Shown in pieces: positions 1-64,000 of a stretch of DNA of 64,000 bases. A program made the translations under genes and the position numbers. Positions within the stretch are counted from its first letter, which is position 1. Each line of letters opens with the position of its first letter. The notes under the pieces were generated by a model that was given only the letters and a program-made list of their open reading frames with translations, had not been told where the DNA came from and ran no database searches. Source of the DNA: Bacillota bacterium (GTDB lineage Bacteria; Bacillota; Clostridia; Oscillospirales; CAG-382); the NCBI GenBank assembly GCA_029550965.1, contig JAKPGJ010000054.1, positions 42,181 through 106,180 on the forward strand, written 5' to 3'.

Positions 1-5
1 CTGCC

Positions 6-1637
6 ATGAAAAGCGAAAGTTTCGACTTCAAAAGAATATTCGTCGTTTTTTCGTTCATTCTCGTTTTTGTTTTGATTGCGGCGTTTGTCTTTGTTTACTT
101 CACCCCGAAAAACGAAGAATCCGCCGAATCTTTCTCCGAAGCGTCCGATCCCGTTTCGAGTGCAAGCGAAGTCAGCGTTCCTTCGGCTAAGGACACTTCA
201 GATACCTTGCTTGACATCCGCAAACAGAACGAGGAAAAGATGCTGGCCGGAGGAATCTCCTCTTATTCGCCGAAAAACCTCATCGAATGGTATTGCACGA
301 ACATGCTGCGCGAATACGGCACGCTTTCCGAACCCTCCGACCTCCCGATAGCGATGGCGCAATTGCTTTTCTATGAAGACTTCTCGGCATATCTCGCAGT
401 AAGCCGGGTTTCCTTTACGAACGGCAGCGAAACGCGCGATTACTATATCAATCTGGTCATGGGCGCCGAAAGGAATGCCGCGGGATACTATTATTTAATC
501 GACGGCTTTTCGACAGAGCAGCCGTCCATGCGGTACGATATTCGAAATTCGTGGGAGAAAATAAAAAAGCACGCCGTATTCGGAAAACATATCGGCGATT
601 TCCCGCAGGAAACCCGCTCGAATGGGATACAAGAACTGCCTTTGTTCCAATATATCGGCGAAGACAGAAATATTTTTGATTCGGTTTGGGTTTCGGAGGA
701 TACCGTCGCGATCCTGAACGCGGATTTTACTTTGCAGAATAATCGATATTATTCGGACTGGAAAATAGATTTTGTCAATCTGAACGATCCCGGACAGAAC
801 GTCAGCCATCCGCTGGCGATCGACGGCTTCGCGCTGTTGTCTTATAATTACTGTTCAAAGGATGAAGATTCCATATCGCTGTACTTTGAATTCTTCAGCG
901 AAGCGGACAAAAACAAAAGGCTTGAATATAAAGTTAAAATCGGCGCATCCACAAACGACGAGGATATTATCAATATTTTAGAGCCCGACGAGGTGCATCG
1001 GTACATATCCTCCGAATCCGGACGATATTATGTCTATATCGAAGAAGAAAACCTGTATCTGCGCGATACTCTGACAAACAAAGATATTTTAGTTTTCGAA
1101 GCGACATGGGAGCAGAACATCTATACTTACGCAAGCCCTGCTTTCTTCGTAGGAGAAACGCTGTATTATAATATCCATCTGTTCGAGCGAGACGTCAACA
1201 TAGGCTCATATAACCCGGATACAAACGAGAAAAAGCTGTATCAGAATAAAATGCACGCGATGTTTTACTGCAACGGATACATTTACGGTTGGTCCGACGA
1301 AACAGACGGCGAAAAAAGCGGCTTGAACCGCTTCAGCTTAAAAAATCCGGAAAAAGTTGAGTATTTGCTTGAGCATAACGCGACGATGTTTCCGTCGCCG
1401 GATGAAATGTTTATTTTGCGGTTCGAAGCGCGGTTTAACGACCAGAATAAATACGAAAGCGCTGTAACCGTTTACAACGCGGACGATTTTAAGGCGCTTA
1501 AAACCTATACCTTCTCGTCCGTGTGTTCTTACTTCAACGACGGCATCGTTTTCGGCGACAAACTCTTTATTCCCGTAATAAGCAATGTCTATGACAGCAG
1601 CGCGTTTATAATCGATTTGCAGGGTTTAAAATCATAA
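6..1637 (+). CDS. Hypothetical membrane-anchored protein, paralog A of a tandem pair
   Basis: 543-aa ORF with an N-terminal hydrophobic anchor (FVVFSFILVFVLIAAFVFVYF) followed by a Ser/Glu-rich linker. It shares collinear motifs with the next ORF: EWYC, DWK(I/L)DF, SGRYY, FFVG(E/D)TL, (N/D)GYIYG, KTYTFSS. Confidence 0.75.
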   Translation: MKSESFDFKRIFVVFSFILVFVLIAAFVFVYFTPKNEESAESFSEASDPVSSASEVSVPSAKDTSDTLLDIRKQNEEKMLAGGISSYSPKNLIEWYCTNMLREYGTLSEPSDLPIAMAQLLFYEDFSAYLAVSRVSFTNGSETRDYYINLVMGAERNAAGYYYLIDGFSTEQPSMRYDIRNSWEKIKKHAVFGKHIGDFPQETRSNGIQELPLFQYIGEDRNIFDSVWVSEDTVAILNADFTLQNNRYYSDWKIDFVNLNDPGQNVSHPLAIDGFALLSYNYCSKDEDSISLYFEFFSEADKNKRLEYKVKIGASTNDEDIINILEPDEVHRYISSESGRYYVYIEEENLYLRDTLTNKDILVFEATWEQNIYTYASPAFFVGETLYYNIHLFERDVNIGSYNPDTNEKKLYQNKMHAMFYCNGYIYGWSDETDGEKSGLNRFSLKNPEKVEYLLEHNATMFPSPDEMFILRFEARFNDQNKYESAVTVYNADDFKALKTYTFSSVCSYFNDGIVFGDKLFIPVISNVYDSSAFIIDLQGLKS

Positions 1638-1644
1638 ACGATAA

Positions 1645-1676
1645 AGAACGAAGCCGAACGGTCTTCGTTCTTTTTT
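1645..1676 (+). terminator. Rho-independent terminator after paralog A
   Basis: 9-bp stem agaacgaag/cttcgttct (1645-1653 / 1663-1671) followed by a T-run. Confidence 0.7.
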
Positions 1677-1757
1677 ATGTTCCGCTGAAACTATTTGCGC
1701 AGAATTGTCCACTATTGCAGTAGAGAACAAAATACTCAGATACCGAAAGGCGAACAC

Positions 1758-3386
1758 ATGAAAAAAGAGAAAAGCCGATTTAAAAAGAATCGTATCGTAA
1801 GCGTTATCGCGGGTTTTGCCGCGGCCTGCCTGTGCATGGCGGCTCTTGCTTCCTGCAGAGAAACTGCGAATAACAATCAGTCTTCCGAGCCGCAAACATC
1901 GGAAGCGCTGACCTCTGACGCCGCGCAGACTTCGGACGTTTCCGAAACTTCGTCCGTTCAATCCGCAGCCGCGATCGCAGAAGAACAAATGGCAGCAGGC
2001 AAGGTTTACGCCGCCGAGGCCGAAAACGTGCAGAATCAGGCGGTTAAAATCGCGGAATGGTACTGCGAAAACGTTCTAAGCCAAAACTTTTCGGATTGCG
2101 TCGATTACTTTGCCGACCTGCGGGACGTCGCATATTTCGAGGACCTTGCGCTCGAATACGCCGTCTATAAATTAAAAGAAAACGGCGTTCCTGCGAACAG
2201 ATACTTATATATCCTTTTCGTAAATGAATACGACAACAAAAGAAACGTTTTAGTTGACGGAATGACGACCGGCGAAATCGTTCCCTACCCGATCGAACGA
2301 ATCAAAGATAAGATCAGCAATCACGCGCTCTATAGCAAGTACGCCAAGTATCTGACAGAGCCGGTCTATACGGAAGGAATGCATGAACTGGATATCGCTT
2401 CTCTGATCGGCAAGAACAGGCATATCCATTTCAGTTCTTATATCAACAACCGCGCATTAGCAGTTTTAAGCTCCAAAATGGACCTGTTAGAATACTATCA
2501 TCCGAGTTATTTCGACTGGAAGCTCGACTTTATTGATTTAGCGACCGGACAGCGCATAAAAGAGCACAAACTGCAGGATACAGACGGCATAGACTATTAT
2601 TTCCATTATTACGCCGGCGATGCGTTCTTCGACATCTATTTCGCCGTCCAAACGTCCGACGGCATTGCGTTTGCGAAATACAAAATCAAGCTAAACGACA
2701 ATACCGAGCAAATAGAAAGATATACCTGGGAAGAACACGAAAAGCTCGATGTCCGCTCGGATGAAAAAGATATCTCCGATTCGGGCAGATACTACGCTTT
2801 TTACAGGGACTACGACCTATACCTGCACGACAATCAATCCGGCAGTGACATCCTGCTGTACGAAGGATATATTGACGAGGACAATTACGGCAAGAACTCC
2901 TTCGTTCCCGCCGTTTCCTTCTTTGTCGGAGATACATTGTTCTTTAACATTTACGGCTATGAACAGGTTCTTGGAAGCGGCATGTATGACCCTAAGTCCG
3001 ATAAACTTTCCGTTTTTAACAACGCTGTAAGCGCCGAATTCTACAGCGACGGCTATATTTACGGGTTTACGTACGACGATATGCATCTGTATCGATTCAG
3101 ACCCGATTCGCCGGACAATGTAGAAAACATATATCCGGAATTCTATCAAAATTTGATTTTATTCTCGCCGAACCGGAAGCATTTCGTCAATATCTCTTTG
3201 GAAACGGACGAAACCAGCATTTACACGCTTTACGCTTCCGACGGAATTAAGGAAATAAAAACCTATACTTTCAGTTCGCCGTTCATCTCGCTCTCTTACG
3301 GAAACATGTCGAACGAATACGTTTTCCTGCCCACTTTGAACAACCACGTCGTTGACAACAAAGCGTATATCATAAAACTGAACTGA
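1758..3386 (+). CDS. Hypothetical lipoprotein, paralog B of the tandem pair
   Basis: ATG at 1758 sits behind GAAAGG. The signal peptide has a lipobox (AALASC), then a Ser/Thr/Glu-rich linker. It carries the same motif series as 6..1637. The ORF-track start at 1695 is probably too far upstream. Confidence 0.75.
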   Translation: MKKEKSRFKKNRIVSVIAGFAAACLCMAALASCRETANNNQSSEPQTSEALTSDAAQTSDVSETSSVQSAAAIAEEQMAAGKVYAAEAENVQNQAVKIAEWYCENVLSQNFSDCVDYFADLRDVAYFEDLALEYAVYKLKENGVPANRYLYILFVNEYDNKRNVLVDGMTTGEIVPYPIERIKDKISNHALYSKYAKYLTEPVYTEGMHELDIASLIGKNRHIHFSSYINNRALAVLSSKMDLLEYYHPSYFDWKLDFIDLATGQRIKEHKLQDTDGIDYYFHYYAGDAFFDIYFAVQTSDGIAFAKYKIKLNDNTEQIERYTWEEHEKLDVRSDEKDISDSGRYYAFYRDYDLYLHDNQSGSDILLYEGYIDEDNYGKNSFVPAVSFFVGDTLFFNIYGYEQVLGSGMYDPKSDKLSVFNNAVSAEFYSDGYIYGFTYDDMHLYRFRPDSPDNVENIYPEFYQNLILFSPNRKHFVNISLETDETSIYTLYASDGIKEIKTYTFSSPFISLSYGNMSNEYVFLPTLNNHVVDNKAYIIKLN

Positions 3387-3418
3387 TCTTCCCAATCCTT
3401 TCACAGCCCTTACAAGCA

Positions 3419-3453
3419 AGAGAGCTGAAAACCTTTATGGTTTTCAGCTCTCT
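3419..3453. terminator. Bidirectional terminator between the convergent paralog B and htpG
   Basis: 15-bp perfect stem agagagctgaaaacc / ggttttcagctctct with a 5-nt loop. Confidence 0.75.
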
Positions 3454-3459
3454 TGCGTT

Positions 3460-5319
3460 TTATAGTTTGCTCAACAGTTCCGTGTTCAGTTGAATGTATT
3501 CGGTGGTCTCGGAAGGGCTCAAGCGGCGGGACAGGATGAGCGCGGACATATAAATATGTTTCGCCATTTTCTCTGCCAAATCCTTCTCTCTGCTCTTTTC
3601 CGCGAGCTTTTTAATCAGCGGCGAATTTGTGTTGACGGTCAGAACCTCCTCCAGCGGGAAGTCGCTTCCGCCGGATCCGCCCATTCTGTAAACCCGCATC
3701 ATATCCGAAATGCGGCGGCTGTCCTCGTTGACGGTAATCAGCGCCGGCGCGTCGTTCTCGCCCAGCGCGGCGAACTTGACGGTCAGCTTGTCGCTGCCGA
3801 CCGCTTTTTTGAACAGTTTTTCCAGCGATTTGTCCGCTTCTCCGCCCGCGTTGATGTCCGTAAAGTCCGCGTCCACGCGCAAAAACCGGATATTCTCGTT
3901 TTTATCTTCCAGGAACTGCAAATAGTTCGAATCAACCAGCGTGTCGCAGAGCAGAACCTCGTATCCCTTGCTCTTGAAAAGGCTGATATAGTAGCTCTGC
4001 GCGTTCGCGTCGGTCGCGTAATAAATGTTCTTCTTTGCCGGTTCCCTGTTTTCCTCTTTTTGCTCGGTATCCGCCGCCTGTTCGGCGGTTTTTTCTTCCG
4101 CCTTCGCTTCTTCGGCGGGCGGGTTCAGCTCGCTCAGCGTCGTGTATCCGCCGGAGTGTTTCTTAAACAAAACGATTTCGTTTACGCGCTCGTAGAACTT
4201 CGCGTCCCGCATGCAGGCGTACTCGATAAACGGCTTGACCGCATCCCACATCTTTTCGTAATTTTCGCGTTCGTTGTTGAAAAGATAGTTCAGCCTGTCG
4301 CCCACTTTCTTGGCGATATGGGACGCGACCTTTTTGATGTACACGTTGTTCTGCAGATAGCTTCTCGAAACGTTCAGCGGAAGCTCCGGACAATCCAGAA
4401 CGCCTTTTAAGTTGATCAGGAAGTCCGGGCAGGCTTCTTTGATGTTGTCCGCCACAAAGACCGAGTTGTAGTACAGCTTAATCTCGCTCTCCAGCGGTTC
4501 AAAATCGCTGCGCTGCGCCGGGAAGTACAGTATTCCCTTGAAGTTGAGCGGATAATCCGCGTTGATATGCACCCAGAAAATCGGATCCCTGTAATCCAGG
4601 AACACCTTGCGGTAGAACGCTTTGTATTCCTCGTCTTTGATGTCGGCGGGGTTTCGCTGCCAAAGCGGGTTCGTATCGTTGATGACTTCGTCCTTGTCGT
4701 CATAAATCAGATGTATCTCATAGGGCATAAACGCGCAGTATTTTTCAAGAATGCCCTTGAGCTTTACGCTGTCGAGGTATCCGACCTCGTCGTCGGCGAT
4801 ATGGAGAATGATTTCGGTGCCGCGCTCGGTTCTTTTGCCCTCCTTCATCGAGAACTGTCCGTCCTGGTCGCATTCCCAATATACCGCGGGCGCGTCCGTA
4901 TAGCTCTTGGTGTTCATTTCGACGCTCTCGGCGACCATAAAGACAGAATAAAAGCCGAGGCCGAAGTGTCCGATAATGCCGCTTCCGGCGCTGTTCTCGC
5001 CCTCATATTTCGAGATGAAATCGACCGCGCCGGACAGCGCGATCTGGTTGATGTACCGCTTGACTTCGTCCTCGCTCATGCCGATGCCGTTATCGACGAA
5101 GGTGATGGTTTTGTTTGCCTTGTCGATCTTCACCTCGGCTTTATACGCGGTTTCGCTTTCTTTGGCTTCCCCGAGCGACACAAGGCGCTTATGTTTTGTG
5201 ATGGCATCGCAGGCGTTCGAGACCACCTCGCGGACAAAAATGTCTTTTTCGGAGTAAAGCCAGCGTTTTATGATTGGAAAAATGTTCTCGGTACTAACCG
5301 AAATTCCGCCTTTTTCCAT
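3460..5319 (-). CDS. htpG: Molecular chaperone HtpG (Hsp90 family)
   Basis: 619 aa. The N-terminus has the GHKL ATPase motifs (IFVREVVSNACDAITK, DNGIGM, GHFGLGFYS), and length and architecture are typical of bacterial Hsp90. Confidence 0.93.
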   Translation of the reverse strand: MEKGGISVSTENIFPIIKRWLYSEKDIFVREVVSNACDAITKHKRLVSLGEAKESETAYKAEVKIDKANKTITFVDNGIGMSEDEVKRYINQIALSGAVDFISKYEGENSAGSGIIGHFGLGFYSVFMVAESVEMNTKSYTDAPAVYWECDQDGQFSMKEGKRTERGTEIILHIADDEVGYLDSVKLKGILEKYCAFMPYEIHLIYDDKDEVINDTNPLWQRNPADIKDEEYKAFYRKVFLDYRDPIFWVHINADYPLNFKGILYFPAQRSDFEPLESEIKLYYNSVFVADNIKEACPDFLINLKGVLDCPELPLNVSRSYLQNNVYIKKVASHIAKKVGDRLNYLFNNERENYEKMWDAVKPFIEYACMRDAKFYERVNEIVLFKKHSGGYTTLSELNPPAEEAKAEEKTAEQAADTEQKEENREPAKKNIYYATDANAQSYYISLFKSKGYEVLLCDTLVDSNYLQFLEDKNENIRFLRVDADFTDINAGGEADKSLEKLFKKAVGSDKLTVKFAALGENDAPALITVNEDSRRISDMMRVYRMGGSGGSDFPLEEVLTVNTNSPLIKKLAEKSREKDLAEKMAKHIYMSALILSRRLSPSETTEYIQLNTELLSKL

Positions 5320-5364
5320 AAAACCTCCTGTATGTTAAACCTGTTTTTTGCAAATAAGCCATAA

Positions 5365-5391
5365 GAAGAAAAATACAGCCGTAAAGCTGTA
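5365..5391 (-). terminator. Candidate terminator after the small membrane protein gene
   Basis: Stem tacagc/gctgta with an A-run on the plus strand (a T-run on the minus strand). The stem is short. Confidence 0.45.
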
Positions 5392-5433
5392 CTTTCCATA
5401 ATAATTTACGAATTCAGTTGCCGGACAAGGAGC

Positions 5434-5739
5434 TTATTCCGTAGCTTCCTTCGTCTCGTCAGATTCATCGCTCTCGTCGAAAGAGCAGACAATATCGTCC
5501 TCACATACGTCGAGGTCTGCAAAATCCTCGTCGATTTCATCCTCTTCAACGCTGCAGCACTTTTTGTTCTTCATCTCGCTGATCAGGCATATCGCTCCGA
5601 CAACTCCGCCCGCTGCGGAAAATGCCGCGAAGGTCTTTGCAAGGCTTCTTTTCTTGTTCCAGTAAATCAGGAACAGTATAAAGAATGTAAGCGACTGAAC
5701 GAGAAGCGAAATGCCGATAATCATTTTTGTCTTTTTCAT
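5434..5739 (-). CDS. Small membrane protein with an acidic C-terminal tail (hypothetical)
   Basis: 101 aa with two predicted transmembrane (TM) segments, then a Cys- and Asp/Glu-rich tail (CCSVEEDEIDEDFADLDVCEDD...). I do not recognise a family. Confidence 0.55.
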   Translation of the reverse strand: MKKTKMIIGISLLVQSLTFFILFLIYWNKKRSLAKTFAAFSAAGGVVGAICLISEMKNKKCCSVEEDEIDEDFADLDVCEDDIVCSFDESDESDETKEATE

Positions 5740-5770
5740 AAGAATGTTCCTCCGTTCGATTATTAGAAAA

Positions 5771-6880
5771 CTATATGTTGCAGTTCTGTCTGAGGTATGC
5801 GTTAATAAACTCGTCTATCTCGCCGTCCATGACAGCCTGAATGTTTCCGGTTTCGTAATTGGTGCGGTTATCCTTAACGAGCGTGTAGGGCATAAACACA
5901 TACGAGCGAATCTGGCTGCCCCACTCGATATTGAGTTTGACGCCTTTGATGTCCTCGATTTTCTCAAGATGCTCGCGCTCCTTAATCTCGAGCAGCTTGC
6001 TCTTGAGCATGCGCAAAGCGGTCTCTTTGTTCTGCATCTGGCTGCGCTCGGTCTGGCAGCCGACCACGATGCCCGTAGGAATATGGGTGATGCGGATGGC
6101 GGAATCGGTTTTGTTGACATGCTGTCCGCCCGCTCCGCTTGCGCGGTGCGCCTCGATTTTTAAATCCTCGTCCCGAATCTCAATCTCTATCTCGTCGTTA
6201 AACTCCGGCAAAACCTCCACCGACGCGAAGGAAGTATGCCTTCTGCCCGAAGCGTCGAACGGCGAAATGCGGACCAGTCTGTGAACTCCCGACTCGCCTT
6301 TCAGGTATCCGTAGGCATTCAGACCTTCGATTAAAACGGTAACGCTCTTGATGCCCGCCTCGTCGCCGTCGAGGTAATCCAGCACCTTGACCTTGAATCC
6401 GTGACGCTCCGCGTATCTTGTGTACATCCGGTAAAGCATCTCCGCCCAGTCCTGAGCCTCCGTGCCGCCCGCGCCGGGATGTATCGAAAGAATCGCGTTG
6501 TTCGCGTCATACTCGCCCGATAATAGTATCTCAATGCGCTGCTTTTCGTATTCGTTTTTAATGGAATTTAATTCCGATATAATCTCGCCGGCCATGCTGC
6601 CGTCCTCGTCGGCAAGGGCCAGCTCTATCAAAGAACTAATGTCGTCAAAATCCTTTTTCAGCTTGAGATAATTATCAAGCGTTCTCTTTTTTGCTTTCAG
6701 GTTCTTAAGCACCGCCTGCGATTTCTGCGTATCCGACCAGAAACCCGGCTGGTTCACCTGCTCTTCCAGAGAGGCGACTTCTTCCTTCAGTTCCTCGACT
6801 TTTATGGACTGAGCTAACTCCTCTATTCCTTTTTTCAGCTCGCGTACTGTCTGCTGCGATTGTTCCAACTGAATAAGCAA
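5771..6880 (-). CDS. prfB: Peptide chain release factor 2
   Basis: 369 aa with the SPF tripeptide (SPFDASGRRHTSF) and the GGQ motif (ASGAGGQHVNKT). TTG start 5 nt after GGAGAG. It is a single continuous frame with no +1 frameshift site. Confidence 0.93.
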   Translation of the reverse strand: MLIQLEQSQQTVRELKKGIEELAQSIKVEELKEEVASLEEQVNQPGFWSDTQKSQAVLKNLKAKKRTLDNYLKLKKDFDDISSLIELALADEDGSMAGEIISELNSIKNEYEKQRIEILLSGEYDANNAILSIHPGAGGTEAQDWAEMLYRMYTRYAERHGFKVKVLDYLDGDEAGIKSVTVLIEGLNAYGYLKGESGVHRLVRISPFDASGRRHTSFASVEVLPEFNDEIEIEIRDEDLKIEAHRASGAGGQHVNKTDSAIRITHIPTGIVVGCQTERSQMQNKETALRMLKSKLLEIKEREHLEKIEDIKGVKLNIEWGSQIRSYVFMPYTLVKDNRTNYETGNIQAVMDGEIDEFINAYLRQNCNI

Positions 6881-6957
6881 GGGTACTCTCCGATCTAACC
6901 AGTATGTTTAACGAAATTTGTAATGCTATAAAATTAATGTTATTTGTGTTCAGTGTC

Positions 6958-6986
6958 ATTATATAACATTATGGAATAAATGTCAA
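6958..6986 (-). promoter_or_regulatory. Sigma-70/SigA-type promoter upstream of prfB
   Basis: The minus strand reads TTGACA - 17 nt - TATAAT (-35 at 6981-6986, -10 at 6958-6963). Confidence 0.65.
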
Positions 6987-7237
6987 GAAATTAATCATAT
7001 TTATGAAAGTCGGCGCATATAATGAATAATTTGCGCAGTCATGCGCTATTTTGAGATTTATATTTTGATTATACCCATAATATATGCCGATTCATTAACT
7101 TTTGGCAAATAAGCGGTAAAAAAGCGTTTTTTTAGCGGTAAAATCAACGCAGGAAAGCGTTTTTTACTTTATAACCGTTGCCGCGAATGTTTCGGGCGCC
7201 GCAGTCTTGTCAACGGCCGCCGTTCTTAAAATCTTGA

Positions 7238-7269
7238 TAAAAAAACACCGGATTGATTTCTCAATCCGG
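7238..7269 (-). terminator. Rho-independent terminator of rnpB
   Basis: Stem ccggattga/tcaatccgg with a tttc loop, followed on the minus strand by a T-run (plus-strand A-run 7237-7247). Confidence 0.75.
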
Positions 7270-7283
7270 GAAAAATTAAATTT

Positions 7284-7642
7284 TTGCAATCGTTCCTGTA
7301 AGCCGGGTTCTGTCGTGAACAATCATCTATCTTGGGTAAACGTCGCCGCTTACCTCTATGCCACCTGGAGAGCTGCCGAGCAGGCATTCACGCTCTCATT
7401 GCGGTGTTGCTCCGGATAGGGTTTACATGGCCGCATAGTCGCCTATGCGCCGGTGAGCTCTTACCTCGCCTTTCCATCCTTACCTAAAACGAAAAACCGT
7501 TTCAGGCGGTTTATTTCTGTTGCACTGGCCCTGAAGTCGCCTTCGGCAGATGTTATCTGCTATCCTGCTCTTGGAGCCCGGACTTTCCTCACGATACGAC
7601 CTTTCGGTATGGTATCGCGCGATTGTTCGGAACGGTTGCAAC
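7284..7642 (-). ncRNA. rnpB: RNase P RNA (bacterial type A)
   Basis: The minus strand contains GAGGAAAGUCCGGGCUCC (P4 5' side), AGUGCAACAGAAA, UGUAAACCC and ACAGAACCCGGCUUA (P4 3' side). A P1 helix is formed by UUGCAACCGUUCC (5') and GGAACGAUUGCAA (3'). Length is about 360 nt. The ends are approximate to a few nt. Confidence 0.92.
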
Positions 7643-7651
7643 TGTTTAATT

Positions 7652-7680
7652 ATAATAGCATATCCGTTCTGATTTGTCAA
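7652..7680 (-). promoter_or_regulatory. Promoter of rnpB
   Basis: The minus strand reads TTGACA - 17 nt - TATTAT, ending about 8-10 nt upstream of the P1 5' strand. Confidence 0.65.
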
Positions 7681-7701
7681 AAAAAATATTTTTCCAAAAG
7701 G

Positions 7702-7730
7702 TTGTTTTATGCGCGATGATTTATTATAAT
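7702..7730 (+). promoter_or_regulatory. Candidate promoter for murD and the M42 peptidase genes
   Basis: TTGTTT - 17 nt - TATAAT on the plus strand. Confidence 0.45.
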
Positions 7731-7810
7731 TTAGATTAGAATATAAATGGTAATGCAACCAGAATATACCAAAGAAAGGTTGGCGTAGTCCATGCTGCGG
7801 TTTTCATGGC

Positions 7811-9178
7811 ATGGGCGATTTTATGCTGAAAGAATATACGGCGCAATTTAAGGGAAGAAAAGTCGGTTTTATCGGCTGCGGCGTCAGCAATATGCCGATC
7901 GTAGAGCTTTTCGCGGCCGGCGGCGTCATACTTTCCGTACGCGATAAAAAAGACAACCCCGGCAACAAAGAAAGGCTCGAACAACTCGGCGTAAAACTGA
8001 TTACGGGCGAAAAATATCTGGAAAACATTGATGAAGCGGTGTTGTTCCTCTCCCCGGCGGTGCGCGACGATATTCCCGAACTGGTCGAAGCGAAAAAGAA
8101 CGGCGTCGTTTTGACCAGCGAGACCGAGGAGTTTTTCAAACTGTGCAGAACGCCCGAGGTCGCGTACAAAACCATCGCCGTCACCGGAAGCGACGGAAAG
8201 ACCACGACCACTACGCTGATTGCGGAAATGCTGAAAGCGGCGGGCAAGCGCGTCCACATCGGCGGGAACATCGGAAAGAATCTGCTTGCCACGCTGGACG
8301 ACATCCGGCCGCAGGATTTTGTGGTCGCCGAGCTTTCTTCCTTTCAATTGATGAAGATGACGGTTTCGCCGGACATCGCGGTGATTAAAAACATCACCCC
8401 GAACCACCTTGACTGGCACAAAAGCATGGAGGAATACGCCGAAGCGAAAACCAACATCTTTAACTTCCAGAAACCGGACGGCGTTCTTGTTTTAAACTAC
8501 GATGACGAAATCACAAGGAGCTTTGCGCCCAGAGCCAAGGGAAGCGTCCGGTTTTTCTCCGGCAAACACAAACTTGAGGACGGTGTCTATTACAACGACG
8601 CAGGCATCTTCCGCGGCGGCGAGCTGATTGTAAAGGACAGCGATATTCTCCTTGTCGGCAGGCACAACCGGGACAATTTCGCGACCGCCATCGCGGCGGT
8701 GCAGGATTTTGTGTCCAACGAGGATATTGTCCGCGTCGCCAAGACCTTCCGCGGCGTCGAGCACCGAATCGAGCTGGTGCGCGCGCTGAACGGCGTGAAG
8801 TACTACAACTCGTCGATTGACTCCAGTCCCACAAGAACCGCCGCCTGCCTGAACTCGTTTAAAGAAAAAGTCATTGTCATCTGCGGCGGATACGACAAAC
8901 ATATTCCGCTCGACCCGCTCGGACCCCTGTTTGCCGAGAAAGCGAAAGCGGCTATTCTAATGGGCGCGACGGCGGACAAAATCGAGAAAATCCTGAACGC
9001 CATCGGATACAAACCCTATTACCGGGTAAAGAATATGGAAGAAGCGGTCGCCAAAGCGCGCGAGATTGCCCTGCCCGGCGACTGCGTCGTGCTCTCCCCC
9101 GCCGCCGCGAGCTTCGATATGTTCAAAAACTTCGAGGAACGCGGCAACGTATTTAAAAATATTGTAAACCAATTATAA
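7811..9178 (+). CDS. murD: UDP-N-acetylmuramoyl-L-alanine--D-glutamate ligase
   Basis: 455 aa with Mur ligase motifs (AVTGSDGKTTTTTLIAEML, GGNIGKNLL, HRIELV). The start is ambiguous between ATG 7811 and ATG 7823. Confidence 0.9.
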   Translation: MGDFMLKEYTAQFKGRKVGFIGCGVSNMPIVELFAAGGVILSVRDKKDNPGNKERLEQLGVKLITGEKYLENIDEAVLFLSPAVRDDIPELVEAKKNGVVLTSETEEFFKLCRTPEVAYKTIAVTGSDGKTTTTTLIAEMLKAAGKRVHIGGNIGKNLLATLDDIRPQDFVVAELSSFQLMKMTVSPDIAVIKNITPNHLDWHKSMEEYAEAKTNIFNFQKPDGVLVLNYDDEITRSFAPRAKGSVRFFSGKHKLEDGVYYNDAGIFRGGELIVKDSDILLVGRHNRDNFATAIAAVQDFVSNEDIVRVAKTFRGVEHRIELVRALNGVKYYNSSIDSSPTRTAACLNSFKEKVIVICGGYDKHIPLDPLGPLFAEKAKAAILMGATADKIEKILNAIGYKPYYRVKNMEEAVAKAREIALPGDCVVLSPAAASFDMFKNFEERGNVFKNIVNQL

Positions 9179-9193
9179 AAAAGGACAAATCAT

Positions 9194-10231
9194 ATGGAAC
9201 GAATCTTTGAACTCGCCTGCGCATTCTCCGAACTGCCGGCTGTTTCCGGTCAGGAACACATCGGAATGGAACGGGTCGCGGAGTTGTGCAAAGGATATTT
9301 TGACAGTTATGAAGTAACGTCTGTCGGCAGTTTTATCGGCAGAATAAGCTGCGGAAAAGCGGGCGCAAAAACGCTCCTGCTTGACGCGCACATTGACGAA
9401 ATCGGCTTTATCGTCTCCGAAATCTGCGAGGGCGGTTTTCTGAAAGTCGTCAACATCGGCGGAATCGACCCAAGAATCCTTCCGGCTTCGGAAGTTCTGA
9501 TTTACGGCAAAAAGACCATCACCGGCATTTTCACCTCCAAACCGCCGCACCTGCAGGAAAAAGACGAGCTGGAAAAGCCGATGAAGCTCGAGGACCTCGC
9601 GATCGACACGGGGTACTCCAAAGAACAGCTGGAAGAGATCGTATCCATCGGCACGCCGGTCGGCTACCGCTCGCCGGTCGTCCGGCTGCAGAACAATGCC
9701 ATCGCCGGCAAGAGCTTTGACGACCGAATCTGCGCGGTTTCTATCCTGCGCGCTTTGGAAATGTTGAAAGAGAAAGAACTGCCGGTCAACATCGCGGTCC
9801 AGTTCTCCGGCGGCGAGGAAACCGGCTACAAGGGCGCGACGACCGCAAGCTACCAAATCGCGCCGGACTTCGCGATCTGCCTGGATGTCACGAACGCATA
9901 CGTTCCGGACGCGCCGGCTTACCGCAAGGATATTAAAATGGGCGGCGGACCGAGCATTTCCTTCTCCGCGCAGACCAGCAGAAAGCTGACGATAAAAGCG
10001 GTCGAGACCGCGAAGAAAAACGGAATTCCCCATCAGCTCTTTGCCGAGCCGAACCATACCGGCACCAACTCCGGCGCGATCCAGACGTCGCGCGGCGGAG
10101 TTCCGACGGTTTTGGTTTCTATTCCTTTGAAAAACATGCACACCGCAAACGAAGTCGTCATGCTCTCCGATGTGTATGACACGTCAAGACTGATTTGCGA
10201 ACTTGCGTTATCGCTCAAGGAGGGCATATAA
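9194..10231 (+). CDS. M42 family metallopeptidase (glutamyl aminopeptidase / TET-like), copy 1
   Basis: 345 aa with the motif LLLDAHIDEIGFIV, plus KSFDDR and GGEETG. RBS AAAGGA lies upstream. Confidence 0.85.
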   Translation: MERIFELACAFSELPAVSGQEHIGMERVAELCKGYFDSYEVTSVGSFIGRISCGKAGAKTLLLDAHIDEIGFIVSEICEGGFLKVVNIGGIDPRILPASEVLIYGKKTITGIFTSKPPHLQEKDELEKPMKLEDLAIDTGYSKEQLEEIVSIGTPVGYRSPVVRLQNNAIAGKSFDDRICAVSILRALEMLKEKELPVNIAVQFSGGEETGYKGATTASYQIAPDFAICLDVTNAYVPDAPAYRKDIKMGGGPSISFSAQTSRKLTIKAVETAKKNGIPHQLFAEPNHTGTNSGAIQTSRGGVPTVLVSIPLKNMHTANEVVMLSDVYDTSRLICELALSLKEGI

Positions 10232-10232
10232 A

Positions 10233-11249
10233 ATGATAGAACGCTTGAAAAAATACTGCGGCTGTATCTCCCCCTCCGGCTGCGAGGACGAAATCCGCGA
10301 ACTGATTATACAGGATATCCAACAGATCGCCACCCGTTACGAAGTGGACCGCATGGGCAACCTGATCGCTTTCAAGAAGGGCAGAAAGACCCCGGATAAA
10401 AAAGTGGTCGTTTCGGCCCATATGGACGAGGTCGGGCTGATGGTCAAATACATCTCCGACGAAGGGTATATTTATTTCGACCCGATCGGCGGAATCGACC
10501 CGCGCGTTGTCGGCGGCAGAAGGGTTGTCATCGGCGACAAAAGGATTTACGGCGTCGTCGCTTCCAAAGCGATACACCTGCAGAAGAAAAAAGAGCGCGG
10601 AATGGTCGTTCCGTTGGAAGAAATGTATATCGACATCGGCTGCGATGACAAAAAGTCCTGCGAGGAAGTGGTTTCGGTCGGCGACGTCGCGACGTTCGTG
10701 CCCAACTTCGAGGAGTTCGGCGACGGACTGATTAAGTCCAAAGCGATCGACGACCGGTTCGGCTGCGCTTTGCTGGTCGAGCTGATGCAGGAAGAGCTGG
10801 AGTACGACACCTATTTCGCCTTCGTCACCTGCGAAGAAGTCGGCACCGACGGCGCGAAGCAGGTCGCGTTTAATCTCCGCCCCGATATCGCCATCGCCAT
10901 CGAAGCGACCACCGCGGGCGACGTTTTGGGCGCGCCGAAGTCCCGGTACGCCTGCGAACTGCGCAAAGGCGCGGTCATCTCCCATATCGACGGCTCGACC
11001 ATATACGATAAAAAGCTTGTCGAGTACGCTCTGGCGACCGCGCAGGAAAACAACATCAAGTGCCAGCTGAAAAACGTCATAGCCGGCGGAAACGACGCGT
11101 CCGCCTACCAGCGGACGGCCGCGGGCGCGCGGGTTTTGGCTGTTTCCGCGCCGACGCGGTATATCCATTCGGCAAGCAACGTCGTTTGCAAAGACGACCT
11201 TTTTGAAATCAAAAAGCTGGTTCTGGCGCTGCTGCAGAAAGGATTTTAA
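10233..11249 (+). CDS. M42 family metallopeptidase, copy 2
   Basis: ATG at 10233 sits behind AGGAGG, 1 nt after the stop of copy 1. Motifs: VVSAHMDEVGLMV, KAIDDR, CEEVG. Confidence 0.85.
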   Translation: MIERLKKYCGCISPSGCEDEIRELIIQDIQQIATRYEVDRMGNLIAFKKGRKTPDKKVVVSAHMDEVGLMVKYISDEGYIYFDPIGGIDPRVVGGRRVVIGDKRIYGVVASKAIHLQKKKERGMVVPLEEMYIDIGCDDKKSCEEVVSVGDVATFVPNFEEFGDGLIKSKAIDDRFGCALLVELMQEELEYDTYFAFVTCEEVGTDGAKQVAFNLRPDIAIAIEATTAGDVLGAPKSRYACELRKGAVISHIDGSTIYDKKLVEYALATAQENNIKCQLKNVIAGGNDASAYQRTAAGARVLAVSAPTRYIHSASNVVCKDDLFEIKKLVLALLQKGF

Positions 11250-11293
11250 AAAGAATTGCTGCCGGCGAAAACGCCGGAGAAAGGTAGAAGATC

Positions 11294-12286
11294 ATGCTGA
11301 ACACAATTAAAAAATTTACATCGGTAAATTCGGTTTCGGGCAGCGAGGAGAAGCTGCGCGCGCTGATAGAAAAAGAAATCTTACCGTTTGTCGACAGCGT
11401 TCAAACCGACGCGATGGGCAACCTGATCGCCTATAAAAAGGGCGAGAATTCCGAGAAAAAGCTCATGGTCGCCGCCCACATGGACGAGATCGGCTTCGTC
11501 GTCACCTACATCGAGGACAACGGCATTATCCGGGTTTCCAACATCGGGGGAATCCGCCCGATCGCGTCCGCGTATCATCCTGTTGTTTTTGCGAACGGAA
11601 CGATAGGCATTCTCGGCATCGACGCGAACACCAAGCCCGAGGAAATCAAAATCAACAAGCTCTTTGTCGATATCGGCGCCAAGAGCAGGCGCGAAGCGGA
11701 AAAAAAGGTTAAAATCGGCGACATCTGCGCGGTCGCGCCCTCGTTTAAAAAACTCGCCGGCGGACGGTACGCGGCGAAGGCGTTCGACGACCGCATCGGC
11801 TGCGCGGTCGCCGTAGACGCGGCGCGGAACGCGAAGAAAACCGCGATGGACACCTATTATGTCTTTACGGTGCAGGAGGAAGTGGGCCTGCGCGGCTCCA
11901 AGCCTTCAGCTTTCTCGGTCATGCCCGATTACGCCGTCGCGATTGATGTTACAACCGCAGACGCGCCCGGCGAAAAAGGCGTCTCCGTCACGCTCGGCGG
12001 CGGCGCTGCGATTAAAATCAAGGATTCCTCGGTCATCTGCTCCAAAGTGATGGTTGACCGGCTGACCGCGCTCGCGAAAGAGAACAACATCAAACACCAG
12101 TACGAGATTCTGACCGCCGGCGGCACCGACACCGCTTCCATGCAGCTTGCCGGCGCTGGAAGCGTCGCGGGCTGTATCTCCATCCCCACCCGGTATATTC
12201 ACTCGCCGGTTGAGGTTTTAGACATGGCGGACGTCAAGGCCTGCTCGCAACTGCTGACCGCTTTGATCGAAAACGGAATAGAGTAA
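11294..12286 (+). CDS. M42 family metallopeptidase, copy 3
   Basis: 330 aa with the motifs MVAAHMDEIGFVV, KAFDDR and VQEEVGLRG. RBS GGAGAAAGG. Confidence 0.85.
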   Translation: MLNTIKKFTSVNSVSGSEEKLRALIEKEILPFVDSVQTDAMGNLIAYKKGENSEKKLMVAAHMDEIGFVVTYIEDNGIIRVSNIGGIRPIASAYHPVVFANGTIGILGIDANTKPEEIKINKLFVDIGAKSRREAEKKVKIGDICAVAPSFKKLAGGRYAAKAFDDRIGCAVAVDAARNAKKTAMDTYYVFTVQEEVGLRGSKPSAFSVMPDYAVAIDVTTADAPGEKGVSVTLGGGAAIKIKDSSVICSKVMVDRLTALAKENNIKHQYEILTAGGTDTASMQLAGAGSVAGCISIPTRYIHSPVEVLDMADVKACSQLLTALIENGIE

Positions 12287-12293
12287 ATAAAAA

Positions 12294-12324
12294 ATCCGAA
12301 GCGGCTGTACCCGCTTCGGATTTG
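12294..12324 (+). terminator. Terminator after the M42 trio
   Basis: 11-bp stem atccgaagcgg/ccgcttcggat. The T-tract is short. Confidence 0.6.
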
Positions 12325-12518
12325 CGCTGATTTTATCCATTGCTCGTGATAATATCGTTTTGGTCACAACATCAAAGCAAACGCAATGATTTTCTGTTTG
12401 GCCATTGATTAATAGCGCAATTTATGTTATATTAATACTAACTTATTATGTTTTAATTATATGTAACTACTTACGAAAAAAGTAATTTGAATATTTCGAC
12501 GCAATAAAAAGGTAATGT

Positions 12519-13769
12519 ATGCATATCGTAAAAAACAACGCTGCGCTTGCGCAGCTCGCTTCGGAATGTGAAAAAGAACTCGGCGCGGTTTTTGCTGAAA
12601 TTGACCAAACCGCGTACAAAAATACGGAAAAGGTCATGCGCGTGTTCGCGACCAACCAGTTGTCCGAGCGGCATTTCGCGACCACAAGCGGATACGGCTA
12701 CAACGACGACGGGCGGGACATGTGCGACAGGCTGTTCGCGCAGGTCTTCGGCTGCGAGAGCGGATTCGCAAGGCACAATATCATCTCCGGCACGCACGCG
12801 ATCGCGATCGCTTTGTTCGGTCTGCTCCGTCCGAACGACACGCTGTATTCGGTGACCGGCAAACCCTACGACACGCTTGACAACGTCATCGGTCTTTCCG
12901 GCGCGAACGGCGACGGTTCGCTTGCCGATTTCGGCGTCAAATACAGGCAGACAGAACTGATAGACGGAAAAACTTTAGACTATGAAGCGATAAAAAATAC
13001 GCTTATTTCCGACAAAAGCATCAAAGTCGTGTTCGCGCAGCGCTCGAAAGGATATCTCTCCCGCCGCAGCCTGCCGTCCTCCGAGATCAACGCGTTATAC
13101 GAATTGGTAAAACAGTACAGCGGCGCCTATCTCGTAGTGGACAACTGCTACGGCGAGTTCTGCGAGGAAACCGAACCGAAAGCGGACATATTGGTAGGCT
13201 CTCTTATCAAAAACCCCGGCGGCGGAATCGCCGAGACCGGCGGCTATATCGTCGGCACTAAAAAAGCCGTCGAGCTCGCTTCCTACCGTCTGACCGTTCC
13301 CGGAATCGGGCTGGAGGCTGGCGCTTCGCTCGGGCAGACAAAGAACATGATCAAAGGGCTGTTTTTCGCGCCGCACGCGACCGCGCAGGCGCTTAAAACC
13401 GCGGTTTTCGCCGCTTTGCTGTTTGAAAAGCTCGGATACGACGTATCCCCGACCGCGTTTGAAAAGCGGGTGGACATCATCCAGACCGTCAACCTGAAAA
13501 ACGCGGACACGTTGCTGAAATTCTGTCGCGGCATACAGGCGGGAAGCCCGATTGATTCCTTCGTCGAGCCGGTCGGCTGGGCGATGCCCGGCTACAACGA
13601 CGAGGTGGTGATGGCCGCCGGCACCTTTACGCAGGGCTCCTCGATAGAGTTGTCGGCAGACGCTCCCATTCGCGAACCGTACACAGTGTACCTGCAGGGC
13701 GGCGTCACATATGAGAGCGGTAAATACGGCATCCTTTCCGCCGCGAGATATATGCTTGATTTGATGTAA
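12519..13769 (+). CDS. PLP-dependent Cys/Met-metabolism family protein (YnbB / aluminium-resistance type, methionine gamma-lyase-like)
   Basis: 416 aa. The N-terminal region (TSGYGYNDDGRD...SGTHAI) and overall length match the YnbB-type family as I remember it. Confidence 0.7.
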   Translation: MHIVKNNAALAQLASECEKELGAVFAEIDQTAYKNTEKVMRVFATNQLSERHFATTSGYGYNDDGRDMCDRLFAQVFGCESGFARHNIISGTHAIAIALFGLLRPNDTLYSVTGKPYDTLDNVIGLSGANGDGSLADFGVKYRQTELIDGKTLDYEAIKNTLISDKSIKVVFAQRSKGYLSRRSLPSSEINALYELVKQYSGAYLVVDNCYGEFCEETEPKADILVGSLIKNPGGGIAETGGYIVGTKKAVELASYRLTVPGIGLEAGASLGQTKNMIKGLFFAPHATAQALKTAVFAALLFEKLGYDVSPTAFEKRVDIIQTVNLKNADTLLKFCRGIQAGSPIDSFVEPVGWAMPGYNDEVVMAAGTFTQGSSIELSADAPIREPYTVYLQGGVTYESGKYGILSAARYMLDLM

Positions 13770-13793
13770 AATTCGTGAAAGGAATGGTAGCGC

Positions 13794-14693
13794 ATGCCAA
13801 TGGAAGCCAACATTTTAGTATATACTAAGAGCGCGTTCATCTACAACCGCATCGAGAACGCCTTTTCGCATAACCATGGCGTTCATGTCATCTGCAGCAT
13901 TTCGATCAACGACTGTATCTATAAAATTCATGAACGGGCGGCATACCTTTCCTGCGTCATCGTGTACAGCGACAGCGATGAAAAAGAGTATCTGCTGGAG
14001 ATTGCGAAAATCAGGGCCGCCAACCGCAAAATACCGATTATTCTGATTTCTTCCGGAAACACGGTCAGCTTTATCCACAAAGTCATCAACCACGGGGTCA
14101 ACGACATCATCTTAATGCCCTTTACCGACCAGTTTTTAATCGAAAGAGTCTATAGAATCATCAACAAGGGCAGCGAAAAGAACAAGAACGTAGAAATCAT
14201 CTCGCTGAGCCTGTTCAAATACCTGAACGGAGAGCTAAAGAAAGCGCAGAAGGGCAACTATCCGCTGTCCATGATGCTCACCACCCTTCAATACGACGAC
14301 GAGGAGAAATACTCGAAAAAACAGAAGAACTTCTTCCTCGACGTCTTTTCGGACAACCTGAAAGGACTTTATTTTGAAACCGACTTGTTTATCCGGTTTG
14401 ACCAGAAATACTATCTCGGTGTTTTCCCGTTCTGCAGCTCCAAGAACGAAAGCATTATTTTAAGCAAAAACACCGAGCGCTTCAACCGCCTTGTGCTGAT
14501 GAACATGCTGCCGGCGGACAGCAGAATGATTACCGCGTTTGTCAGCTATCCCGATAACATGAACAACATCGTCGACGGCTTCAAGGTTTTGATGAAGACC
14601 ATCCGCAAGGACTTCTCGGACCACGACCTCGAGATCTACTTCGAAGAGTACGGACAGATTATTTTTGAGGAAAACGAAGAGGTATTGGTATAA
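13794..14693 (+). CDS. Receiver-like / degenerate GGDEF-like protein (hypothetical)
   Basis: 299 aa. The N-terminal approx 120 aa have a CheY-like pattern but lack the acidic pair (ILVYTK) and the conserved Lys (LMPF instead of KPF). The C-terminal half resembles a GGDEF fold with RFDQKYY in place of RxGGDEF. Confidence 0.55.
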   Translation: MPMEANILVYTKSAFIYNRIENAFSHNHGVHVICSISINDCIYKIHERAAYLSCVIVYSDSDEKEYLLEIAKIRAANRKIPIILISSGNTVSFIHKVINHGVNDIILMPFTDQFLIERVYRIINKGSEKNKNVEIISLSLFKYLNGELKKAQKGNYPLSMMLTTLQYDDEEKYSKKQKNFFLDVFSDNLKGLYFETDLFIRFDQKYYLGVFPFCSSKNESIILSKNTERFNRLVLMNMLPADSRMITAFVSYPDNMNNIVDGFKVLMKTIRKDFSDHDLEIYFEEYGQIIFEENEEVLV

Positions 14694-14699
14694 TAAAAA

Positions 14700-14730
14700 C
14701 TGCCGGGGCGCGCGTCCCGGCAGTTTTTTT
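14700..14730 (+). terminator. Rho-independent terminator
   Basis: Stem ctgccggg/cccggcag followed by a 7-T run. Confidence 0.75.
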
Positions 14731-14878
14731 GCAAAAAACAGGGAAATCATCGAATCCGATTCTAATTTTTAAAACTATATCGGGGAAAGCGGGATAAGCG
14801 CGATGCGAAAACTTTATGCAAAAGTTTTTATAGAAGAAAACTTCTAAAACAGCCAGAGCTGAAATATGTTATCACAGC

Positions 14879-14918
14879 AAAAAAAACACCCTTATCTGCG
14901 CCGCGAAGCACAGATAAG
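14879..14918 (-). terminator. Terminator after the MATE gene
   Basis: Stem cttatctg/cagataag with a plus-strand A-run at 14879-14886 (a T-run on the minus strand). Confidence 0.65.
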
Positions 14919-14930
14919 AGTGCAACTTCT

Positions 14931-16349
14931 TTATACTTTTACCTTCTCCCATCTGCCGCTTGAGAAGCGCAGCGCGGAAAAAATAAGACGAATGATTTGG
15001 TCGATCGCAAGGCTGAACCAGGCGCCGATCAACCCGATGCCGAAGGTGTAGCAGAAAAGGTAGGTCAGAATCGGTCGGATTACCATAATCGAGACGGTCG
15101 AAACAGCCGCGACGTACTTCGTATCGCCCGCCCCTCTCAGGCAGCCGTTGTAAATAACCTGCGTAATCTGCGCCACGCAGATCAGCGCGACGATATACAT
15201 AATAATGGTGCCGTTATGCATGATGTAGTCATAGTCGTTATCGCTGCTGCTGACAAACAGTCCGACCAACGTCCTGCCTGCAAACCCGAACAAAAGCACT
15301 AAGAAAAGCGATATAAAAAACCCGACGCGCTGCCCGGCTTTTCCGTACAACGTGGAAAGGTCGGGTCTTTTTTTGCCGAGATTCTGCCCGACCAGCGCGG
15401 AGGACGCCATTCCCAGCCCGTCGCCAAAAGTGAAGGAGAGATTGATAATGTTCATGCAAATCTGATGCGTCGCGAACGCGGCGGTTCCGAGATTGGCGAC
15501 GGTCGCGGCGTATATAAAAAATCCGACGCGAATGCATGCCTGTTCCATACCGGCGCCCATGCCGACTTTTAAAAGCGGTTTAATCAGTTCGGCGCGAAAA
15601 CGGAATAGTTCCTTGAAATTCAGGTACAGATATCCTTTCCGCCGGATCGACCAGACCGACATGCCGCAGGCGACCATATTGCCCATGACTGTTGGTATCG
15701 CGGCGCCGACGATGCCCAGCGCCGGAAAACCGCATTTGCCCGTAATCAACAGATAATCGAAAACCACGTTGACGACGTTCGCCGTGAGGTTGGAGGTCAA
15801 CGCGATGCGCGTGTTGCCGATGCTTCGCTGCGCGGAGTTGATGGCGCCGCTCACCGCGGTAAACACCATGCCCGACATGACAATTCGGAAATACAAAACC
15901 GCGTCCGCGATGGTTTCATCGTTCGCGCCGGCAAGCCGTATCAGCGGCTCGTCGATTGCGAGGGCGACGGCGGAAACCATAATGCCGAGCGCAATGCTGA
16001 GCGAAACCGCCTGCGCAAGGGTCTTGTTCGCGCCGTTCCGGTCCCCCTGCCCTTTTCTTCGGCTGACCACCGCGGTGACGCTGATGTTCAGCGCAAAAAA
16101 CACAGCATAAAACAAGAGCCTCGGCTGGTTGGTAAGTCCAACCGCTGCAATAGCTCTTGCGCCCAGCGCCGAAACCATGAGTGTATCGACGATGCCGACC
16201 AGACCGACCAGCACCGACTCTGCGGTCGCCGGCCACGCCACGTCAATCAAGTTTTTGTATAATTCCTTCGATTTCGGCAGTTCTCCGAAAATCTCATGCT
16301 TTTTCACCATGCCTTCGACGGTAAAAAAGCGTTTTATGCGGGAAAACAT
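14931..16349 (-). CDS. MATE family efflux transporter
   Basis: 472 aa, polytopic with about 12 TM segments. The N-terminal region is typical of MATE (ELYKNLIDVAWPATAESVLVGLVGIVDTLMVSALG). Confidence 0.85.
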   Translation of the reverse strand: MFSRIKRFFTVEGMVKKHEIFGELPKSKELYKNLIDVAWPATAESVLVGLVGIVDTLMVSALGARAIAAVGLTNQPRLLFYAVFFALNISVTAVVSRRKGQGDRNGANKTLAQAVSLSIALGIMVSAVALAIDEPLIRLAGANDETIADAVLYFRIVMSGMVFTAVSGAINSAQRSIGNTRIALTSNLTANVVNVVFDYLLITGKCGFPALGIVGAAIPTVMGNMVACGMSVWSIRRKGYLYLNFKELFRFRAELIKPLLKVGMGAGMEQACIRVGFFIYAATVANLGTAAFATHQICMNIINLSFTFGDGLGMASSALVGQNLGKKRPDLSTLYGKAGQRVGFFISLFLVLLFGFAGRTLVGLFVSSSDNDYDYIMHNGTIIMYIVALICVAQITQVIYNGCLRGAGDTKYVAAVSTVSIMVIRPILTYLFCYTFGIGLIGAWFSLAIDQIIRLIFSALRFSSGRWEKVKV

Positions 16350-16364
16350 AAAAGACCTTCTATG

Positions 16365-17846
16365 CTAATTTCGATATAAACGTTTTGTCTGATAAACCGG
16401 TTCGCAGGTAAGGTTGATGCCGAGCTTCTTTAACACCTTCACGTCAACCTCGGAAAGAATTACGGAAGAGTGCATCTCGCAGCCCTTTAAATCGATCAGA
16501 TGCGTAAGCGCGTCCGCCGCGTTTCGATCGGTTACGGCGCACATCGACAAAGCGATCAAAAGCTCGTCGGTGTGCAGGCGGGGGTTTCGGTTGCCGAGGT
16601 AGTTTACCTTCAGGTCCTGAATCGGCTCGATTACCGTCGGCGAAATCAGCGTAACGCTGTCGTCAATGCCGGCGAGCGCCTTGAGCGCGTTAAGAAGCAT
16701 CGCGGAGGATGCGCCGAGCAGCGGAGAGGTTCTTCCGGTGATGATTCTGCCGTCGTGCAGTTCGATGGCGGCGGCGGGAACGCCGGTTTCGGCGGCGCGT
16801 TTGACCGCCGCGACCGCCACTTTGCGGTCGGCGATCGAAATGCCGCACTGCTTCATCAACAATTCTATTTTGGAAACGGCTTCCCTGCCGGACAATCCCT
16901 TTTTCTCGATGCAGAGCGCTTCGTAATACCGGCGGATAATCTCCGCTTTTGCCGCTTCGCGGCAGACTTCGTCGTCGGTAATGCAGTATCCCGCCATGTT
17001 CACGCCTATATCGGTCGGGGACTTGTAGGGCGACGAGCCGTATATCATTTCAAACATGGATTTCAGAACCGGGAAAACCTCGATATCCCGGTTGTAGTTG
17101 ACCGCTGTTTTTCCGTAAGCCTCAAGATGGAACGGGTCGATCATGTTGACGTCCTGCAGATCCGCGGTCGCGGCTTCATACGCGATGTTGACAGGGTGTT
17201 TGAGCGGAAGATTCCATATCGGGAAGGTCTCGAACTTCGCGTAGCCCGCTTTGACGCCCCTGCACATTTCATGGTACAGCTGAGACAGGCAGGTTGCCAT
17301 CTTTCCGCTGCCGGGCCCGGGCGCCGTAACGATAACCAGAGACCGGGTGGTCTCGATATACTCGTTCTTTCCGTATCCGTTTTCGCTGACAATCAGCGCG
17401 ATATCCGACGGATAGTTCTCGATCAGATAGTGTTTGTAGGTTTTAACGCCCAACGCGGAAAGCCGGTTCTGGAACGCGACCGCCGCCGGCTGCCCTGCAA
17501 AGTGCGTTAGCACCACGCTGCCGACGTACAGTCCGCTGGCCCGGAACGCGTCGATTAAGCGGAGGACGTCCAAATCGTATGTTATGCCGATGTCGCCTCT
17601 GACCTTGTTTTTCTCGATATCGTTGGCGTTGATTGTAATCACGATTTCGGCGTCGTCGGCAAGCTCAAGAAGCATATTGATTTTGTTGTCGGGTTTAAAG
17701 CCGGGGAGCACCCTCGACGCGTGATAATCGTCGAAAAGCTTTCCGCCGAACTCCAAATATAGCTTTCCGCCGAACTGCGCGATGCGCTTTTTAATATGCT
17801 CGGACTGCAGCTTGATATATGTTTCGCTGTCGAAACCGATTTTCAT
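16365..17846 (-). CDS. UPF0371 / DUF1846 family protein
   Basis: ATG at 17846 behind AAAGGGA. The N-terminus MKIGFDSETYIKLQSEHIKKRI...ASRVLPGFKPD is characteristic of this family. Confidence 0.75.
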   Translation of the reverse strand: MKIGFDSETYIKLQSEHIKKRIAQFGGKLYLEFGGKLFDDYHASRVLPGFKPDNKINMLLELADDAEIVITINANDIEKNKVRGDIGITYDLDVLRLIDAFRASGLYVGSVVLTHFAGQPAAVAFQNRLSALGVKTYKHYLIENYPSDIALIVSENGYGKNEYIETTRSLVIVTAPGPGSGKMATCLSQLYHEMCRGVKAGYAKFETFPIWNLPLKHPVNIAYEAATADLQDVNMIDPFHLEAYGKTAVNYNRDIEVFPVLKSMFEMIYGSSPYKSPTDIGVNMAGYCITDDEVCREAAKAEIIRRYYEALCIEKKGLSGREAVSKIELLMKQCGISIADRKVAVAAVKRAAETGVPAAAIELHDGRIITGRTSPLLGASSAMLLNALKALAGIDDSVTLISPTVIEPIQDLKVNYLGNRNPRLHTDELLIALSMCAVTDRNAADALTHLIDLKGCEMHSSVILSEVDVKVLKKLGINLTCEPVYQTKRLYRN

Positions 17847-17927
17847 AAAAAATCCCTTTCTTGCGGCAACTGCCTGTTTTTTCAAAAATTATTGCGCCGG
17901 TCGGGCGCAATATCGTTGCGGTTGCGT

Positions 17928-19355
17928 TTATACTTTTATGATAGAATCGGCGTATTTGCCGTCGTATTCCTTCAAAATAGGCTTGATTTTCTCGTTGATG
18001 AACCGCTCGGTCTGCAGCGGCGCGAGTCCGATGAAGTCGCGCGGATTGAGAATCGCCTTCAGCTCTTCCTCGCTGAGCCTGAATGCGGGATCGTTCTTAA
18101 TCCTGTCGATCAGCGAGACGTCCTCGCCCTGTTTTCTTGCCAGTTCGACCTCCATCGCGTAAGTGCGGATGCGCTCGTGCAGCTGCTGACGGTCTCCGCC
18201 CTTCTTTACCGCCTCCATCAGGATATTTTCGGTCGCGCTGAAAGGCAGGTGTTCCGCCAAACGCTTCTCGATCACCTTCGGATATACGGTTATGCCTTTG
18301 GTAACGTCGATGAGCAGGTTGAGAATGCTGTCGATCGCCAGGAACCCTTCCGCGAGCGAGATGCGGCGGTTTGCGGAGTCGTCGAGCGAACGCTCGAGCC
18401 ACTGCACCGACGCTGTCATATCGGCGTTGATTGCGTTCGCAAGCTGATAGCGCGCGATCGAGCAGATGCGCTCGCAGCGGATCGGGTTGCGCTTGTACGC
18501 CATCGCGGAAGAACCGATCTGATTCCTGCCGAACGGCTCCTCCAGCTCGCCGAAGCTCTGCAGAAGGCGCATATCCTGCGCGAACTTATAGGAACTCTGC
18601 GCGATGCCGGACAGCACGTTATGGATGCGCATATCCTCTTTTCTGGTATAGGTCTGTCCGGAAACGTCGAACACGTCGCTAAAGCCGAAGTATTCCGCAA
18701 TCATTTTCTCAAGCTTGACAATCTTATCGACGTCGCCGTTGAACAGCTTCAAAAAGGTCGCCTGCGTGCCGGTCGCGCCTTTGTTGCCAAGCAGGCGCAG
18801 TCCTTTTAAGACATAATCAAGGTCGCAGAAATCGATGTAAAAGTCCTGCAGCCACAATGCCGCGCGCTTTCCGACGGTCGTGGGCTGCGCCGCCTGCAGG
18901 TGCGTGTACGCGAGCGCGGGCATCTCCTTGTACTGCATCGCGAAATCCGCCAGATTCTTGATGACGGTAAGCAGCTTTGCTCTGACAAGCCTGAGCGCTT
19001 CCCGCATGATAATGACGTCCGCGTTGTCGGTAACAAAGCAGCTGGTCGCGCCGAGATGGATGATGCCGGCGGCTTTGGGGCATACCTCGCCGTACGCGCG
19101 GTTGTGCGCCATGACGTCGTGCCGGGTTTCCTTTTCAATCTCGGCGATGCGGTTGAAGTCGATGTTGTCGACGTTCGCTTTCAGCTCGTCAACCTGTTCC
19201 TGCGTGATGGGGAGCCCTAACTTCATTTCCGACTCGGCGAGCGCGACCCAAAGCCTGCGCCAGGTGGAAGCGCGCTTCTGCTGCGAAAAAAGCTCCTGCA
19301 TTTCTTTGGAAGCGTATCTGCCCGAAAAAGGGCTTTCGTAGTTGTTCATAGCCAA
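17928..19355 (-). CDS. purB: Adenylosuccinate lyase
   Basis: 475 aa with a fumarate-lyase fold signature (GSSAMAYKRNP) and the PurB-type N-terminus (SPFSGRYASKEM). Confidence 0.92.
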   Translation of the reverse strand: MAMNNYESPFSGRYASKEMQELFSQQKRASTWRRLWVALAESEMKLGLPITQEQVDELKANVDNIDFNRIAEIEKETRHDVMAHNRAYGEVCPKAAGIIHLGATSCFVTDNADVIIMREALRLVRAKLLTVIKNLADFAMQYKEMPALAYTHLQAAQPTTVGKRAALWLQDFYIDFCDLDYVLKGLRLLGNKGATGTQATFLKLFNGDVDKIVKLEKMIAEYFGFSDVFDVSGQTYTRKEDMRIHNVLSGIAQSSYKFAQDMRLLQSFGELEEPFGRNQIGSSAMAYKRNPIRCERICSIARYQLANAINADMTASVQWLERSLDDSANRRISLAEGFLAIDSILNLLIDVTKGITVYPKVIEKRLAEHLPFSATENILMEAVKKGGDRQQLHERIRTYAMEVELARKQGEDVSLIDRIKNDPAFRLSEEELKAILNPRDFIGLAPLQTERFINEKIKPILKEYDGKYADSIIKV

Positions 19356-19371
19356 AACATCCTGTTCGAAT

Positions 19372-20643
19372 CTATACTTCTATATACTGCTCTCTCTCGG
19401 CGCCGACAGAGATATACTTAATCGGGCAGCCGACAGATTTTTCGATAAACTCCACGTATTTTCTCGCGTTCTCCGGAAGATCGCTCAGCTTGCGGCAGCC
19501 GGAGATATCGCGCATCCAGCCGTCAAGGTATTCGTAAACCGGCTTCGCTCTATCCAGTTTCGCGCCGATCGGGAACTCCTGCGTTCTGACGCCGTCCACC
19601 TCGTACGCGACGCAAATCGGTATCTTCTCCATATACGAAAGGATATCCAGTTTGGTGAGCGCGATAAAGTCGGCGCCCTGCACCCGGATGCCGTATCTGG
19701 ACGCGACCACATCGAACCCGCCGACCCTTCTCGGTCTGCCGGTCGCGGCGCCGTACTCGCTGCCGGCTTCTCTGAGCTTATCCGCCGCTTCGCCGAAGAG
19801 TTCGCAGGTAAACGGGCCCTCGCCGACGCAGGAAGAATAGGCCTTCATAATGCCGATGACGTTGTCCAGTTTTCTGTTCGGAATTCCGGCTCCGATGGGA
19901 GCGTAGGCGGCGATGGTGTTGGAAGATGACGTAAACGGGTAAATGCCGAAATCGACGTCTCTGAGCGCGCCCAGCTGCGCTTCAAACATAATATTTTTGC
20001 CTTCTTCCGCGGCTTTGTCCAGGTATGCGCCCGTATCGCAGATAAACGGCAAAAGCTGTGTGCCGTATTCAACGATGTGCGCGTACATCTCCTCGGCGGA
20101 AACCGCCTGCGCGCCGTAGCCCTTGCTCAGCGTAAGGTTTTTCCACTCGACGATATCCGCAAGCCGGCTCTTTAAACTCTCCAGCTCAAAGAGATCGCCC
20201 ATGCGAATGCCTTTTTTAAAGTATTTATCCGCGTAAACAGGCGCGATTCCTCTGCGCGTAGAGCCGAACTTCTTTTCCGCAAGCCGTTCTTCCTCCAAAA
20301 TATCCTGGCTTACATGATACGGCATGCAAATAACGGCTCTGTCGCTGATTTTTAGGTTCTCCGGGGTAATCGTGATTCCGCCGGCTCTTAGTCTTTCTAT
20401 TTCACCGACAAGGTGTTTGATGTCAATGACCATACCGTTTCCGAGCACGTTTACGACGCCGTCTCTAAGAATACCGGACGGCATCAGATTCAGGATGAAC
20501 CTGCCCTTCTCGTTTACGACGGTGTGGCCGGCGTTGTTTCCGCCCTGATAGCGGACAACAATGTCATAGTTCGCGGACAAAAGGTCAACCATTCTGCCTT
20601 TGCCCTCGTCGCCCCAGTTAATTCCTGTAATAGCGGTAAGCAT
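19372..20643 (-). CDS. purA: Adenylosuccinate synthetase
   Basis: Motifs: GDEGKG P-loop, YQGGNNAGHTV, TTRRGIGP-like (GSTRRGIAP). ATG at 20643 behind GAAAGGG. The ORF-track start at 20691 is likely too long. Confidence 0.92.
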   Translation of the reverse strand: MLTAITGINWGDEGKGRMVDLLSANYDIVVRYQGGNNAGHTVVNEKGRFILNLMPSGILRDGVVNVLGNGMVIDIKHLVGEIERLRAGGITITPENLKISDRAVICMPYHVSQDILEEERLAEKKFGSTRRGIAPVYADKYFKKGIRMGDLFELESLKSRLADIVEWKNLTLSKGYGAQAVSAEEMYAHIVEYGTQLLPFICDTGAYLDKAAEEGKNIMFEAQLGALRDVDFGIYPFTSSSNTIAAYAPIGAGIPNRKLDNVIGIMKAYSSCVGEGPFTCELFGEAADKLREAGSEYGAATGRPRRVGGFDVVASRYGIRVQGADFIALTKLDILSYMEKIPICVAYEVDGVRTQEFPIGAKLDRAKPVYEYLDGWMRDISGCRKLSDLPENARKYVEFIEKSVGCPIKYISVGAEREQYIEV

Positions 20644-20754
20644 AATAAACCCTTTCTTCCGGTGAAAAGTTTTGCGTAAGCCATAAACCACCGACTAAAT
20701 GGCTTGCCAAAATCAACAAGTTATTATATCAGTTTTATCCCTGTTTGTCAAACT

Positions 20755-21399
20755 TTAAATGCCCTTCTTCAAAAAATCCGGAACCAGTTTGATGTCGTCC
20801 ACGACCGCCGCGCCGGTCGAGAGCAGGTCGGCTCTGGACTGATGCCCGTTCGGTATCAGAATGCAGAAACAGCCGATCGCCTGCGCTGTGTCGAAATCGT
20901 GCAGCGTGTCGCCGATCAGGACGCAGTTTTCGGGATTGATGCGGTTTTCCTTGATAAAACTGACCGCTCGTTCGATTTTCCCCAATACAAGGTTGTCCGA
21001 CGAGCCGAGGATATGGTCGAAGTAGCCGATCACGCCGGTTTTCTCCGCGAACGGGATAATCATCTCGTTGGAGGAGGACGACAGGATAATCTGAACGTAT
21101 CCGGCTTTGTCCAGCTCGTCAAGCACTTTTTGCGCGCCGTCCATCAGCGGAAAGGTATGGATGTTCTGCCGGTAGAAGTAATTGAACTCATACATGATGT
21201 CGTCCATCGTGATGTCGGTAAAATCAAAGAGATGGTCGTAAAACCGCTTAATCGGCGTGTCTATATACGCATAATACTGCTCTTTTGTAATCGGTTCTCT
21301 GCCCCGCTTCGCAAGAATGCAGTTGACCGCCTTCATCGAACAGTCCAAATCGTCAATCAGCGTGCCGTTCCAATCCCAAAATATATGCGTATAACCCAA
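20755..21399 (-). CDS. HAD-superfamily hydrolase (phosphoglycolate phosphatase-like)
   Basis: 214 aa with HAD motif I (DWNGTLID) and motif IV (GDTLHD). TTG start 9 nt after AGGAG. Confidence 0.8.
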   Translation of the reverse strand: MGYTHIFWDWNGTLIDDLDCSMKAVNCILAKRGREPITKEQYYAYIDTPIKRFYDHLFDFTDITMDDIMYEFNYFYRQNIHTFPLMDGAQKVLDELDKAGYVQIILSSSSNEMIIPFAEKTGVIGYFDHILGSSDNLVLGKIERAVSFIKENRINPENCVLIGDTLHDFDTAQAIGCFCILIPNGHQSRADLLSTGAAVVDDIKLVPDFLKKGI

Positions 21400-21414
21400 A
21401 CTTTCACTCCTTCA

Positions 21415-21443
21415 CCAAAAGCGGGCGGAAAAATCCGCCCCGC
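21415..21443 (-). terminator. Rho-independent terminator between glyA and the HAD gene
   Basis: The minus strand reads GCGGGGCGGA-UUUU-UCCGCCCGC followed by UUUUGG, and lies immediately upstream of the HAD RBS. Confidence 0.75.
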
Positions 21444-21499
21444 AGATTCGCTTTTTTGTGTTATGAGCGCACAGCAATCGCTCATAATACTTCTTGCTT

Positions 21500-21644
21500 C
21501 ATCTCTTATCTTTTATCTCTTACCTTTTATCTCTTATCTTTTATCTCTTACCTTTTATCTCTTATCTCTTATCTCTTACCTTTTATCTCTTATCTCTTAT
21601 CTCTTACCTTTTATCTTTTTTATCTCTTACCTTTTACTTCTTCC
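21500..21644 (-). repeat. Tandem heptad array, about 20 x RTAARAG on the sense (minus) strand
   Basis: The plus strand reads a 14-mer ATCTCTTAYCTYTT about 10 times. The sense strand reads GTAAGAG ATAAGAG ATAAAAG and so on. The array starts on the first base after the glyA TAG stop. Confidence 0.95.
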
Positions 21645-22886
21645 CTAATCATTGTATATCGGATGGCTGTCGCACATTTTCTTGACTTCGGAAAGAATGT
21701 ATTCTTTGCTGTTCTCGAAATCCACAACCGCAAGTTTGATCAAGCGCGCGATCTTCACCATATCCTCTTCCTTGAATCCTCTTGAGGTGACGGCGGGCGT
21801 GCCTAACCGCAAGCCGCTGGTGACGAACGGGCTCTGCGGGTCGTTCGGAATGGTGTTTTTGTTCGCGGTGATGTGAACCTCGTCCAGCCTTTTCTCAAGC
21901 TCTTTGCCGGTGATGTTGAAGTTCCGCAAATCCAGCAGCATCAAGTGGTTGTCGGTGCCGCCCGATACCAGTTTGAAGCCCTCCGTGACGAGCGCGTTGG
22001 CGAGCGCCTGCGCGTTCCGGATAATCTGCTTCTGGTACTCCTTGAACTCGTCGGTCAGCGCTTCGCCGAGCGCGACGGCTTTCGCGGCGATGATGTGCAT
22101 CAGCGGACCGCCCTGCGTGCCGGGGAATACGGCCTTGTCGATCTTCGGACCCAGCTCGGCTTTGCATAAAATCAGACCGCCTCTGGGACCTCTGAGGGTT
22201 TTGTGCGTGGTGGTCGTGACAACGTCCGCGTAGGGAACCGGGCTTTCGTGCAGGCCGGCCGCGACCAGACCCGCGATGTGCGCCATATCCACCATCAGGT
22301 ACGCGCCTACTTCGTCCGCGATCTCGCGGCAGCGCTTGAAGTCGATGGCCCTTGAATACGCGCTCGCGCCGACCAGGATCAGTTTCGGCTTGCATTCGCG
22401 CGCGGTCTGAAGCATTTTATCGTAATCAATACGCTGGGTATCGTCGCTAACTCCGTAGGGAACGATGTTGAAGTATTTGCCGGATATGTTAACGGGAGAA
22501 CCGTGCGACAGATGTCCGCCGTGCTGAAGGTTCATCCCCATAACGGTATCGCCCGGATTGAGAAGCGCAAAGAATACGGCAAGGTTTGCCTGTGCTCCGC
22601 TGTGCGGCTGAACGTTTGCGTGCTCCGCGCCAAACAGTTTTTTCGCTCTTTCGATCGCGATGTTTTCAATAATGTCCACATACTGGCATCCGCCGTAATA
22701 CCGCTTGCCGGGGTATCCTTCCGCGTATTTGTTGGTCAGAATGGTTCCTGCGGCAAGAAGCACTGCTTCGGATACGATGTTCTCGCTGGCGATCAGCTCG
22801 ATATTATCGCGTTGACGCTTCAGCTCCAGCTCACAGGCTTCGGCAACTTCCTTGTCGTATTTCTTCAGCTCTTCAATCGATCTCAT
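21645..22886 (-). CDS. glyA: Serine hydroxymethyltransferase
   Basis: 413 aa with the motifs ELIASEN, YYGGC and the PLP-lysine region [14 protein letters not shown]. Confidence 0.95.
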
Positions 22887-22950
22887 GCTAAGTTTTTCCT
22901 CCAGAATTCAGATGAATTTATTTTACCTGCCTGACACGACAGCAGTTTTT

Positions 22951-24081
22951 CTAATTCGAGAAACTTACATTGATAACCGCAATCTCCGCGCGGGTGCCGA
23001 CCCGTATCGGCGGACCCCATAAGCCGACACCGCTGGTCACGACCACCTGCGTGTCGCCGTAAACGCCATAGCCGTAATCGGTCGTGTAAACCATCTTCGT
23101 AATCAGGTTGGCCGGGAATACCTGCCCCGCGTGCGAGTGTCCGGAAAGCACCAAATCCGCGCCGTTTTCACGCGCTTCCTCAAAGGACTGCGGGCGGTGG
23201 TCCAGCACGATGATCGGTTTTGACTTGTCGAGATCCTTCATAATCTCCGACAATTCTACTCTGCCGTACCGGTCGCCGGTCAGGATGTTGCGGTCGTTTC
23301 TGCCGACAATATAAAAACTGTCGTCAATCAAAACGCTCTCGTCCTTGAGGAGCGTTACGTTGCTTTCGGCAAAAAACGCCTCCAATACGCGCGTATAAAC
23401 ATCATGGTTGCCCAGCACCGAAAAAACCCCATATTTCGACTGTATGCGCGACAAAACCTTTGTGGCTTCGGAAATGTCGAACACCATATCGGTCGACCGG
23501 TCGAATATATCGCCGACAATGCAGACGATATCCGGGTTCTGGGCGTTAATCTTTTCAACCATGTTCTCAAGATGGCCGGAACCGATCTGATACCCCAAAT
23601 GGATATCCGAAACGGCTACGATTTTAAGGCTGCCGACGCCGCTCTGCTTTTTGATTTCGAGTTCATAATCGGTCGCCCGAATTGTAAAGGCGTTGATCAT
23701 GCCGCCGCAAACGATGGCAACCAGCAGTACGCAGATAACGCTGCCCGCAAGAATATGTATCTTCCTGCGCTTCTCGCCCTGCGGCAGCCTTCGCGCAAGA
23801 AACAGGATAAGCCGGATCACTTCCGCGGGGACGAGCAGCATGATTGCGAACATGAAAAAGCTCAAATACACATTCCCGATAACCGTCACGATTTTCGCGA
23901 ACACAGATACCGGAAGATAGGAGTAGATAACGAAACATAATGGAAAAACAGCGTACACCGTAAAAAAAGGCAACTTTTTGATTTTCGGAAAAAACTGCTT
24001 TAGAAATCCGTACAAACGGTGACCGACGTAATAGAAAATCAAAAGAAATAAAGGCAAAAGTATTTTTGGAATGAATCTCAA
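22951..24081 (-). CDS. Membrane-anchored metallophosphoesterase
   Basis: 376 aa with several N-terminal TM segments, then calcineurin-like motifs: VSDIHLG, GDIFD, GNHD, GHSHAGQ. Confidence 0.85.
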   Translation of the reverse strand: MRFIPKILLPLFLLIFYYVGHRLYGFLKQFFPKIKKLPFFTVYAVFPLCFVIYSYLPVSVFAKIVTVIGNVYLSFFMFAIMLLVPAEVIRLILFLARRLPQGEKRRKIHILAGSVICVLLVAIVCGGMINAFTIRATDYELEIKKQSGVGSLKIVAVSDIHLGYQIGSGHLENMVEKINAQNPDIVCIVGDIFDRSTDMVFDISEATKVLSRIQSKYGVFSVLGNHDVYTRVLEAFFAESNVTLLKDESVLIDDSFYIVGRNDRNILTGDRYGRVELSEIMKDLDKSKPIIVLDHRPQSFEEARENGADLVLSGHSHAGQVFPANLITKMVYTTDYGYGVYGDTQVVVTSGVGLWGPPIRVGTRAEIAVINVSFSN

Positions 24082-24142
24082 AATATCCCCTCCGATATCT
24101 GCGGTGTATCGGCGTTATGTTTTCCTTTTATACTTATTCTTA

Positions 24143-25555
24143 TTATTCGTTGTCGTTCTTTAAAATCTGCTTCGCCATGTGAATGCCCATCACAGACGCC
24201 ATCATCAGACCTCTGGTCCAGCCGCTCGAATCGCCGAGACAATGCAAACCCTTAACGCTGGTGTTTAGATTTTTGTCCATCTTGACGCGGTTGCTGTAAA
24301 ATTTCAGCTCCGGCGAATAGAGCAGCGTCTCGTAGCTGGCAAAGCCCGGTACGACGATATCCATCGCTTTTATGAAATTGATGATGTTCGTCATCGCCCG
24401 GTACGGCATCGCCGCGGTAATGTCGCCCGCGACCGCGTCGGGCAATGTCGGTTTTACGTTGGAAAAATTCAGCTCCTTCTGCCAGGTGCGCTTTCCGTCA
24501 AGAATGTCGCCGAAACGCTGCACAAGGATATGTCCGTCGCCAAGCATGTTCGTCAGCTCGCCGACCTTTTGCGCATAGGCGATCGGCTGATTGAAAGGCA
24601 CGCTGAAGTTGTGCGAGCAGAGGATGGCGAGGTTCGTATTCGGGGATTTAATCTCTTTATACGAATGTCCGTTTACAACGGCGAGGTCGTTGTCGTAGTT
24701 CTCCTGCGAAACAAAGCCGCCCGGATTCTGACAGAAGGTGCGCACCTTGTTCTTGAACGGCTTCGGGTATCCGACCAGCTTGGACTCATAGAGCACGTCG
24801 TTGATATACTCCATGACCTCGTTTCTGACCTCGACGCGCACGCCGATATCGACGGTTCCCGGCTGATGGAAAATGTTGTGCAGAGAGCAGATGTGCTCCA
24901 GCCACTCCGCGCCCCTTCTGCCGGTCGCAACCACGATACTCTTTCCGTAAATCGGGATTTCGACGTCCGGGTGCTTGACGTCGTGGGTGATGACGCCGAC
25001 GCACACTTCGTTTTCGATAATCAGATTGCTGCATTCGCGCTCGAATACCAGCTCGACCCCGTTGTCCGCAAGATAATTCTGTATCGAAAGATACAAATCA
25101 TGCGCTTTTTCGGTTCCAAGATGGCGTATCGGGCAGTCAACGAGCTTCAGCCCCGCCTGAATCGCCTTCGCGCGGATGACGCGGACCTTCTCCTCGTTGC
25201 CGACGCCCTCGACGCGCTCGTCCGCGCCGAACTCAAGATAAATCTTGTCGGTGTAGTTGATAAGCTCCTGCGCGTAATCCGCGCCGATCAGCTCGGGCAG
25301 CTCTCCGCCGACCTCGTAGCTGAGCGAGAGCTTGCCGTCCGAGAACGCGCCGGCGCCGGAAAATCCGGTCGTGATATGGCAGAACGGCTTGCAGTTTACG
25401 CACTTTCCGACCTGCGACTTCGGGCACCTGCGCTTGCCGAGCGGCTGCCCTTTTTCGATGATAATGATTTTTTTATTACTTTTTTGACGCACCAGCTCCA
25501 GCGCGGTGAATATGCCCGCCGGGCCTGCTCCTACTATAACAACATCGTATTTCAT
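24143..25555 (-). CDS. FAD-dependent oxidoreductase (COG2509-type)
   Basis: 470 aa with an N-terminal dinucleotide-binding motif (YDVVIVGAGPAGIFTALEL). Confidence 0.75.
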   Translation of the reverse strand: MKYDVVIVGAGPAGIFTALELVRQKSNKKIIIIEKGQPLGKRRCPKSQVGKCVNCKPFCHITTGFSGAGAFSDGKLSLSYEVGGELPELIGADYAQELINYTDKIYLEFGADERVEGVGNEEKVRVIRAKAIQAGLKLVDCPIRHLGTEKAHDLYLSIQNYLADNGVELVFERECSNLIIENEVCVGVITHDVKHPDVEIPIYGKSIVVATGRRGAEWLEHICSLHNIFHQPGTVDIGVRVEVRNEVMEYINDVLYESKLVGYPKPFKNKVRTFCQNPGGFVSQENYDNDLAVVNGHSYKEIKSPNTNLAILCSHNFSVPFNQPIAYAQKVGELTNMLGDGHILVQRFGDILDGKRTWQKELNFSNVKPTLPDAVAGDITAAMPYRAMTNIINFIKAMDIVVPGFASYETLLYSPELKFYSNRVKMDKNLNTSVKGLHCLGDSSGWTRGLMMASVMGIHMAKQILKNDNE

Positions 25556-25568
25556 TGCCGTTCCCTGA

Positions 25569-26471
25569 TTAATTCCAAAGATTGCGCGGATATTCTCCGC
25601 TTTCGATTAATTCGCGAATATAATTCGCGACCAGCGGCTTGTCCGCCTGATACGTGACGCCGATCCACTTCGCCGACGTGTTGATAATCCGCACGCTTGC
25701 CTTCTTGCCGGTAATCATTTCGCCCACCGCGGGCGCGAGCAGATACTCGTCGTTCATCAGGTCGGTTTCCGGGTCGCTTAAAAATCTGCAAAATCCTTCT
25801 TCCAGCAGTTTAAACACCGTAGGCGTAAAGCCCCAGAAGTTCATCGAGGCGATGGAATCCTCGTCGATTTCGTGCCAGTTGTCGTATTTGTCCGCGTACT
25901 TGGCGACGCCGTCGATGCGCATAATCTTCTTGCGCTCGACGATATGTTCGAGATAGCCGTTCTTGTCCGCCTTGCAGATGCCTCTGGCGACATGGCCGTG
26001 CGCTGAAAGCGTGTTTTTAAGAACGTATCCGGGCATACAGTAGTTGTACTGCTCGTCCTCTTTGAGCATGGAGAGGTAGTCGAAAACCACCTTGTATGCG
26101 TCCCAGCCGTAAAAATCGTCGGCGTTGATGACGATAAACTTCTCTTTGACGATGTCGCGGCAGGCAAGCACCGCGTGCGACGTGCCCCACGGTTTTACCC
26201 GCTCCGCGGGCGCTTTGCCGAAAGGAATGTCCTCTTTGCGCTGAAACGCGTAGTCCACCTGTATTTTGCCCTCGATTCGTTTGCCTACGGTTTCTCTGAA
26301 AATATCATAGTTTTCTTCCTTGATGATAAAAACAACACGATTGCAGCCAGCTCTGATCGCGTCGTAGATCGAATAATCGATGATAAACTCTCCGTTCGGT
26401 CCGATTGGATCAATCTGCTTGAGCCCGCCGTAGCGGTGACCCATGCCTGCTGCCATGATTACAAGTGTCAT
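25569..26471 (-). CDS. Sugar-phosphate nucleotidyltransferase family protein
   Basis: 300 aa with an N-terminal GxGxR-type signature (VIMAAGMGHRYGG) and the INADDFYG motif. Confidence 0.65.
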   Translation of the reverse strand: MTLVIMAAGMGHRYGGLKQIDPIGPNGEFIIDYSIYDAIRAGCNRVVFIIKEENYDIFRETVGKRIEGKIQVDYAFQRKEDIPFGKAPAERVKPWGTSHAVLACRDIVKEKFIVINADDFYGWDAYKVVFDYLSMLKEDEQYNYCMPGYVLKNTLSAHGHVARGICKADKNGYLEHIVERKKIMRIDGVAKYADKYDNWHEIDEDSIASMNFWGFTPTVFKLLEEGFCRFLSDPETDLMNDEYLLAPAVGEMITGKKASVRIINTSAKWIGVTYQADKPLVANYIRELIESGEYPRNLWN

Positions 26472-26532
26472 GATGAAAGCCTTTCTTTTTTCTTACCGGA
26501 ACAGCCCTTTACAGGACCGTTTTTCTCCGGTT

Positions 26533-27018
26533 TTAATTAAACTTTAATAGAATGCTGTCTCTGGACGTTTCCAGTTTGCGGTAAACAACGCCCGCCGTGT
26601 CCAGCATTTTTTTCGAAGCGACGTTGCTGTCGGTGCCGCAATACTTGTCCGACAGATAGACAACTTCTTTGATGCCCGCCTGAATAATCGCTTTCGCGCA
26701 TTCATTGCAGGGGAAAAGCGCGACATAAATCCGGGCACCCTTCAGAGAGCGTCCGCCGGAGTTTAAAATCGCGTTCAGTTCCGCGTGAACCACAAACGGA
26801 TACTTCGTGCAGTTTACGTTTTTGCCCTCGCGGTCCCACGGGAACTCGTCGTCGCTGCACCCTTTCGGAAAACCGTTATAGCCGGTGGAAATGATGATGT
26901 TGTCCTCGCTGACAATGCAGGCGCCGACCTGCGTGTTCGGGTCTTTGCTTCTCATCGCTGCGAGCAGAGAAATGCCCATGAAATATTCGTCCCAGGTAAT
27001 ATAGTCTGTTCGCTTCAT
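26533..27018 (-). CDS. Deoxycytidylate (dCMP) deaminase, ComEB type
   Basis: 161 aa with zinc-binding motifs HAELNAI and PCNECAKAI. Confidence 0.88.
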   Translation of the reverse strand: MKRTDYITWDEYFMGISLLAAMRSKDPNTQVGACIVSEDNIIISTGYNGFPKGCSDDEFPWDREGKNVNCTKYPFVVHAELNAILNSGGRSLKGARIYVALFPCNECAKAIIQAGIKEVVYLSDKYCGTDSNVASKKMLDTAGVVYRKLETSRDSILLKFN

Positions 27019-27177
27019 TCAAATATGTTTCCTTTCGCGCGCCATAGGCGCTTGCATTTCGCTTTACGATCGGTTTGCAATATGTCTTCTTTTTTCAAAC
27101 CAAATAAGATTTTAACATAAACAGCCGCAAAAAGCAAGTTAAAAAACCGGCGCGGTTTTGAACAATACTTTTCAAAA

Positions 27178-27879
27178 CTATATAAAGAATTTCTTCGCCA
27201 GTCTCTCCCGCAGCGGCTTGTTGCACTGAATGTAAATCAACGCGCCGCCGAAAATGCAGAGCGTGACCAGCGGGTACAGCGACCACGCAAGGTAGTCCCT
27301 AACCTGAAACGCTGTATTGATCATTACTTCGAGAAAAATACAAAAAACACCGACGAAAATAAAAATTAGAGCGGTTACAATCAGGCCCGGTATTTTTGTG
27401 TATAAAGCCAAAAAGGTTATCAGCGCCGTCGCCGCGGTCAGGAACAGGGTTACCGGCAGGGCGAATTTCAAAAACCAGCCGCCGCCCGTTACCTGTTCGA
27501 TAAAGTACAGGAACGCGAGCACGCCGAGCCCGTCCACCGACAGCGCCACGACCGGATTCATTTTCAAAGCGATCGGCAAAACGGCGAAAATATACAGCAA
27601 AGCAAAAGAGCCGATCACATAGCCCGACCAGACCATGGTGCGGTTTATACTCAGGTCGCAGACGACGCACAAAGCGACCGGCAGCAAAAATAAAATGGTC
27701 AGAATACTGACAATGCCGTTTTTGCTCGCCTTCGGCGCGTTTTGCGGGTCCCGCGGCGGATACAGCGGTTTTGCATCGTTTTTCAAAGCCGCGTTCGGGT
27801 GATAAACCTCCGTATGGCACAGCGGGCATTTTTTCTCCGTATCGGCAAGCTCGACGCCGCAGTTTACACAATAGGGCAT
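27178..27879 (-). CDS. Zinc-ribbon polytopic membrane protein (hypothetical)
   Basis: 233 aa. The N-terminal CxxC...CPLC zinc ribbon (YCVNCG...KCPLCH) is followed by about 5 TM segments. Confidence 0.7.
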   Translation of the reverse strand: MPYCVNCGVELADTEKKCPLCHTEVYHPNAALKNDAKPLYPPRDPQNAPKASKNGIVSILTILFLLPVALCVVCDLSINRTMVWSGYVIGSFALLYIFAVLPIALKMNPVVALSVDGLGVLAFLYFIEQVTGGGWFLKFALPVTLFLTAATALITFLALYTKIPGLIVTALIFIFVGVFCIFLEVMINTAFQVRDYLAWSLYPLVTLCIFGGALIYIQCNKPLRERLAKKFFI

Positions 27880-27914
27880 ATGATGCGCTTCCTTTCTGCA
27901 AAATGGCGTAAACG

Positions 27915-29246
27915 TTATTGATAAGCGCTTAGATTGCTTTCAATTTTCGCGGTAATCCCCAGCTTTTTTAAGCGGGTGAAGAATTTCTGCTCTAATACCG
28001 GTTCTTCGATGTTCCGGATAAAATTGATATACAGCTTGTCGTTGTACGACAAAACGCCGCAGGTGCAGGGCGTCGTTTTCTGCACGCCCAAAATAAAGTC
28101 GAACCGCTCGACGTACGCGCGCATCTCCTCCGGGAGTCTGACCGCGCCGAGATTGGAGAGCGTAATGCAGGCTTTGCGCTCGCCGAACAGGTTGTAGGCG
28201 ATTTTCATCGCGAAATTTTTAATAAAAAGCGGCATTACTTTCAATACCGGGTTCTTCTCCGTTTTTACGTTGGAGGTGATTTTGGTGTTTAGGTTCTTTT
28301 TGGTCAGTTCGTATCCCATTTGGTGGTGAACCGCTTTTAGTATTTCCTCAAAAGAATATTCTCCCATGCGCGGGTCGATCCCCGGCGTGACGTACAGCGC
28401 AAAATTCCGAAGCGTGGCGCTCTCGAAGAAATTGCGCAGGTTGACGGGTATGAGTATTTTAACCGGTTTCTGCTTTTTTCTTACCGGCACGCGCTCGTTT
28501 TGAATCTCCGCGATCGCGGCGATCATCACCGAGGCGAGGAACACGGTCAGGGTCACGCCGTACGATTTCGCTTTCGCCAGCACTTCGCCGACGTCCAAAA
28601 TCCCGCAGGTCAGGTGCAGAAAGCCGTGCTTCTCCCGCGTTCCCGTAAGACGGTACGCGGTTGTTTCTCTGCGGCTGCCGCTGACCTCTCCCTGATATTT
28701 CAAAAAACTGTCCTCCAGTTCTTCGGGCGCCGGCTCCTGCGCGCGGTCCAGCACGCCGTCGATGTTGGAAATGGCCGCGCCGTGCTTCTGGGTGAGGTAC
28801 TCCGCAACCAGCGATTTTAAAAAGACCAGCCCGCCGTTGCCGTCCGTCAGCGCGTGGAAAAACTCGGCCGCGATTCTATTTTCATAATACAGAATACGGA
28901 ACGCGCACTTGCGTATCTGCGGAAAATACATGCCGGCGCAGGGATACGCCACGTCCTTTTTTACTTTCGGCGCCTTGGCTTCCTCCAGATAATACCAGAA
29001 CAAGCCCCGCCGGATTCCGGCGACAATCGACGGAAAGCGCTTCGCCGTCACCGCGAGCGCCGACTGCAGCACTTCCGGATCGACCGGCTCGTTGAGCGTC
29101 GCCGAAACGCGGAAAAGATTGCTCCAGTTTTTGCGCTTTGCCGCCGGATAAATTTTCGCAGCGTTGTCCAGCCGCATCCACCTTGGTCTGTGCTGTTCCA
29201 CTTTGTTTCCACCCTGTTTTATTGTATGCAGCGTTAGTTTTTTCAT
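27915..29246 (-). CDS. Condensation/acyltransferase-superfamily protein with an HxxxDG motif
   Basis: Active-site type motif FHALTDGNGG. The start is ambiguous: ATG 29246 (MKKLTL) lies 7 nt after a -10 box, GTG 29201 lies behind GGTGGA, and the ORF-track start 29276 lies inside the predicted promoter. Confidence 0.7.
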   Translation of the reverse strand: MKKLTLHTIKQGGNKVEQHRPRWMRLDNAAKIYPAAKRKNWSNLFRVSATLNEPVDPEVLQSALAVTAKRFPSIVAGIRRGLFWYYLEEAKAPKVKKDVAYPCAGMYFPQIRKCAFRILYYENRIAAEFFHALTDGNGGLVFLKSLVAEYLTQKHGAAISNIDGVLDRAQEPAPEELEDSFLKYQGEVSGSRRETTAYRLTGTREKHGFLHLTCGILDVGEVLAKAKSYGVTLTVFLASVMIAAIAEIQNERVPVRKKQKPVKILIPVNLRNFFESATLRNFALYVTPGIDPRMGEYSFEEILKAVHHQMGYELTKKNLNTKITSNVKTEKNPVLKVMPLFIKNFAMKIAYNLFGERKACITLSNLGAVRLPEEMRAYVERFDFILGVQKTTPCTCGVLSYNDKLYINFIRNIEEPVLEQKFFTRLKKLGITAKIESNLSAYQ

Positions 29247-29252
29247 ATAAAA

Positions 29253-29281
29253 AATATACCGCAATTGCAATTTCAAGTCAA
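29253..29281 (-). promoter_or_regulatory. Promoter of the acyltransferase / zinc-ribbon gene pair
   Basis: The minus strand reads TTGACT - 17 nt - TATATT. Confidence 0.55.
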
Positions 29282-29323
29282 GGGCGCAACAGAAAAGACG
29301 GTTCGAATATCATTTGCTTTTTG

Positions 29324-29360
29324 CCAAAAAACAGTACGGAGGAAGCTGCTCGCTCCGTAC
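29324..29360 (-). terminator. Second hairpin terminator downstream of carB
   Basis: Stem gtacggag/ctccgtac with a T-run on the minus strand (plus-strand A-run 29324-29333). Confidence 0.5.
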
Positions 29361-29471
29361 AAAAGTATCTTTCGCTTTTCTGTTTGTATGCGTAGTCGTT
29401 TGCAGGAATACGCTACGGTTGTCCCTCGCAGGTTCAAGGATTATGATACGAATTTCTTATGGGAAAATCCC

Positions 29472-29511
29472 AAAAAAACGTGCAGTAAAACGTTTACTGC
29501 ACATCTTTTTT
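29472..29511. terminator. Bidirectional terminator after the carB fusion gene
   Basis: 10-bp stem gtgcagtaaa/tttactgcac flanked by an A-run and a T-run. Confidence 0.8.
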
Positions 29512-29516
29512 ATTTA

Positions 29517-32500
29517 TTAATATACAATGCTGCCTTCGCAAATAAGGTCGGCGTTGCCGGTGAGCGTGATGGTCTCGTCGGTGTAGTTGACAATCAGGTC
29601 GCCGCCCTTGAGTTTGACCGTAATGTCCTCGCCTTTTTTGCAGAAGCCGTTTTCAACCGCCGCGACCACAGCGGCGCAGGCGCCGGTTCCGCAGGCGAAG
29701 GTCTCGCCGTTACCGCGCTCCCAGACGCGCATTTTTAAAGTGCTCTTGTTGACCACGCGGACAAACTCGGTGTTGACGCGCTCCGGGAAAAGGCTGTTGT
29801 TCTCAAACAGCGGCCCGACCTTTTCGATATCCACCGCGTCCACCCGGTCGCAGAACACGACGCAGTGCGGGTTTCCGACCGACACGCAGGTGATGTTGTA
29901 TTCCTTTCCCCCGATTTGCACCGGGCGGTTGATGACCGCTTCGCCGTTCAGCTTGACCGGTATCTTCTCCGGGTCCAGTTCGGCTTTGCCCATATCGACG
30001 CTGACCGAGCGCACTTTTCCGCTGAAAATATACAGCTTGAGCTTCTTGACGCCGCTCGCGGTTTCGATCGTGATGTTCTCGGAGTTTACATAATGATTGT
30101 CGTACAGATATTTTCCGACGCAGCGGATGCTGTTGCCCGCCATTTTGCCCTCGCTGCCGTCCTTGTTGAAGATGCGCATTTTCGCGTCAGCGATATCGCT
30201 TTTCTCAATCAGCACAATGCCGTCGCCGCCGATGCCGTAATGGCGGTCGCATACCGTAATGGACAGCGACTCGGGGCAGGTGATGGAACCGTCGAAATTC
30301 TCGAAGTAAATATAATCGTTGCCGGTTCCCTGCATCTTCACAAAACGCAGTTTCTCTCTTTCCTTGCGCAGGCGGTTGATGTCCACAAGCTCGGTGTTGC
30401 CCAGGTTAAAGCGGGACGCGATGATGTTCGCGAGCGCGTTCGCGGTGTCCAGCGACGTCAGGCAGGCGACCGATTCTAAAATGCACTTGCGGTGAATCGC
30501 GATGTAGTCGTCCACCGACTGCTTTTCGTTGTCGCCGGTGATGACGATGAAGCGGATGTCGTCGTTCTCGAGCGCGTCGAGGATGTTGTTCTTCTCGCCC
30601 TTCTTGCCCAGCACGCAGACGTCAATGCCCAGCGGAGCGATCGCTTCCGCGGTTCCTTTGGTCGCGTAGATTTTCAGGCCTAAATCATCCAGCTTCTTCG
30701 CGAGTCCTACAATCTCAAACTTGTCCTTATCCGCAACCGAAAGGATAACGCCTTTCCGCTTGTCGGAGTTAAAATCCAAATCAAAGCCGGCGGAAACCAG
30801 CCCTTTGAACAGCGCCTCGTTGAGCGTTCTGCCGATGCCCAGCACCTCGCCGGTCGATTTCATCTCGGGTCCGAGCGCCGAGTTGACGTCGGACAGCTTC
30901 TCGAACGAGAATACCGGCACCTTGACCGCCATATAGGGCGGAACCTTGTAAAGCCCGCTGCCGTAGCCCATTTCGGACAGCTTGCCGCCGGTCATCACCC
31001 TGGTCGCCAAATCGACCATCGGCACGCCGGTCACCTTGCTGATGTAGGGAACCGTTCTGGACGCGCGTGGGTTGACCTCGATGACGTACAGTTCGTTGTG
31101 GCTGATGAGATACTGGATATTGACAAGCCCTTTTGTTCCGAGCGCTTTGGTCAGTTTGACCGAGCAGTCGGTGATCAGCGAGAGCATTTTATCGTTAATG
31201 GATACCGGCGGATACATCGCGATCGAATCGCCGCTGTGCACGCCCGCGCGCTCGATATGCTCCATAATGCCGGGTATGAGCACGTCCTCGCCGTCGGAGA
31301 TGACGTCAACCTCCAGCTCGGTGCCGTTCATATACTTGTCAATCAAAACCGGATTGGTAATGCCCTGCGCAAGGATGATGTTCATATAATGCGTCACTTC
31401 GTCCGGCGTGTAGGCGATCGTCATGTTCTGACCGCCGATGACATAGGACGGACGCAGAAGCACCGGATAGCCGATGTCTTTCGCGGCGGAGAGCGCTTCC
31501 TTTAGCGTGAGCGCGGTATGACCCGCCGGACGCTTGATGTTGAAGGAAGCGAGCAGGTGGTCGAAGCGTTCCCGGTCCTCGGCGATGTCGATTCCCTCGG
31601 CGCTGGTGCCGAATATCTTAATGCCGAGCTTGTCAAGCGGTTTTGCGAGCTTGATGGCCGTCTGTCCGCCGAACGCCACGACGACGCCGACGGGGTTTTC
31701 CGCCTTGATGACCCCCATGACGTCCTCAATGGTCAACGGCTCGAAGTACAGCCTGTCGGAAACGTCAAAGTCGGTCGAGACCGTCTCGGGGTTGTTGTTG
31801 ATAATAATGACTTCATAGCCCAACTTTTTCAAGGTGTAGGCGCAGTGCACCGACGAATAGTCGAACTCGATGCCCTGTCCGATGCGGATCGGACCGGAGC
31901 CGAGCACGATAATCCGCTGTTTTTCGGTGTTGACCGTCGCCCTTGCCTCGCAGTATTCGTCGAACGTGGAATAGAAGTAGGGCGTTTCCGCTTTAAACTC
32001 CGCCGCGCAGGTGTCAACCATTTTGTACGACGGGTACAGCGGGTTCTCGATTTTATGCCCGCTGATGTTCTCAATCGCTTTGTCGGTAAAGCCCAGCTTC
32101 TTGCCCTTTATGTACAGTTCCTGCGTAAACGGCCGGTCCGCGAGTTCCGCTTCGTAGTCGGCAAGGTTTTTGAGTTTATGGATAAAGAAGGGGTCGATTT
32201 TGGTTATCTCATGGATGGTTTCGACCGGCACGCCCTGCTTGAGCGCCTCATAGACCGCGAAAATGCGTAAATCGTCGCAGATTTTAAGCCGCTCGACAAT
32301 GTCAATCCCTTTAAAGGCGGGATAATTCGGGGTGTCCAGCGAAATTTCGCTGCCGCGGATGGCTTTCATAAACGCGGCTTCGAAGCTGTTCGCGATCGCC
32401 ATGGTCTCGCCGGTCGCTTTCATCTGCGTACCCAGCTTGCGGTTGGCGGAAACAAACTTGTCAAACGGCCATTTCGGAATTTTCAGAACCACATAGTCGA

Positions 32501-33548
32501 GCGCCGGCTCGAAGCAGGCGCAGGTTTTGCCGGTAATGTCGTTGCGAATCTCGTCCAGCGTGTATCCGAGCGCGATCTTCGCCGCCACCTTCGCGATCGG
32601 GTAGCCGGACGCTTTGCTGGCGAGCGCGGACGAGCGCGACACGCGCGGGTTTACTTCTATGACCGCGTACTCAAAGCTGTTCGGGTTCAACGCAAACTGG
32701 CAGTTGCAGCCGCCCTCGATGCCCAGCGCCGATATAATGTCCAGCGCGGCGCTGCGCAGCATCTGGTACTCTTTGTCCGAGAGCGTCAGCGCGGGCGCGA
32801 CGACGATGCTGTCGCCGGTATGGATGCCGACCGGGTCGACGTTCTCCATGCTGCAGACGGTGATAACGTTGCCCTTCGAATCGCGCATGACCTCGAACTC
32901 GATTTCCTTCCAGCCGTATATGTATTTTTCAATCAAAACCTGATGAATCGGCGACATCTGCAGTCCGTTGGAAGCGACGGTTAAAAGCTGTTCTTTGCTG
33001 GTGGCGACGCCGCCGCCCGCTCCGCCGAGCGTGAACGCGGGGCGGATAATGACCGGGTAGCCGATTCGGTCGGCGACTTCAACGGCTTCCTCAACCGAAT
33101 AAACGGTCTGCGACGGGATGGTCGGCTGACCGATCGCGGTCATGGTGTCCTTGAACAACTGCCTGTCCTCCGCTTTGTCGATCGCGTCGGCGTTGGTCCC
33201 GATCAGGCGGACGCCGTGCTTTTCAAGAAAGCCCTCTTTCGAGAGCTGCATTGCGATGGTCAGTCCGGTCTGACCGCCGAATCCGGCGAGCAGGCTGTCC
33301 GGCTTTTCCTTTTTGATAATTCTTTTGATGGTTTCGGCGTTGAGCGGCTCAAGATATATCGCGTCCGCGAACGTGTTGTCGGTCATGATGGTTGCCGGGT
33401 TGGAGTTGACCAGCACAACCTCCACGCCCTCGTTTTTCATGACGCGGCAGGCCTGCGTGCCGGCGTAGTCGAACTCCGCCGCCTGACCGATGACGATCGG
33501 TCCGCTGCCAATTATCAGCACTTTCTTGATGTCTTTGTTCTTAGGCAT
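29517..33548 (-). CDS. carB: Carbamoyl-phosphate synthase large subunit fused in frame to a C-terminal DapF-like domain
   Basis: 1343 aa. The first approx 1066 aa are a complete CarB (duplicated ATP-grasp halves and an MGS-like allosteric domain). The last 277 aa are a full diaminopimelate-epimerase fold. The start overlaps the carA stop (ATGCCTAA). Confidence 0.9.
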   Translation of the reverse strand: MPKNKDIKKVLIIGSGPIVIGQAAEFDYAGTQACRVMKNEGVEVVLVNSNPATIMTDNTFADAIYLEPLNAETIKRIIKKEKPDSLLAGFGGQTGLTIAMQLSKEGFLEKHGVRLIGTNADAIDKAEDRQLFKDTMTAIGQPTIPSQTVYSVEEAVEVADRIGYPVIIRPAFTLGGAGGGVATSKEQLLTVASNGLQMSPIHQVLIEKYIYGWKEIEFEVMRDSKGNVITVCSMENVDPVGIHTGDSIVVAPALTLSDKEYQMLRSAALDIISALGIEGGCNCQFALNPNSFEYAVIEVNPRVSRSSALASKASGYPIAKVAAKIALGYTLDEIRNDITGKTCACFEPALDYVVLKIPKWPFDKFVSANRKLGTQMKATGETMAIANSFEAAFMKAIRGSEISLDTPNYPAFKGIDIVERLKICDDLRIFAVYEALKQGVPVETIHEITKIDPFFIHKLKNLADYEAELADRPFTQELYIKGKKLGFTDKAIENISGHKIENPLYPSYKMVDTCAAEFKAETPYFYSTFDEYCEARATVNTEKQRIIVLGSGPIRIGQGIEFDYSSVHCAYTLKKLGYEVIIINNNPETVSTDFDVSDRLYFEPLTIEDVMGVIKAENPVGVVVAFGGQTAIKLAKPLDKLGIKIFGTSAEGIDIAEDRERFDHLLASFNIKRPAGHTALTLKEALSAAKDIGYPVLLRPSYVIGGQNMTIAYTPDEVTHYMNIILAQGITNPVLIDKYMNGTELEVDVISDGEDVLIPGIMEHIERAGVHSGDSIAMYPPVSINDKMLSLITDCSVKLTKALGTKGLVNIQYLISHNELYVIEVNPRASRTVPYISKVTGVPMVDLATRVMTGGKLSEMGYGSGLYKVPPYMAVKVPVFSFEKLSDVNSALGPEMKSTGEVLGIGRTLNEALFKGLVSAGFDLDFNSDKRKGVILSVADKDKFEIVGLAKKLDDLGLKIYATKGTAEAIAPLGIDVCVLGKKGEKNNILDALENDDIRFIVITGDNEKQSVDDYIAIHRKCILESVACLTSLDTANALANIIASRFNLGNTELVDINRLRKEREKLRFVKMQGTGNDYIYFENFDGSITCPESLSITVCDRHYGIGGDGIVLIEKSDIADAKMRIFNKDGSEGKMAGNSIRCVGKYLYDNHYVNSENITIETASGVKKLKLYIFSGKVRSVSVDMGKAELDPEKIPVKLNGEAVINRPVQIGGKEYNITCVSVGNPHCVVFCDRVDAVDIEKVGPLFENNSLFPERVNTEFVRVVNKSTLKMRVWERGNGETFACGTGACAAVVAAVENGFCKKGEDITVKLKGGDLIVNYTDETITLTGNADLICEGSIVY
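29520..30350 (-). other. DapF-like (diaminopimelate epimerase fold) domain of the CarB fusion
   Basis: Motifs: FVKMQGTGNDY, DRHYGIGGDG, FNKDGSEGKMAGNSIRC, VGNPHCV, FPERVN, ERGNGETFACGTGACAA. The first catalytic Cys position is Ala (GCG, 30138-30140). Confidence 0.85.
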
Positions 33549-34644
33549 TGGAAGCGGCTCCTTTCATCAAAGCGATAAATCTGTCAAACAGGAATTCGGT
33601 ATCGTGCGGTCCGCCGCAGGCTTCCGGGTGGAACTGCACGGAGAACGCCTTGTATTTTTCGTAAGTCACACCCTCGCAGGTCTTGTCGTTGGCGTTTATA
33701 AACGACACCGCGCCGACGTTTTTGTCGATGCTGTCGATATCCACCGCATAGCCGTGGTTCTGCGCGGTGATATAGGTTTTGCCGGTTATTAAGTCGGTCG
33801 CCGGCTGGTTCTCGCCCCGGTGACCGTATTTCAGTTTATATGTATCGGCGCCGAAAGCGAGCGCGAGCAGCTGATGCCCCAGACAAATGCCGAAAATGGG
33901 CAGCTTTCCGATTAACTGCCTTAACTGCTCGATGCTGTACGCGTTGTCCTTCGGGTCTCCGGGCCCGTTGGAAAGCATCACGCCGTCAAACCCGCCGTTT
34001 AAAATCTCTTCGGCTTTGCAGTCGTAAGGGAAAACCGTAACGTCGCAGCCGCGCTGATTTAGCTTGCGGACAATGTTCTGCTTCGCGCCGTAATCGATCA
34101 TCGCGACCTTAAATATTCCGCTCTCGGATTTATAGAACCGCTTTTGCTTGCTGCTCGTGTTTTTCACGGCGTCCGCGACACGGTACTTCCGAATCGCTTC
34201 CAGATCGACGGCCGATTTATCCGTGCAAATGCAGGCGTTCATAACGCCCTTCTCCCGGATGATGCTGGTGAGCCGGCGGGTATCGACGCCGTACACGCCC
34301 GGAATCCCCTTCTCCTTTAAAAAGTCGTCAATCGTGCCTTCGCTGCGGAAGTTGGAGGGCGTGTCGCACTTCTCGCGGACGATATACCCGAACGCCGAGA
34401 TGTTTCCGTCGCTGCTCTCCGCATCCTCCCGCATGACGCCGTAGTTGCCGATGAGCGGGAAGGTTTGTATGATAATCTGCCCGTAAAAGCTCGGGTCCGT
34501 CAGGGTCTCGACATAACCGGTCATGCCGGTGGTAAACACCGCCTCGCCGACGACGTCTTTTTCGCAGCCGAACGAATATCCTTCGAACACCTGCCCGTCC
34601 TCGAGTATGACATACGCTTTTTTCTCCTTCAAATTAAATACCAC
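33541..34644 (-). CDS. carA: Carbamoyl-phosphate synthase small (glutaminase) subunit
   Basis: 367 aa with the class-I glutamine amidotransferase triad context (GICLGHQLL, FHPE). Confidence 0.93.
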   Translation of the reverse strand: MVFNLKEKKAYVILEDGQVFEGYSFGCEKDVVGEAVFTTGMTGYVETLTDPSFYGQIIIQTFPLIGNYGVMREDAESSDGNISAFGYIVREKCDTPSNFRSEGTIDDFLKEKGIPGVYGVDTRRLTSIIREKGVMNACICTDKSAVDLEAIRKYRVADAVKNTSSKQKRFYKSESGIFKVAMIDYGAKQNIVRKLNQRGCDVTVFPYDCKAEEILNGGFDGVMLSNGPGDPKDNAYSIEQLRQLIGKLPIFGICLGHQLLALAFGADTYKLKYGHRGENQPATDLITGKTYITAQNHGYAVDIDSIDKNVGAVSFINANDKTCEGVTYEKYKAFSVQFHPEACGGPHDTEFLFDRFIALMKGAASNA

Positions 34645-34665
34645 CTTTTATCAACATGGGTGTTT

Positions 34666-35568
34666 TTATTTCAACAGCCGCACCAGCACTGCCTTTTGCG
34701 CGTGCAGCCTGTTCTCCGCCTGGTCAAAGATTTCGTTCGCGTGCGCTTCGAACACCTCTTTGGTAATCTCCTCGCCCTTGTGCGCGGGCAGGCAGTGCAG
34801 GACCATCGCGTCTTTTTTGGCGACCGCCATGACGCTGTCGTCTATGCAGTAGCCCTTGAACGCTTCGCGGCGTTTTGCCGCCTCGCTCTCCTGCCCCATC
34901 GAAGCCCAGACATCGGTATAGAGCACGTCGGCGTCCTTCGCGGCTTCGAAAACATCCTGCGTGCAGGCAAAGTTTCCGCTCTCGTAAGCCCACTTCATAA
35001 TCTCCGCGTCGGGCTGGTAGTCCTTCGGACAGGCGACGGAAACGCGCATGCCGGTTTTGATGCCGCCGACAATCAAGGAGTTCGCCATATTGTTGCCGTC
35101 GCCGATGAAGCACAGTTTAAGCCCGTTCAACCCGCCTTTATACTCGCGAATGGTCATCAGGTCGGCGAGCACCTGACAGGGATGCTCGTAGTCGGTCAGT
35201 CCGTTGATGATCGGAATCGTGCCGAAGCGCGCCATCTCCTCCACCTCGCGCTGGTCGAAGGTGCGGATCATAATGCCGTCGAGGTAGCGCGACAAAACGC
35301 GGATGGTATCGGCGGTTTCCTCCCCTCTGCCGATCTGGAGATCGTTGGAGGACAGAAACAGCGCCTGCCCGCCGAGCTGGTACATGCCGACTTCAAACGA
35401 AACGCGGGTACGGGTGGAGGCTTTGCGAAAAATCATTCCCAAGGTCTTGCCCTTGAGGTGTTTGTGCTCGATTCCGTTCTTCAGCTCGTATTTTAACTGG
35501 TCCGCAAGATTAAGTATATCCAATATTTCCTGCGAAGTCAAATCAGAAAGTTTTAACAAATGCTTCAT
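34666..35568 (-). CDS. argF: Ornithine carbamoyltransferase
   Basis: 300 aa with the motifs STRTRVSFE, HPCQVLAD, DVWASMG and HCLPA (the OTC-type signature rather than the ATCase one). Confidence 0.9.
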   Translation of the reverse strand: MKHLLKLSDLTSQEILDILNLADQLKYELKNGIEHKHLKGKTLGMIFRKASTRTRVSFEVGMYQLGGQALFLSSNDLQIGRGEETADTIRVLSRYLDGIMIRTFDQREVEEMARFGTIPIINGLTDYEHPCQVLADLMTIREYKGGLNGLKLCFIGDGNNMANSLIVGGIKTGMRVSVACPKDYQPDAEIMKWAYESGNFACTQDVFEAAKDADVLYTDVWASMGQESEAAKRREAFKGYCIDDSVMAVAKKDAMVLHCLPAHKGEEITKEVFEAHANEIFDQAENRLHAQKAVLVRLLK

Positions 35569-36725
35569 TGTTCGATTACCTCCGATAAAATAGCGACGCC
35601 CTTCTTCAAAACGTCAAAGGGGATATTCAGCGCGGGCAGCAGCCGAACCTTATCCTTCGCGGTCAGCACAAGGACGCCTTTCTTGATACATTCGTTCGCC
35701 ACTTCTTTCGGGTCCTTTGCGGTCTTTATGCCGAGCATCAGTCCCATCCCCGCGACTTGGGTCACATTCTTTAAAGCAGAAAGGGTAGTTTTTAAATATT
35801 CGCTTTTTTTGTTTACTTCCGCGAAGAGTTCGTCGGTCAGCCTTTCGATAATGCTGATTGCGCCGGCGGCGCAGATCGGGTTGCCGCCGAAGGTGGAACC
35901 GTGCGTTCCGGGCGCCAAAACCTCCGCGGTTTTCTCGTTAAACAGCGTACAGCCGATCGGAAGCCCGCCGCCCAGTCCTTTCGCGGTCGTGACGATGTCC
36001 GGCTCGATGCCGTAATGCTCGTAGCAGAAGAGTTTTCCGGTTCTGCCGTTACCGGTCTGCACTTCGTCGATGATGAAGAGAATGTCTTTTTCTTTGCACA
36101 TCTTTGCAAGGTTTGCGACATAGTCTTTTTCAAGTACGTTGATGCCGCCCTCGCCCTGTATCAGCTCGATCATCAAAGCGGCGCAGTCGTCGCTCAGCTT
36201 GGATGCGGTGTCTTCGTAATTGTTCGCTTCCGCGTACGCGAATCCTTCGGTGAACGGTCCGAAATGCTTGTGGAAGCCGTCCTGTCCGGTCGCGGAAAGC
36301 GTGGTGATGGTTCTGCCGTGGAAGCTGTTTTTCAGCGTGACGATGCGGCTTCTGCCTTCTCCGTATTTGTCGGCGGAATACTTCCTTGCCGCCTTAATCG
36401 CGCATTCGTTGGCTTCGGCGCCGGAGTTGCTGAAGAAAACCTTTTTAAAATGCGTCCGCGCGCAGAGCAGCCGGGCAAGTCTCGCTTGCGGAAGGCTGTA
36501 ATACAGGTTGCTGGTATGCGCGATTTGTCCAAGCTGCGCCGTAACCGCTTTGATCCATTCCTCGTCGCAGGCGCCGAAGGCGTTCACGGCGATGCCGCTG
36601 CCCAAATCAATGTATTCCTTTCCGTCGATATCGTAAAGCAGGCTTCCCCTGCCGCGCGCAATCGCGACCGGAAACCGCGCGTACGATGGCGCGATATTCT
36701 GACTTAGTTCGTCCAATATGTTCAT
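35565..36725 (-). CDS. argD: Acetylornithine aminotransferase
   Basis: 386 aa class-III aminotransferase (FIIDEVQTGNGRTG, TTAKGLGGG) in an arg operon context. It overlaps argF by 4 nt. Confidence 0.9.
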   Translation of the reverse strand: MNILDELSQNIAPSYARFPVAIARGRGSLLYDIDGKEYIDLGSGIAVNAFGACDEEWIKAVTAQLGQIAHTSNLYYSLPQARLARLLCARTHFKKVFFSNSGAEANECAIKAARKYSADKYGEGRSRIVTLKNSFHGRTITTLSATGQDGFHKHFGPFTEGFAYAEANNYEDTASKLSDDCAALMIELIQGEGGINVLEKDYVANLAKMCKEKDILFIIDEVQTGNGRTGKLFCYEHYGIEPDIVTTAKGLGGGLPIGCTLFNEKTAEVLAPGTHGSTFGGNPICAAGAISIIERLTDELFAEVNKKSEYLKTTLSALKNVTQVAGMGLMLGIKTAKDPKEVANECIKKGVLVLTAKDKVRLLPALNIPFDVLKKGVAILSEVIEQ

Positions 36726-36772
36726 GCCGCTCTGCCTTTCAAAATAGATTTTTCGGACTTATTTGCCCCGAA

Positions 36773-36842
36773 CCTTTATCTCTTACCTTTTACCTCTTAC
36801 TTCTTACCTTTTCTCTCTTACTTCTTACCTCTTACTTCTTAC
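36773..36842 (-). repeat. Tandem heptad array, 10 x GTAAGAR/RTAARAG on the sense (minus) strand
   Basis: The sense strand reads GTAAGAA GTAAGAG GTAAGAA GTAAGAG AGAAAAG GTAAGAA GTAAGAG GTAAAAG GTAAGAG ATAAAGG, starting on the first base after the argB TAG stop. It is the same family as 21500-21644. Confidence 0.95.
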
Positions 36843-37697
36843 CTATATAAACATCGTTCCAATGCCTTCGTCGGTCAGCATTTCGATCAGAATGGAGTGA
36901 GGAACTCTGCCGTCGATGACGAACACCTTTTTCACGCCGCGTCTGACCGCTTCGACGCAGCACTCGACTTTGGGAATCATGCCGCCGGAGATGACGCCGC
37001 TGTTCATCAGCGCAGGCACTTCGTCAACGCGGATAACCCGTATCAGCGAGTTCTCGTCGTCCATGTCGCGCAGAATCCCGCGGATGTCGGTCAACGTAAT
37101 CAGGCTCTCGGCTTTGAGCGCTGCGGCGATGCCCGCGGCGGCGGTGTCGGCGTTGATATTGTAAACGTTGTCCTCGTTGTCATAGCCGACCGACGAAATA
37201 ACCGGGATATACCCTTTGTCCAGCAGGTCGATGATCGGCTGCGTGTTGACTTCGGTTATCTCGCCGACAAATCCCAACCGTTCGTCCAGCTTCTTCGCCT
37301 TTATCATATGCCCGTCGATGCCCGAAAGCCCGATCGCTTTGCCGCCCAGATTCTGAATCAGCCCGACGAGGTTCTTGTTGATTTTTCCGGCAAGCACCAT
37401 CTGCACGATCTCGGCGGTCTCCTTATCGGTGACGCGCAGACCGTCGATGAACTCGGTCTTTTTGTTGATTTTGCTCAGCATTTCGGTGATTTCGGGCCCG
37501 CCTCCGTGCACCAGAACCACCCGCACGCCGATGAGCGAGAGGAGAACCACGTCCCGCATGACGGCTTTTTTTAAGTCCTCGTTAATCATCGCGTTGCCGC
37601 CGTATTTTACGACGACGGTTTTGTTGTAATATTTCTGTATATACGGCAGCGCGCTGTTCAGCACCTCTGCTTTTTGCGCGTTTGTCATGCTGTCCAT
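36843..37697 (-). CDS. argB: Acetylglutamate kinase
   Basis: 284 aa amino-acid kinase fold (VVKYGGNAM, VLVHGGGP) in an arg operon context. Confidence 0.92.
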   Translation of the reverse strand: MDSMTNAQKAEVLNSALPYIQKYYNKTVVVKYGGNAMINEDLKKAVMRDVVLLSLIGVRVVLVHGGGPEITEMLSKINKKTEFIDGLRVTDKETAEIVQMVLAGKINKNLVGLIQNLGGKAIGLSGIDGHMIKAKKLDERLGFVGEITEVNTQPIIDLLDKGYIPVISSVGYDNEDNVYNINADTAAAGIAAALKAESLITLTDIRGILRDMDDENSLIRVIRVDEVPALMNSGVISGGMIPKVECCVEAVRRGVKKVFVIDGRVPHSILIEMLTDEGIGTMFI

Positions 37698-37739
37698 TTT
37701 ACTACACCCTGTATTTCCTTTTTGTATTTTTTTATTTTT

Positions 37740-38954
37740 TTAAGTCCTGTAATCTCCGTTTATTCTAACATACTCGTAGGTCAAATCGCAACCCCACGCG
37801 ACCGCTTTTTCGCTTCCGGCGTTGAGGTTGACCAAAATGGTGATTTCGTCTTTCAAAAGAATCTCTTTCGCAATTTCCTCCGAGAAGTCAACGCCACAGC
37901 CCTGCCTGCAGACCGCGATTTCGCCCGCCGAGGATTTGAACGATACGTCGATCTTCGTCACGTCCACGTCCGCGCCCGAATAGCCGATGGCGCACAGGAT
38001 TCTTCCCCAGTTCGCGTCCGCGCCGAACATCGCGGCCTTCACCAGCGACGAGCAGATAACGCTCTTTGCCACCTGCTTCGCGGTCGCGCGGTCCGAAGCA
38101 CCCAAGACCGCGCATTCGATCAGCTTGGTCGCGCCCTCGCCGTCCTTCGCGATTTTTCTGCAGAGAACCGTCGTTACCATGGACAGCGCTTTCTTAAAAT
38201 CCTCATACGCTTTCCCTTCGGTTTCAATCGGCGTGTTGCCGGCAAGCCCGTTCGCCAGAATGCAGACCATATCGTTCGTCGAAGTGTCCCCGTCGACGCT
38301 GATCATGTTGAAGCTGTCGTCCGTATCCTCTTTCAGCGCTTTGGCAAGCATTCTTGGCGTTATCGCCGCGTCGGTGGTCAAAAACACCAGCATGGTCGCC
38401 ATGTTAGGGTGTATCATGCCCGAACCTTTCGCGATGCCGCCGATGGTGCAGGTCTTTCCGTCGATCGTGAATCGGACCGCGACCTCCTTTTTGACCGTGT
38501 CGGTGGTCATGATTCCTTCGCAGGCGGCGCCGCTTCCGTTGTAGGAAAGGCTTTCGACCAGCGGACCGATGCCGTTTTTAATCGGCTCGATGTTCAGCGG
38601 CTGACCGATGACGCCGGTGGAAGCGACGATGACGTCGGTGGGCAGGATGCCCAGCTTTTCCGCCGTCAGCCTGCACATCTCCCACGCGACTTCCTTTCCG
38701 TTCGCGTTGCAGGTGTTGGCGTTTCCGCTGTTGCAGATAATCGCGTGCGCGTACGGAATCTCAAGGTTTTTCTGCGTCACCAGCAGCGGCGCGCCCTTGA
38801 CAAGATTTTGCGTATATACCGCGGCCGCGGCCGCTTTTTTCTCGCTGTAAATCAGCGCCAAGTCTTTTTTCTCTTTATTTTTACGGATGCCGCAGTGTAT
38901 GCCGCCGGCTTTAAATCCTTTCGGCGCGCATACGCCGCCTTCGGTAAAATTCAT
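37740..38954 (-). CDS. argJ: Bifunctional ornithine acetyltransferase / N-acetylglutamate synthase
   Basis: 404 aa with the autoproteolytic site context (PNMATMLVFLTTDA). Confidence 0.92.
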   Translation of the reverse strand: MNFTEGGVCAPKGFKAGGIHCGIRKNKEKKDLALIYSEKKAAAAAVYTQNLVKGAPLLVTQKNLEIPYAHAIICNSGNANTCNANGKEVAWEMCRLTAEKLGILPTDVIVASTGVIGQPLNIEPIKNGIGPLVESLSYNGSGAACEGIMTTDTVKKEVAVRFTIDGKTCTIGGIAKGSGMIHPNMATMLVFLTTDAAITPRMLAKALKEDTDDSFNMISVDGDTSTNDMVCILANGLAGNTPIETEGKAYEDFKKALSMVTTVLCRKIAKDGEGATKLIECAVLGASDRATAKQVAKSVICSSLVKAAMFGADANWGRILCAIGYSGADVDVTKIDVSFKSSAGEIAVCRQGCGVDFSEEIAKEILLKDEITILVNLNAGSEKAVAWGCDLTYEYVRINGDYRT

Positions 38955-38978
38955 GATGGTAACCCCTCTCTCAAATGT

Positions 38979-39923
38979 TTATAGCGAAAGCCCTGTCGTT
39001 TCTTCAATACCGAGCATGATGTTCATGCACTGCACCGCCGCGCCCGAAGCGCCTTTTCCGAGGTTGTCGAAGCGCGCCGCGACGAGCGCACGCTCATCGT
39101 TGCCGCAGACAATAATCTGCATGCTGTCCTTTCCCGCCAGCTCGTTGGCGTACAAAAAGCCGCTCTCGGTGCCCTTCTCGTGAAACGGCAGGACGGTTAT
39201 CAGTTTTTCGTCTTTGTAATATTCGCAGAAAAATTCGTGCAGTTCCTTTATGCCGCCGAAGCCGTTCAAATACGAAACATACAGCGGCACGCTGACCACC
39301 ATTCCGCTGTAAAAGTCCGCAACAATCGGGTTGAACAGCGGCTTCTGCTTCAGTCCGCAGACGGCGGTCATTTCCTTTAAATGCTTGTGGTTCGCATTTA
39401 AGGCGTACTGTCCGGGCGAATCCAGACCTTTCGGCCTGTTCTCCGCCGAATAGTCGGCAATCATGCTCTTCCCGCCGCCGCTGTACCCGGTTACCGAGTG
39501 CGCCGCAATCGGATAATCCGCAGGCAGTATTCCTTTTTGCACCAGCGGATAAACGAGAACGCAGAACCCGCTCGCGTGACAGCCGGGAACAGCTACTCGT
39601 TTGCCGTTTCGAACCGCTTCCCGGTGCGCCGGCGAAAGCTCCGGCAGTCCGTATCGCCAGCCCGCTTCGGTTCTGTGCGCGGTGGAAGCGTCTATGATTT
39701 TCGTGTGTTCGTTCTCGCAAAGCCGAACCGCTTCTCTCGCCGCGTCGTCCGGCAGACAGAGAAAGGTGATGTCGGAGGAGTTTATCATCTGTCTTCGCGC
39801 GTCCGTGTCCTTCCGCAGATTTTCCGGCAGCGTCAAAAGGCTGATGTCTTTTCTTTCAGCCAGCCTGTCGGCGATGCGCAGTCCGGTCGTGCCGGCCGAA
39901 CCGTCAATAAACACTTTTGTCAA
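38979..39923 (-). CDS. argC: N-acetyl-gamma-glutamyl-phosphate reductase (short type)
   Basis: 314 aa with the catalytic Cys context (VAVPGCHASG). TTG start behind GAGGAGG. Confidence 0.88.
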   Translation of the reverse strand: MTKVFIDGSAGTTGLRIADRLAERKDISLLTLPENLRKDTDARRQMINSSDITFLCLPDDAAREAVRLCENEHTKIIDASTAHRTEAGWRYGLPELSPAHREAVRNGKRVAVPGCHASGFCVLVYPLVQKGILPADYPIAAHSVTGYSGGGKSMIADYSAENRPKGLDSPGQYALNANHKHLKEMTAVCGLKQKPLFNPIVADFYSGMVVSVPLYVSYLNGFGGIKELHEFFCEYYKDEKLITVLPFHEKGTESGFLYANELAGKDSMQIIVCGNDERALVAARFDNLGKGASGAAVQCMNIMLGIEETTGLSL

Positions 39924-39955
39924 ATGATATTCCTCCTCGCTGTAAGTTTGGTATA

Positions 39956-39983
39956 ATTATACACATAAAATATCTATTGTCAA
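39956..39983 (-). promoter_or_regulatory. Promoter of the arg operon
   Basis: The minus strand reads TTGACA - 16 nt - TATAAT. AT-rich sequence lies upstream. Confidence 0.6.
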
Positions 39984-40007
39984 GTATTTATACAAATATT
40001 TATTTAT

Positions 40008-40025
40008 CAATTTATTATTATGCAT
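40008..40025 (-). promoter_or_regulatory. Weak candidate ARG box (ArgR/AhrC operator)
   Basis: The minus strand reads ATGCATAATAATAAATTG. Against the TGAAT-W4-ATTCA type consensus this is an imperfect match (3 mismatches in the two arms). Position is just upstream of the -35. Confidence 0.25.
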
Positions 40026-40045
40026 TTATTTCCGCGTCTGCTCAC

Positions 40046-40085
40046 ACAAAAACAGCGTTCCCCTTTGCGGGCAGTGCTGTTTTTA
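40046..40085 (-). terminator. Terminator after the ABC permease gene, insulating the arg promoter
   Basis: The minus strand reads AACAGC..CCC-gcaaa-GGG..GCTGTT followed by TTTTTG. Confidence 0.6.
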
Positions 40086-40095
40086 TTCAGTGCTT

Positions 40096-42210
40096 CTAAT
40101 ATTCTTTTGCGTCCATCATATTATCCACTATTATCTTGTTTATTATATCTTCATACGTCAGGTTGGAAAGCTTGAAGTACCCGACAAAATGATCGGCTCC
40201 TTCTATATAAATATCATGAGCGCCGTATCGTATTTCAATATAAATATAGGAGTCGTTCGGCCCTATCCGCTCGTCGACCAGATTGTCAAGCAAGAACGGA
40301 ATCGTTTCATCATTCAAATCAATTCTTACCTGTACGAATGTCCCGTTTGGCTGATTCAAAACAATTTCCGCTGTAACATTATACTTTTTATAATCTTCCG
40401 ATTTCAGCAGCGATAGAATCCTTTCTCGATCGGACCTGCCCGTGTTGTAGGTGTACTCGAAAAACTTTTCATAGCTTTTTGGCGTCAAATTCGGTAAAAT
40501 CGGAACGGAAATATAGATTTCATTGTTATTGATAACCGTACGGTAAGAAATATGCGCCGGCGAATGATAGCTTTTCAATTGGCTCAGCCAAACATCGGCA
40601 TCAACGGACGCCAGTTCGTCTTGTATTGCCTTGAATACTTCATACGCGGCTTTGTCGGTATGCTTTTCATTGCTATAACCAAAAGTTATTGTATTCTTGA
40701 CGGGTTCCGGCAAGGTAAGCGCCCGTTTTTGAAATTCCGGATTAGAAATTAAGGAATCAATGATTATTTTAAAGTCAGCAGACGGGAATACGACTTTTCT
40801 GTAATAAGCGCCGCTTTTTGTACGAATTTTCACGCAAGCGCGGATATATTGCGCCGACGCGAAATCATCGTCAACGATGGAACAGCTCTCATAATTTCGG
40901 GCATTGGAATATTTGTAATAAGTGTCGCTTGCGTTTTTGGATCTTGTAGCCTTCAGAGCGTCCACGTTTTCTTTCAGGTTTTTCGCGACAATTTGCTTTA
41001 CGCGTTCATCCGTCAATTTTATATCTGAACTTTGGTATTTATAGTAGTTTTCCAAACTGAACCTTGGCATTTCTTCCAACTGCAGCGAAACGGAAGTTAT
41101 TTCGTCCGCCGTCGGCGTAAAGTTCAGATGCGCTTGATAGATGCCGAGCATTCCGCAATATATCAAACCGTTCAAAACCGCAACAATCCCCAGCGCCGGA
41201 ACCGCTTTTAACAGGTTCTTCCATTTTTTCGTGGTGATTAGCTCATACAGGAAGTAAACAAAAACTGCTATGAAATAACCGAATATGATTAAGAAAACTT
41301 CATCGCTTTCGAAGGTGCTTACGTCAAGAATGAGACATAAAACGATAATGCAAATCATCATGGTTACCGTGATTCTATAAACCGCCTGCATGATGCGGTT
41401 CGGCGAAGATTGCCCGGCGGTTTCGCTTTTTCTTTTTTTGAACAAACAGCACGCCGCGGCTGCATATGCGAGCGAAAGGACTATTGTATAAATAAACGCG
41501 GCGGGGTCAGCCAAAATGTCGTTAAACCAGTTAAATATACCGAGTGATTCGAAAAGCAGATAAGTTAGAAGATTGTATTTCCCTTCCAGCAGAAAGCCGA
41601 TATGCGTATAGGACATCATGGGTAAAAGCAGCGTGATTTCATATGTAATCATGGCGATGATAAATCTCGGCAGAAACATAATCAAAACCGCAACAATGAT
41701 GCCGTTGATGGTTGTTCCCGTAATGGCGCAGGCAATCGCCGTACAAGCCGCGGCGAGGAAGGCTGCGGCAAGGCAGTTGAGCGTATACATAAGCCAGGAT
41801 GAAAACACTACGGTGAAATGTCCGCTGAAAATCGAATGCAATCCGAACGAAACAAGCGAAGTTGCCGCCGCTATGATAAAAAGCCAGGTGAGAACGGAAG
41901 CATAAAAGCTCAAAAAGACGCATTCGCGCGTATAAGGCATCGCGTGGTAAAAATCTGCCGTGTTCCGTTTGTTCAGAAAGCCGAACAGATACAGCGTCAA
42001 GATGAAGGCGACAATACATAATCCGAGTAATACCGGATGCATATCCATGCCGGTAACGATTTCGATCGAATACCCTCTGTCTATGACTTCCGTAAGCGGA
42101 ACCGCAACCGCCGCTATCATAAAAATGACAAAGAAAACGATACCGGGGGTTTTTAACTGTTTTATCCCCTCGCGGTACAAGCCGAAATCGAACAGTTTTC
42201 TGTTTTTCAT
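40096..42210 (-). CDS. ABC-2-type permease-like membrane protein with a large C-terminal non-membrane domain
   Basis: About 704 aa. The first approx 370 aa contain many TM segments and the last approx 330 aa are soluble. ATG at 42210 lies behind GAGGTG (alternative GTG at 42219). The gene is visibly AT-richer than its neighbours. Confidence 0.7.
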   Translation of the reverse strand: MKNRKLFDFGLYREGIKQLKTPGIVFFVIFMIAAVAVPLTEVIDRGYSIEIVTGMDMHPVLLGLCIVAFILTLYLFGFLNKRNTADFYHAMPYTRECVFLSFYASVLTWLFIIAAATSLVSFGLHSIFSGHFTVVFSSWLMYTLNCLAAAFLAAACTAIACAITGTTINGIIVAVLIMFLPRFIIAMITYEITLLLPMMSYTHIGFLLEGKYNLLTYLLFESLGIFNWFNDILADPAAFIYTIVLSLAYAAAACCLFKKRKSETAGQSSPNRIMQAVYRITVTMMICIIVLCLILDVSTFESDEVFLIIFGYFIAVFVYFLYELITTKKWKNLLKAVPALGIVAVLNGLIYCGMLGIYQAHLNFTPTADEITSVSLQLEEMPRFSLENYYKYQSSDIKLTDERVKQIVAKNLKENVDALKATRSKNASDTYYKYSNARNYESCSIVDDDFASAQYIRACVKIRTKSGAYYRKVVFPSADFKIIIDSLISNPEFQKRALTLPEPVKNTITFGYSNEKHTDKAAYEVFKAIQDELASVDADVWLSQLKSYHSPAHISYRTVINNNEIYISVPILPNLTPKSYEKFFEYTYNTGRSDRERILSLLKSEDYKKYNVTAEIVLNQPNGTFVQVRIDLNDETIPFLLDNLVDERIGPNDSYIYIEIRYGAHDIYIEGADHFVGYFKLSNLTYEDIINKIIVDNMMDAKEY

Positions 42211-42222
42211 CTCCGTCACCTC

Positions 42223-43119
42223 TTAGCTCTCAAGACTATACTTGTATCCGAGCGCTTCCATCTCATAGGTGAACACTTCCTCAAGCGTGAGCGGAAGCAC
42301 GTCCAAAACGGCGGGGTTCATCGCTTTCAAGCGCGCTACCGTTTTTTCCTGATCGCCGCGGATAATTATATTCGCGACCATTCCGTGCTTTATAAACTGT
42401 AGAATATTCATTCCTTCAAATTTGGTTTTATCGTATTCCTCGCGAAACGCGACCTGCACCTTGAACAGTCCTGTTTTCAGGTTTTGAACATCGCTCTGCA
42501 AAATTAGTCCGCCTTTGTGCAGCAGCGCAAGCTGGTCGCAGGTGTCCTCCAGTTCGCGCAAGGAGTGCGAGGTTATGACCGCCGTCGCGTTTCGGTCGAG
42601 AATATCCTCGCAGACAATTTTCTTAACAAAGTTGCGCATGACAGGGTCAAGCCCGTCGAAGGTTTCGTCAAAGAGTATGTAATCGGAACGCGCAGAAAGC
42701 GCAAGAATGGTCGCCGCCTGCCGCTTCATGCCTTTTGAGAAGGTATTGATCGGCTTTTTCGGGTCCAAACCGAACAGACTGGTCAGTTCTTTATATCTTT
42801 TGCGGTCAAAACGCTTGTAAACCGCCGCGTACAGGTCCGCCATGCGGTTCATCGAAGCGCCCGGCAGGAAGAACAGCTCGTCAGCAACGAAGGTGATGCG
42901 TTCTTTTACCTTCGGGTTTTCATAAACAGGAGCGCCGTCAACCGTAACATTGCCCTTTTCAGGTTTGTAAACGCCAGCAATCAGCCTTAACAGCGTGGAT
43001 TTTCCCGCTCCGTTTGAACCCACCAGACCGTAAATGCAGCCGTCGTTAATGGTACAGGAAATGTCGTTCAATGCTGTCAAATCGCCGAATTTCTTGGTCA
43101 AATGCTCCGTCTTAATCAT
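42223..43119 (-). CDS. ABC transporter ATP-binding protein
   Basis: Walker A (GSNGAGKST), signature (FSKGMKRQ), Walker B (ILFDETFDGLD). ATG at 43119 overlaps the GntR stop (ATGA). Confidence 0.9.
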   Translation of the reverse strand: MIKTEHLTKKFGDLTALNDISCTINDGCIYGLVGSNGAGKSTLLRLIAGVYKPEKGNVTVDGAPVYENPKVKERITFVADELFFLPGASMNRMADLYAAVYKRFDRKRYKELTSLFGLDPKKPINTFSKGMKRQAATILALSARSDYILFDETFDGLDPVMRNFVKKIVCEDILDRNATAVITSHSLRELEDTCDQLALLHKGGLILQSDVQNLKTGLFKVQVAFREEYDKTKFEGMNILQFIKHGMVANIIIRGDQEKTVARLKAMNPAVLDVLPLTLEEVFTYEMEALGYKYSLES

Positions 43120-43508
43120 TCTCCTGCTTCCCCTTTTCTCAAAATGTTTGCGTATGCTTTTTCTACACATTCCTCAATCTCTTTCTTTTCGATTCCCGCG
43201 AGCGCCAGTTCCTCAATGGTTCGGGTCAGGTCGCTCAGTTTACCGCGCTTGTGTTCGGTTAAAACCGCGGGCGCGTTTTCGCATATAAAACAGCCCTTCC
43301 CGGGCACCGAGCGAATAATGCCGCGCGCGTCCAGCTCCGAATACGCTTTTTGAATCGTATTCGGATTGATCGATAATTCGATCGAAAGACTGCGCACCGA
43401 CGGAATCTGCTCGCCCGGCTTTAAAAGCCCGGTCAGAACAAACCGCTCGATCTGCTCGACAATCTGCTCGTATATCGGTTTGCGCGACAACGCGTCGATA
43501 TGAAACAT
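43116..43508 (-). CDS. GntR family transcriptional regulator (YtrA subfamily)
   Basis: 130 aa with a winged-helix region (GEQIPSVRSLSIELSINPNTIQKAYSELD) and the short C-terminal domain typical of YtrA-like regulators. Confidence 0.88.
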   Translation of the reverse strand: MFHIDALSRKPIYEQIVEQIERFVLTGLLKPGEQIPSVRSLSIELSINPNTIQKAYSELDARGIIRSVPGKGCFICENAPAVLTEHKRGKLSDLTRTIEELALAGIEKKEIEECVEKAYANILRKGEAGE

Positions 43509-43524
43509 ATTCGAACCTCCTATG

Positions 43525-43545
43525 TGTACTATTCCACATAGTACA
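43525..43545. promoter_or_regulatory. Candidate GntR/YtrA operator
   Basis: Perfect 8-bp inverted repeat TGTACTAT-N5-ATAGTACA lying between the -10 box and the RBS of the GntR gene. It fits the GT...AC core of GntR operators. Confidence 0.6.
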
Positions 43546-43550
43546 GCTAT

Positions 43551-43579
43551 ATAATATCATACAATATATTTTTTGTCAA
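43551..43579 (-). promoter_or_regulatory. Promoter of the GntR-ABC operon
   Basis: The minus strand reads TTGACA - 17 nt - TATTAT. Confidence 0.65.
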
Positions 43580-43607
43580 TATGCCGCTTAAAAAAATATT
43601 GGCGTCG

Positions 43608-43636
43608 TTTACAAAACGGCGCTCCTCTGATATAAT
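43608..43636 (+). promoter_or_regulatory. Promoter of the DUF1858/DUF438 pair
   Basis: TTTACA - 17 nt - TATAAT on the plus strand. Confidence 0.6.
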
Positions 43637-43693
43637 AAAATAAGAATACAAATTTTTGCTTTTCGGAAGAATATTTGAAAAGGAGGCAGGCGT

Positions 43694-43921
43694 ATGGGCG
43701 TAGTTATCGATTTATCCAAAAGCGTATATGAACTCTGCAAAGAACATCCCGACATTATCGACATCATGAAGGATTTAGGGTTCGAGAACATCACGAATCC
43801 CGCCATGCTGAACACTGCGGGAAGATTTATGACCATCCCGAAAGGCGCCGCCATGAAGCAAATTCCGATGGAGAAAATCAAAGAAGCGTTTGCGGCCAAG
43901 GACTACGAACTGAAAGAATAG
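43694..43921 (+). CDS. DUF1858 domain protein
   Basis: 75 aa. Sequence and pairing with the downstream DUF438-type gene are typical. RBS AAAGGAGG. Confidence 0.75.
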   Translation: MGVVIDLSKSVYELCKEHPDIIDIMKDLGFENITNPAMLNTAGRFMTIPKGAAMKQIPMEKIKEAFAAKDYELKE

Positions 43922-43932
43922 GGGGAAATCCG

Positions 43933-45147
43933 ATGAGCGAAATGATCAACAACCGCGAATACCGCCAAAAGGTTTTAAAAGAGTTAATCACACAGCTGCA
44001 CCAGGGAAAAAGCGTTGAGGAAGTTAAAAAACAGTTTGAAAAACTCTTCTCCGGCGTTTCGGCAAGCGAGATTGCCGAAATGGAGCAGGCGCTCATTATG
44101 GAGGGCATGCCGGTAGAGCAGATTCAAAAACTGTGCGACGTGCACGCGGCTGTATTTAAAGGCTCGATTGAAGAAATCCATCGTCCGCAAAAGCCCGAAG
44201 AGACTCCCGGTCATCCGGTGCATACCTTCAGGCTGGAAAACAAAGCGATCGAAACGTTCATCAACCAAAACGTAAAACCGCACGCGGAGGAGTTTTTGAC
44301 TTCCGGCTCGGCGGACAGCGTACAGGCGTTGCTTGCGGATATCGAAAAGCTGGAAGAAGTGGACAAGCACTACCTGAGAAAAGAAAACCTGATCTTCCCC
44401 TATATGGAGAAGTACGGCATTACCGCGCCGCCGAAAGTAATGTGGGGCGTTGACGACGAAATCAGAGCCGCAATCAAAGAAGCAAAAGACCTTTTATCCG
44501 GCAGTCTGGAAAGCCGAGAGCAGGCGTATGAAAAGGTCAAAGAAGCGACGGATAAGATTCTTGACATGATTTTCAAAGAAGAAAACATCATGTTCCCGAT
44601 GATACTCGAAACGCTCACCGAAGACGAATGGGCTGCGATTGCGGAAGCGAGCGACGAGTTCGGCTACACGCTCGTTCAGCCGAAAGGCAAATACCGGCCG
44701 AATCAGTCCAGCGCAGGCGCCGAACAGCCGCAGGCGCAAAAGGACGCCGTTCATTTCGACGCCGGCTTCTTAACGCCCGAGGAACTCAACGCCATGCTCA
44801 ACATGCTCCCGTTCGACATTACCTTTGTGGACAAAAACGACGAAGTGAAATACTTCACGCAAGGAAAAGAGCGCATCTTCGCGCGGCCGAAAACGGTTAT
44901 CGGCAGAAAAGTCACCAACTGCCATCCGCCCGCGAGCGTGCATATCGTTGAGCAGATTGTTGCGGACTTTAAGTCGGGCAAAAAGGACCACGAGGATTTT
45001 TGGATCAAAATGGGCGACAAATATGTGCTGATCCGCTATTTCGCCGTGCGGAATGAAAAAGGCGACTACCTCGGCACGATGGAAGTAACGCAGGACATCA
45101 AGCCCATTCAGGCAATCACCGGCGAAAAGCGGCTGGTATCGGAATAA
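43933..45147 (+). CDS. DUF438 / hemerythrin-like / PAS-domain protein
   Basis: 404 aa. The N-terminal DUF438-type region and hemerythrin-like helices are followed by a C-terminal PAS-like region (FVDKNDEVKYF...NCHP). Confidence 0.7.
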   Translation: MSEMINNREYRQKVLKELITQLHQGKSVEEVKKQFEKLFSGVSASEIAEMEQALIMEGMPVEQIQKLCDVHAAVFKGSIEEIHRPQKPEETPGHPVHTFRLENKAIETFINQNVKPHAEEFLTSGSADSVQALLADIEKLEEVDKHYLRKENLIFPYMEKYGITAPPKVMWGVDDEIRAAIKEAKDLLSGSLESREQAYEKVKEATDKILDMIFKEENIMFPMILETLTEDEWAAIAEASDEFGYTLVQPKGKYRPNQSSAGAEQPQAQKDAVHFDAGFLTPEELNAMLNMLPFDITFVDKNDEVKYFTQGKERIFARPKTVIGRKVTNCHPPASVHIVEQIVADFKSGKKDHEDFWIKMGDKYVLIRYFAVRNEKGDYLGTMEVTQDIKPIQAITGEKRLVSE

Positions 45148-45196
45148 AAAAAGCAAAACGATAGAGACTGACCGCTTGAATCAGTTCACTTATATA

Positions 45197-45229
45197 AACC
45201 GGGCAGGAAAAATCCTGCCTGGTTTTTTG
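45197..45229 (+). terminator. Rho-independent terminator
   Basis: Stem aaccgggcagga/tcctgcctggtt followed by a T-run. Confidence 0.75.
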
Positions 45230-45450
45230 TTTTGTGTATCATTATGTGTATCACAGAAAAATAACATAGCATGATTACAGTTTGCATTTTCTATTGTAGA
45301 CTAATTCATATTTTGTGGTCTTCGAGACGCTTGTTGCCGCAAGCAAAATGAAACGGGCAGGAGAAATCCTGCCCGTTTATATTGTGACCGACAGTGTAAC
45401 CTACCGTTAAATATTTACTCATTTTCTCAGCGTTTTTTAGATATACTGCG

Positions 45451-45496
45451 AAAATAAAAACCCCTGAAAACTGCTGAATTATCAGCGTTTTCAGGG
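45451..45496 (-). terminator. Terminator downstream of tRNA-Ala
   Basis: Long stem cccctgaaaactgctga / tcagcgttttcaggg with a T-run on the minus strand. Confidence 0.7.
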
Positions 45497-45505
45497 ATTT
45501 TTTTC

Positions 45506-45581
<76 letters not shown>

Positions 45582-45694
45582 ACGTCCGAGAACGCTCCAA
45601 TTATACCATAAAGTTTTTCAAATGTCTACTGGTGGAGAAGATTTTTTACAAAAGCATATTCTGTTAGTGAATACGCTTTATAAGGATGACAATT

Positions 45695-46192
45695 ATGCCG
45701 AACATAAAACCATACGACCGCAAAAAAGCGGTCGATTACGCGACCGTCTGGGCGTACTTCCGCAACCCGCATTATCTGGATTTTTCGAATCTCGGCGGGG
45801 ACTGCACCAACTTCTGCTCGCAGTGCCTGTACGCCGGCAGCGGCGTCATGAACTACACCCCCGTTTACGGCTGGTACTACATCAGCGCAAACAACCGCAC
45901 CCCTTCGTGGACGGGCGTAAACTATTTGTATAACTTCCTTGTTTCCAATAAAACCAAAGGTCCGTTCGCCACCGAAACCGACGTGACCAAAATGGAGCCG
46001 GGCGACATCATTCAGCTCGGCAACAGCGCGCGCGGGTTCTATCACAGCCTTGTGGTGACGGACATCGAAGGCGCGCCGAGCATCGATACTATCTATATTT
46101 CAACCCATACCGACGACTATTACAACCGTCCGCTATATACGTACCAGTTTGAAAAAATCCGTTTTCTGCATATCGAGGGCGTCTATAAGTAG
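45695..46192 (+). CDS. Putative amidase-domain protein (papain-like Cys hydrolase fold)
   Basis: About 165 aa with the motifs GGDCTNFCSQCL and YHSLVV. ATG at 45695 behind AAGGA. Confidence 0.65.
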   Translation: MPNIKPYDRKKAVDYATVWAYFRNPHYLDFSNLGGDCTNFCSQCLYAGSGVMNYTPVYGWYYISANNRTPSWTGVNYLYNFLVSNKTKGPFATETDVTKMEPGDIIQLGNSARGFYHSLVVTDIEGAPSIDTIYISTHTDDYYNRPLYTYQFEKIRFLHIEGVYK

Positions 46193-46750
46193 TTATTCAA
46201 ACGAAGCCCTGCCGTTGTTGGACATCTTAAAGATAATTTCCGCCATCTCCCTGGCGGATTTTTTCATGCCGTCCTTCATCCATTTCTGAATAATCCCCAC
46301 CGCGCCACAGGCGATGAAGTGATAGATATACTCCGCGTCTGCTTTGTTCAGTTTTTCGTTCTCGATTATCGGGATAAACTGGTTGCCGATGATTTTGATG
46401 ACCTCCTGCTGGAACTTGATGTCCCCGTTGAGGTTGAGAAGCAGGTCGAACACGTCGGCGTTTTTGCTGACATACTCGGTGATTTTCTCAATCATGTCCA
46501 AAGGGACCACTTTTGCGTCCTGAATGTCGTAATCTTTCAGGTAACGGTTGATATCCTCGATGATTTCGTTTTCGATCTGCTGCAAGAGGTCGTACTGGTC
46601 TTTATAATGCGTGTAAAAGGTCGCGCGGTTTACGTCGGCGTCCTCGCAGATTTCCTTGACGGTTATTTTGGAAATCGGCTTCTGCCGCAGGCTCTTGATA
46701 AAGCTCTCTTTAATGACCATTTTGGTGTATTTGACGCGTCGGTCGGACAT
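46193..46750 (-). CDS. TetR/AcrR family transcriptional regulator
   Basis: 185 aa with an N-terminal HTH (ITVKEICEDADVNRATFYTHY). It is divergent from the ABC exporter genes. Confidence 0.88.
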   Translation of the reverse strand: MSDRRVKYTKMVIKESFIKSLRQKPISKITVKEICEDADVNRATFYTHYKDQYDLLQQIENEIIEDINRYLKDYDIQDAKVVPLDMIEKITEYVSKNADVFDLLLNLNGDIKFQQEVIKIIGNQFIPIIENEKLNKADAEYIYHFIACGAVGIIQKWMKDGMKKSAREMAEIIFKMSNNGRASFE

Positions 46751-46932
46751 CCTCCCGCTCCTCTGTTCACAAAAGTTTTAAAATTTTTATCTGCCGTTTT
46801 CTTGACATAAATACCCAAAATGTCGGGCATTCGTCATTTGAAACCAATCTGATTGTTGCGTGCGCATCACAGTGTTACTATAATATACTAAAGTCGATTT
46901 GTCAACACGCTGTTTATTATCTCGGAGGCATT

Positions 46933-47634
46933 ATGGCTTTCATTGAATTTAAAAATACAAAAAAAGAGTATAAAACCGGCGACGTTACCATCACTGCGGT
47001 GGACAGCTGCTCGTTTGCGATAGAGAAAGGCGAGCTGGCGGTCATACTCGGACCGTCCGGCGCCGGAAAAACCACGATTCTCAACCTGCTCGGCGGGATG
47101 GACCGCCCCAACGGCGGAATCATCGAAGTTGACGGCAGAGAGATCAGCGGATATACCAAAAAAGAACTGATTTATTACCGCCGCAGGGATATCGGGTTTG
47201 TCTTTCAGTTCTATAACCTGATCGGCAACCTGACCGCGCTGGAGAATGTCGAGCTTGCCTGCCAGCTGTGCCCGAATTCGCTGGACCCGAAGGAAGTGCT
47301 AAGGCAGGTCGGGCTTTCCGACCGGATGAACAGTTTTCCCGCCCAGCTTTCCGGCGGCGAGCAGCAGCGCGTCGCCATCGCGCGCGCAATCGCCAAGAAC
47401 CCGAAACTGCTGCTGTGCGACGAGCCGACCGGCGCGCTGGACAGCGTGACCGGGCAGAAAATCATAGAGCTTCTGCAAAAAAACTGCAAGGAAATGGGCA
47501 TGACGACCGTTTTGATTACGCACAACTCGGTCATCGCTGAGATTGCGGATAAGGTTATCAAAGTCAAAAACGGCACCGTCAGCGAAATTATTCTCAATCA
47601 AAACCCGAAAAAGGCGGCGGATATCGTATGGTAA
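46933..47634 (+). CDS. ABC transporter ATP-binding protein (MacB/LolD type)
   Basis: Walker A (GPSGAGKTT), signature ([14 protein letters not shown]), Walker B ([12 protein letters not shown]). Confidence 0.92.
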
Positions 47635-50600
47635 ACCGTCTGCTTGTCAAAAACATTTTTATAAAAATAAGAAAGTCTTTCGGAAGATTTCTATCTTTGT
47701 TCTTCATCGTTCTGCTCGGTTCCGGCTTTTACGCGGGAATCCACGCGGCAGTGCCCGATATTTCAGCCGTCGCTGATAAATACTTTAAAGACTACCGCCT
47801 GACCGACTTTAAAATCGTCAGCACCCTGGGGCTGACCGACGAGGACGTCGAGGCTGTCCGCGCTTTGGGCGACGTCGCGGCGGTTCCAAGCTATTCGCTG
47901 GATACGCTGGCGGACGGCAAAGCTGTGCGCGTCCACGCGCTGGAGGAGACTGTGAACATCGTCAAGCTGATCGAAGGCAGACTGCCGGCAAACGACAGCG
48001 AGTGCGCAGCCGACCGAAGATTTTATAAAATCGGCGATACGGTTTTGGTTTCCGACGACGCGGAATTAAAAAACAAAGAATTCAGCGTGGTCGGCACGGT
48101 CGAATCGGTTCTGTATCTCTCCGAGGATTACGGCAACGCCGCCATCGGCGACGGAAAGCTGTATTCGTTTATTTTCGTGAAGAAAGAGAACTTCACCCTC
48201 GATGCCTATACCGAGATGTATATTCTTTCAAACGAAGCGGCGGAAACCACCGCGTACAGCAAACAGTACGAGCAAGCCGCCCACCACTTGTATGACCGGC
48301 TGGTCGCGCTCAAACCCGAGCGGGAGAACGCGCGCTATGAAGAAATATACGAAAAAGCCGCCGGCGAGATCAAAAAGAATGAGGAAAAGCTGAACGAAGA
48401 AATAGAAAAAGGCGAAAAAGCGCTTGCCGACGCGAAAGCCGAACTTGACGGCGGCAAGCAAAAACTTGAGGACGGAAAAAAAGAGCTGGCAGCAAGCGAA
48501 GCGCAGCTGAACGAATCCATATCAAAGCAGAATCAAGCGTTCGACTTGGCAAAGCAAAATATCGCCGCCGCGTGGGCGGAGATTAATTCTGCGTTGGAGA
48601 ACTATGGTCTGACCCAAGAAGAAATCGCCGCCAAAACCGCCGAGCTTGAAAGCGCGGTCGCAAGCATGCGGGCGCAGTTAGGCCTTCTTCCCGCCGGAAG
48701 CGCAGAATACGCGCAGCTCGAAGCGGCAATCCGACAGGCGTCCGAACAGCTTGCCGGGCTGCAGAAGCTGAAGGCGTCCATAGAATCCCTCTCGAAGCAG
48801 GAAGAAGAACTTTATCGGGGAATCGCCACGTTTAACGCCGAAATGAAAAAGGCGCAAGAGCAGATCGCGCAAGAAAAAGAAAACCTCGCGGAAAGCGAAC
48901 GTAAACTAAACGACGGATACGCCGAATATAACAAAAACTACGAAGAGTTCCGGTCAAATATCGCAGAAGCCCGGCAGAAAATCGAGGACGCGAAAAAAGA
49001 GCTAAAAACTATACCCAAACCGAAGTGGATGGTTTACGGCCGCGACGCGGCGGTGGGCTACGGCGGACTGAAGACCAGCATGAACATTATCGAATCGGTC
49101 GCCTCGGTTTTTCCGGTATTCTTTATACTGATTGTGGCGCTGATGACCTCCAACTGCATGTCGCGCATGATTGCGGAGGAGCGAAGCGAGCTTGGCGCCC
49201 TCACCTCGCTCGGCTTCTCGGACGCAAACATCATTCTGCCCTATATTTTCTATGTTTTGAGCGCGACCGTGACCGGCGCGGCAGCCGGCTTTTATGCGGG
49301 CGGCGCGATTATTCCGCGTCTGATTTACGATATGTTCTGGTTTGTGCTGCCGGAACTGATTATCCAGTACGACGGCGCCATGCTGTCTATGATTTTGGCG
49401 GTCACCGTGGCGCTGATGATTTTCGTTACGGTTTATTCCTGCCGCAAAGCGTTAAGGCAGACGCCCGCGGCGCTGCTTCGTCCCCTGCCGCCCGAAAAGG
49501 GGAAAAAGATATTCTTAGAAAAAGTTGCCCCTGTCTGGAAGCGGCTCTCTTTTTCCTGGAAAATAACCGTCCGCAACCTGTTCCGCTATACCAAACGAGG
49601 AATCATGACCATCATCGGCGTTTCGGGCTGTACCGCGCTGCTGCTGACCGGCTTCGGCATCAACGACAGCATGACCAGCGTGACCGAAAAGCAGTTCGGC
49701 GAGATTTTTCGGTATAAAAACATCATTATCCTGAAGGAAGAGACCGCGTCTGTCGGCGCCGAACTAAAAAGCCTTTTTGAACGGGAAAAAATCATAAACC
49801 CGCTGCTGATCCGGCAGAGCACGGTGAAATTCACATCGGACGACGACCTGGACTCCTACCTGATTGTGCCGGAAAACAAGGAAGGGTTCCGGCAATACTA
49901 CAACTTAAAAAGCAGAATCGACGGCGAAAACATAACCCTTGACAGCGGCGGCGCCGTGATTACGCAAAAAATCGCGGACGCGCTGAACGTTTCCAAAGGC
50001 GGCGCGGTAACCATCAAGACGGCGGACAATCAAGAATACGCGCTTCCCGTCGCGGACGTCGCCGAAAACTACATCTCCAACTACATTTTTATGGATAAAA
50101 CGCTTTACGAAGCGGTTTTCGGCGGGACAGTATCCTACAACGCCGTCGTCTCGGACAACAACGCGGACGAAACCGCGCTGGCGGCCAACCTGACGCAAAA
50201 CGAAGCGGTGCTCAACGTCATTCTGACCCGCGACGTTGTCGAGAAAACCGAAGAGAACATGAAAAGCTTCCACAGCCTGATTTCGCTGGTGATCGTCGTC
50301 GCTTCCTTGCTCGTGTTCGTCGTGCTGTATAACCTCACCTCGATCAACATCAGCGAAAGAACCCGCGAGATCGCCACCTTAAAAGTGCTGGGCTTTACCG
50401 ATTTGGAAACCAACAGCTACATCTACCGCGAGGCGTTCATCCTGTCGATGGCCAGCATCAGCGTCGGGCTGACCGCCGGCGTTTTCCTGCACCGCTACGT
50501 CATAACCGTTGTGGAAGGGTTCGTCGTTTTCCTAAAGCAGATCAAGTGGCAGAGCTTTGTGTATTCGGCCGTCCTGACGCTCATTTTTACGCTGCTGATG

Positions 50601-50666
50601 GTGATTTTTACCTACTTCAAGCTCAAAACCGTTAATATGCTCGAATCTTTAAAATCCATCGAGTAG
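47628..50666 (+). CDS. FtsX/MacB-type ABC permease with a long coiled-coil extracytoplasmic insert
   Basis: 1012 aa with two FtsX-like 4-TM modules and an approx 250-aa heptad-rich segment (KNEEKLNEEIEKGEKALADAKAEL...). The start overlaps the ATPase stop. Confidence 0.85.
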   Translation: MVNRLLVKNIFIKIRKSFGRFLSLFFIVLLGSGFYAGIHAAVPDISAVADKYFKDYRLTDFKIVSTLGLTDEDVEAVRALGDVAAVPSYSLDTLADGKAVRVHALEETVNIVKLIEGRLPANDSECAADRRFYKIGDTVLVSDDAELKNKEFSVVGTVESVLYLSEDYGNAAIGDGKLYSFIFVKKENFTLDAYTEMYILSNEAAETTAYSKQYEQAAHHLYDRLVALKPERENARYEEIYEKAAGEIKKNEEKLNEEIEKGEKALADAKAELDGGKQKLEDGKKELAASEAQLNESISKQNQAFDLAKQNIAAAWAEINSALENYGLTQEEIAAKTAELESAVASMRAQLGLLPAGSAEYAQLEAAIRQASEQLAGLQKLKASIESLSKQEEELYRGIATFNAEMKKAQEQIAQEKENLAESERKLNDGYAEYNKNYEEFRSNIAEARQKIEDAKKELKTIPKPKWMVYGRDAAVGYGGLKTSMNIIESVASVFPVFFILIVALMTSNCMSRMIAEERSELGALTSLGFSDANIILPYIFYVLSATVTGAAAGFYAGGAIIPRLIYDMFWFVLPELIIQYDGAMLSMILAVTVALMIFVTVYSCRKALRQTPAALLRPLPPEKGKKIFLEKVAPVWKRLSFSWKITVRNLFRYTKRGIMTIIGVSGCTALLLTGFGINDSMTSVTEKQFGEIFRYKNIIILKEETASVGAELKSLFEREKIINPLLIRQSTVKFTSDDDLDSYLIVPENKEGFRQYYNLKSRIDGENITLDSGGAVITQKIADALNVSKGGAVTIKTADNQEYALPVADVAENYISNYIFMDKTLYEAVFGGTVSYNAVVSDNNADETALAANLTQNEAVLNVILTRDVVEKTEENMKSFHSLISLVIVVASLLVFVVLYNLTSINISERTREIATLKVLGFTDLETNSYIYREAFILSMASISVGLTAGVFLHRYVITVVEGFVVFLKQIKWQSFVYSAVLTLIFTLLMVIFTYFKLKTVNMLESLKSIE

Positions 50667-50676
50667 CAAAAAATAA

Positions 50677-50707
50677 CCCCGCTTGCAGTTTTTGCAGCGG
50701 GGTTTTT
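50677..50707 (+). terminator. Rho-independent terminator
   Basis: Stem ccccgc(t)tgca/tgcagcgggg followed by a T-run. Confidence 0.75.
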
Positions 50708-50720
50708 CGGTTATTACAGG

Positions 50721-51629
50721 CTATTTTTCGAACTCTTTTAAAATTTTAATAAAGTGATTTGCTTCGCGCAGTACATGATCGGCAAGGAGCGGCAGAATGA
50801 TGGAGCGGATGTCGCAGTTGTTCAAACCAATGGTGCCTGCCTGCTTAAAGTCGCGGATTGCTTTTGTTTCCATCAGCGTTTTTTCAGTAATGCATTTGAA
50901 CATTTTGTCGTTTGCGGATTTGGTTTTGAGAATCAACTGCTTAAAATCGTTTGCGAAGTTATTTGCCTGTTGTATCAGTTCGTTTTCTGTCGGGTCTAAT
51001 AATCCCCGAATAAACAGCGCATGCTCCATCATGATTCTGTCCCAGAACAGTTCGGTTTCGCGAACGCTGGCTTTGAAATTACGGTTGTTGATTAAAGCCA
51101 AGAGCTGGGTTCTATACAATCTTGCCTCGCGCAGGATGTGTTCGATTAAAAGCGGATAATTAAAGGTAAAAAGCCTGCACGAAAGCACTTTCTCAAGAAC
51201 AGCTTCTTTAAAGCGTATAAGACCGTTTAGTGCTTCAAGTACGTCTTTGTTGAGTTCTTCTACCTTTCTAAAGGTGCAGCAATCGATGCAACTATCTTTT
51301 CCGGCTTTCAAACAAAGTTCCTGTTTGGTAATTTCGGTATGAATATTGATGCCGGAGAGCCTTTCTGTATTCTTTTCACTTTCCAGCGTGAAATTGGTTA
51401 CGATTTCACCCGAAGCCAGCGCTTCTTTGCTGACAATGCCGTTGCTTAGCTTTACTGCTCTGAACAGCAGTTCCTCAAACTTCTTTTTAAAGAAATCGGC
51501 TTTCGCTGCGAAATTCGCGTCCATCGGCGTAAAGCCCGACTCAAGGAACAGCGAATGCTCCTTCATGATTCTTGCAAAAAACAGGTGCAGCTCAAGCGAA
51601 TCTACAACAAAGCTTTTCTTGTTCATCAA
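50721..51629 (-). CDS. DUF2935 family protein
   Basis: 302 aa with two repeats of a helical module (HLFFARIMKEHSLFLESG / ELFWDRIMMEHALFIRGL). Confidence 0.7.
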   Translation of the reverse strand: MMNKKSFVVDSLELHLFFARIMKEHSLFLESGFTPMDANFAAKADFFKKKFEELLFRAVKLSNGIVSKEALASGEIVTNFTLESEKNTERLSGINIHTEITKQELCLKAGKDSCIDCCTFRKVEELNKDVLEALNGLIRFKEAVLEKVLSCRLFTFNYPLLIEHILREARLYRTQLLALINNRNFKASVRETELFWDRIMMEHALFIRGLLDPTENELIQQANNFANDFKQLILKTKSANDKMFKCITEKTLMETKAIRDFKQAGTIGLNNCDIRSIILPLLADHVLREANHFIKILKEFEK

Positions 51630-51746
51630 ATACCTCCTGCAGTTTTTTAAACGTTGAAAAACGTTTATGTATTGACACTACCTAAACGTTTTCGTTTTCA
51701 ACTTTTTATAATCAGGATATGTTCGCACTGCCCATTATGTTTACAT

Positions 51747-51787
51747 ACAAAAAAAGACTGACGCGGGTTGAACGCTGTCAGTCTTTT
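51747..51787 (-). terminator. Terminator after the DUF4097 gene
   Basis: Stem aagactgac/gtcagtctt flanked by an A-run and a T-run. Confidence 0.65.
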
Positions 51788-51800
51788 ACTTTTATCTATG

Positions 51801-52913
51801 CTACTTTTGTTTTATGCTTATGTTGCCGCTGGTCGAGGAAAGGTTGAAAACCGCGCTTCCGTCCCCGTAAACCGCTTTGTTGTCGGTGATTGTTACCGGC
51901 AGTTCGCTGTTGAATCTGCCGCTGGATACATGATAGTACGCGGTAAAGCCTTTGTCGCCGGGAACCGTCAGCCGTATCTGGCCGCTCGTGGTGTACGCGT
52001 CCACGCTGCTCGGGCAAACGCCGAATTCGAGCGTAACGTCGCCGGAGGTCGAGCCGCATTTGACTTCTTCTGCGTCAACCGCCAGAATGATCGAACCGCT
52101 GGTAGCGCCGCAGTTGACTTTGCTGAACTGACCCGCCGCCTTGATGGTTCCGGAAACGCTTCCCGCATCCAGCTTATTTGCATTGCCGGCAAAACCAATG
52201 CTTCCGCTGGTCGTGCTCAGCGCCGCCGTCTGCGCCGTTCCGGCGAAGGCGATGGAGCCCGAAACGCTTTGAAGATTCACGCGCTGCGCGTTGCCGGCCA
52301 CTTTTATAGAACCGCTGCTGCTCTTGCAGTAGATGCCGCTGATTGCGCCCGCGCCGTCGGGCAGGTTTTCCGCAGACAAACGGATGTCGCCGGAAGCGCT
52401 TTCCAGTTTGAATTCTTCCGCGGCGATTTCCTCTATCAGCATATCCGCGGATACGGCGTCAACCCTGCATTCTTTCAGCGCGCCCATGCTCTCTGGAATC
52501 CGCACGGTCAGGCGCTTTTCTTTGTTCAGTTCCCAATACCTTGCTTTTTTCGGCGAACAGAACTTGATATAAAGCACGCCGTCCTTGACCAGATAGCACA
52601 GCTTCTCGTCCTCGTTTAATTCTTCGGATTTCGTTTCCGAAACGGAAATCATCTGTCCGCTATGCTTTTCGATCGTAACGCGGTCGGCTATCCAGTTGAC
52701 GTCTATTTTTTCGATTCCCTGCGCGGAAAGCTCCGCGTTCCCTTTGCTGTAAAGGTCGGAATCCGGATAGGTGTAAATGTCGAACGTCCGAGCATTGAAA
52801 TTAAAATGAAACCGAAACATCGGAAACCCTCCCGTCAAGCCAATAATCCACGCCGCGATGCCCACCACCGCGACGACCGCCAGTAGAACAATAAGGACAA
52901 CATACCGTTTCAT
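51801..52913 (-). CDS. DUF4097 (putative adhesin, beta-helical repeat) membrane-anchored protein
   Basis: ATG at 52913 (MKRYVVLIVLL...) behind AAAGG. Repeated (S/T)SG(S/D/T)I strands occur throughout. The ORF-track start at 53006 lies upstream of the predicted promoter. Confidence 0.75.
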   Translation of the reverse strand: MKRYVVLIVLLAVVAVVGIAAWIIGLTGGFPMFRFHFNFNARTFDIYTYPDSDLYSKGNAELSAQGIEKIDVNWIADRVTIEKHSGQMISVSETKSEELNEDEKLCYLVKDGVLYIKFCSPKKARYWELNKEKRLTVRIPESMGALKECRVDAVSADMLIEEIAAEEFKLESASGDIRLSAENLPDGAGAISGIYCKSSSGSIKVAGNAQRVNLQSVSGSIAFAGTAQTAALSTTSGSIGFAGNANKLDAGSVSGTIKAAGQFSKVNCGATSGSIILAVDAEEVKCGSTSGDVTLEFGVCPSSVDAYTTSGQIRLTVPGDKGFTAYYHVSSGRFNSELPVTITDNKAVYGDGSAVFNLSSTSGNISIKQK

Positions 52914-52955
52914 AGCAACTAACCTTTTTAATTTAATTGAAGTATTCTGCTTTTC

Positions 52956-52984
52956 ACTATAACAAATTATATATTCTCTGTCAA
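52956..52984 (-). promoter_or_regulatory. Promoter of the DUF4097 gene
   Basis: The minus strand reads TTGACA - 17 nt - TATAGT. Confidence 0.55.
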
Positions 52985-53071
52985 GCAAAGCTGTAAAAAA
53001 GGACAAAGCGGCGCAGAATACCGCTTTGTCCCGCCTTATTCGTATTTATCAAAAGCGCGCGTATCCGCTTT

Positions 53072-54040
53072 TTACGCCCAGAACATTTCGGTCGGCTTGC
53101 TCTCCGCAATCATGCTCTGCTTTAAGAAAGCGACCGCTTTCTCAAGCCCTTCCTTGCTGGTCATCAGGCTGTCTTCGTGCTCGATGGAAAGAATGTCGTC
53201 GTAGCCGACCATCCTGAAGTTGCTGATCATATCACGCCAGAACTGCACATCGTTGCCGTAGCCGACGGTTCTGAACACCCACGAACGGTTAATCTCATCG
53301 CCGTAATGCTTGGTGTCCAGCACGCCGTTGACGGCCGTGTTGTATGGATCGACCTTTGTGTCCTTCGCATGGACGTGGTAAATCGCTTTGCCCAGCTTGC
53401 GGATGGCGGCTACCGGGTCGATGCCCTGCCAAATCAGGTGCGACGGGTCGAAGTTCGCGCCGATGATGTCGCCGACCGCGTCGCGCAGTCTGAGCAGTGT
53501 TTCCGGGTTGTAAACGCAGAATCCCGGATGCATCTCGAACGCGATTTTGGTGATGCCGTGCGCCTTGCAGAACTCGACTTCCGTCTTCCAGTAAGGAATC
53601 AAAACTTCGTCCCACTGGTAGTTGAGGACATGGTAGAAATCCTCCGGCCACGGGCAGGTTACCCAGTTCGGGAATTTGGAGTGCTCGCTGTCGCCGGGGC
53701 AGCCGGAAAAGCCGATGATTTTCTGCACGCCCAGCTTTTCGGCGAGCAGTACCGCGTTGCGGAAATCGTTGCGGAAGCGTTCCGCGATTTTTTTGTCCGG
53801 GTGGACCGGGTTGCCGTGGCAGGCCAAAGCGTTGATCGGCATGCCGTATTCCGCGATGGTGCCTTTAAAGGTATCGAACGCTTTTTGGTCGTTCAGCAGT
53901 ACCTCCGGGTTGCAGTGCGCCTTGCCCGGATATCCGCCCGCGCCGATTTCAAGCGCTTCGATTCCGATGGATTTTAAGTATTTTAGCGTCTCGTCCAGCG
54001 GTTTGTCGCCGAAAAGAACGGTCAATACGCCGAGTTTCAA
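53072..54040 (-). CDS. Sugar phosphate isomerase/epimerase (xylose isomerase-like TIM barrel)
   Basis: 322 aa with the typical AP-endonuclease-2/TIM-barrel pattern (EIGAGGYPG..., SIEHED). It is paired with a Gfo/Idh/MocA gene. Confidence 0.8.
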   Translation of the reverse strand: MKLGVLTVLFGDKPLDETLKYLKSIGIEALEIGAGGYPGKAHCNPEVLLNDQKAFDTFKGTIAEYGMPINALACHGNPVHPDKKIAERFRNDFRNAVLLAEKLGVQKIIGFSGCPGDSEHSKFPNWVTCPWPEDFYHVLNYQWDEVLIPYWKTEVEFCKAHGITKIAFEMHPGFCVYNPETLLRLRDAVGDIIGANFDPSHLIWQGIDPVAAIRKLGKAIYHVHAKDTKVDPYNTAVNGVLDTKHYGDEINRSWVFRTVGYGNDVQFWRDMISNFRMVGYDDILSIEHEDSLMTSKEGLEKAVAFLKQSMIAESKPTEMFWA

Positions 54041-54094
54041 AATAATAACCTCCTAATCTTTACTGTCAAGCGTACGGTTTTCCGTTTCGCTTCT

Positions 54095-55183
54095 TTATTC
54101 GTTAAAATACACAGGCTTGCCGGTGCGCGCGGACTCGTAAATGCCGTCGAGGATCTGGCTTACCGCGTACGCCTCCTCGGGCGAAACAAACGGAGATTTA
54201 TCGTCGATGACGGCGTCAATCCACAGGCGCGCTTCTCTGTACGACGGGTCGTCGCTGCCGCTTCCGGAGAAGTACGCGACGCCGCCTGCCGAGAAATCGG
54301 GCTTAAGCACATACTGCCTGCCGTGGCGGATGCCGTTGACCCGCACGCCGTCCAACATGTCGATGCCGCCCTCGGTGCCGCACAGCGTCGTGATGGCTTC
54401 TCTCGGGTCAAGAATGTTGAGCGCCCAGCTGGACTCAAGGTAAATGGTCGCGCCGTTCTCCATCACGATAAATCCGAACGCGGAATCCTCGACCGTAAAG
54501 TCCTCTTTCTTCCAGTCGCCCCAGGCATTGCCGGTCGGGAACTTGTCGCCTAACTTCTTGTATGTCGTGCCGACGCAGTACTTCGGCTTGTAGTTGTTCA
54601 TGCACCACATAGTCAGGTCGAGCGCGTGGGTTCCGATATCAATCAGCGGTCCGCCGCCCTGCTCGTACTCGTTGAGGAAAACGCCCCAGGTCGGAACCGC
54701 TCTTCTCCGCAAAGCCGTCGCTTTCGCGTAGTAAATCTCGCCGATGGCGCCGGCCTCGCACTCCGCCTTTACGAACAATGAATCCGGGCGGTGGCGGTTC
54801 TGATAGCCGATGGTCAGCTTCTTTCCGGTGCGCTTTGCCGCGTCCAGCATCTTCTTCGCCTCAGCGGCGTTGATCGCCATGGGTTTTTCGCACATAACAT
54901 GCTTTCCGGATTCCAAAGCGTCCACGGTGATGAAGCTGTGCGAGCGGTTCGGCGTGCAGACATGAACGACGTCGATGGTCTTGTCCTCCAGAAGTTTTCT
55001 GTAATCCGTATAAACCTTCGCGCCCGGCGTGCCGTACTTTTTCGCCGCTTCCGCCGCTCTTTCCTCGACGATGTCGCAGAACGCGACCATCTCGACCTCC
55101 GGAATAGCTTTTAGAGCCGGAAGGTGTTTTCCGTTCGCGATGCCGCCGCAGCCGATAATGCCTACTCTTACTTTTACAGACAT
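54095..55183 (-). CDS. Gfo/Idh/MocA family oxidoreductase
   Basis: 362 aa with an N-terminal Rossmann motif (VGIIGCGGIA) and the EKP motif (CEKPMA). Confidence 0.88.
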   Translation of the reverse strand: MSVKVRVGIIGCGGIANGKHLPALKAIPEVEMVAFCDIVEERAAEAAKKYGTPGAKVYTDYRKLLEDKTIDVVHVCTPNRSHSFITVDALESGKHVMCEKPMAINAAEAKKMLDAAKRTGKKLTIGYQNRHRPDSLFVKAECEAGAIGEIYYAKATALRRRAVPTWGVFLNEYEQGGGPLIDIGTHALDLTMWCMNNYKPKYCVGTTYKKLGDKFPTGNAWGDWKKEDFTVEDSAFGFIVMENGATIYLESSWALNILDPREAITTLCGTEGGIDMLDGVRVNGIRHGRQYVLKPDFSAGGVAYFSGSGSDDPSYREARLWIDAVIDDKSPFVSPEEAYAVSQILDGIYESARTGKPVYFNE

Positions 55184-55200
55184 GGTGATTCTCCTTTTTC

Positions 55201-55452
55201 TTAGTCTTTTATCAATACAATTCTGCTCGAATGCACAAGATAGGTTTTTCCGTCAATTACGACCTGAATCTGATCGCCGTCCGCAAAATCCCGCCATGAA
55301 TCCACTTTGCCCTCGACGATTTCTCCGTTGGGCAGTTCGATAATCGCGCGGTTGAAGGTGTAGGTCAAATCAATAATCTGCTTGTTCCCGCAGCCGCCGA
55401 AAAGCAGAACGGCGCCGAACAAAGCGGCCAACAACATTGTCTTCCATTTCAT
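55201..55452 (-). CDS. Small lipoprotein (hypothetical)
   Basis: 83 aa with a signal peptide and lipobox (LLFGGC). Confidence 0.6.
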   Translation of the reverse strand: MKWKTMLLAALFGAVLLFGGCGNKQIIDLTYTFNRAIIELPNGEIVEGKVDSWRDFADGDQIQVVIDGKTYLVHSSRIVLIKD

Positions 55453-55466
55453 AAGCTGTTCTCCTT

Positions 55467-58052
55467 TTATTTGAATATGATTTCGTTGATTTCCGGCTGA
55501 ACGCCGTCTGCCCAGGTTATTTTGACAACGACCGTATCCGCCGGTATTTCAGCCGAAAAATAATAATCGTCCAGTTTGCCGATTTCCTGCTCGCTGCCGT
55601 CGGAGAATAAAGCGGTCAGAACGGCGTTTGACACCGTCTGCTGGAATATCTCCAGCTTCTTCGCCCGCAGGTTTTTTACGTTGATGTTTATCGCTTCCCC
55701 GCTCTCCGGCATGCGGTTCGGTTTATAGCAGGTGGACAGGTCGCCGTCGAACAGTTTGTCCGCCCCGCTGCCGATCGCGCCCGCCGGCATGGCGGAAACG
55801 TTGCTGACCTGAACTGTGTAGTTGACATGGAACTCGGATAGGCAGAGCCAGTATATCTGGTACTCCATGCACACATAACGGACGTATCTCGCTTTTATGT
55901 TCAGGTTGTCCAATATCACGACCGGTTCCGTCTGTATTCCGCCGATGTCCGTCCAGTGTATGCCGTCGGACGAATACTGCATCTGCCCGGCATGGAAATA
56001 ATCTTCCTTATTGCCGCCCGCTCCAGCTTTGAGCACGATGTTCCGCACTTCCGTTTCCCGGCCGAGGTCCAGCATGACATACGAACCCTTTACCGACGCG
56101 CCGTTCCACCAGAAGTAGGTGTTCTCGTCGTTGTCGATCGCGTTTTCAAGTATGTAGTTTTTGTAAACCGGGATGTTCGACGCGGATATCGCCGCGTCCG
56201 CCCAGGCGTAGGTCGGCGCGAACGAAGCGGGAACGGCTCCGTCTGCGTACAGAGAAGCGAGCAGCTTTTCCATGTCCGCAAGCGCGGGCGCGATGACGGA
56301 AGCGCTTACCGCCGCCGGGTTTTCGCCGGACTTTTCGCTCAGCTTTCGATATTCAAGATATGCTTGATATGAAACCTCCCGGCTGCCGGCTGAATTCTGC
56401 AAGGCTTTCAGCAGAAGCAGGCTTCTTTCGGCGTATTCTTTTGTTTTGGCAAGCCACGGCGCGATTTCTTTTAAGAAATTTTGGTTTTGCTCTTTCAAGC
56501 GCACTTCGTCGACCGCCGACGAAAGCGCTTCGAACAGCCGGATTAGCTCTTCCGCTGTTTCCGGATCAAGCTGCCCCGACGCTGACGTAAGTTTATCAAA
56601 AAGCCTTTTGTACTCGGTCGAATCGGTAAAGCCGTTGATGATGTTGGCGGAAAGCACGCTGCATACCTTTTTCAGCGCGTCCGCCGTTTCGGGGTGCAGC
56701 GCCTTCAATGCGGCGCCGTAAGAGGAACCCGCCTTATAACGCTTGGGGTTCCAGACATAATCCGCCATGGTAAACAGCGGGATTTTTGACGCTTCCGCCT
56801 GATTCATCGGATTGGCGATAAACCCGCTGATGTTCTCATGCAGTTTGGTGTCCAGCCCGACCGCTGGGCCGATGAACAGGTTGTTCGGCGCGTAGTCGTT
56901 GACCGGATAGTTCCACCAAATCATCATTTTTCGGTCATAAATGCCGTTGATGCGGTCCAAATCCTTCTTTGCGATGGTCGCGGGCACGACGTCGTTACCG
57001 GTCCACATGACGATAATGCGCTTATCCAACTGTTTCGCGATCTCGCCGGTATAGCGGTCGGTTATCGCGCCCTCGAAGTATTCGGAGAAAACGGTAATCA
57101 GCGGCGTATCCCCGCAGAACTCATCCTGGAACCGATTCAAAAGATTCGCGTGTCCCGCGGCGTTCTGCATGTTCAGGTTTAAGTCGTCCAAGAAAATCGC
57201 GAAACGCTTGACGCCGATGTCGGACATCGCCCGGCACTTTTCCACGAGCGCTTTGTAGTCTTCTTCGGGGTTGTTATAATCAAAATCCTTGCCCGGTGAG
57301 ACTGCGAACACGAATTTGACGTTGTTTTCCGCGCATTTTTCAAGCAGTTCTTTGAAGCGGTTCATCTCCTCTTCCGTGTACGGTACGCGCCATTGGTCCC
57401 TGTGCTTCAGGTCGTCTTTCGGGGCGTAGATGTAGGTGTTCAGCTTCATCTGCCCCATAAATTCAATCAGGGAGAGTCTGTCCGCGTGCGACCACGGCGC
57501 GCCGTAAAAGCCCTCGATAATGCCCCGCTCCTTGATGACCGGATAGTCTTTGACGACGCATTCCATGATTTTCTGATCCGCTATCAGCGCGTCCAGCGTC
57601 ACAACCGCGTAAAACAAACCGGAAACGTCGCTGCTTCCCAGCACGATTTTGTCCGCGCCGGCGCAAAGCGTGTATCCCTGTTCGACCTCGTCGACGGAAG
57701 CGTCAAAAAAGGAAAGGTGTTCTTCCATCAAAGCAGGCTCGCAGCCGATGTAAACGGTAACTTTTGCGTCCTCGGTTTCCGAAATGCCGTGCTTGCGCAG
57801 CACGCTGCGCAGCCTTGCCAATATATAGTCGTCCGCGCCCGCAAACGCTTCGATCCGGACCGACTCGACCGCCATTTCCCGGCCGCTCGTCTTTGATTCC
57901 TGCACAAGGGGATAAACGGCCGTCAATTCGCCGCCGGAAAAGTCGATTTTGGAAACCTTTTGCTCCGGTTCGCGCTTTTCGCAAGACGTCACAATCGGAA
58001 GCATCATAAAAAGCGCCAAAAACCCCGCAGCCAGCCTTCTCATCTGTTCCAT
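55467..58052 (-). CDS. GH84 beta-N-acetylglucosaminidase (O-GlcNAcase/NagJ-like) with C-terminal F5/8 type C (CBM32-like) domains; lipoprotein
   Basis: 861 aa with lipobox IVTSC. GH84 hallmarks: GIIEGFYGAPWSH, YIYAPKDD, and catalytic DD in FAIFLDDLN. Discoidin-like segments follow (NAIDNDENTYFWW...). Confidence 0.85.
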   Translation of the reverse strand: MEQMRRLAAGFLALFMMLPIVTSCEKREPEQKVSKIDFSGGELTAVYPLVQESKTSGREMAVESVRIEAFAGADDYILARLRSVLRKHGISETEDAKVTVYIGCEPALMEEHLSFFDASVDEVEQGYTLCAGADKIVLGSSDVSGLFYAVVTLDALIADQKIMECVVKDYPVIKERGIIEGFYGAPWSHADRLSLIEFMGQMKLNTYIYAPKDDLKHRDQWRVPYTEEEMNRFKELLEKCAENNVKFVFAVSPGKDFDYNNPEEDYKALVEKCRAMSDIGVKRFAIFLDDLNLNMQNAAGHANLLNRFQDEFCGDTPLITVFSEYFEGAITDRYTGEIAKQLDKRIIVMWTGNDVVPATIAKKDLDRINGIYDRKMMIWWNYPVNDYAPNNLFIGPAVGLDTKLHENISGFIANPMNQAEASKIPLFTMADYVWNPKRYKAGSSYGAALKALHPETADALKKVCSVLSANIINGFTDSTEYKRLFDKLTSASGQLDPETAEELIRLFEALSSAVDEVRLKEQNQNFLKEIAPWLAKTKEYAERSLLLLKALQNSAGSREVSYQAYLEYRKLSEKSGENPAAVSASVIAPALADMEKLLASLYADGAVPASFAPTYAWADAAISASNIPVYKNYILENAIDNDENTYFWWNGASVKGSYVMLDLGRETEVRNIVLKAGAGGNKEDYFHAGQMQYSSDGIHWTDIGGIQTEPVVILDNLNIKARYVRYVCMEYQIYWLCLSEFHVNYTVQVSNVSAMPAGAIGSGADKLFDGDLSTCYKPNRMPESGEAININVKNLRAKKLEIFQQTVSNAVLTALFSDGSEQEIGKLDDYYFSAEIPADTVVVKITWADGVQPEINEIIFK

Positions 58053-58081
58053 CCCTTTCCTGTTAAAAAGTGCGCGGTTGA

Positions 58082-58438
58082 TTAATCCCGGTAATACTTG
58101 TAGTACGCCATCACGGTTCGCTCTTTGCCCTGAATCTGGTCAAATCCGGTTAAAGTAACGCCCTCGAGCGAAAGGAACTCCCAGGCGGAGAGCGTGTCCA
58201 CTTTGGATTTGAACAAAGTCTTTTCCCCGCATATGACCGACAAATCGCCGCCGTCGCTTTTGCTCTGGTTGCTGACGCTGATAAAACCGCCTTTGCCGAT
58301 GACGACGTCGACGCCGTCTTCGCCGCGCTCTAACACATAGCGGACCGCCCTTCCGTTCAGTTTTCCGGCCATCCAGCGCTTAAACTCAACGCTGTTCGGG
58401 TTTTTCGGCGGTTTGTCCTTCCTGAGAAATCGAAACAT
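58082..58438 (-). CDS. Hypothetical protein
   Basis: 118-aa ORF in an operon-like position between the GH84 and TIM-barrel genes. I do not recognise a family. Confidence 0.5.
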   Translation of the reverse strand: MFRFLRKDKPPKNPNSVEFKRWMAGKLNGRAVRYVLERGEDGVDVVIGKGGFISVSNQSKSDGGDLSVICGEKTLFKSKVDTLSAWEFLSLEGVTLTGFDQIQGKERTVMAYYKYYRD

Positions 58439-58471
58439 ATCAAACTACCCTTTCGTTCGAGAGCGTGTGAT

Positions 58472-59251
58472 TTAGTCAATAAACAACATCTTCTTGAAAT
58501 ACTCGATCGTAAACCGAATGCCCTTTTCGCCCAGCTCGCCCTGCCAGGTCTGCGAATGCGGCTCGATGGAGAGCATGCCGTCGTAGCGGTGTTTGCGCAG
58601 TACCGACAGCAATGCGCCCCAGTTGATGCTGTCCAGGCCGGCGGGCGGGTCGTCCACCCTGCCGTTTACGTTGATGGTGCCCTTCAGATGCACGTGATAA
58701 AACCGGTTTCCGTAGTTGACGGCCTCATACAGATAATCTCTGCCGCCGTTCACGGTATGCGACGGGTCGAACTTTATTCCCAACTCCTTGATATGGTCGC
58801 AAACGATATCCCACTCGCGCGGTTTATCGATATAGTTGTTCCAATGGCAGTTGTAAACGGCGATTTTGACCCTTCCGGCCGCGTATCGGATTAACTCCTG
58901 CAAATAGCGGATCGCCGCCGTTATGTTCTCGTAATAGGTCAACGCTTCGACATAGTTGATGCCGGTGATATAGACCGGGCAGCCGAGCCTTGCGCACATG
59001 TTGATGAGCGTAAACTCGTCTCTTTGCTCTTTCTGATTGAAAGAACCGTCTTTTTCGATTCTATTCCTGCCCCAGCGGCCAACGGCGCCGAGCGATACGC
59101 CGTATTCTTTCATCGCCTGTTCGATTTCGGGAACATTCAGATACGAAATATCATCGGCGTTGATGTCGAACTCCGCGTAGTCAAGACCGTATTTACGCGC
59201 GTATTGTATCCCTTCCGCATTATGGGTCGGGCAGATGATTCCCAGCTTCAT
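58472..59251 (-). CDS. Sugar phosphate isomerase/epimerase (TIM barrel)
   Basis: 259 aa with a xylose-isomerase-like TIM-barrel pattern (HVHLKG..., SIEPH). Confidence 0.75.
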   Translation of the reverse strand: MKLGIICPTHNAEGIQYARKYGLDYAEFDINADDISYLNVPEIEQAMKEYGVSLGAVGRWGRNRIEKDGSFNQKEQRDEFTLINMCARLGCPVYITGINYVEALTYYENITAAIRYLQELIRYAAGRVKIAVYNCHWNNYIDKPREWDIVCDHIKELGIKFDPSHTVNGGRDYLYEAVNYGNRFYHVHLKGTINVNGRVDDPPAGLDSINWGALLSVLRKHRYDGMLSIEPHSQTWQGELGEKGIRFTIEYFKKMLFID

Positions 59252-59346
59252 GTTGATTTCTCCTTCAATATTTTAAATAATACCTACTTCAATATACCAT
59301 TTTATAAATAAAATTCAAGCGTTTTGTTGAATTATTTCCGGCATAC

Positions 59347-59372
59347 GAAAAAAGAGCGATTCAGCATCGCTC
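59347..59372 (-). terminator. Terminator after the GT2 gene
   Basis: Stem gagcgat/atcgctc with a T-run on the minus strand. Confidence 0.6.
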
Positions 59373-59380
59373 ATGAAAAA

Positions 59381-60340
59381 TTATTCTTTTTTATTGTCTT
59401 TTTCGGTCTCGGCGATTAAGTAAATCGGGCGCTTTTTGGTCTCCAAATAGGTTTTCGAGAGATATTGCCCGAGGATGCCGATGGTAAAAAGCTGCACCCC
59501 GCCGACAAACAGGATAATGCATACCTCCGACGCCCAGCCGTACGCGGAATCCACGCCGGCAAGCTGTCTGACAATGATGACAATAATGCCGATGACGGCA
59601 AGCAGGCAGAACAAAAATCCGAAAAAGGAGGAAATCGCGAGCGGCGCGGTCGAGAACGCGACAATGCACTCCAGCGAATATTTAAACAGCTTCCAGAAGG
59701 ACCACTTTGTCTTTCCGGCGACCCGCTCGATATTCTTGTACTCGAGCCATTTCGTCTTAAAGCCCACCCATTGAAATATGCCCTTGGAAAAGCGGTTGTA
59801 CTCGGAAAGCGACAACACCGCGTCCACCATTCTGCGCGTCATGAGCCGAAAATCGCGCGCGCCGGGCACAAACTGGACTTTGGAGATTTTATTGATGATG
59901 CGGTAAAACAGTTTTGCGAAAAAAGTTCTGACCGGAGGTTCGCCCTTTCGGTTGATGCGCCTTGTGCCGACGCTGTCGTAATCTTCCTCTTTGAGTATCC
60001 GAACCATTTCCGGAAGCAAAGCGGGCGGATCCTGCAGGTCCGCGTCCATAATGGCGGCATAATCGCCGGCGGCGTTCTGAAGCCCCGCGTACATGGCGGC
60101 TTCCTTCCCGAAATTGCGGGAAAAGGAAATATACCGGACACGCTTGTCCTTTTCGGCAAGCGACCGAAGCAGCTTCAGCGTGCCGTCGGAAGAACCGTCG
60201 TCGACAAACAGCAGCTCGATATCAGCGTCCAGACTTGCGGAAACACGGTCTATTTCCCTGTAAAAGAAGGGGATCGCCTCCTCCTCGTTGTAACAGGGAA
60301 CGATGATGCTGATCAGGTCTTTTTTGTTCATTTTGTCCAT
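59381..60340 (-). CDS. Family 2 glycosyltransferase (GtrB/ArnC-like polyprenyl-phosphate glycosyltransferase)
   Basis: 319 aa with the motifs IIVPCYNEE, VDDGSSD and DADLQDPP, plus two C-terminal TM segments. Confidence 0.85.
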   Translation of the reverse strand: MDKMNKKDLISIIVPCYNEEEAIPFFYREIDRVSASLDADIELLFVDDGSSDGTLKLLRSLAEKDKRVRYISFSRNFGKEAAMYAGLQNAAGDYAAIMDADLQDPPALLPEMVRILKEEDYDSVGTRRINRKGEPPVRTFFAKLFYRIINKISKVQFVPGARDFRLMTRRMVDAVLSLSEYNRFSKGIFQWVGFKTKWLEYKNIERVAGKTKWSFWKLFKYSLECIVAFSTAPLAISSFFGFLFCLLAVIGIIVIIVRQLAGVDSAYGWASEVCIILFVGGVQLFTIGILGQYLSKTYLETKKRPIYLIAETEKDNKKE

Positions 60341-60464
60341 ACGGCTTTCTCCGGTGCTTTATTTTTCTGTAACATTTTATCACAGCGCGTTTCTTTTGTC
60401 AATAAAGAGCGGCTGCTTGTCGAAAACGATTCGAATATCTCATCAGATTTTGCCTTCAAAGCTG

Positions 60465-60493
60465 TTGACAGTGAAATGCGTCTATGATATTAT
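60465..60493 (+). promoter_or_regulatory. Promoter of murQ
   Basis: TTGACA - 17 nt - TATTAT on the plus strand. Confidence 0.6.
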
Positions 60494-60542
60494 AATTGTT
60501 ATACCAATTGCATAAATTTTTAGAACAACAAAGGGAGAATTT

Positions 60543-61376
60543 ATGGCAGATTTTAACAAATTAAAAACCGAATCCTACAACGAAAAAACCGCCAATATCG
60601 ATAAAATGAGCGCGCTGGAAATCGTCAAATGCATCAACGACGAGGACAAAACCGTCGCTTTTGCGGTGGAAAAGGCGCTCAACGAGATCGCGGCGGCTGT
60701 AGACCTTTTGGCGGATACTCTAAAAAACGGCGGCAGAATTTTCTATGCCGGCGCCGGCACCTCCGGCAGGCTGGGCATATTGGACGCGTCCGAGTGTCCG
60801 CCTACCTATGGCGTTTCGCCGGATACGGTTCAGGGCATTATCGCCGGCGGACCGCAGGCGGCCTTCTACTCGGTCGAGGACGCCGAGGACGATTTTGAAA
60901 GCATCGTCGCGCAGCTGAAAGAAAGAAACTTCTGCGGCAAAGACGTCCTTGTCGCCATATCGGCGAGCGGTTCGGCGAACTGCGTCAAAGGCGCGATCGA
61001 TTTCGCGAAGAAGCAGGGGTCGAAAACAGTCTGCTTATCCTGCAACAAGAATTCCGACCTTGTCCCGATGTGCGACATCGCCATTATCGCGGAAGTAGGG
61101 CCAGAAGTCATCAATGGTTCTACGAGAATGAAAGCCGGCACAGCGCAGAAGATGATTTTAAATATGCTCTCGACCGGCGCGATGGTTCGATTCGGCAGAG
61201 TCCGGGGGAATTTTATGGCCTATATGATTCCCTCGAACAAAAAGCTGATTGACCGCGCGATCCGGATTATCGCCGCAAAGACAGGCGTTAGTTACGAACG
61301 AGCAAAGGAGGAATTGGAAAAAGCCAACAACGTTATCGCCGACGCAATCGACAACATTGAAAAAGAAACTACATAA
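60543..61376 (+). CDS. murQ: N-acetylmuramic acid 6-phosphate etherase
   Basis: 277 aa SIS-domain protein. The MurQ-type N-terminus (TESYNEKTANIDKMS) and GAGTSGRLGILDASECPPT are present. Confidence 0.88.
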   Translation: MADFNKLKTESYNEKTANIDKMSALEIVKCINDEDKTVAFAVEKALNEIAAAVDLLADTLKNGGRIFYAGAGTSGRLGILDASECPPTYGVSPDTVQGIIAGGPQAAFYSVEDAEDDFESIVAQLKERNFCGKDVLVAISASGSANCVKGAIDFAKKQGSKTVCLSCNKNSDLVPMCDIAIIAEVGPEVINGSTRMKAGTAQKMILNMLSTGAMVRFGRVRGNFMAYMIPSNKKLIDRAIRIIAAKTGVSYERAKEELEKANNVIADAIDNIEKETT

Positions 61377-61393
61377 AAGAAAGGAAGCCCGCT

Positions 61394-64000
61394 ATGTTTA
61401 AAAGCAAAAGCATTGCTTTTCTATTGATCGCCGCCATGCTGGCGAGCATGTTCGCAGTGTTTCCCGCTATGACTGTCAGCGCGGACGGCCCGACCGTTAT
61501 CAGCAACGTGCAGCCCGCGATTCCCGCGACAGTCGGCAGTGAAATCACGTTATCGGATTACAGTGTGCAGCTCAATAACGGCACAGTGCTTTCTCCGAGC
61601 GAGATTACCTGGTACAACGAAAGCAACACTGCCATCACCAGGTTCACGCCTTCCGTGGCAGGCGTAACTAAACTGACCGCAAAGAAGACGTCCGACGCTT
61701 CGGTTTCCAAGACGATTTACGTTGTCGCGAAGAACGCCAGCGATTCGGAATACGTGCTTTACTTTACGGATTTCAACAGCGCGTCCGATCTTGACGGCTG
61801 GAACAAGATTGTCTCGACCGGCGACGTTTATACCGTCAGCAACGGAAAGCTGACCATCTCGGGTCTGAACACCAACAACCCGAGAATCTATCTGCCGAGC
61901 TGGCTTGGGGATTTCGGCGATTACAGAATTGATGTCGTCGGCACGCAAACCAACCCCACCGACTCCTCAAGATGGTTCTCCGTCATTTACCGCGCGCAGA
62001 ACCCCGCCACCACCGGCATTCCGTACTACCATATGTGCGTCCGCAACAACGCGACTGCCGGCGCGACTTCGACAACCGGCGGCGTCGAGCTTGCTTATTT
62101 ATACAACAACACATGGAACTACGTAAAATCCAGCAGCTATACCGAGCCGATCAACGCTGCCAAGAACTACACCTTCTCGGTTTTGGCGAAGGGCAGCACC
62201 ATCCAGTACCAGATTAACGGCGACGTCGTCATCCATGTCGACGATGTTCCGACGTTGGGCGGCGACCCGGCGACCAGACGCGGCGGCATCGGTCTGCAGG
62301 CGAACTCATCCAAATTTGTCGTCGATTTGGTCAAGGTCACCCTGCAGCTGACCACTCCGGTCAAACCGGTTCCCGCGCCTCCGAAGATTATCAATCCCAG
62401 ACAGCCCGCGTCCAACACGCTCAACCATATCACAAACATCGGTATCGTGCAGTCGAAGGCGGAGTACGAGTCTTACCTGAACGCAACCGCAAACGCGCCC
62501 GCCACCCTGATTCTGTATGCGAACGGCGCGAACCTGACCACAGAGGGCGGAACCGTTGTCGGAACCGTTACGGAATTGATGGAAAAGGCGGAGAACCTGC
62601 CCTTTATTCCCGCGTTCTATGTCAAGGATCAAGCGACCATCGACCAGATTGCCGCGGCTGGCAAAGCCGTAAACCTCAGAGATCTTTTGTTTATCAGCAA
62701 CGACTTTAACCTTGTCAAATACGCGCGGGACAAGTACACGCTCGCGCGCGGCGCGGTCGATTTCTCCGCCATTACCGGCTACACGCTGACGGACGAACAG
62801 ATTCTTCAGATCCGCGGCACGGTCAGAAAGGCATCGTCCTTAATCGCCATCCTGCCCGACAACCTTGCTTCGCAGAACATCGTCAGAAAACTGCAGGCGC
62901 TGGAAATCACGGTCTGGGTCATGGACAAATCGCTGAACGGCGATACGGAAGCCGCCATGCTGATTGCCAGCGGCGCGACCGGCATTATCACCGACAAGTT
63001 CGCGCAGATCGAAACGGCGATGCAGACTTTATTTGAAAAGAACACGCTGACCAAAACCCCGCTGATTATCGGACACAGAGGAAATCCCACCAACGCGCCC
63101 GAAAACTCCATCTCGTCTTATCTGATCGCGATTAAGAACGGCGCGGATATCATCGAAACCGATATTCAGCTGACAAAAGACAAGAAGATCGTCGCGATGC
63201 ACGATTCTACCATCGACCGTACCACGACCGGCACCGGCGCGGTCAGCAGCCTGACGCTCGATGAAATCAAGCTGGTTCATCTCTGGGCGGACAACGCCAC
63301 ATTCGAAAGACTCTATCCCGACGAAAGAGTTCCCACCTGGGAGGAAATCCTGAAGGCAATTAAGCCGACCGACGCTAAAATCTTCTGCGAGATTAAGACA
63401 GGCGATCCCAGCATTATTGAGCCGGCAGTGAACCTCGTCAAACAGTACGGCATGGAAGACCGCGTTTCCTTTATCTGCTTTGACAGCACGCAGCTCACCA
63501 GACTGCAGCAGATTTGGCCCACCATGACGTACGGCTGGCTGTGCAACTCGCCTTCTCCCTCCACGGACATGATCGAGGCGCTGAACGCGCTTGACGCGCA
63601 GCTGAACACCCTTCAGGCGATCAGCTCGACCTTCAATCCCAGCTACGGCAACCTCAGCGAGTACTTCGTTGCCGCGGCGGTCGACAGAGGCATTTCGATC
63701 TGGCCCTGGACATACGCAATCGGTTCCTCTTCTACCTTCAACAAGCATTTCCTGATGGGCATCGATGGTCTTACCACCGACGACGCGCAGTACATCAAGA
63801 ACAGCGTCAAGTACATAAGCAGCGATAAAAACGCGATCGCACTTTCCGGCAACGGCGCTTCCGCGCAGGTTGTCATTACTTCCACGACCTACGGCGGAGC
63901 CGTAACCGATATTACCGGCAGCGCCAACACGTTCTACAAGATCATCGAAGGTTCGGACATCATCACCGTCAGCGGCGGCAAGATTACCGCGAAAGCCGCT
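61394..64000 (+). CDS. Secreted multidomain protein with a glycerophosphodiester phosphodiesterase (GDPD) domain; 3' end outside the window
   Basis: This ORF is not in the supplied track because it has no stop in the window. I translated the frame from ATG 61394 by hand through about 63070 (the GDPD motif) without meeting a stop; the rest to 64000 was not hand-checked and is inferred open because the track lists no plus-strand ORF ending there. It starts with a signal peptide (MFKSKSIAFLLIAAMLASMFAVFPAMTVSA), followed by a LamG/DUF1080-like segment. The canonical GDPD motifs begin at about 63062 (LIIGHRGNPTNAPENS...ETDIQLTKDKKIVAMHDSTIDRTTTGTG). Confidence 0.8.
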   Translation, partial: MFKSKSIAFLLIAAMLASMFAVFPAMTVSADGPTVISNVQPAIPATVGSEITLSDYSVQLNNGTVLSPSEITWYNESNTAITRFTPSVAGVTKLTAKKTSDASVSKTIYVVAKNASDSEYVLYFTDFNSASDLDGWNKIVSTGDVYTVSNGKLTISGLNTNNPRIYLPSWLGDFGDYRIDVVGTQTNPTDSSRWFSVIYRAQNPATTGIPYYHMCVRNNATAGATSTTGGVELAYLYNNTWNYVKSSSYTEPINAAKNYTFSVLAKGSTIQYQINGDVVIHVDDVPTLGGDPATRRGGIGLQANSSKFVVDLVKVTLQLTTPVKPVPAPPKIINPRQPASNTLNHITNIGIVQSKAEYESYLNATANAPATLILYANGANLTTEGGTVVGTVTELMEKAENLPFIPAFYVKDQATIDQIAAAGKAVNLRDLLFISNDFNLVKYARDKYTLARGAVDFSAITGYTLTDEQILQIRGTVRKASSLIAILPDNLASQNIVRKLQALEITVWVMDKSLNGDTEAAMLIASGATGIITDKFAQIETAMQTLFEKNTLTKTPLIIGHRGNPTNAPENSISSYLIAIKNGADIIETDIQLTKDKKIVAMHDSTIDRTTTGTGAVSSLTLDEIKLVHLWADNATFERLYPDERVPTWEEILKAIKPTDAKIFCEIKTGDPSIIEPAVNLVKQYGMEDRVSFICFDSTQLTRLQQIWPTMTYGWLCNSPSPSTDMIEALNALDAQLNTLQAISSTFNPSYGNLSEYFVAAAVDRGISIWPWTYAIGSSSTFNKHFLMGIDGLTTDDAQYIKNSVKYISSDKNAIALSGNGASAQVVITSTTYGGAVTDITGSANTFYKIIEGSDIITVSGGKITAKAA

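Follow-up and report, generated by a model that had tools for sequence, protein, structure and literature searches.

The gene at 29517–33548 on the minus strand of the window (the whole 64,000 nucleotide stretch of Bacillota bacterium DNA that was analysed) encodes CarB fused to a DapF-derived domain, here called DapF', that lacks one of the two catalytic cysteines of diaminopimelate (DAP) epimerase. In the preferred reading, which is given a probability of about 0.45, this is the large subunit of a carbamoyl-phosphate synthase (CPSase) dedicated to the arginine operon, whose C-terminal DapF' would be incapable of normal epimerisation and would have been kept as a putative ligand-binding or allosteric module. 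DapF' probably goes back to an ancient joining of CarB and DapF, a form that survives with both cysteines in a sister clade.

The fusion gene and its operon

The open reading frame (ORF) listing gives a single frame of 1343 aa plus stop, with no stop codon or change of frame at the CarB~DapF junction. That this is a fusion, as the sequence-only reading held, is borne out by the NCBIfam models for both families, each of which scores above its cutoff. The CarB model PRK05294 matches residues 1–1045 at 1463 bits (cutoff 599), and the DapF model TIGR00652 matches residues 1068–1341 at 282 bits in the full protein and 287 bits with the domain alone (cutoff 115). Pfam finds two copies each of CPSase_L_D1 and D2, one D3, MGS, and two DAP_epimerase repeats that run to residue 1334. 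These scans, proposed earlier as a check, place the domain borders as follows, all on the minus strand. The CarB part (residues 1–1045, 30414–33548) has two ATP-grasp halves, an oligomerisation domain and the MGS-like allosteric domain (residues 945–1031, 30456–30716; PF02142, 53 bits). A conserved linker (...NTELVDINRLRKEREK, residues 1046–1067, 30348–30413) then leads into DapF' (residues 1068–1343, 29520–30347). A structure model had also been suggested, and the two-domain AF2 model (pLDDT 88, pTM 0.82) points to fixed packing. The top Foldseek match of the modelled DapF' is 9mro (rmsd 1.9 Å, TM 0.92), and among DapF structures the model fits the closed, ligand-bound ones best.

The fusion is the last gene of an argCJBDF-carAB operon, as had been read from the sequence. 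The six genes upstream, all on the minus strand, score above the NCBIfam cutoffs: argC (38979–39923; TIGR01851, 391 bits, cutoff 230), argJ (37740–38954; TIGR00120, 489 bits, cutoff 298), argB (36843–37697; TIGR00761, 267 bits, cutoff 151), argD (35565–36725; TIGR00707, 437 bits, cutoff 410), the ornithine carbamoyltransferase gene argF (34666–35568; NF001986, 437 bits; TIGR00658, 421 bits) and the glutaminase subunit gene carA (33541–34644, from the ORF listing; NF009475, 461 bits). The start of carA lies 22 nt past the end of argF, and carA overlaps the start of carB by 8 nt. A promoter read from the sequence (TTGACA, a spacer of about 16 nt, TATAAT; 39956–39983, minus strand) lies upstream of argC among AT-rich repeats, where no ARG box of the E. 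coli-type consensus was found at up to 2 mismatches. An intrinsic terminator, GTGCAGTAAA-CG-TTTACTGCAC followed by a T-run (29470–29502, minus strand), begins 15 nt past the TAA stop of the fusion. No DAP or lysine genes were found near the fusion in the window.

Distribution of the fusion and its two clades

A reference-genome scan for the fusion returned at least 576 matching stretches, of which the best 80 loci were kept for analysis. The carriers are mostly uncultured gut Clostridia of the Oscillospirales type, with the cultured Ruminococcus bromii among them. The sequence-only reading knew of no described CarB-DapF architecture, and no paper describing one was found in the literature; given at least 576 matching stretches, however, the architecture is neither rare nor strain-specific. 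In public records the protein is named CarB or 'diaminopimelate epimerase, partial'.

It is hardly credible that a sequencing or assembly error made the fusion or its Ala codon, or that the DapF part is translated separately. In-frame stops do interrupt some MAG copies (L001, L085 and L009), and there are many 'partial DapF' database entries, but the stop codons that interrupt them are of mixed type and lie in different places. Where upstream DNA sufficed, which was the case for about 69 of the 80 kept loci, the orthologous ORFs run uninterrupted for 1320–1557 aa (nearly all 1335–1430). There are no indels at the junction across 69 full-length proteins, and the trees of the CarB and DapF parts agree. 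An identical 1343-aa protein is recorded in several independent assemblies (HOJ47428.1, HOK68337.1 and HPP85247.1), with cluster members seen on 7, 6, 25 and 1 contigs. Since, in addition, the Ala codon GCG mismatches the Cys codons TGC and TGT at all three positions, it is not an error. In 74 of 80 loci the site where DapF once began has a Leu codon (CTN/TTA) that is no start codon, and no promoter was found near the junction on the strand of the gene. The outcomes that the sequence-only reading named as refuting it were thus not seen: the junction is free of stops and frameshifts, there is no sign of separate translation, and relatives of the same clade have Ala or Gly in place of Cys. The artefact explanation is contradicted already; the CarB~DapF fusion is real and ancient.

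Clade I, which includes R. bromii ATCC 27255, Ruminococcoides intestinale and Clostridium sp. CAG:964, retains Cys73, Gly76 and Ser211 together with Cys217, and its fusion sits in ANTAR-carA-fusion-(pyrG)-dapL clusters. Clade II, to which the window belongs, ends arg operons, has Ala, Gly or Ser at residue 73 and is fixed for Asn211. Among the 80 kept loci, 13 have Cys73/Gly76/Ser211; carA adjoins the fusion in all of them where upstream DNA is present, pyrG and/or dapL are often next, and arg genes never are. Most of the Asn211 loci follow argJ..argD-argF(-carA), and none has dapL. No carA is found within 10 kb in 14 of 51 clade II loci versus 0 of 11 in clade I, which implies a car locus elsewhere in those genomes. 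The two clades share the architecture, the indel-free junction and a common origin, with 69% identity in CarB and 58% in DapF.

The gene order in R. bromii ATCC 27255, carA-fusion-pyrG-dapL, matches the DapF (peg.124) and DapL (peg.126) assignments for R. bromii in Table S2B of Ashniev 2022 (PMC9026213), where neither Ddh nor DapF2 is given. The clade I fusion is the only DapF tabulated there for this species. Clade I is the older sister clade, and because its fusion keeps both cysteines, adjoins dapL and is the sole tabulated DapF of R. bromii, it is predicted to be a working bifunctional enzyme, with a normal two-cysteine DAP epimerase domain encoded beside dapL. As a clade-wide state, the loss of Cys73 is confined to the arg-operon clade; one clade I locus, L076, has Ser73 and Ala217. 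Among the best 80 loci of at least 576, no clade II locus was seen in any of the 13 genomes with clade I, so that a genome may carry one form or the other rather than both as paralogues. Stand-alone canonical dapF genes of relatives lie in a glnA-ANTAR-dapF-pyrG-nadE-dapL-like locus, the counterpart of the clade I locus, and some come from Oscillospiraceae and Butyricicoccus records. A separate, real DapF in clade II genomes is plausible.

Residue states and constraint in DapF'

Catalytic residues were aligned with the solved DapFs 2otn (B. anthracis), 9mro (cyanobacterial) and 3ejx (Arabidopsis). The window sequence GKMAGNSIRC aligns with GKSCGNGLRC, so that Cys73 is replaced by Ala (codon GCG, residue 1137, 30138–30140, minus strand) and Gly76 by Ser (residue 1140, 30129–30131, minus strand), while ACGTG retains Cys217 (codon TGC, residue 1286, 29691–29693, minus strand). 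The claimed Cys73 to Ala and GNG to GNS changes are confirmed, and both codons are exactly as first given. Position 211 is Asn (residue 1280, 29709–29711, minus strand), as in every clade II member; it is Ser in clade I and varies among Ser, Ala, Val and Thr in canonical DapFs. In other respects the domain resembles canonical DapF (H. influenzae, E. coli, B. anthracis; TIGR00652, PF01678), with the two-repeat fold, an equivalog-level match and agreement at N11, N64, N157, H159, N190, E208, R209 and Cys217, but it is covalently joined to CarB and lies away from DAP and lysine genes.

According to enzymology reportedly by Koo, Blanchard and co-workers, the enzyme needs Cys73 as well as Cys217 as general bases. 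The PDB has structures of the mutants C73S and C217S under 2q9h and 2q9j. Given the known inactivity of Cys73 mutants, two-base epimerisation of the normal kind would not be possible for clade II DapF'.

The clades are told apart by only 4 of 275 columns of the DapF domain, which show C73A, S211N and two conservative exchanges (I/V and M/L). Clade II was represented by 163 sequences with Asn211 and without Cys73, in which residue 73 is Ala in 142, Gly in 19 and Ser in 2. Residue 76 varies among Ser, Cys, Ala, Asn, Gly and Pro, leaving no conserved replacement base. N64, G74, H159, N190, E208, R209, G218 and T219 are present in 163 of 163 and C217 in 162, while N11 has become Asp in 76. Conservation in clade II reaches at least 97% at 12 of the 15 catalytic and ligand positions tabulated, versus at 24% of all domain columns. 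DapF' is only 1–4 points less conserved than the clade I domain at matched CarB identity, and its conservation (0.65) exceeds that of the MGS domain (0.56). Judged by these comparisons, constraint on clade II DapF' is not relaxed.

It is rather unlikely, although this is the main rival, that clade II DapF' has kept an enzymatic activity, with DAP or something similar to it as substrate. It might be a DAP epimerase that uses Cys217 with water, perhaps placed by Asn211 where Ala or Gly73 leaves a cavity, or with another proton relay; it might catalyse exchange, elimination or a similar reaction that needs one base; taken furthest, this reading makes it the sole DAP epimerase of clade II genomes. 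The near-total conservation of Cys217, His159, Glu208, Arg209 and every Asn ligand, the unrelaxed constraint relative to the catalytic clade I domain, the fixation of Asn211, the TIGR00652 score far over its cutoff and the fit of the model to closed, ligand-bound structures are consistent with this, as are stand-alone DapFs in which Ser sporadically replaces one or the other cysteine (P0255, P0183 and P0256). The invariance of Cys217, His159 and Glu208 would seem to exceed the needs of simple ligand binding, which hints at retained chemistry and against a module. However, the Ala or Gly at residue 73 in 161 of 163 sequences is incapable of proton transfer, Asn is no general base, nothing conserved nearby substitutes, and both cysteines are reportedly needed. 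Clade II also never adjoins dapL, as clade I often does, and in L076 the domain persists with neither cysteine and with Asn211, so that catalysis is dispensable there.

L076 also suits a structural relic, in which ligand binding is lost and the folding, stability or oligomerisation of CarB depends on the domain; DapF, a dimer, could form a bridge between the allosteric domains of CarB. The modelled packing and the conserved linker without indels would agree with this, as would the several small amino acids tolerated at residues 73 and 76 and the Asp for N11. A relic is nevertheless unlikely: its pocket should drift, yet the catalytic and ligand positions stand far above the rest of the domain, which evolves as slowly as the catalytic version.

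The preferred reading is that clade II DapF', which has lost the Cys73 general base, kept Cys217 and carries Asn211, would still fold and bind DAP or a very close analogue, and would persist as a built-in part of the CPSase that binds a ligand, acts allosterically or has a structural role, joined to the MGS domain by a rigid linker of invariant length. The earlier idea of a ligand-sensing or regulatory module fits the conserved DAP-binding residues, the unrelaxed constraint and the drift of nucleotide-effector ligands in clade II. The equivalents of E. coli K954, T974, T977 and K993 are conserved in 11 of 11 clade I proteins, while those of K954 and K993 drift in clade II, and identity between the clades is lowest in the MGS domain (41%). 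This suggests that CPSase regulation has diverged between the clades. The identity of the ligand and any effect on the CPSase are inferred. No physiological rationale is evident for DAP control of an arginine-specific CPSase, which speaks against a module.

Relation to known systems

Compared with E. coli CarB (PDB 1a9x and 1bxr), the window protein has both ATP-grasp halves and the oligomerisation and MGS domains complete, with all four phosphate ligands of the UMP/IMP site. It differs in the extra 277-aa domain after the allosteric domain, in the ornithine ligands E892 and Y1040, which are Val and Cys, and in K954 and K993 equivalents that are unconserved across its clade.

In the proline-racemase family, function changes when either of the paired cysteines is lost, and trans-3-hydroxy-L-proline dehydratase has a Cys/Thr pair. 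The dehydratase analogy drawn from the sequence is unsupported. There is distant fold kinship (Foldseek matches 6r76 and 4k7g), but those enzymes have Thr or Ser and a substrate with a leaving group, whereas here the replacement is Ala or Gly and the DAP pocket is unchanged; PF05544 has no Pfam match in the window domain.

Mammalian CPS1 has a catalytically dead glutaminase-like domain, its catalytic Cys replaced, that is kept as a structural or allosteric part. It may serve as an analogy for a CPSase retaining a disabled domain, although there the domain is an N-terminal glutaminase homologue, in another lineage and with another effector.

E. siraeum, recorded as 'DapL route with missing DapF' and without Ddh (PMC9026213), bears on the catalytic alternative: if the clade II fusion is carried there, this would argue that DapF' is a working epimerase. 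For a module, the precedent is E. coli DapF, which binds and activates RppH (PMC6061791); there too a DapF fold regulates another enzyme through direct protein contact, although as a free, fully active epimerase in trans rather than fused in cis without Cys73. CarB~DapF without Cys73 is a real enzyme variant that has apparently not been described so far.

The carB~dapF' gene and its operon

The gene that closes the argCJBDF-carAB operon is a single ORF of 1343 aa (29517..33548, minus strand) in which CarB reads into a DapF-derived domain (DapF') with no stop codon or change of frame at the boundary, as had been noted from the sequence alone. CarB (PRK05294) occupies residues 1–1045 and DapF (TIGR00652) residues 1068–1341. 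The Pfam matches are two CPSase_L_D1, two D2, D3 and MGS (residues 945–1031), followed by two DAP_epimerase (PF01678); the CarB part is complete, with both ATP-grasp halves, the oligomerisation domain and the MGS-like allosteric domain. It matches the CarB equivalog over its full length (PRK05294/NF003671, 1463 bits, cutoff 599) and TIGR01369 at 1421 bits (cutoff 1027), and DapF' alone scores 287 bits against TIGR00652 (cutoff 115). Against the bifunctional DapF/glutamate racemase of the Chlamydia type (NF038284) the score is 120 bits, below the cutoff of 350. An AlphaFold model of residues 895–1343 is confident (pLDDT 88, pTM 0.82) and its DapF part best matches ligand-bound DapF structures (9mro, 1.9 Å; 3ejx, 2.2 Å).

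When aligned to solved DapFs (Haemophilus numbering is used for this domain), 'GKMAGNSIRC' of the window aligns with 'GKSCGNGLRC' of B. anthracis DapF, with Ala in place of Cys73 and Ser in place of Gly76, and its 'ACGTG' aligns with an identical 'ACGTG', so that Cys217 is retained. The codons are GCG for Ala in the CGNG motif (30138–30140, minus strand) and TGC for Cys217 in the CG(T/S)G motif (29691–29693, minus strand). The observation made in the sequence-only reading is confirmed in every detail. Its analogy with dehydratases of the proline-racemase-like family gains no support, there being no PF05544 match in the window protein and the replacement being Ala, not Ser or Thr. Every DAP-binding residue is present (N11, N64, N157, H159, N190, E208 and R209).

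The six genes 5' of the fusion, argC, argJ, argB, argD, argF and carA, all exceed curated cutoffs, and carA (33541–34644, minus strand, 461 bits) adjoins the fusion. The gap between argF and carA is 22 nt and carA overlaps the start of carB, therefore carAB~dapF' is most likely cotranscribed with the arg genes. A consensus promoter with perfect TTGACA and TATAAT sequences lies within AT-rich repeats 5' of argC (39940–40060). A search 5' of argC for an ARG box of the E. coli type, with up to two mismatches allowed, was negative. A textbook intrinsic terminator begins 15 nt past the stop codon of the fusion. There are no dap or lys pathway genes in the 64-kb window, no second dapF was found by tblastn in the window or in the flanks of any locus from the reference-genome scan, and those flanks contain no second carB.

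Four large ORFs in the window have no match in the family libraries searched (6–1637, 543 aa; 1695–3386, 563 aa; 27915–29276, 453 aa; 40096–42219, 707 aa), two of which flank the arg operon. A tandem array of three M42 glutamyl aminopeptidase paralogues (9194–12286) is located downstream of a MurD-like ligase (7811–9178), and a DUF438-hemerythrin-PAS protein (43933–45147) is a possible oxygen, iron or NO sensor.

Integrity and spread of the fusion

Several MAG assemblies made independently of one another contain exactly this 1343-aa protein, recorded under the name 'carbamoyl-phosphate synthase large subunit' only. The GCG codon is three substitutions from TGC or TGT. A strain-specific error is ruled out by the identical protein in independent assemblies and by uninterrupted relatives that lack Cys73.

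A protein search with the last 317 residues, junction included, gave 8000 matches, of which the best 120 all span the junction at 63–85% identity; the proteins listed are fragments only, with full-length fusions of about 1340 aa missing, long proteins under-represented and the window protein itself unlisted though present in the collection. The sequence-only reading had proposed looking for the fusion in related genomes, and a reference scan that took one genome for each GTDB species detected it in at least 576 matching stretches. The best 80 loci are labelled Oscillospiraceae, Acutalibacteraceae, Ruminococcaceae, 'Eubacterium', Borkfalkia and Saccharofermentans, and two of these are from cultured organisms, Ruminococcus bromii ATCC 27255 and Ruminococcoides intestinale. 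A single uninterrupted ORF of 1320–1557 aa (nearly all 1335–1430) is present in about 69 of the 80, these being the loci with enough upstream DNA. The junction is free of indels in the 69 full-length proteins, with the sequence '...NTELVDINxMR(6)LxFxKMxGxGNDY' conserved.

Separate translation of the DapF part is ruled out, since the would-be start codon is a non-start Leu codon (CTN or TTA) in 74 of the 80 loci, there is no promoter on the gene's strand near the junction, and no conserved RBS is found. The probability that the fusion or its Ala codon is an artefact of error, or of a DapF part translated on its own, is negligible and this explanation is regarded as excluded.

Several MAG copies have in-frame stops at conserved sense positions (L001:9941, L085:1350, and L009:21 and 813, L-numbers being loci from the reference scan). 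These are TAG in place of Lys, TAG in place of Tyr/Phe, and TAA and TGA in L009. Recoding of TAG, for which there are two in-frame cases, is ruled out by the TAA and TGA of L009 and by the differing sites. With stop codons of mixed type at differing sites, occasional nonsense mutations or errors of assembly are the indicated cause. Such stops yield the many 449- and 501-aa 'MGS+DapF' or 'diaminopimelate epimerase, partial' database entries. Two apparent stand-alone DapFs with Ala73 among the DapF-family representatives (P-numbers) were also rejected: P0125 is a contig-end truncation and P0132/L085 is a fused gene with an in-frame TAG.

Two clades of CarB–DapF fusion

The same deep split appears in neighbour-joining trees whether these are built from the CarB or from the DapF portion. 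Clade I contains fusions with Cys73, including that of R. bromii, and has the signature Cys73/Gly76/Ser211/Cys217. Clade II contains fusions without Cys73, most of them in arg operons, including that of the window. Across the window and 82 loci, residue 73 is Ala in 54, Gly in 15, Cys in 13 and Ser in one; residue 211 is Asn in 69 and Ser in 14, and co-varies almost perfectly with residue 73. Only 4 of 275 columns in the domain separate the clades, being C73 to A, S211 to N and two conservative changes.

A larger set of 163 sequences was defined by Asn211 and the lack of Cys73. Conservation of Ala73 among relatives is borne out in this set (Ala 142, Gly 19, Ser 2), but does not extend to clade I, which keeps Cys73. 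Residue 76 varies (Ser 84, Cys 34, Ala 26, Asn 10, Gly 4, Pro 2), therefore there is no conserved substitute base. N64, G74, H159, N190, E208, R209, G218 and T219 are found in 163 of 163, C217 and N75 in 162 and N157 in 159, a level of conservation reached by only 24% of all domain columns; the N11 position is Asn in 87 and Asp in 76. When pairs of equal CarB divergence are compared, the clade II DapF' identity falls only 1–4 points short of that of the catalytic clade I domain, and DapF' is better conserved than the MGS domain (0.65 vs 0.56).

Two clade I members have Asn211. P0130 (L083/L084, Oscillospiraceae MAG GCA_050950425.1) still has Cys73 and Cys217, at a bare carA-fusion locus, while L076 (Eubacteriales MAG) has Ser73 and Ala217 and has lost both catalytic cysteines. 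This indicates two or more origins of Asn211 and a link between it and the loss of cysteine. In the 150 nearest representatives of the whole DapF family, clustered at 50% identity, nearly every free DapF is Cys/Cys and has S, A, V or T at 211, and the entries without Cys73 are essentially all fragments of the CarB~DapF fusion. Rare stand-alone DapFs have Ser at a catalytic position (Ser73 in P0255; Ser217 in P0183 and P0256).

The clades also differ in location. The R. bromii order is carA, carB~dapF, pyrG and dapL (TIGR03542, 512 bits), with a response-regulator/ANTAR gene upstream. Ashniev et al. (2022, PMC9026213, Table S2) record DapF as peg.124 and DapL as peg.126 in R. bromii L2-63, where neither Ddh nor DapF2 is listed and the arg genes lie apart (pegs 1593–1600). 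The gene order matches this table, which makes the fusion the organism's only tabulated DapF, given there as DapF without comment. Most clade II loci come after argJ...argD-argF(-carA), with carB~dapF' directly after argF in the Gly73 subgroup. dapL is downstream in several clade I loci and absent near the clade II loci examined. No DapF peg adjoins ArgF in the tables of Ashniev et al. for cultured Oscillospirales; these cover cultured species only and do not bear on clade II, which among the 80 loci kept was seen in uncultured lineages alone. Their entry for E. siraeum, 'DapL route with missing DapF', is a lead and not evidence.

A full carA is missing within 10 kb in 14 of 51 clade II loci (L018, L035, L042, L044, L046, L050, L052, L053, L059, L060, L063, L065, L066 and L074) vs none of 11 in clade I. 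These must either have a glutaminase subunit gene at another place or do without one. L063 (Evtepia sp. MAG), which is not an arg operon, encodes upstream of its clade II fusion a 146-aa CarA (6484–6924) with the CPSase_sm_chain interaction domain only and no glutaminase domain, and its CPSase may be ammonia-dependent. L063 was rejected as a clade II copy at a DAP locus, its context being glmS, nadE, glnA, truncated carA, fusion and terminator; pyrG and dapL are both absent.

Of the stand-alone DapFs of canonical type, P0287 is the closest, with relatives in Oscillospiraceae and Butyricicoccus records. Its locus, glnA-ANTAR-dapF-pyrG-nadE-aminotransferase (L086–L091, e.g. L089:9402–14402), is syntenic with the clade I order ANTAR-carA-carB~dapF-pyrG-dapL, minus carAB. 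This is probably the type of site where the fusion formed, or where it was later undone. Other fusions were also seen: P0231 (687 aa) is a canonical DapF fused to a DapL-like aminotransferase of class I/II, P0199 (610 aa) combines CPSase_L_D1 and MGS with a DapF that is degenerate (Ala73, Tyr217), and P0211 (687 aa) has an N-terminal half of no assigned family fused to DapF.

Between the clades MGS is the most diverged segment, at 41% identity. The phosphate ligands of the UMP/IMP site (E. coli CarB positions 954, 974, 977 and 993) are K, T, T and K in the window when aligned to E. coli CarB, and K954, T974, T977 and K993 are invariant across clade I. In clade II position 954 is R, K, L or I and position 993 is K, G, S or a gap. 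From these residues and the operon context, clade II looks like an arginine-dedicated CPSase freed of pyrimidine-nucleotide control.

Possible roles of the DapF' domain

Two-base epimerisation by DapF requires the Cys73 base. The clade I fusion is old and is predicted to work as a bifunctional enzyme. The clade II DapF domain has lost the base for two-base epimerisation, yet its pocket is preserved and its evolution as slow as before. Judged on sequence, the most likely role of the domain, at a rough probability of 0.45, is that of a DAP-binding, catalytically disabled module, which an arginine-specific CPSase would retain for allosteric or structural purposes. The L076 copy, which keeps the domain without either cysteine, fits this role, as do the shift in context away from dapL and the presence of free dapF genes in relatives.

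The main alternative is that the domain is still catalytic, as a one-cysteine epimerase or through other one-base chemistry. The invariance of His159 and Glu208, near-invariance of Cys217, and fixation of Asn211 in clade II argue for this, although it is the less likely role. A structural relic without ligand is a weaker explanation, against which the conserved binding pocket argues. A bolder and improbable proposal is that the domain, with Asn211 and no Cys73, is a working one-cysteine DAP epimerase and that many uncultured Clostridia of the gut have no other DapF. If true, this would mean that two thiols are not strictly required in this class of enzyme. Another bold proposal takes the most likely role further, to a DAP-sensing switch that would have replaced nucleotide control of the arginine-specific CPSase.

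No relevant description of a CarB-DapF architecture, a conserved single-Cys DapF or a DapF pseudoenzyme was found in the literature searched. Both parts belong to known families; what is new is their combination and the clade-wide loss of Cys73. It appears that the covalent joining of CarB to DapF, although common across a major order of gut bacteria, was previously undescribed. CarB and DapF are textbook enzymes and candidate antibiotic targets, and R. bromii is a keystone starch degrader. Public records call these proteins CarB or 'diaminopimelate epimerase, partial', so that in reconstructed pathways a genuine DapF may be overlooked in clade I, or one wrongly credited in clade II. The arg-operon clade provides a 'C73A' DapF made by nature, deeply conserved and otherwise untouched in its active site. 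It is suited to asking whether a two-base racemase can work with one base or, alternatively, how a dead enzyme domain becomes a metabolite sensor for CPSase.

Follow-up and report, generated by a model that had tools for sequence, protein, structure and literature searches.

A variable-number heptanucleotide array between argB and argD in an uncultured Clostridia lineage

Setting and anatomy of the arg and glyA arrays

The window analysed here, a 64,000-nucleotide (64-kb) stretch of DNA taken at its full length, belongs to an uncultured Bacillota/Clostridia lineage that recurs in many metagenomes, as exact-protein look-ups reveal. Samples containing it include ERZ27245379, ERZ795101, ERZ773290, and ERZ651804, as well as JGI 3300010273, 3300025605, and 3300010285. 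It carries an arg operon in which the identities of argC, argJ, argB, argD, argF, and carA are confirmed by NCBIfam, as is that of glyA elsewhere in the window. In operon order, the gaps between neighboring genes measure 24, 42, 117, -4, 21, and -8 nt; the 117-nt gap between argB and argD is the only large one, in agreement with a preliminary description of this DNA. The transcription unit is defined by a promoter upstream of argC, 3 kb upstream of the heptad array that fills much of this gap. The features concerned are as follows.

39956..39983, minus strand: promoter TTGACA-16-TATAAT, consensus sigma-70-type, upstream of argC
36843-37697, minus strand: argB gene
36845-36843, minus strand: argB stop codon TAG; the array starts at the next base
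36773..36842, minus strand: heptad array of 10 units, consensus RTAARAG
36808..36828, minus strand: 21-nt higher-order unit GTAAGAA GTAAGAG AGAAAAG, present once in the window (period 21 in Tandem Repeats Finder, TRF)
36752..36772, minus strand: weak stem-loop UUCGG-N11-CCGAA, 3′ of the arg array
36726..36740, minus strand: argD ribosome-binding region GAAAGGCAGAGCGGC, with the argD ATG at 36725
21645-21647, minus strand: glyA stop codon TAG
21501..21644, minus strand: sister array, about 20 heptads of the forms ATAAGAG, ATAAAAG, and GTAAGAG, beginning at the base after the glyA TAG
21417..21490, minus strand: two hairpins after the glyA array, read from sequence

The preliminary description had read ten heptads over 70 nt on the sense strand, beginning at position +1 after the argB TAG, and an exact match to this reading lies at 36842-36773. 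The units are, in order, GTAAGAA, GTAAGAG, GTAAGAA, GTAAGAG, AGAAAAG, GTAAGAA, GTAAGAG, GTAAAAG, GTAAGAG, and ATAAAGG, with a base composition of 37 A, 24 G, 9 T, and no C. TRF assigns them 10.6 copies of period 7 together with a higher order of period 21. The two-heptad pattern RTAARAGRTAARAG, with at most one mismatch, has 26 matches in the window, where shuffled sequence would give 0.17; all 26 are on the minus strand and confined to the arg and glyA arrays, which bears out the claim that the arg array is a second copy of the heptad family at glyA. That it is a tandem 7-nt repeat far above chance is confirmed.

The glyA array spans 144 nt in full, within which TRF delimits 18 copies (21501-21636). 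The second of the two hairpins behind it, GCGGGGCGGA-TTTTT-CCGCCCGC-TTTT, is terminator-like and is kept in a relative at 91% identity. The two junctions had been said to share their geometry, and they do so insofar as both arrays lie on the sense strand at +1 after a TAG. The likeness does not extend to a position between cistrons of one operon, because the glyA array belongs to a 3′ UTR and precedes a hairpin that resembles an intrinsic terminator. The flanks of the two arrays align no better than shuffled sequences and have the heptads alone in common; because they are unrelated, we reject a mobile element or MITE with defined ends.

Downstream of the arg array, the weak stem-loop and an A/U-rich stretch lead to the argD ribosome-binding site, GAAAGGCAGAG at 36740-36730, which forms an anti-Shine-Dalgarno (anti-SD) duplex of -8.9 kcal/mol. 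The block containing this site is the sole conserved part of the argB-argD spacer among the relatives compared. The stem-loop is present as originally described, but it is not a significant fold (-6.9 kcal/mol, z = -1.3; 24 of 200 shuffles fold equally well), and conservation sought in the relatives' argB-argD spacers was not found. A natural A/G SNP at 36758, within the loop, weakens the fold to -5.5 kcal/mol, and a terminator scan of the argB-argD gap returned no terminator-like site. A terminator or attenuator hairpin after the array is rejected on these grounds. Rfam 15 detects no family in the window at the gathering threshold besides RNase P and one tRNA, and a search of positions 36600-36950 gave no match even at E <= 10. 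A phase-variation contingency locus, whose repeat lies within an ORF or between the -35 and -10 elements, is rejected as well: the argB stop precedes the array and the argD ribosome-binding site follows it.

Copy number among strains and relatives

Exact-protein look-ups supplied contigs, all from short-read assemblies, whose ArgB is at least 99% identical to that of the window. The argB-argD gap in these contigs takes the following forms.

117-nt gap, 10 heptads: the window, L001, L002
138-nt gap, 13 heptads: L003, L141, L142
159-nt gap, 16 heptads: L004, L144
201-nt gap, 22 heptads: L145

These alleles differ solely in carrying 1, 2, 3, or 5 copies of the 21-nt unit, and the glyA array is an identical 144 nt in the 3 full contigs of the same species. 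For the alleles of 10 and 13 heptads, independent samples and assemblers yielded each one twice, with a matching set of flanking SNPs both times. Two pairs of contigs differ in copy number with zero SNPs over 2.6 kb of flanking sequence, a difference that reflects either hypermutability or some assembler miscounting; because of such pairs, part of the allelic spectrum could be miscounting. That short-read assemblers made the array itself, or its copy-number variation as a whole, is hardly credible. Several assemblies do break inside arrays (L125, L136, L137, L143, L266), and the identical-flank pairs would fit this explanation. However, the arg array recurs with identical flanks in more than 10 independent samples processed by MEGAHIT, SPAdes, and JGI pipelines, two of its alleles are reproduced as noted above, and the shorter versions in sister species could be resolved by any assembler. 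The arg array is a variable-number tandem repeat (VNTR) with whole-unit polymorphism among near-identical strains.

More distant relatives extend this series downward at the argB-argD junction.

L125 (ArgB 94%): TAG and at least 5 heptads, then contig end
L126 (ArgB 90%): TAG and a single heptad, GTAAGAA; argD follows after an inserted ORF for a GNAT acetyltransferase
L140 (ArgB 89%): TAA and 4 heptads, then 81 nt of unrelated sequence
L128/L129 (ArgB 84%): TAG-AAAGAGAGGTAGCGGAA-ATG, an ordinary 17-nt stop/SD junction with 0 heptads
L130-132 (ArgB 81%) and L127: gaps of 21 nt and 15 nt, no array

Array-free junctions in the relatives are thus ordinary stop/SD junctions of 15-24 nt. Two further distant relatives, from a metagenome scan anchored on the 3′ end of argB, have no array; since that scan gave just these two, the allele series rests on the exact-protein look-ups. 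At the glyA locus, the relative at 96% carries at least 4 heptads, where all its contigs end, and the relative at 91% carries TAA and 4 heptads followed by the conserved terminator. Conservation at the orthologous site therefore fails, with 0, 1, 4, or at least 5 heptads at argB-argD and 4 at glyA (91%), and arrays of about four heptads have lasted at the two junctions while the proteins diverged by roughly 10%. Because sister species carry short arrays at both junctions, these would predate the species split, and both would have expanded in the window lineage. The argB stop at the junction is TAG in L125, L126, and L128, and TAA in L140. At both loci there are relatives in which the array follows TAA; the array therefore does not depend on TAG, and a TAG-specific phenomenon such as UAG reassignment or read-through is rejected.

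The preliminary description had proposed that the array uncouples or tunes the expression of argD-argF-carAB, and it had counted absence of the array from the arg operons of close relatives as evidence to the contrary; that absence is seen in some of them. Uncoupling is a reasonable expectation from the longer spacer, but a tuning device dedicated to the arg operon is unsupported. Relatives at 81-90% ArgB identity carry 0-1 heptads (L140, at 89%, has 4), near-identical strains carry 10, 13, 16, or 22, comparable arrays follow unrelated genes in Clostridia, in other phyla, and in phages, and the hairpin is neither significant nor conserved.

Properties of the array RNA and position across phyla

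Both window arrays are devoid of cytosine (0/70 nt at arg, 0/144 nt at glyA). Each presents UAA in every frame within 21 nt, recurring about every 21 nt, and neither contains ATG, GTG, or TTG on either strand; their antisense strand is open in all frames. All variant positions remain purines in both arrays (0 C in 214 nt), which hints at a compositional constraint. Compared with dinucleotide shuffles, the RNA of the argB-argD spacer scores z = +0.62 (MFE -8.1 kcal/mol); no base of the array within it is paired. With a generic Bacillota anti-SD, which may not be the host's, the arg array offers two AAGAGGU sites forming duplexes of -7.2 kcal/mol each, weaker than all real ribosome-binding sites of the operon (-9 to -12 kcal/mol) except those of argB and carA. 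The glyA array offers no duplex at or below -5 kcal/mol with the same generic, possibly non-host, sequence. For this reason, SD-likeness is not a family property, and a tandem Shine-Dalgarno or STAB-SD array is rejected as one.

These properties bear on a regulatory reading broader than the arg-dedicated one, in which the array is a copy-number-tunable cis-regulatory spacer that sets the ratio of argCJB to argD-argF-carAB, changes in copy number between strains being the tuning knob. It might act by uncoupling, by 30S subunits held on SD-like heptads (a standby, or a STAB-SD-like shield for the downstream fragment after processing), or as a single-stranded entry site for RNase Y/E. The lengthening of the junction from 15-24 to 117-201 nt, the full single-strandedness of the array, its two AAGAGGU sites, and the discrete steps of copy-number variation are all what such a spacer would display. 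We nevertheless consider it doubtful: those sites fall below all but two of the real ribosome-binding sites and have no counterpart at glyA, where the array precedes a terminator and not a cistron, sister lineages manage with 0-1 heptads, and arrays of this kind follow unrelated genes in many phyla, Bacteroidota among them, and in phages.

The strict 7-nt periodicity and the invariant UAA core might instead mark a periodic platform on which an RNA-binding oligomer similar to HutP or TRAP assembles, or one whose 7-nt register is recognized by a nucleoid or DNA-binding protein. Sites of the TRAP/HutP type consist of repeated GAG or UAG triplets in the protein's register, and those of HutP also carry a 7-nt register. 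That motif is absent from the arrays, which repeat UAA instead and whose sole UAG is the stop codon. Moreover, copy number is free to range from 1 to 22, the motif is spread over phyla and phages that have no common partner, and no candidate regulator lies nearby. We regard a platform of either kind as scarcely plausible.

With one genome taken per species, a search for runs of three TAARAGR heptads gave at least 120 loci, and a scan of viral contigs for such arrays also gave at least 120. The genome matches listed, among which the window's own genome does not figure, include Bacteroidota, Cyanobacteria, Acidobacteriota, Proteobacteria, and Bacillota; positional statistics for these loci used crude gene calls. 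Among the genome matches listed, arrays almost never fall within ORFs, and they occupy convergent far more often than divergent intergenic regions (33 vs 6, p = 1.4e-5), lying nearer their sense gene in 28 of the 33 convergent cases (p = 7e-5). The median gap between array and sense stop in the same set is 7-9 nt, and arrays between co-directional genes lie at a median of 7 nt from the upstream stop versus 101 nt from the downstream start. The adjacency to stops is repeated in the viral matches listed, with a median of 2 nt. Across phyla, the usual adjacent stop is TAA among the matches listed, and in 16 of these the stop of the gene is itself the first TAA of the array; when 8 of the 16 ORFs were tested, all 8 proved to be real genes by Pfam, with matches that mostly reach the profile's end. 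The bias in orientation between co-directional genes (29 vs 19 among the genome matches listed, 28 vs 19 among the viral ones) is not significant. The robust signal is thus adjacency to stops together with avoidance of divergent regions, not absolute orientation.

It is natural to ask whether the arrays serve termination of translation, as post-stop cassettes whose 3-4 heptads release read-through or frameshifted ribosomes in any frame before a terminator hairpin or the next ribosome-binding site; the short form would then be selected and the long form a neutral overshoot by slippage. Such cassettes would account for the UAA in three frames within 21 nt, for arrays that begin at or a few nucleotides from the sense stop in both the genome and phage matches listed, for the 16 shared stops with their 8 Pfam-tested ORFs, and for the modal size of 4-5 heptads, with four-heptad arrays retained at both junctions in sister species. 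On the other hand, a random AT-rich 3′ UTR already supplies stops quickly, and roughly 40% of the co-directional arrays among the matches listed (19/48 and 19/47) lie in the opposite orientation. GGGAATC heptamers, which have no stop codon, are positioned in the same way (PMC4692102), and this positioning can therefore be explained without stops. We hold a selected release cassette to be distinctly unlikely.

The preference for convergent regions raises a different prospect, that of a strand-asymmetric element. An antisense transcript of the array would contain 34% C and 0% G, a composition like that of a rut site, which is C-rich, G-poor, and unstructured over at least 70 nt; an array could thus leave the C-free sense RNA Rho-proof and present a rut-like antisense RNA over 70-150 nt, blocking antisense or convergent read-through. 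A related idea invokes R-loops that ribosome-free purine-rich RNA would form just past the stop and that would in addition make the repeat unstable. The lack of cytosine over 70 nt and 144 nt, the unstructured RNA, and, among the matches listed, the 33 convergent against 6 divergent regions and the hugging of the sense gene in 28/33 are consistent with this. Yet everything downstream in the arg operon is co-directional, with no obvious source of antisense transcription, and arrays between co-directional genes favor one orientation only weakly (29 vs 19 and 28 vs 19, not significant, among the matches listed). An element of this kind appears highly unlikely.

Among the matches listed, arrays across phyla have a modal size of 4-5 heptads and typically comprise 4-6; the window arrays therefore lie in the upper tail. 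At two Clostridia loci (L081 and L011), arrays stand right after homologs of other window genes; the window counterparts of these genes, or other window genes, carry mere proto-arrays after their stops. One proto-array, at 24143, reads TAA-TAAGAA-TAAGTA-TAAAAGG with its stop; another, at 51801, reads TAG-CATAG-ATAAAAG-TAAAAGA. The RTAARAG unit is dispersed over non-coding loci, with two arrays and two proto-arrays in 64 kb. The two arrays of the window show every tested defining feature of the intergenic heptanucleotide SSR/VNTR (STRR-like) class.

Probable origin of the arrays and known heptamer repeats

On balance, we think the arg array is probably a slippage-driven, hypervariable heptanucleotide VNTR that grew from a stop/SD junction and acts at most as a passive spacer. 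It would have arisen at the native junction between the argB stop and the argD Shine-Dalgarno sequence, from a short purine-rich seed of the kind found in the relative at 90% (TAG-GTAAGAA) and in that at 84% (TAG-AAAGAGAGGTA). A short array of about 4-5 heptads would have been retained in sister species, and slipped-strand mispairing or unequal recombination between 21-nt units may have expanded it to 10-22 copies in the window species. Such growth may be neutral, the array being tolerated because its sense transcript is translationally and structurally inert (UAA in each frame within 21 nt, no starts, no structure) and offers Rho no cytosines. Its passive effect would be to turn a coupled junction of 15-24 nt into an untranslated spacer of 117-201 nt, for which reason argD would need de novo initiation at its own conserved ribosome-binding site. 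Loss of termination-reinitiation coupling between argB and argD through the array is a reasonable consequence to infer, because the relatives' junctions measure 15-24 nt while argD keeps a conserved ribosome-binding site. Most likely the arg operon tolerates the array as a spacer, and for this operon the array has little weight.

Slippage alone does not explain the precise adjacency to stops, the purine-only variation, or the four-heptad persistence in sister species. These features keep a functional reading alive, and we allow a slim chance that the arrays have some functional role. The four-heptad persistence and the modal size of 4-5 could reflect selection rather than mutational equilibrium. 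In its fullest form, a functional reading would make RTAARAG arrays, and perhaps all purine-rich heptamer arrays, selected post-stop, strand-specific insulators shared across phyla. A core of about 3-4 heptads exactly at the stop would release ribosomes in all frames and would be Rho-proof on the sense strand but rut-like on the antisense; copy number, changed by slippage, would in addition tune how far cistrons are uncoupled in operons of the argCJB|DF-carAB type. This full scheme is unlikely.

Several practical and conceptual points ensue. The arg array should not be annotated as a riboswitch, an attenuator, or an arginine-responsive element. The arg junction is a natural time series, from a plain stop/SD junction through one heptad and four or five to 10-22, with a parallel at glyA, and it bears on why intergenic heptanucleotide repeats are over-represented and why they are found at sense-strand stops. 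Furthermore, arrays of this type break short-read assemblies and are potential MLVA-like markers for strain typing in this uncultured Clostridia lineage.

Among known systems, the SSRs of contingency loci in Haemophilus and Neisseria share with the arg array the gain and loss of whole units by slippage and the resulting heterogeneity within populations. They are homogeneous, however, and lie in ORFs or between promoter elements where they act as on/off switches, whereas the arg array is degenerate and extends from a stop to a ribosome-binding site in a housekeeping operon. A STAB-SD is reportedly a single strong SD sequence near the 5′ end of Gram-positive mRNAs. The arg array resembles it in possessing purine-rich, SD-like sequence that is not used for initiation (the two AAGAGGU sites), but where a STAB-SD is strong, pairing is weak in the arg array (-7.2 kcal/mol) and absent in that of glyA. 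Closer in form are the short tandemly repeated repetitive (STRR) heptanucleotides of cyanobacteria, which are said to be dispersed, non-coding, and of unknown function. The window arrays are likewise dispersed, non-coding tandem heptanucleotides, but with other unit sequences and in another phylum.

Bacteria contain more heptamer SSRs than expected, for which polymerase slippage is one possible cause (Mrazek, 2007, as relayed by PMC4692102). The G-rich heptamers of Xanthomonas (GGGAATC) and Nostoc (GGGGAYT) are dispersed tandem units in intergenic regions, are under-represented between divergent ORFs, usually comprise about four units, vary extensively in length between close relatives, and in one example lie inside an operon, between pecE and pecF (Rehm et al., 2015; PMC4692102). 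A preference for the sense strand within 50 bp of a stop has been published for heptamer arrays (PMC4679880, PMC4692102). RTAARAG arrays share the tandem, intergenic arrangement, the purine-rich strand, the dispersal, the variability in length, and a size most often of about four units, and the positional rule of Rehm et al. (2015) is reproduced for them among the genome and viral matches listed. The window arrays differ in their unit, in containing a UAA in each heptad, and in their uncultured Clostridia host; they also lack G-tracts, and for this reason the G-quadruplex property of the Rehm family is not applicable to them.

An equally instructive parallel is provided by the TAACTGA direct repeats of Beggiatoaceae, Cyanobacteria, and Bacteroidetes (MacGregor, 2015; PMC4679880). 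These heptamer arrays place stops in all forward frames, have no RNA structure, show 7-nt indels between strains, and are missing from close relatives, whose intergenic regions are short; contigs end inside them (PMC4679880). With the window arrays they have in common the all-frame stops in forward orientation, an overlap with gene ends limited to a few nucleotides, the lack of predicted structure, unit-wise indels, repeat-free relatives, and assembly breaks. The unit, however, is unrelated, and in Beggiatoa the TAACTGA sets lie mostly just upstream of start codons in 2-6 copies (PMC4679880), whereas the window arrays abut the upstream stop and reach 10-22 copies. Our literature search returned no paper on the RTAARAG unit or on such arrays in Firmicutes. 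RTAARAG arrays belong to an already known, if poorly understood, class of intergenic heptamer repeats, within which they have a unit sequence of their own.

Heptad arrays and contig ends

Contig ends often lie inside heptad arrays in short-read assemblies (L125, the relative whose ArgB is 94% identical to that of the window, and L136, L137, L143 and L266), and the 96% GlyA variant, a relative with at least four heptads after glyA, is found on six contigs, every one of which stops within the array. Heptad arrays thus break assemblies systematically in this lineage.

Shorter arrays after other stop codons, and paired phage arrays

Two further genes of the window carry heptad-like proto-arrays.

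24105-24145, minus strand: TAA-TAAGAA-TAAGTA-TAAAAGG, directly 3′ of the stop of the FAD-protein gene 24143-25555
51770-51803, minus strand: TAG-CATAG-ATAAAAG-TAAAAGA, directly 3′ of the stop of gene 51801-53006

The Eubacteriales homolog of the FAD-protein gene in the Clostridia locus L081 is followed, 12 nt past its stop, by a five-heptad array. Separately, one family of related phages (IMG/VR contigs L151, L152, L176, L179, L195, L203 and L204) bears two arrays of 3-4 heptads on the same strand, ~1.48 kb apart, in an "antisense-upstream-of-start" configuration.

Variable spacers within the arg operon

In the 90% ArgB relative (L126, GCA_030154545.1), a 139-aa GNAT acetyltransferase ORF is inserted between argB and argD (2880-3299), with a single GTAAGAA heptad immediately 5′ of it. 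The 89% relative (L140) has a hairpin past its four-heptad array (2390-2425; GGTACGAAC-TGT-GTTCTTACC; -7.3 kcal/mol, not significant), whose 3′ arm is the reverse complement of one heptad and could in principle pair with any array unit. The argJ-argB spacer is likewise in flux, at 42 nt in the window versus 91-149 nt in the 89-94% ArgB relatives.

37698-37739, minus strand: window spacer, A-rich, (TAAAAAAA)x3
L125 1888-2000, L126 1852-2000, L140 1410-1500: relatives' spacers, with hairpins such as GGAAAAACCTTCGGTTTTTCC

The ArgB homolog of a further contig, L127 (2001-3131), is called at 376 aa versus 284, having 9 extra aa at its C-terminus and, at its N-terminus, a long extension that abuts argJ; the latter probably reflects a wrongly called start codon.

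Upstream of the arg operon

Two features precede argC.

39956-40030, minus strand: argC promoter, a perfect TTGACA-16-TATAAT, with AT-rich direct 12-mers
40096-42219, minus strand: 707-aa ORF, just upstream of the operon

The 12-mers (CAAATATTTATA x2, plus strand) overlap and precede the promoter, and may constitute an ArgR/AhrC operator. The 707-aa ORF, which has no NCBIfam match, lies within a low-GC segment (42%); downstream of the ORF is a terminator-like hairpin (AACAGC…GCTGTTTTTG).
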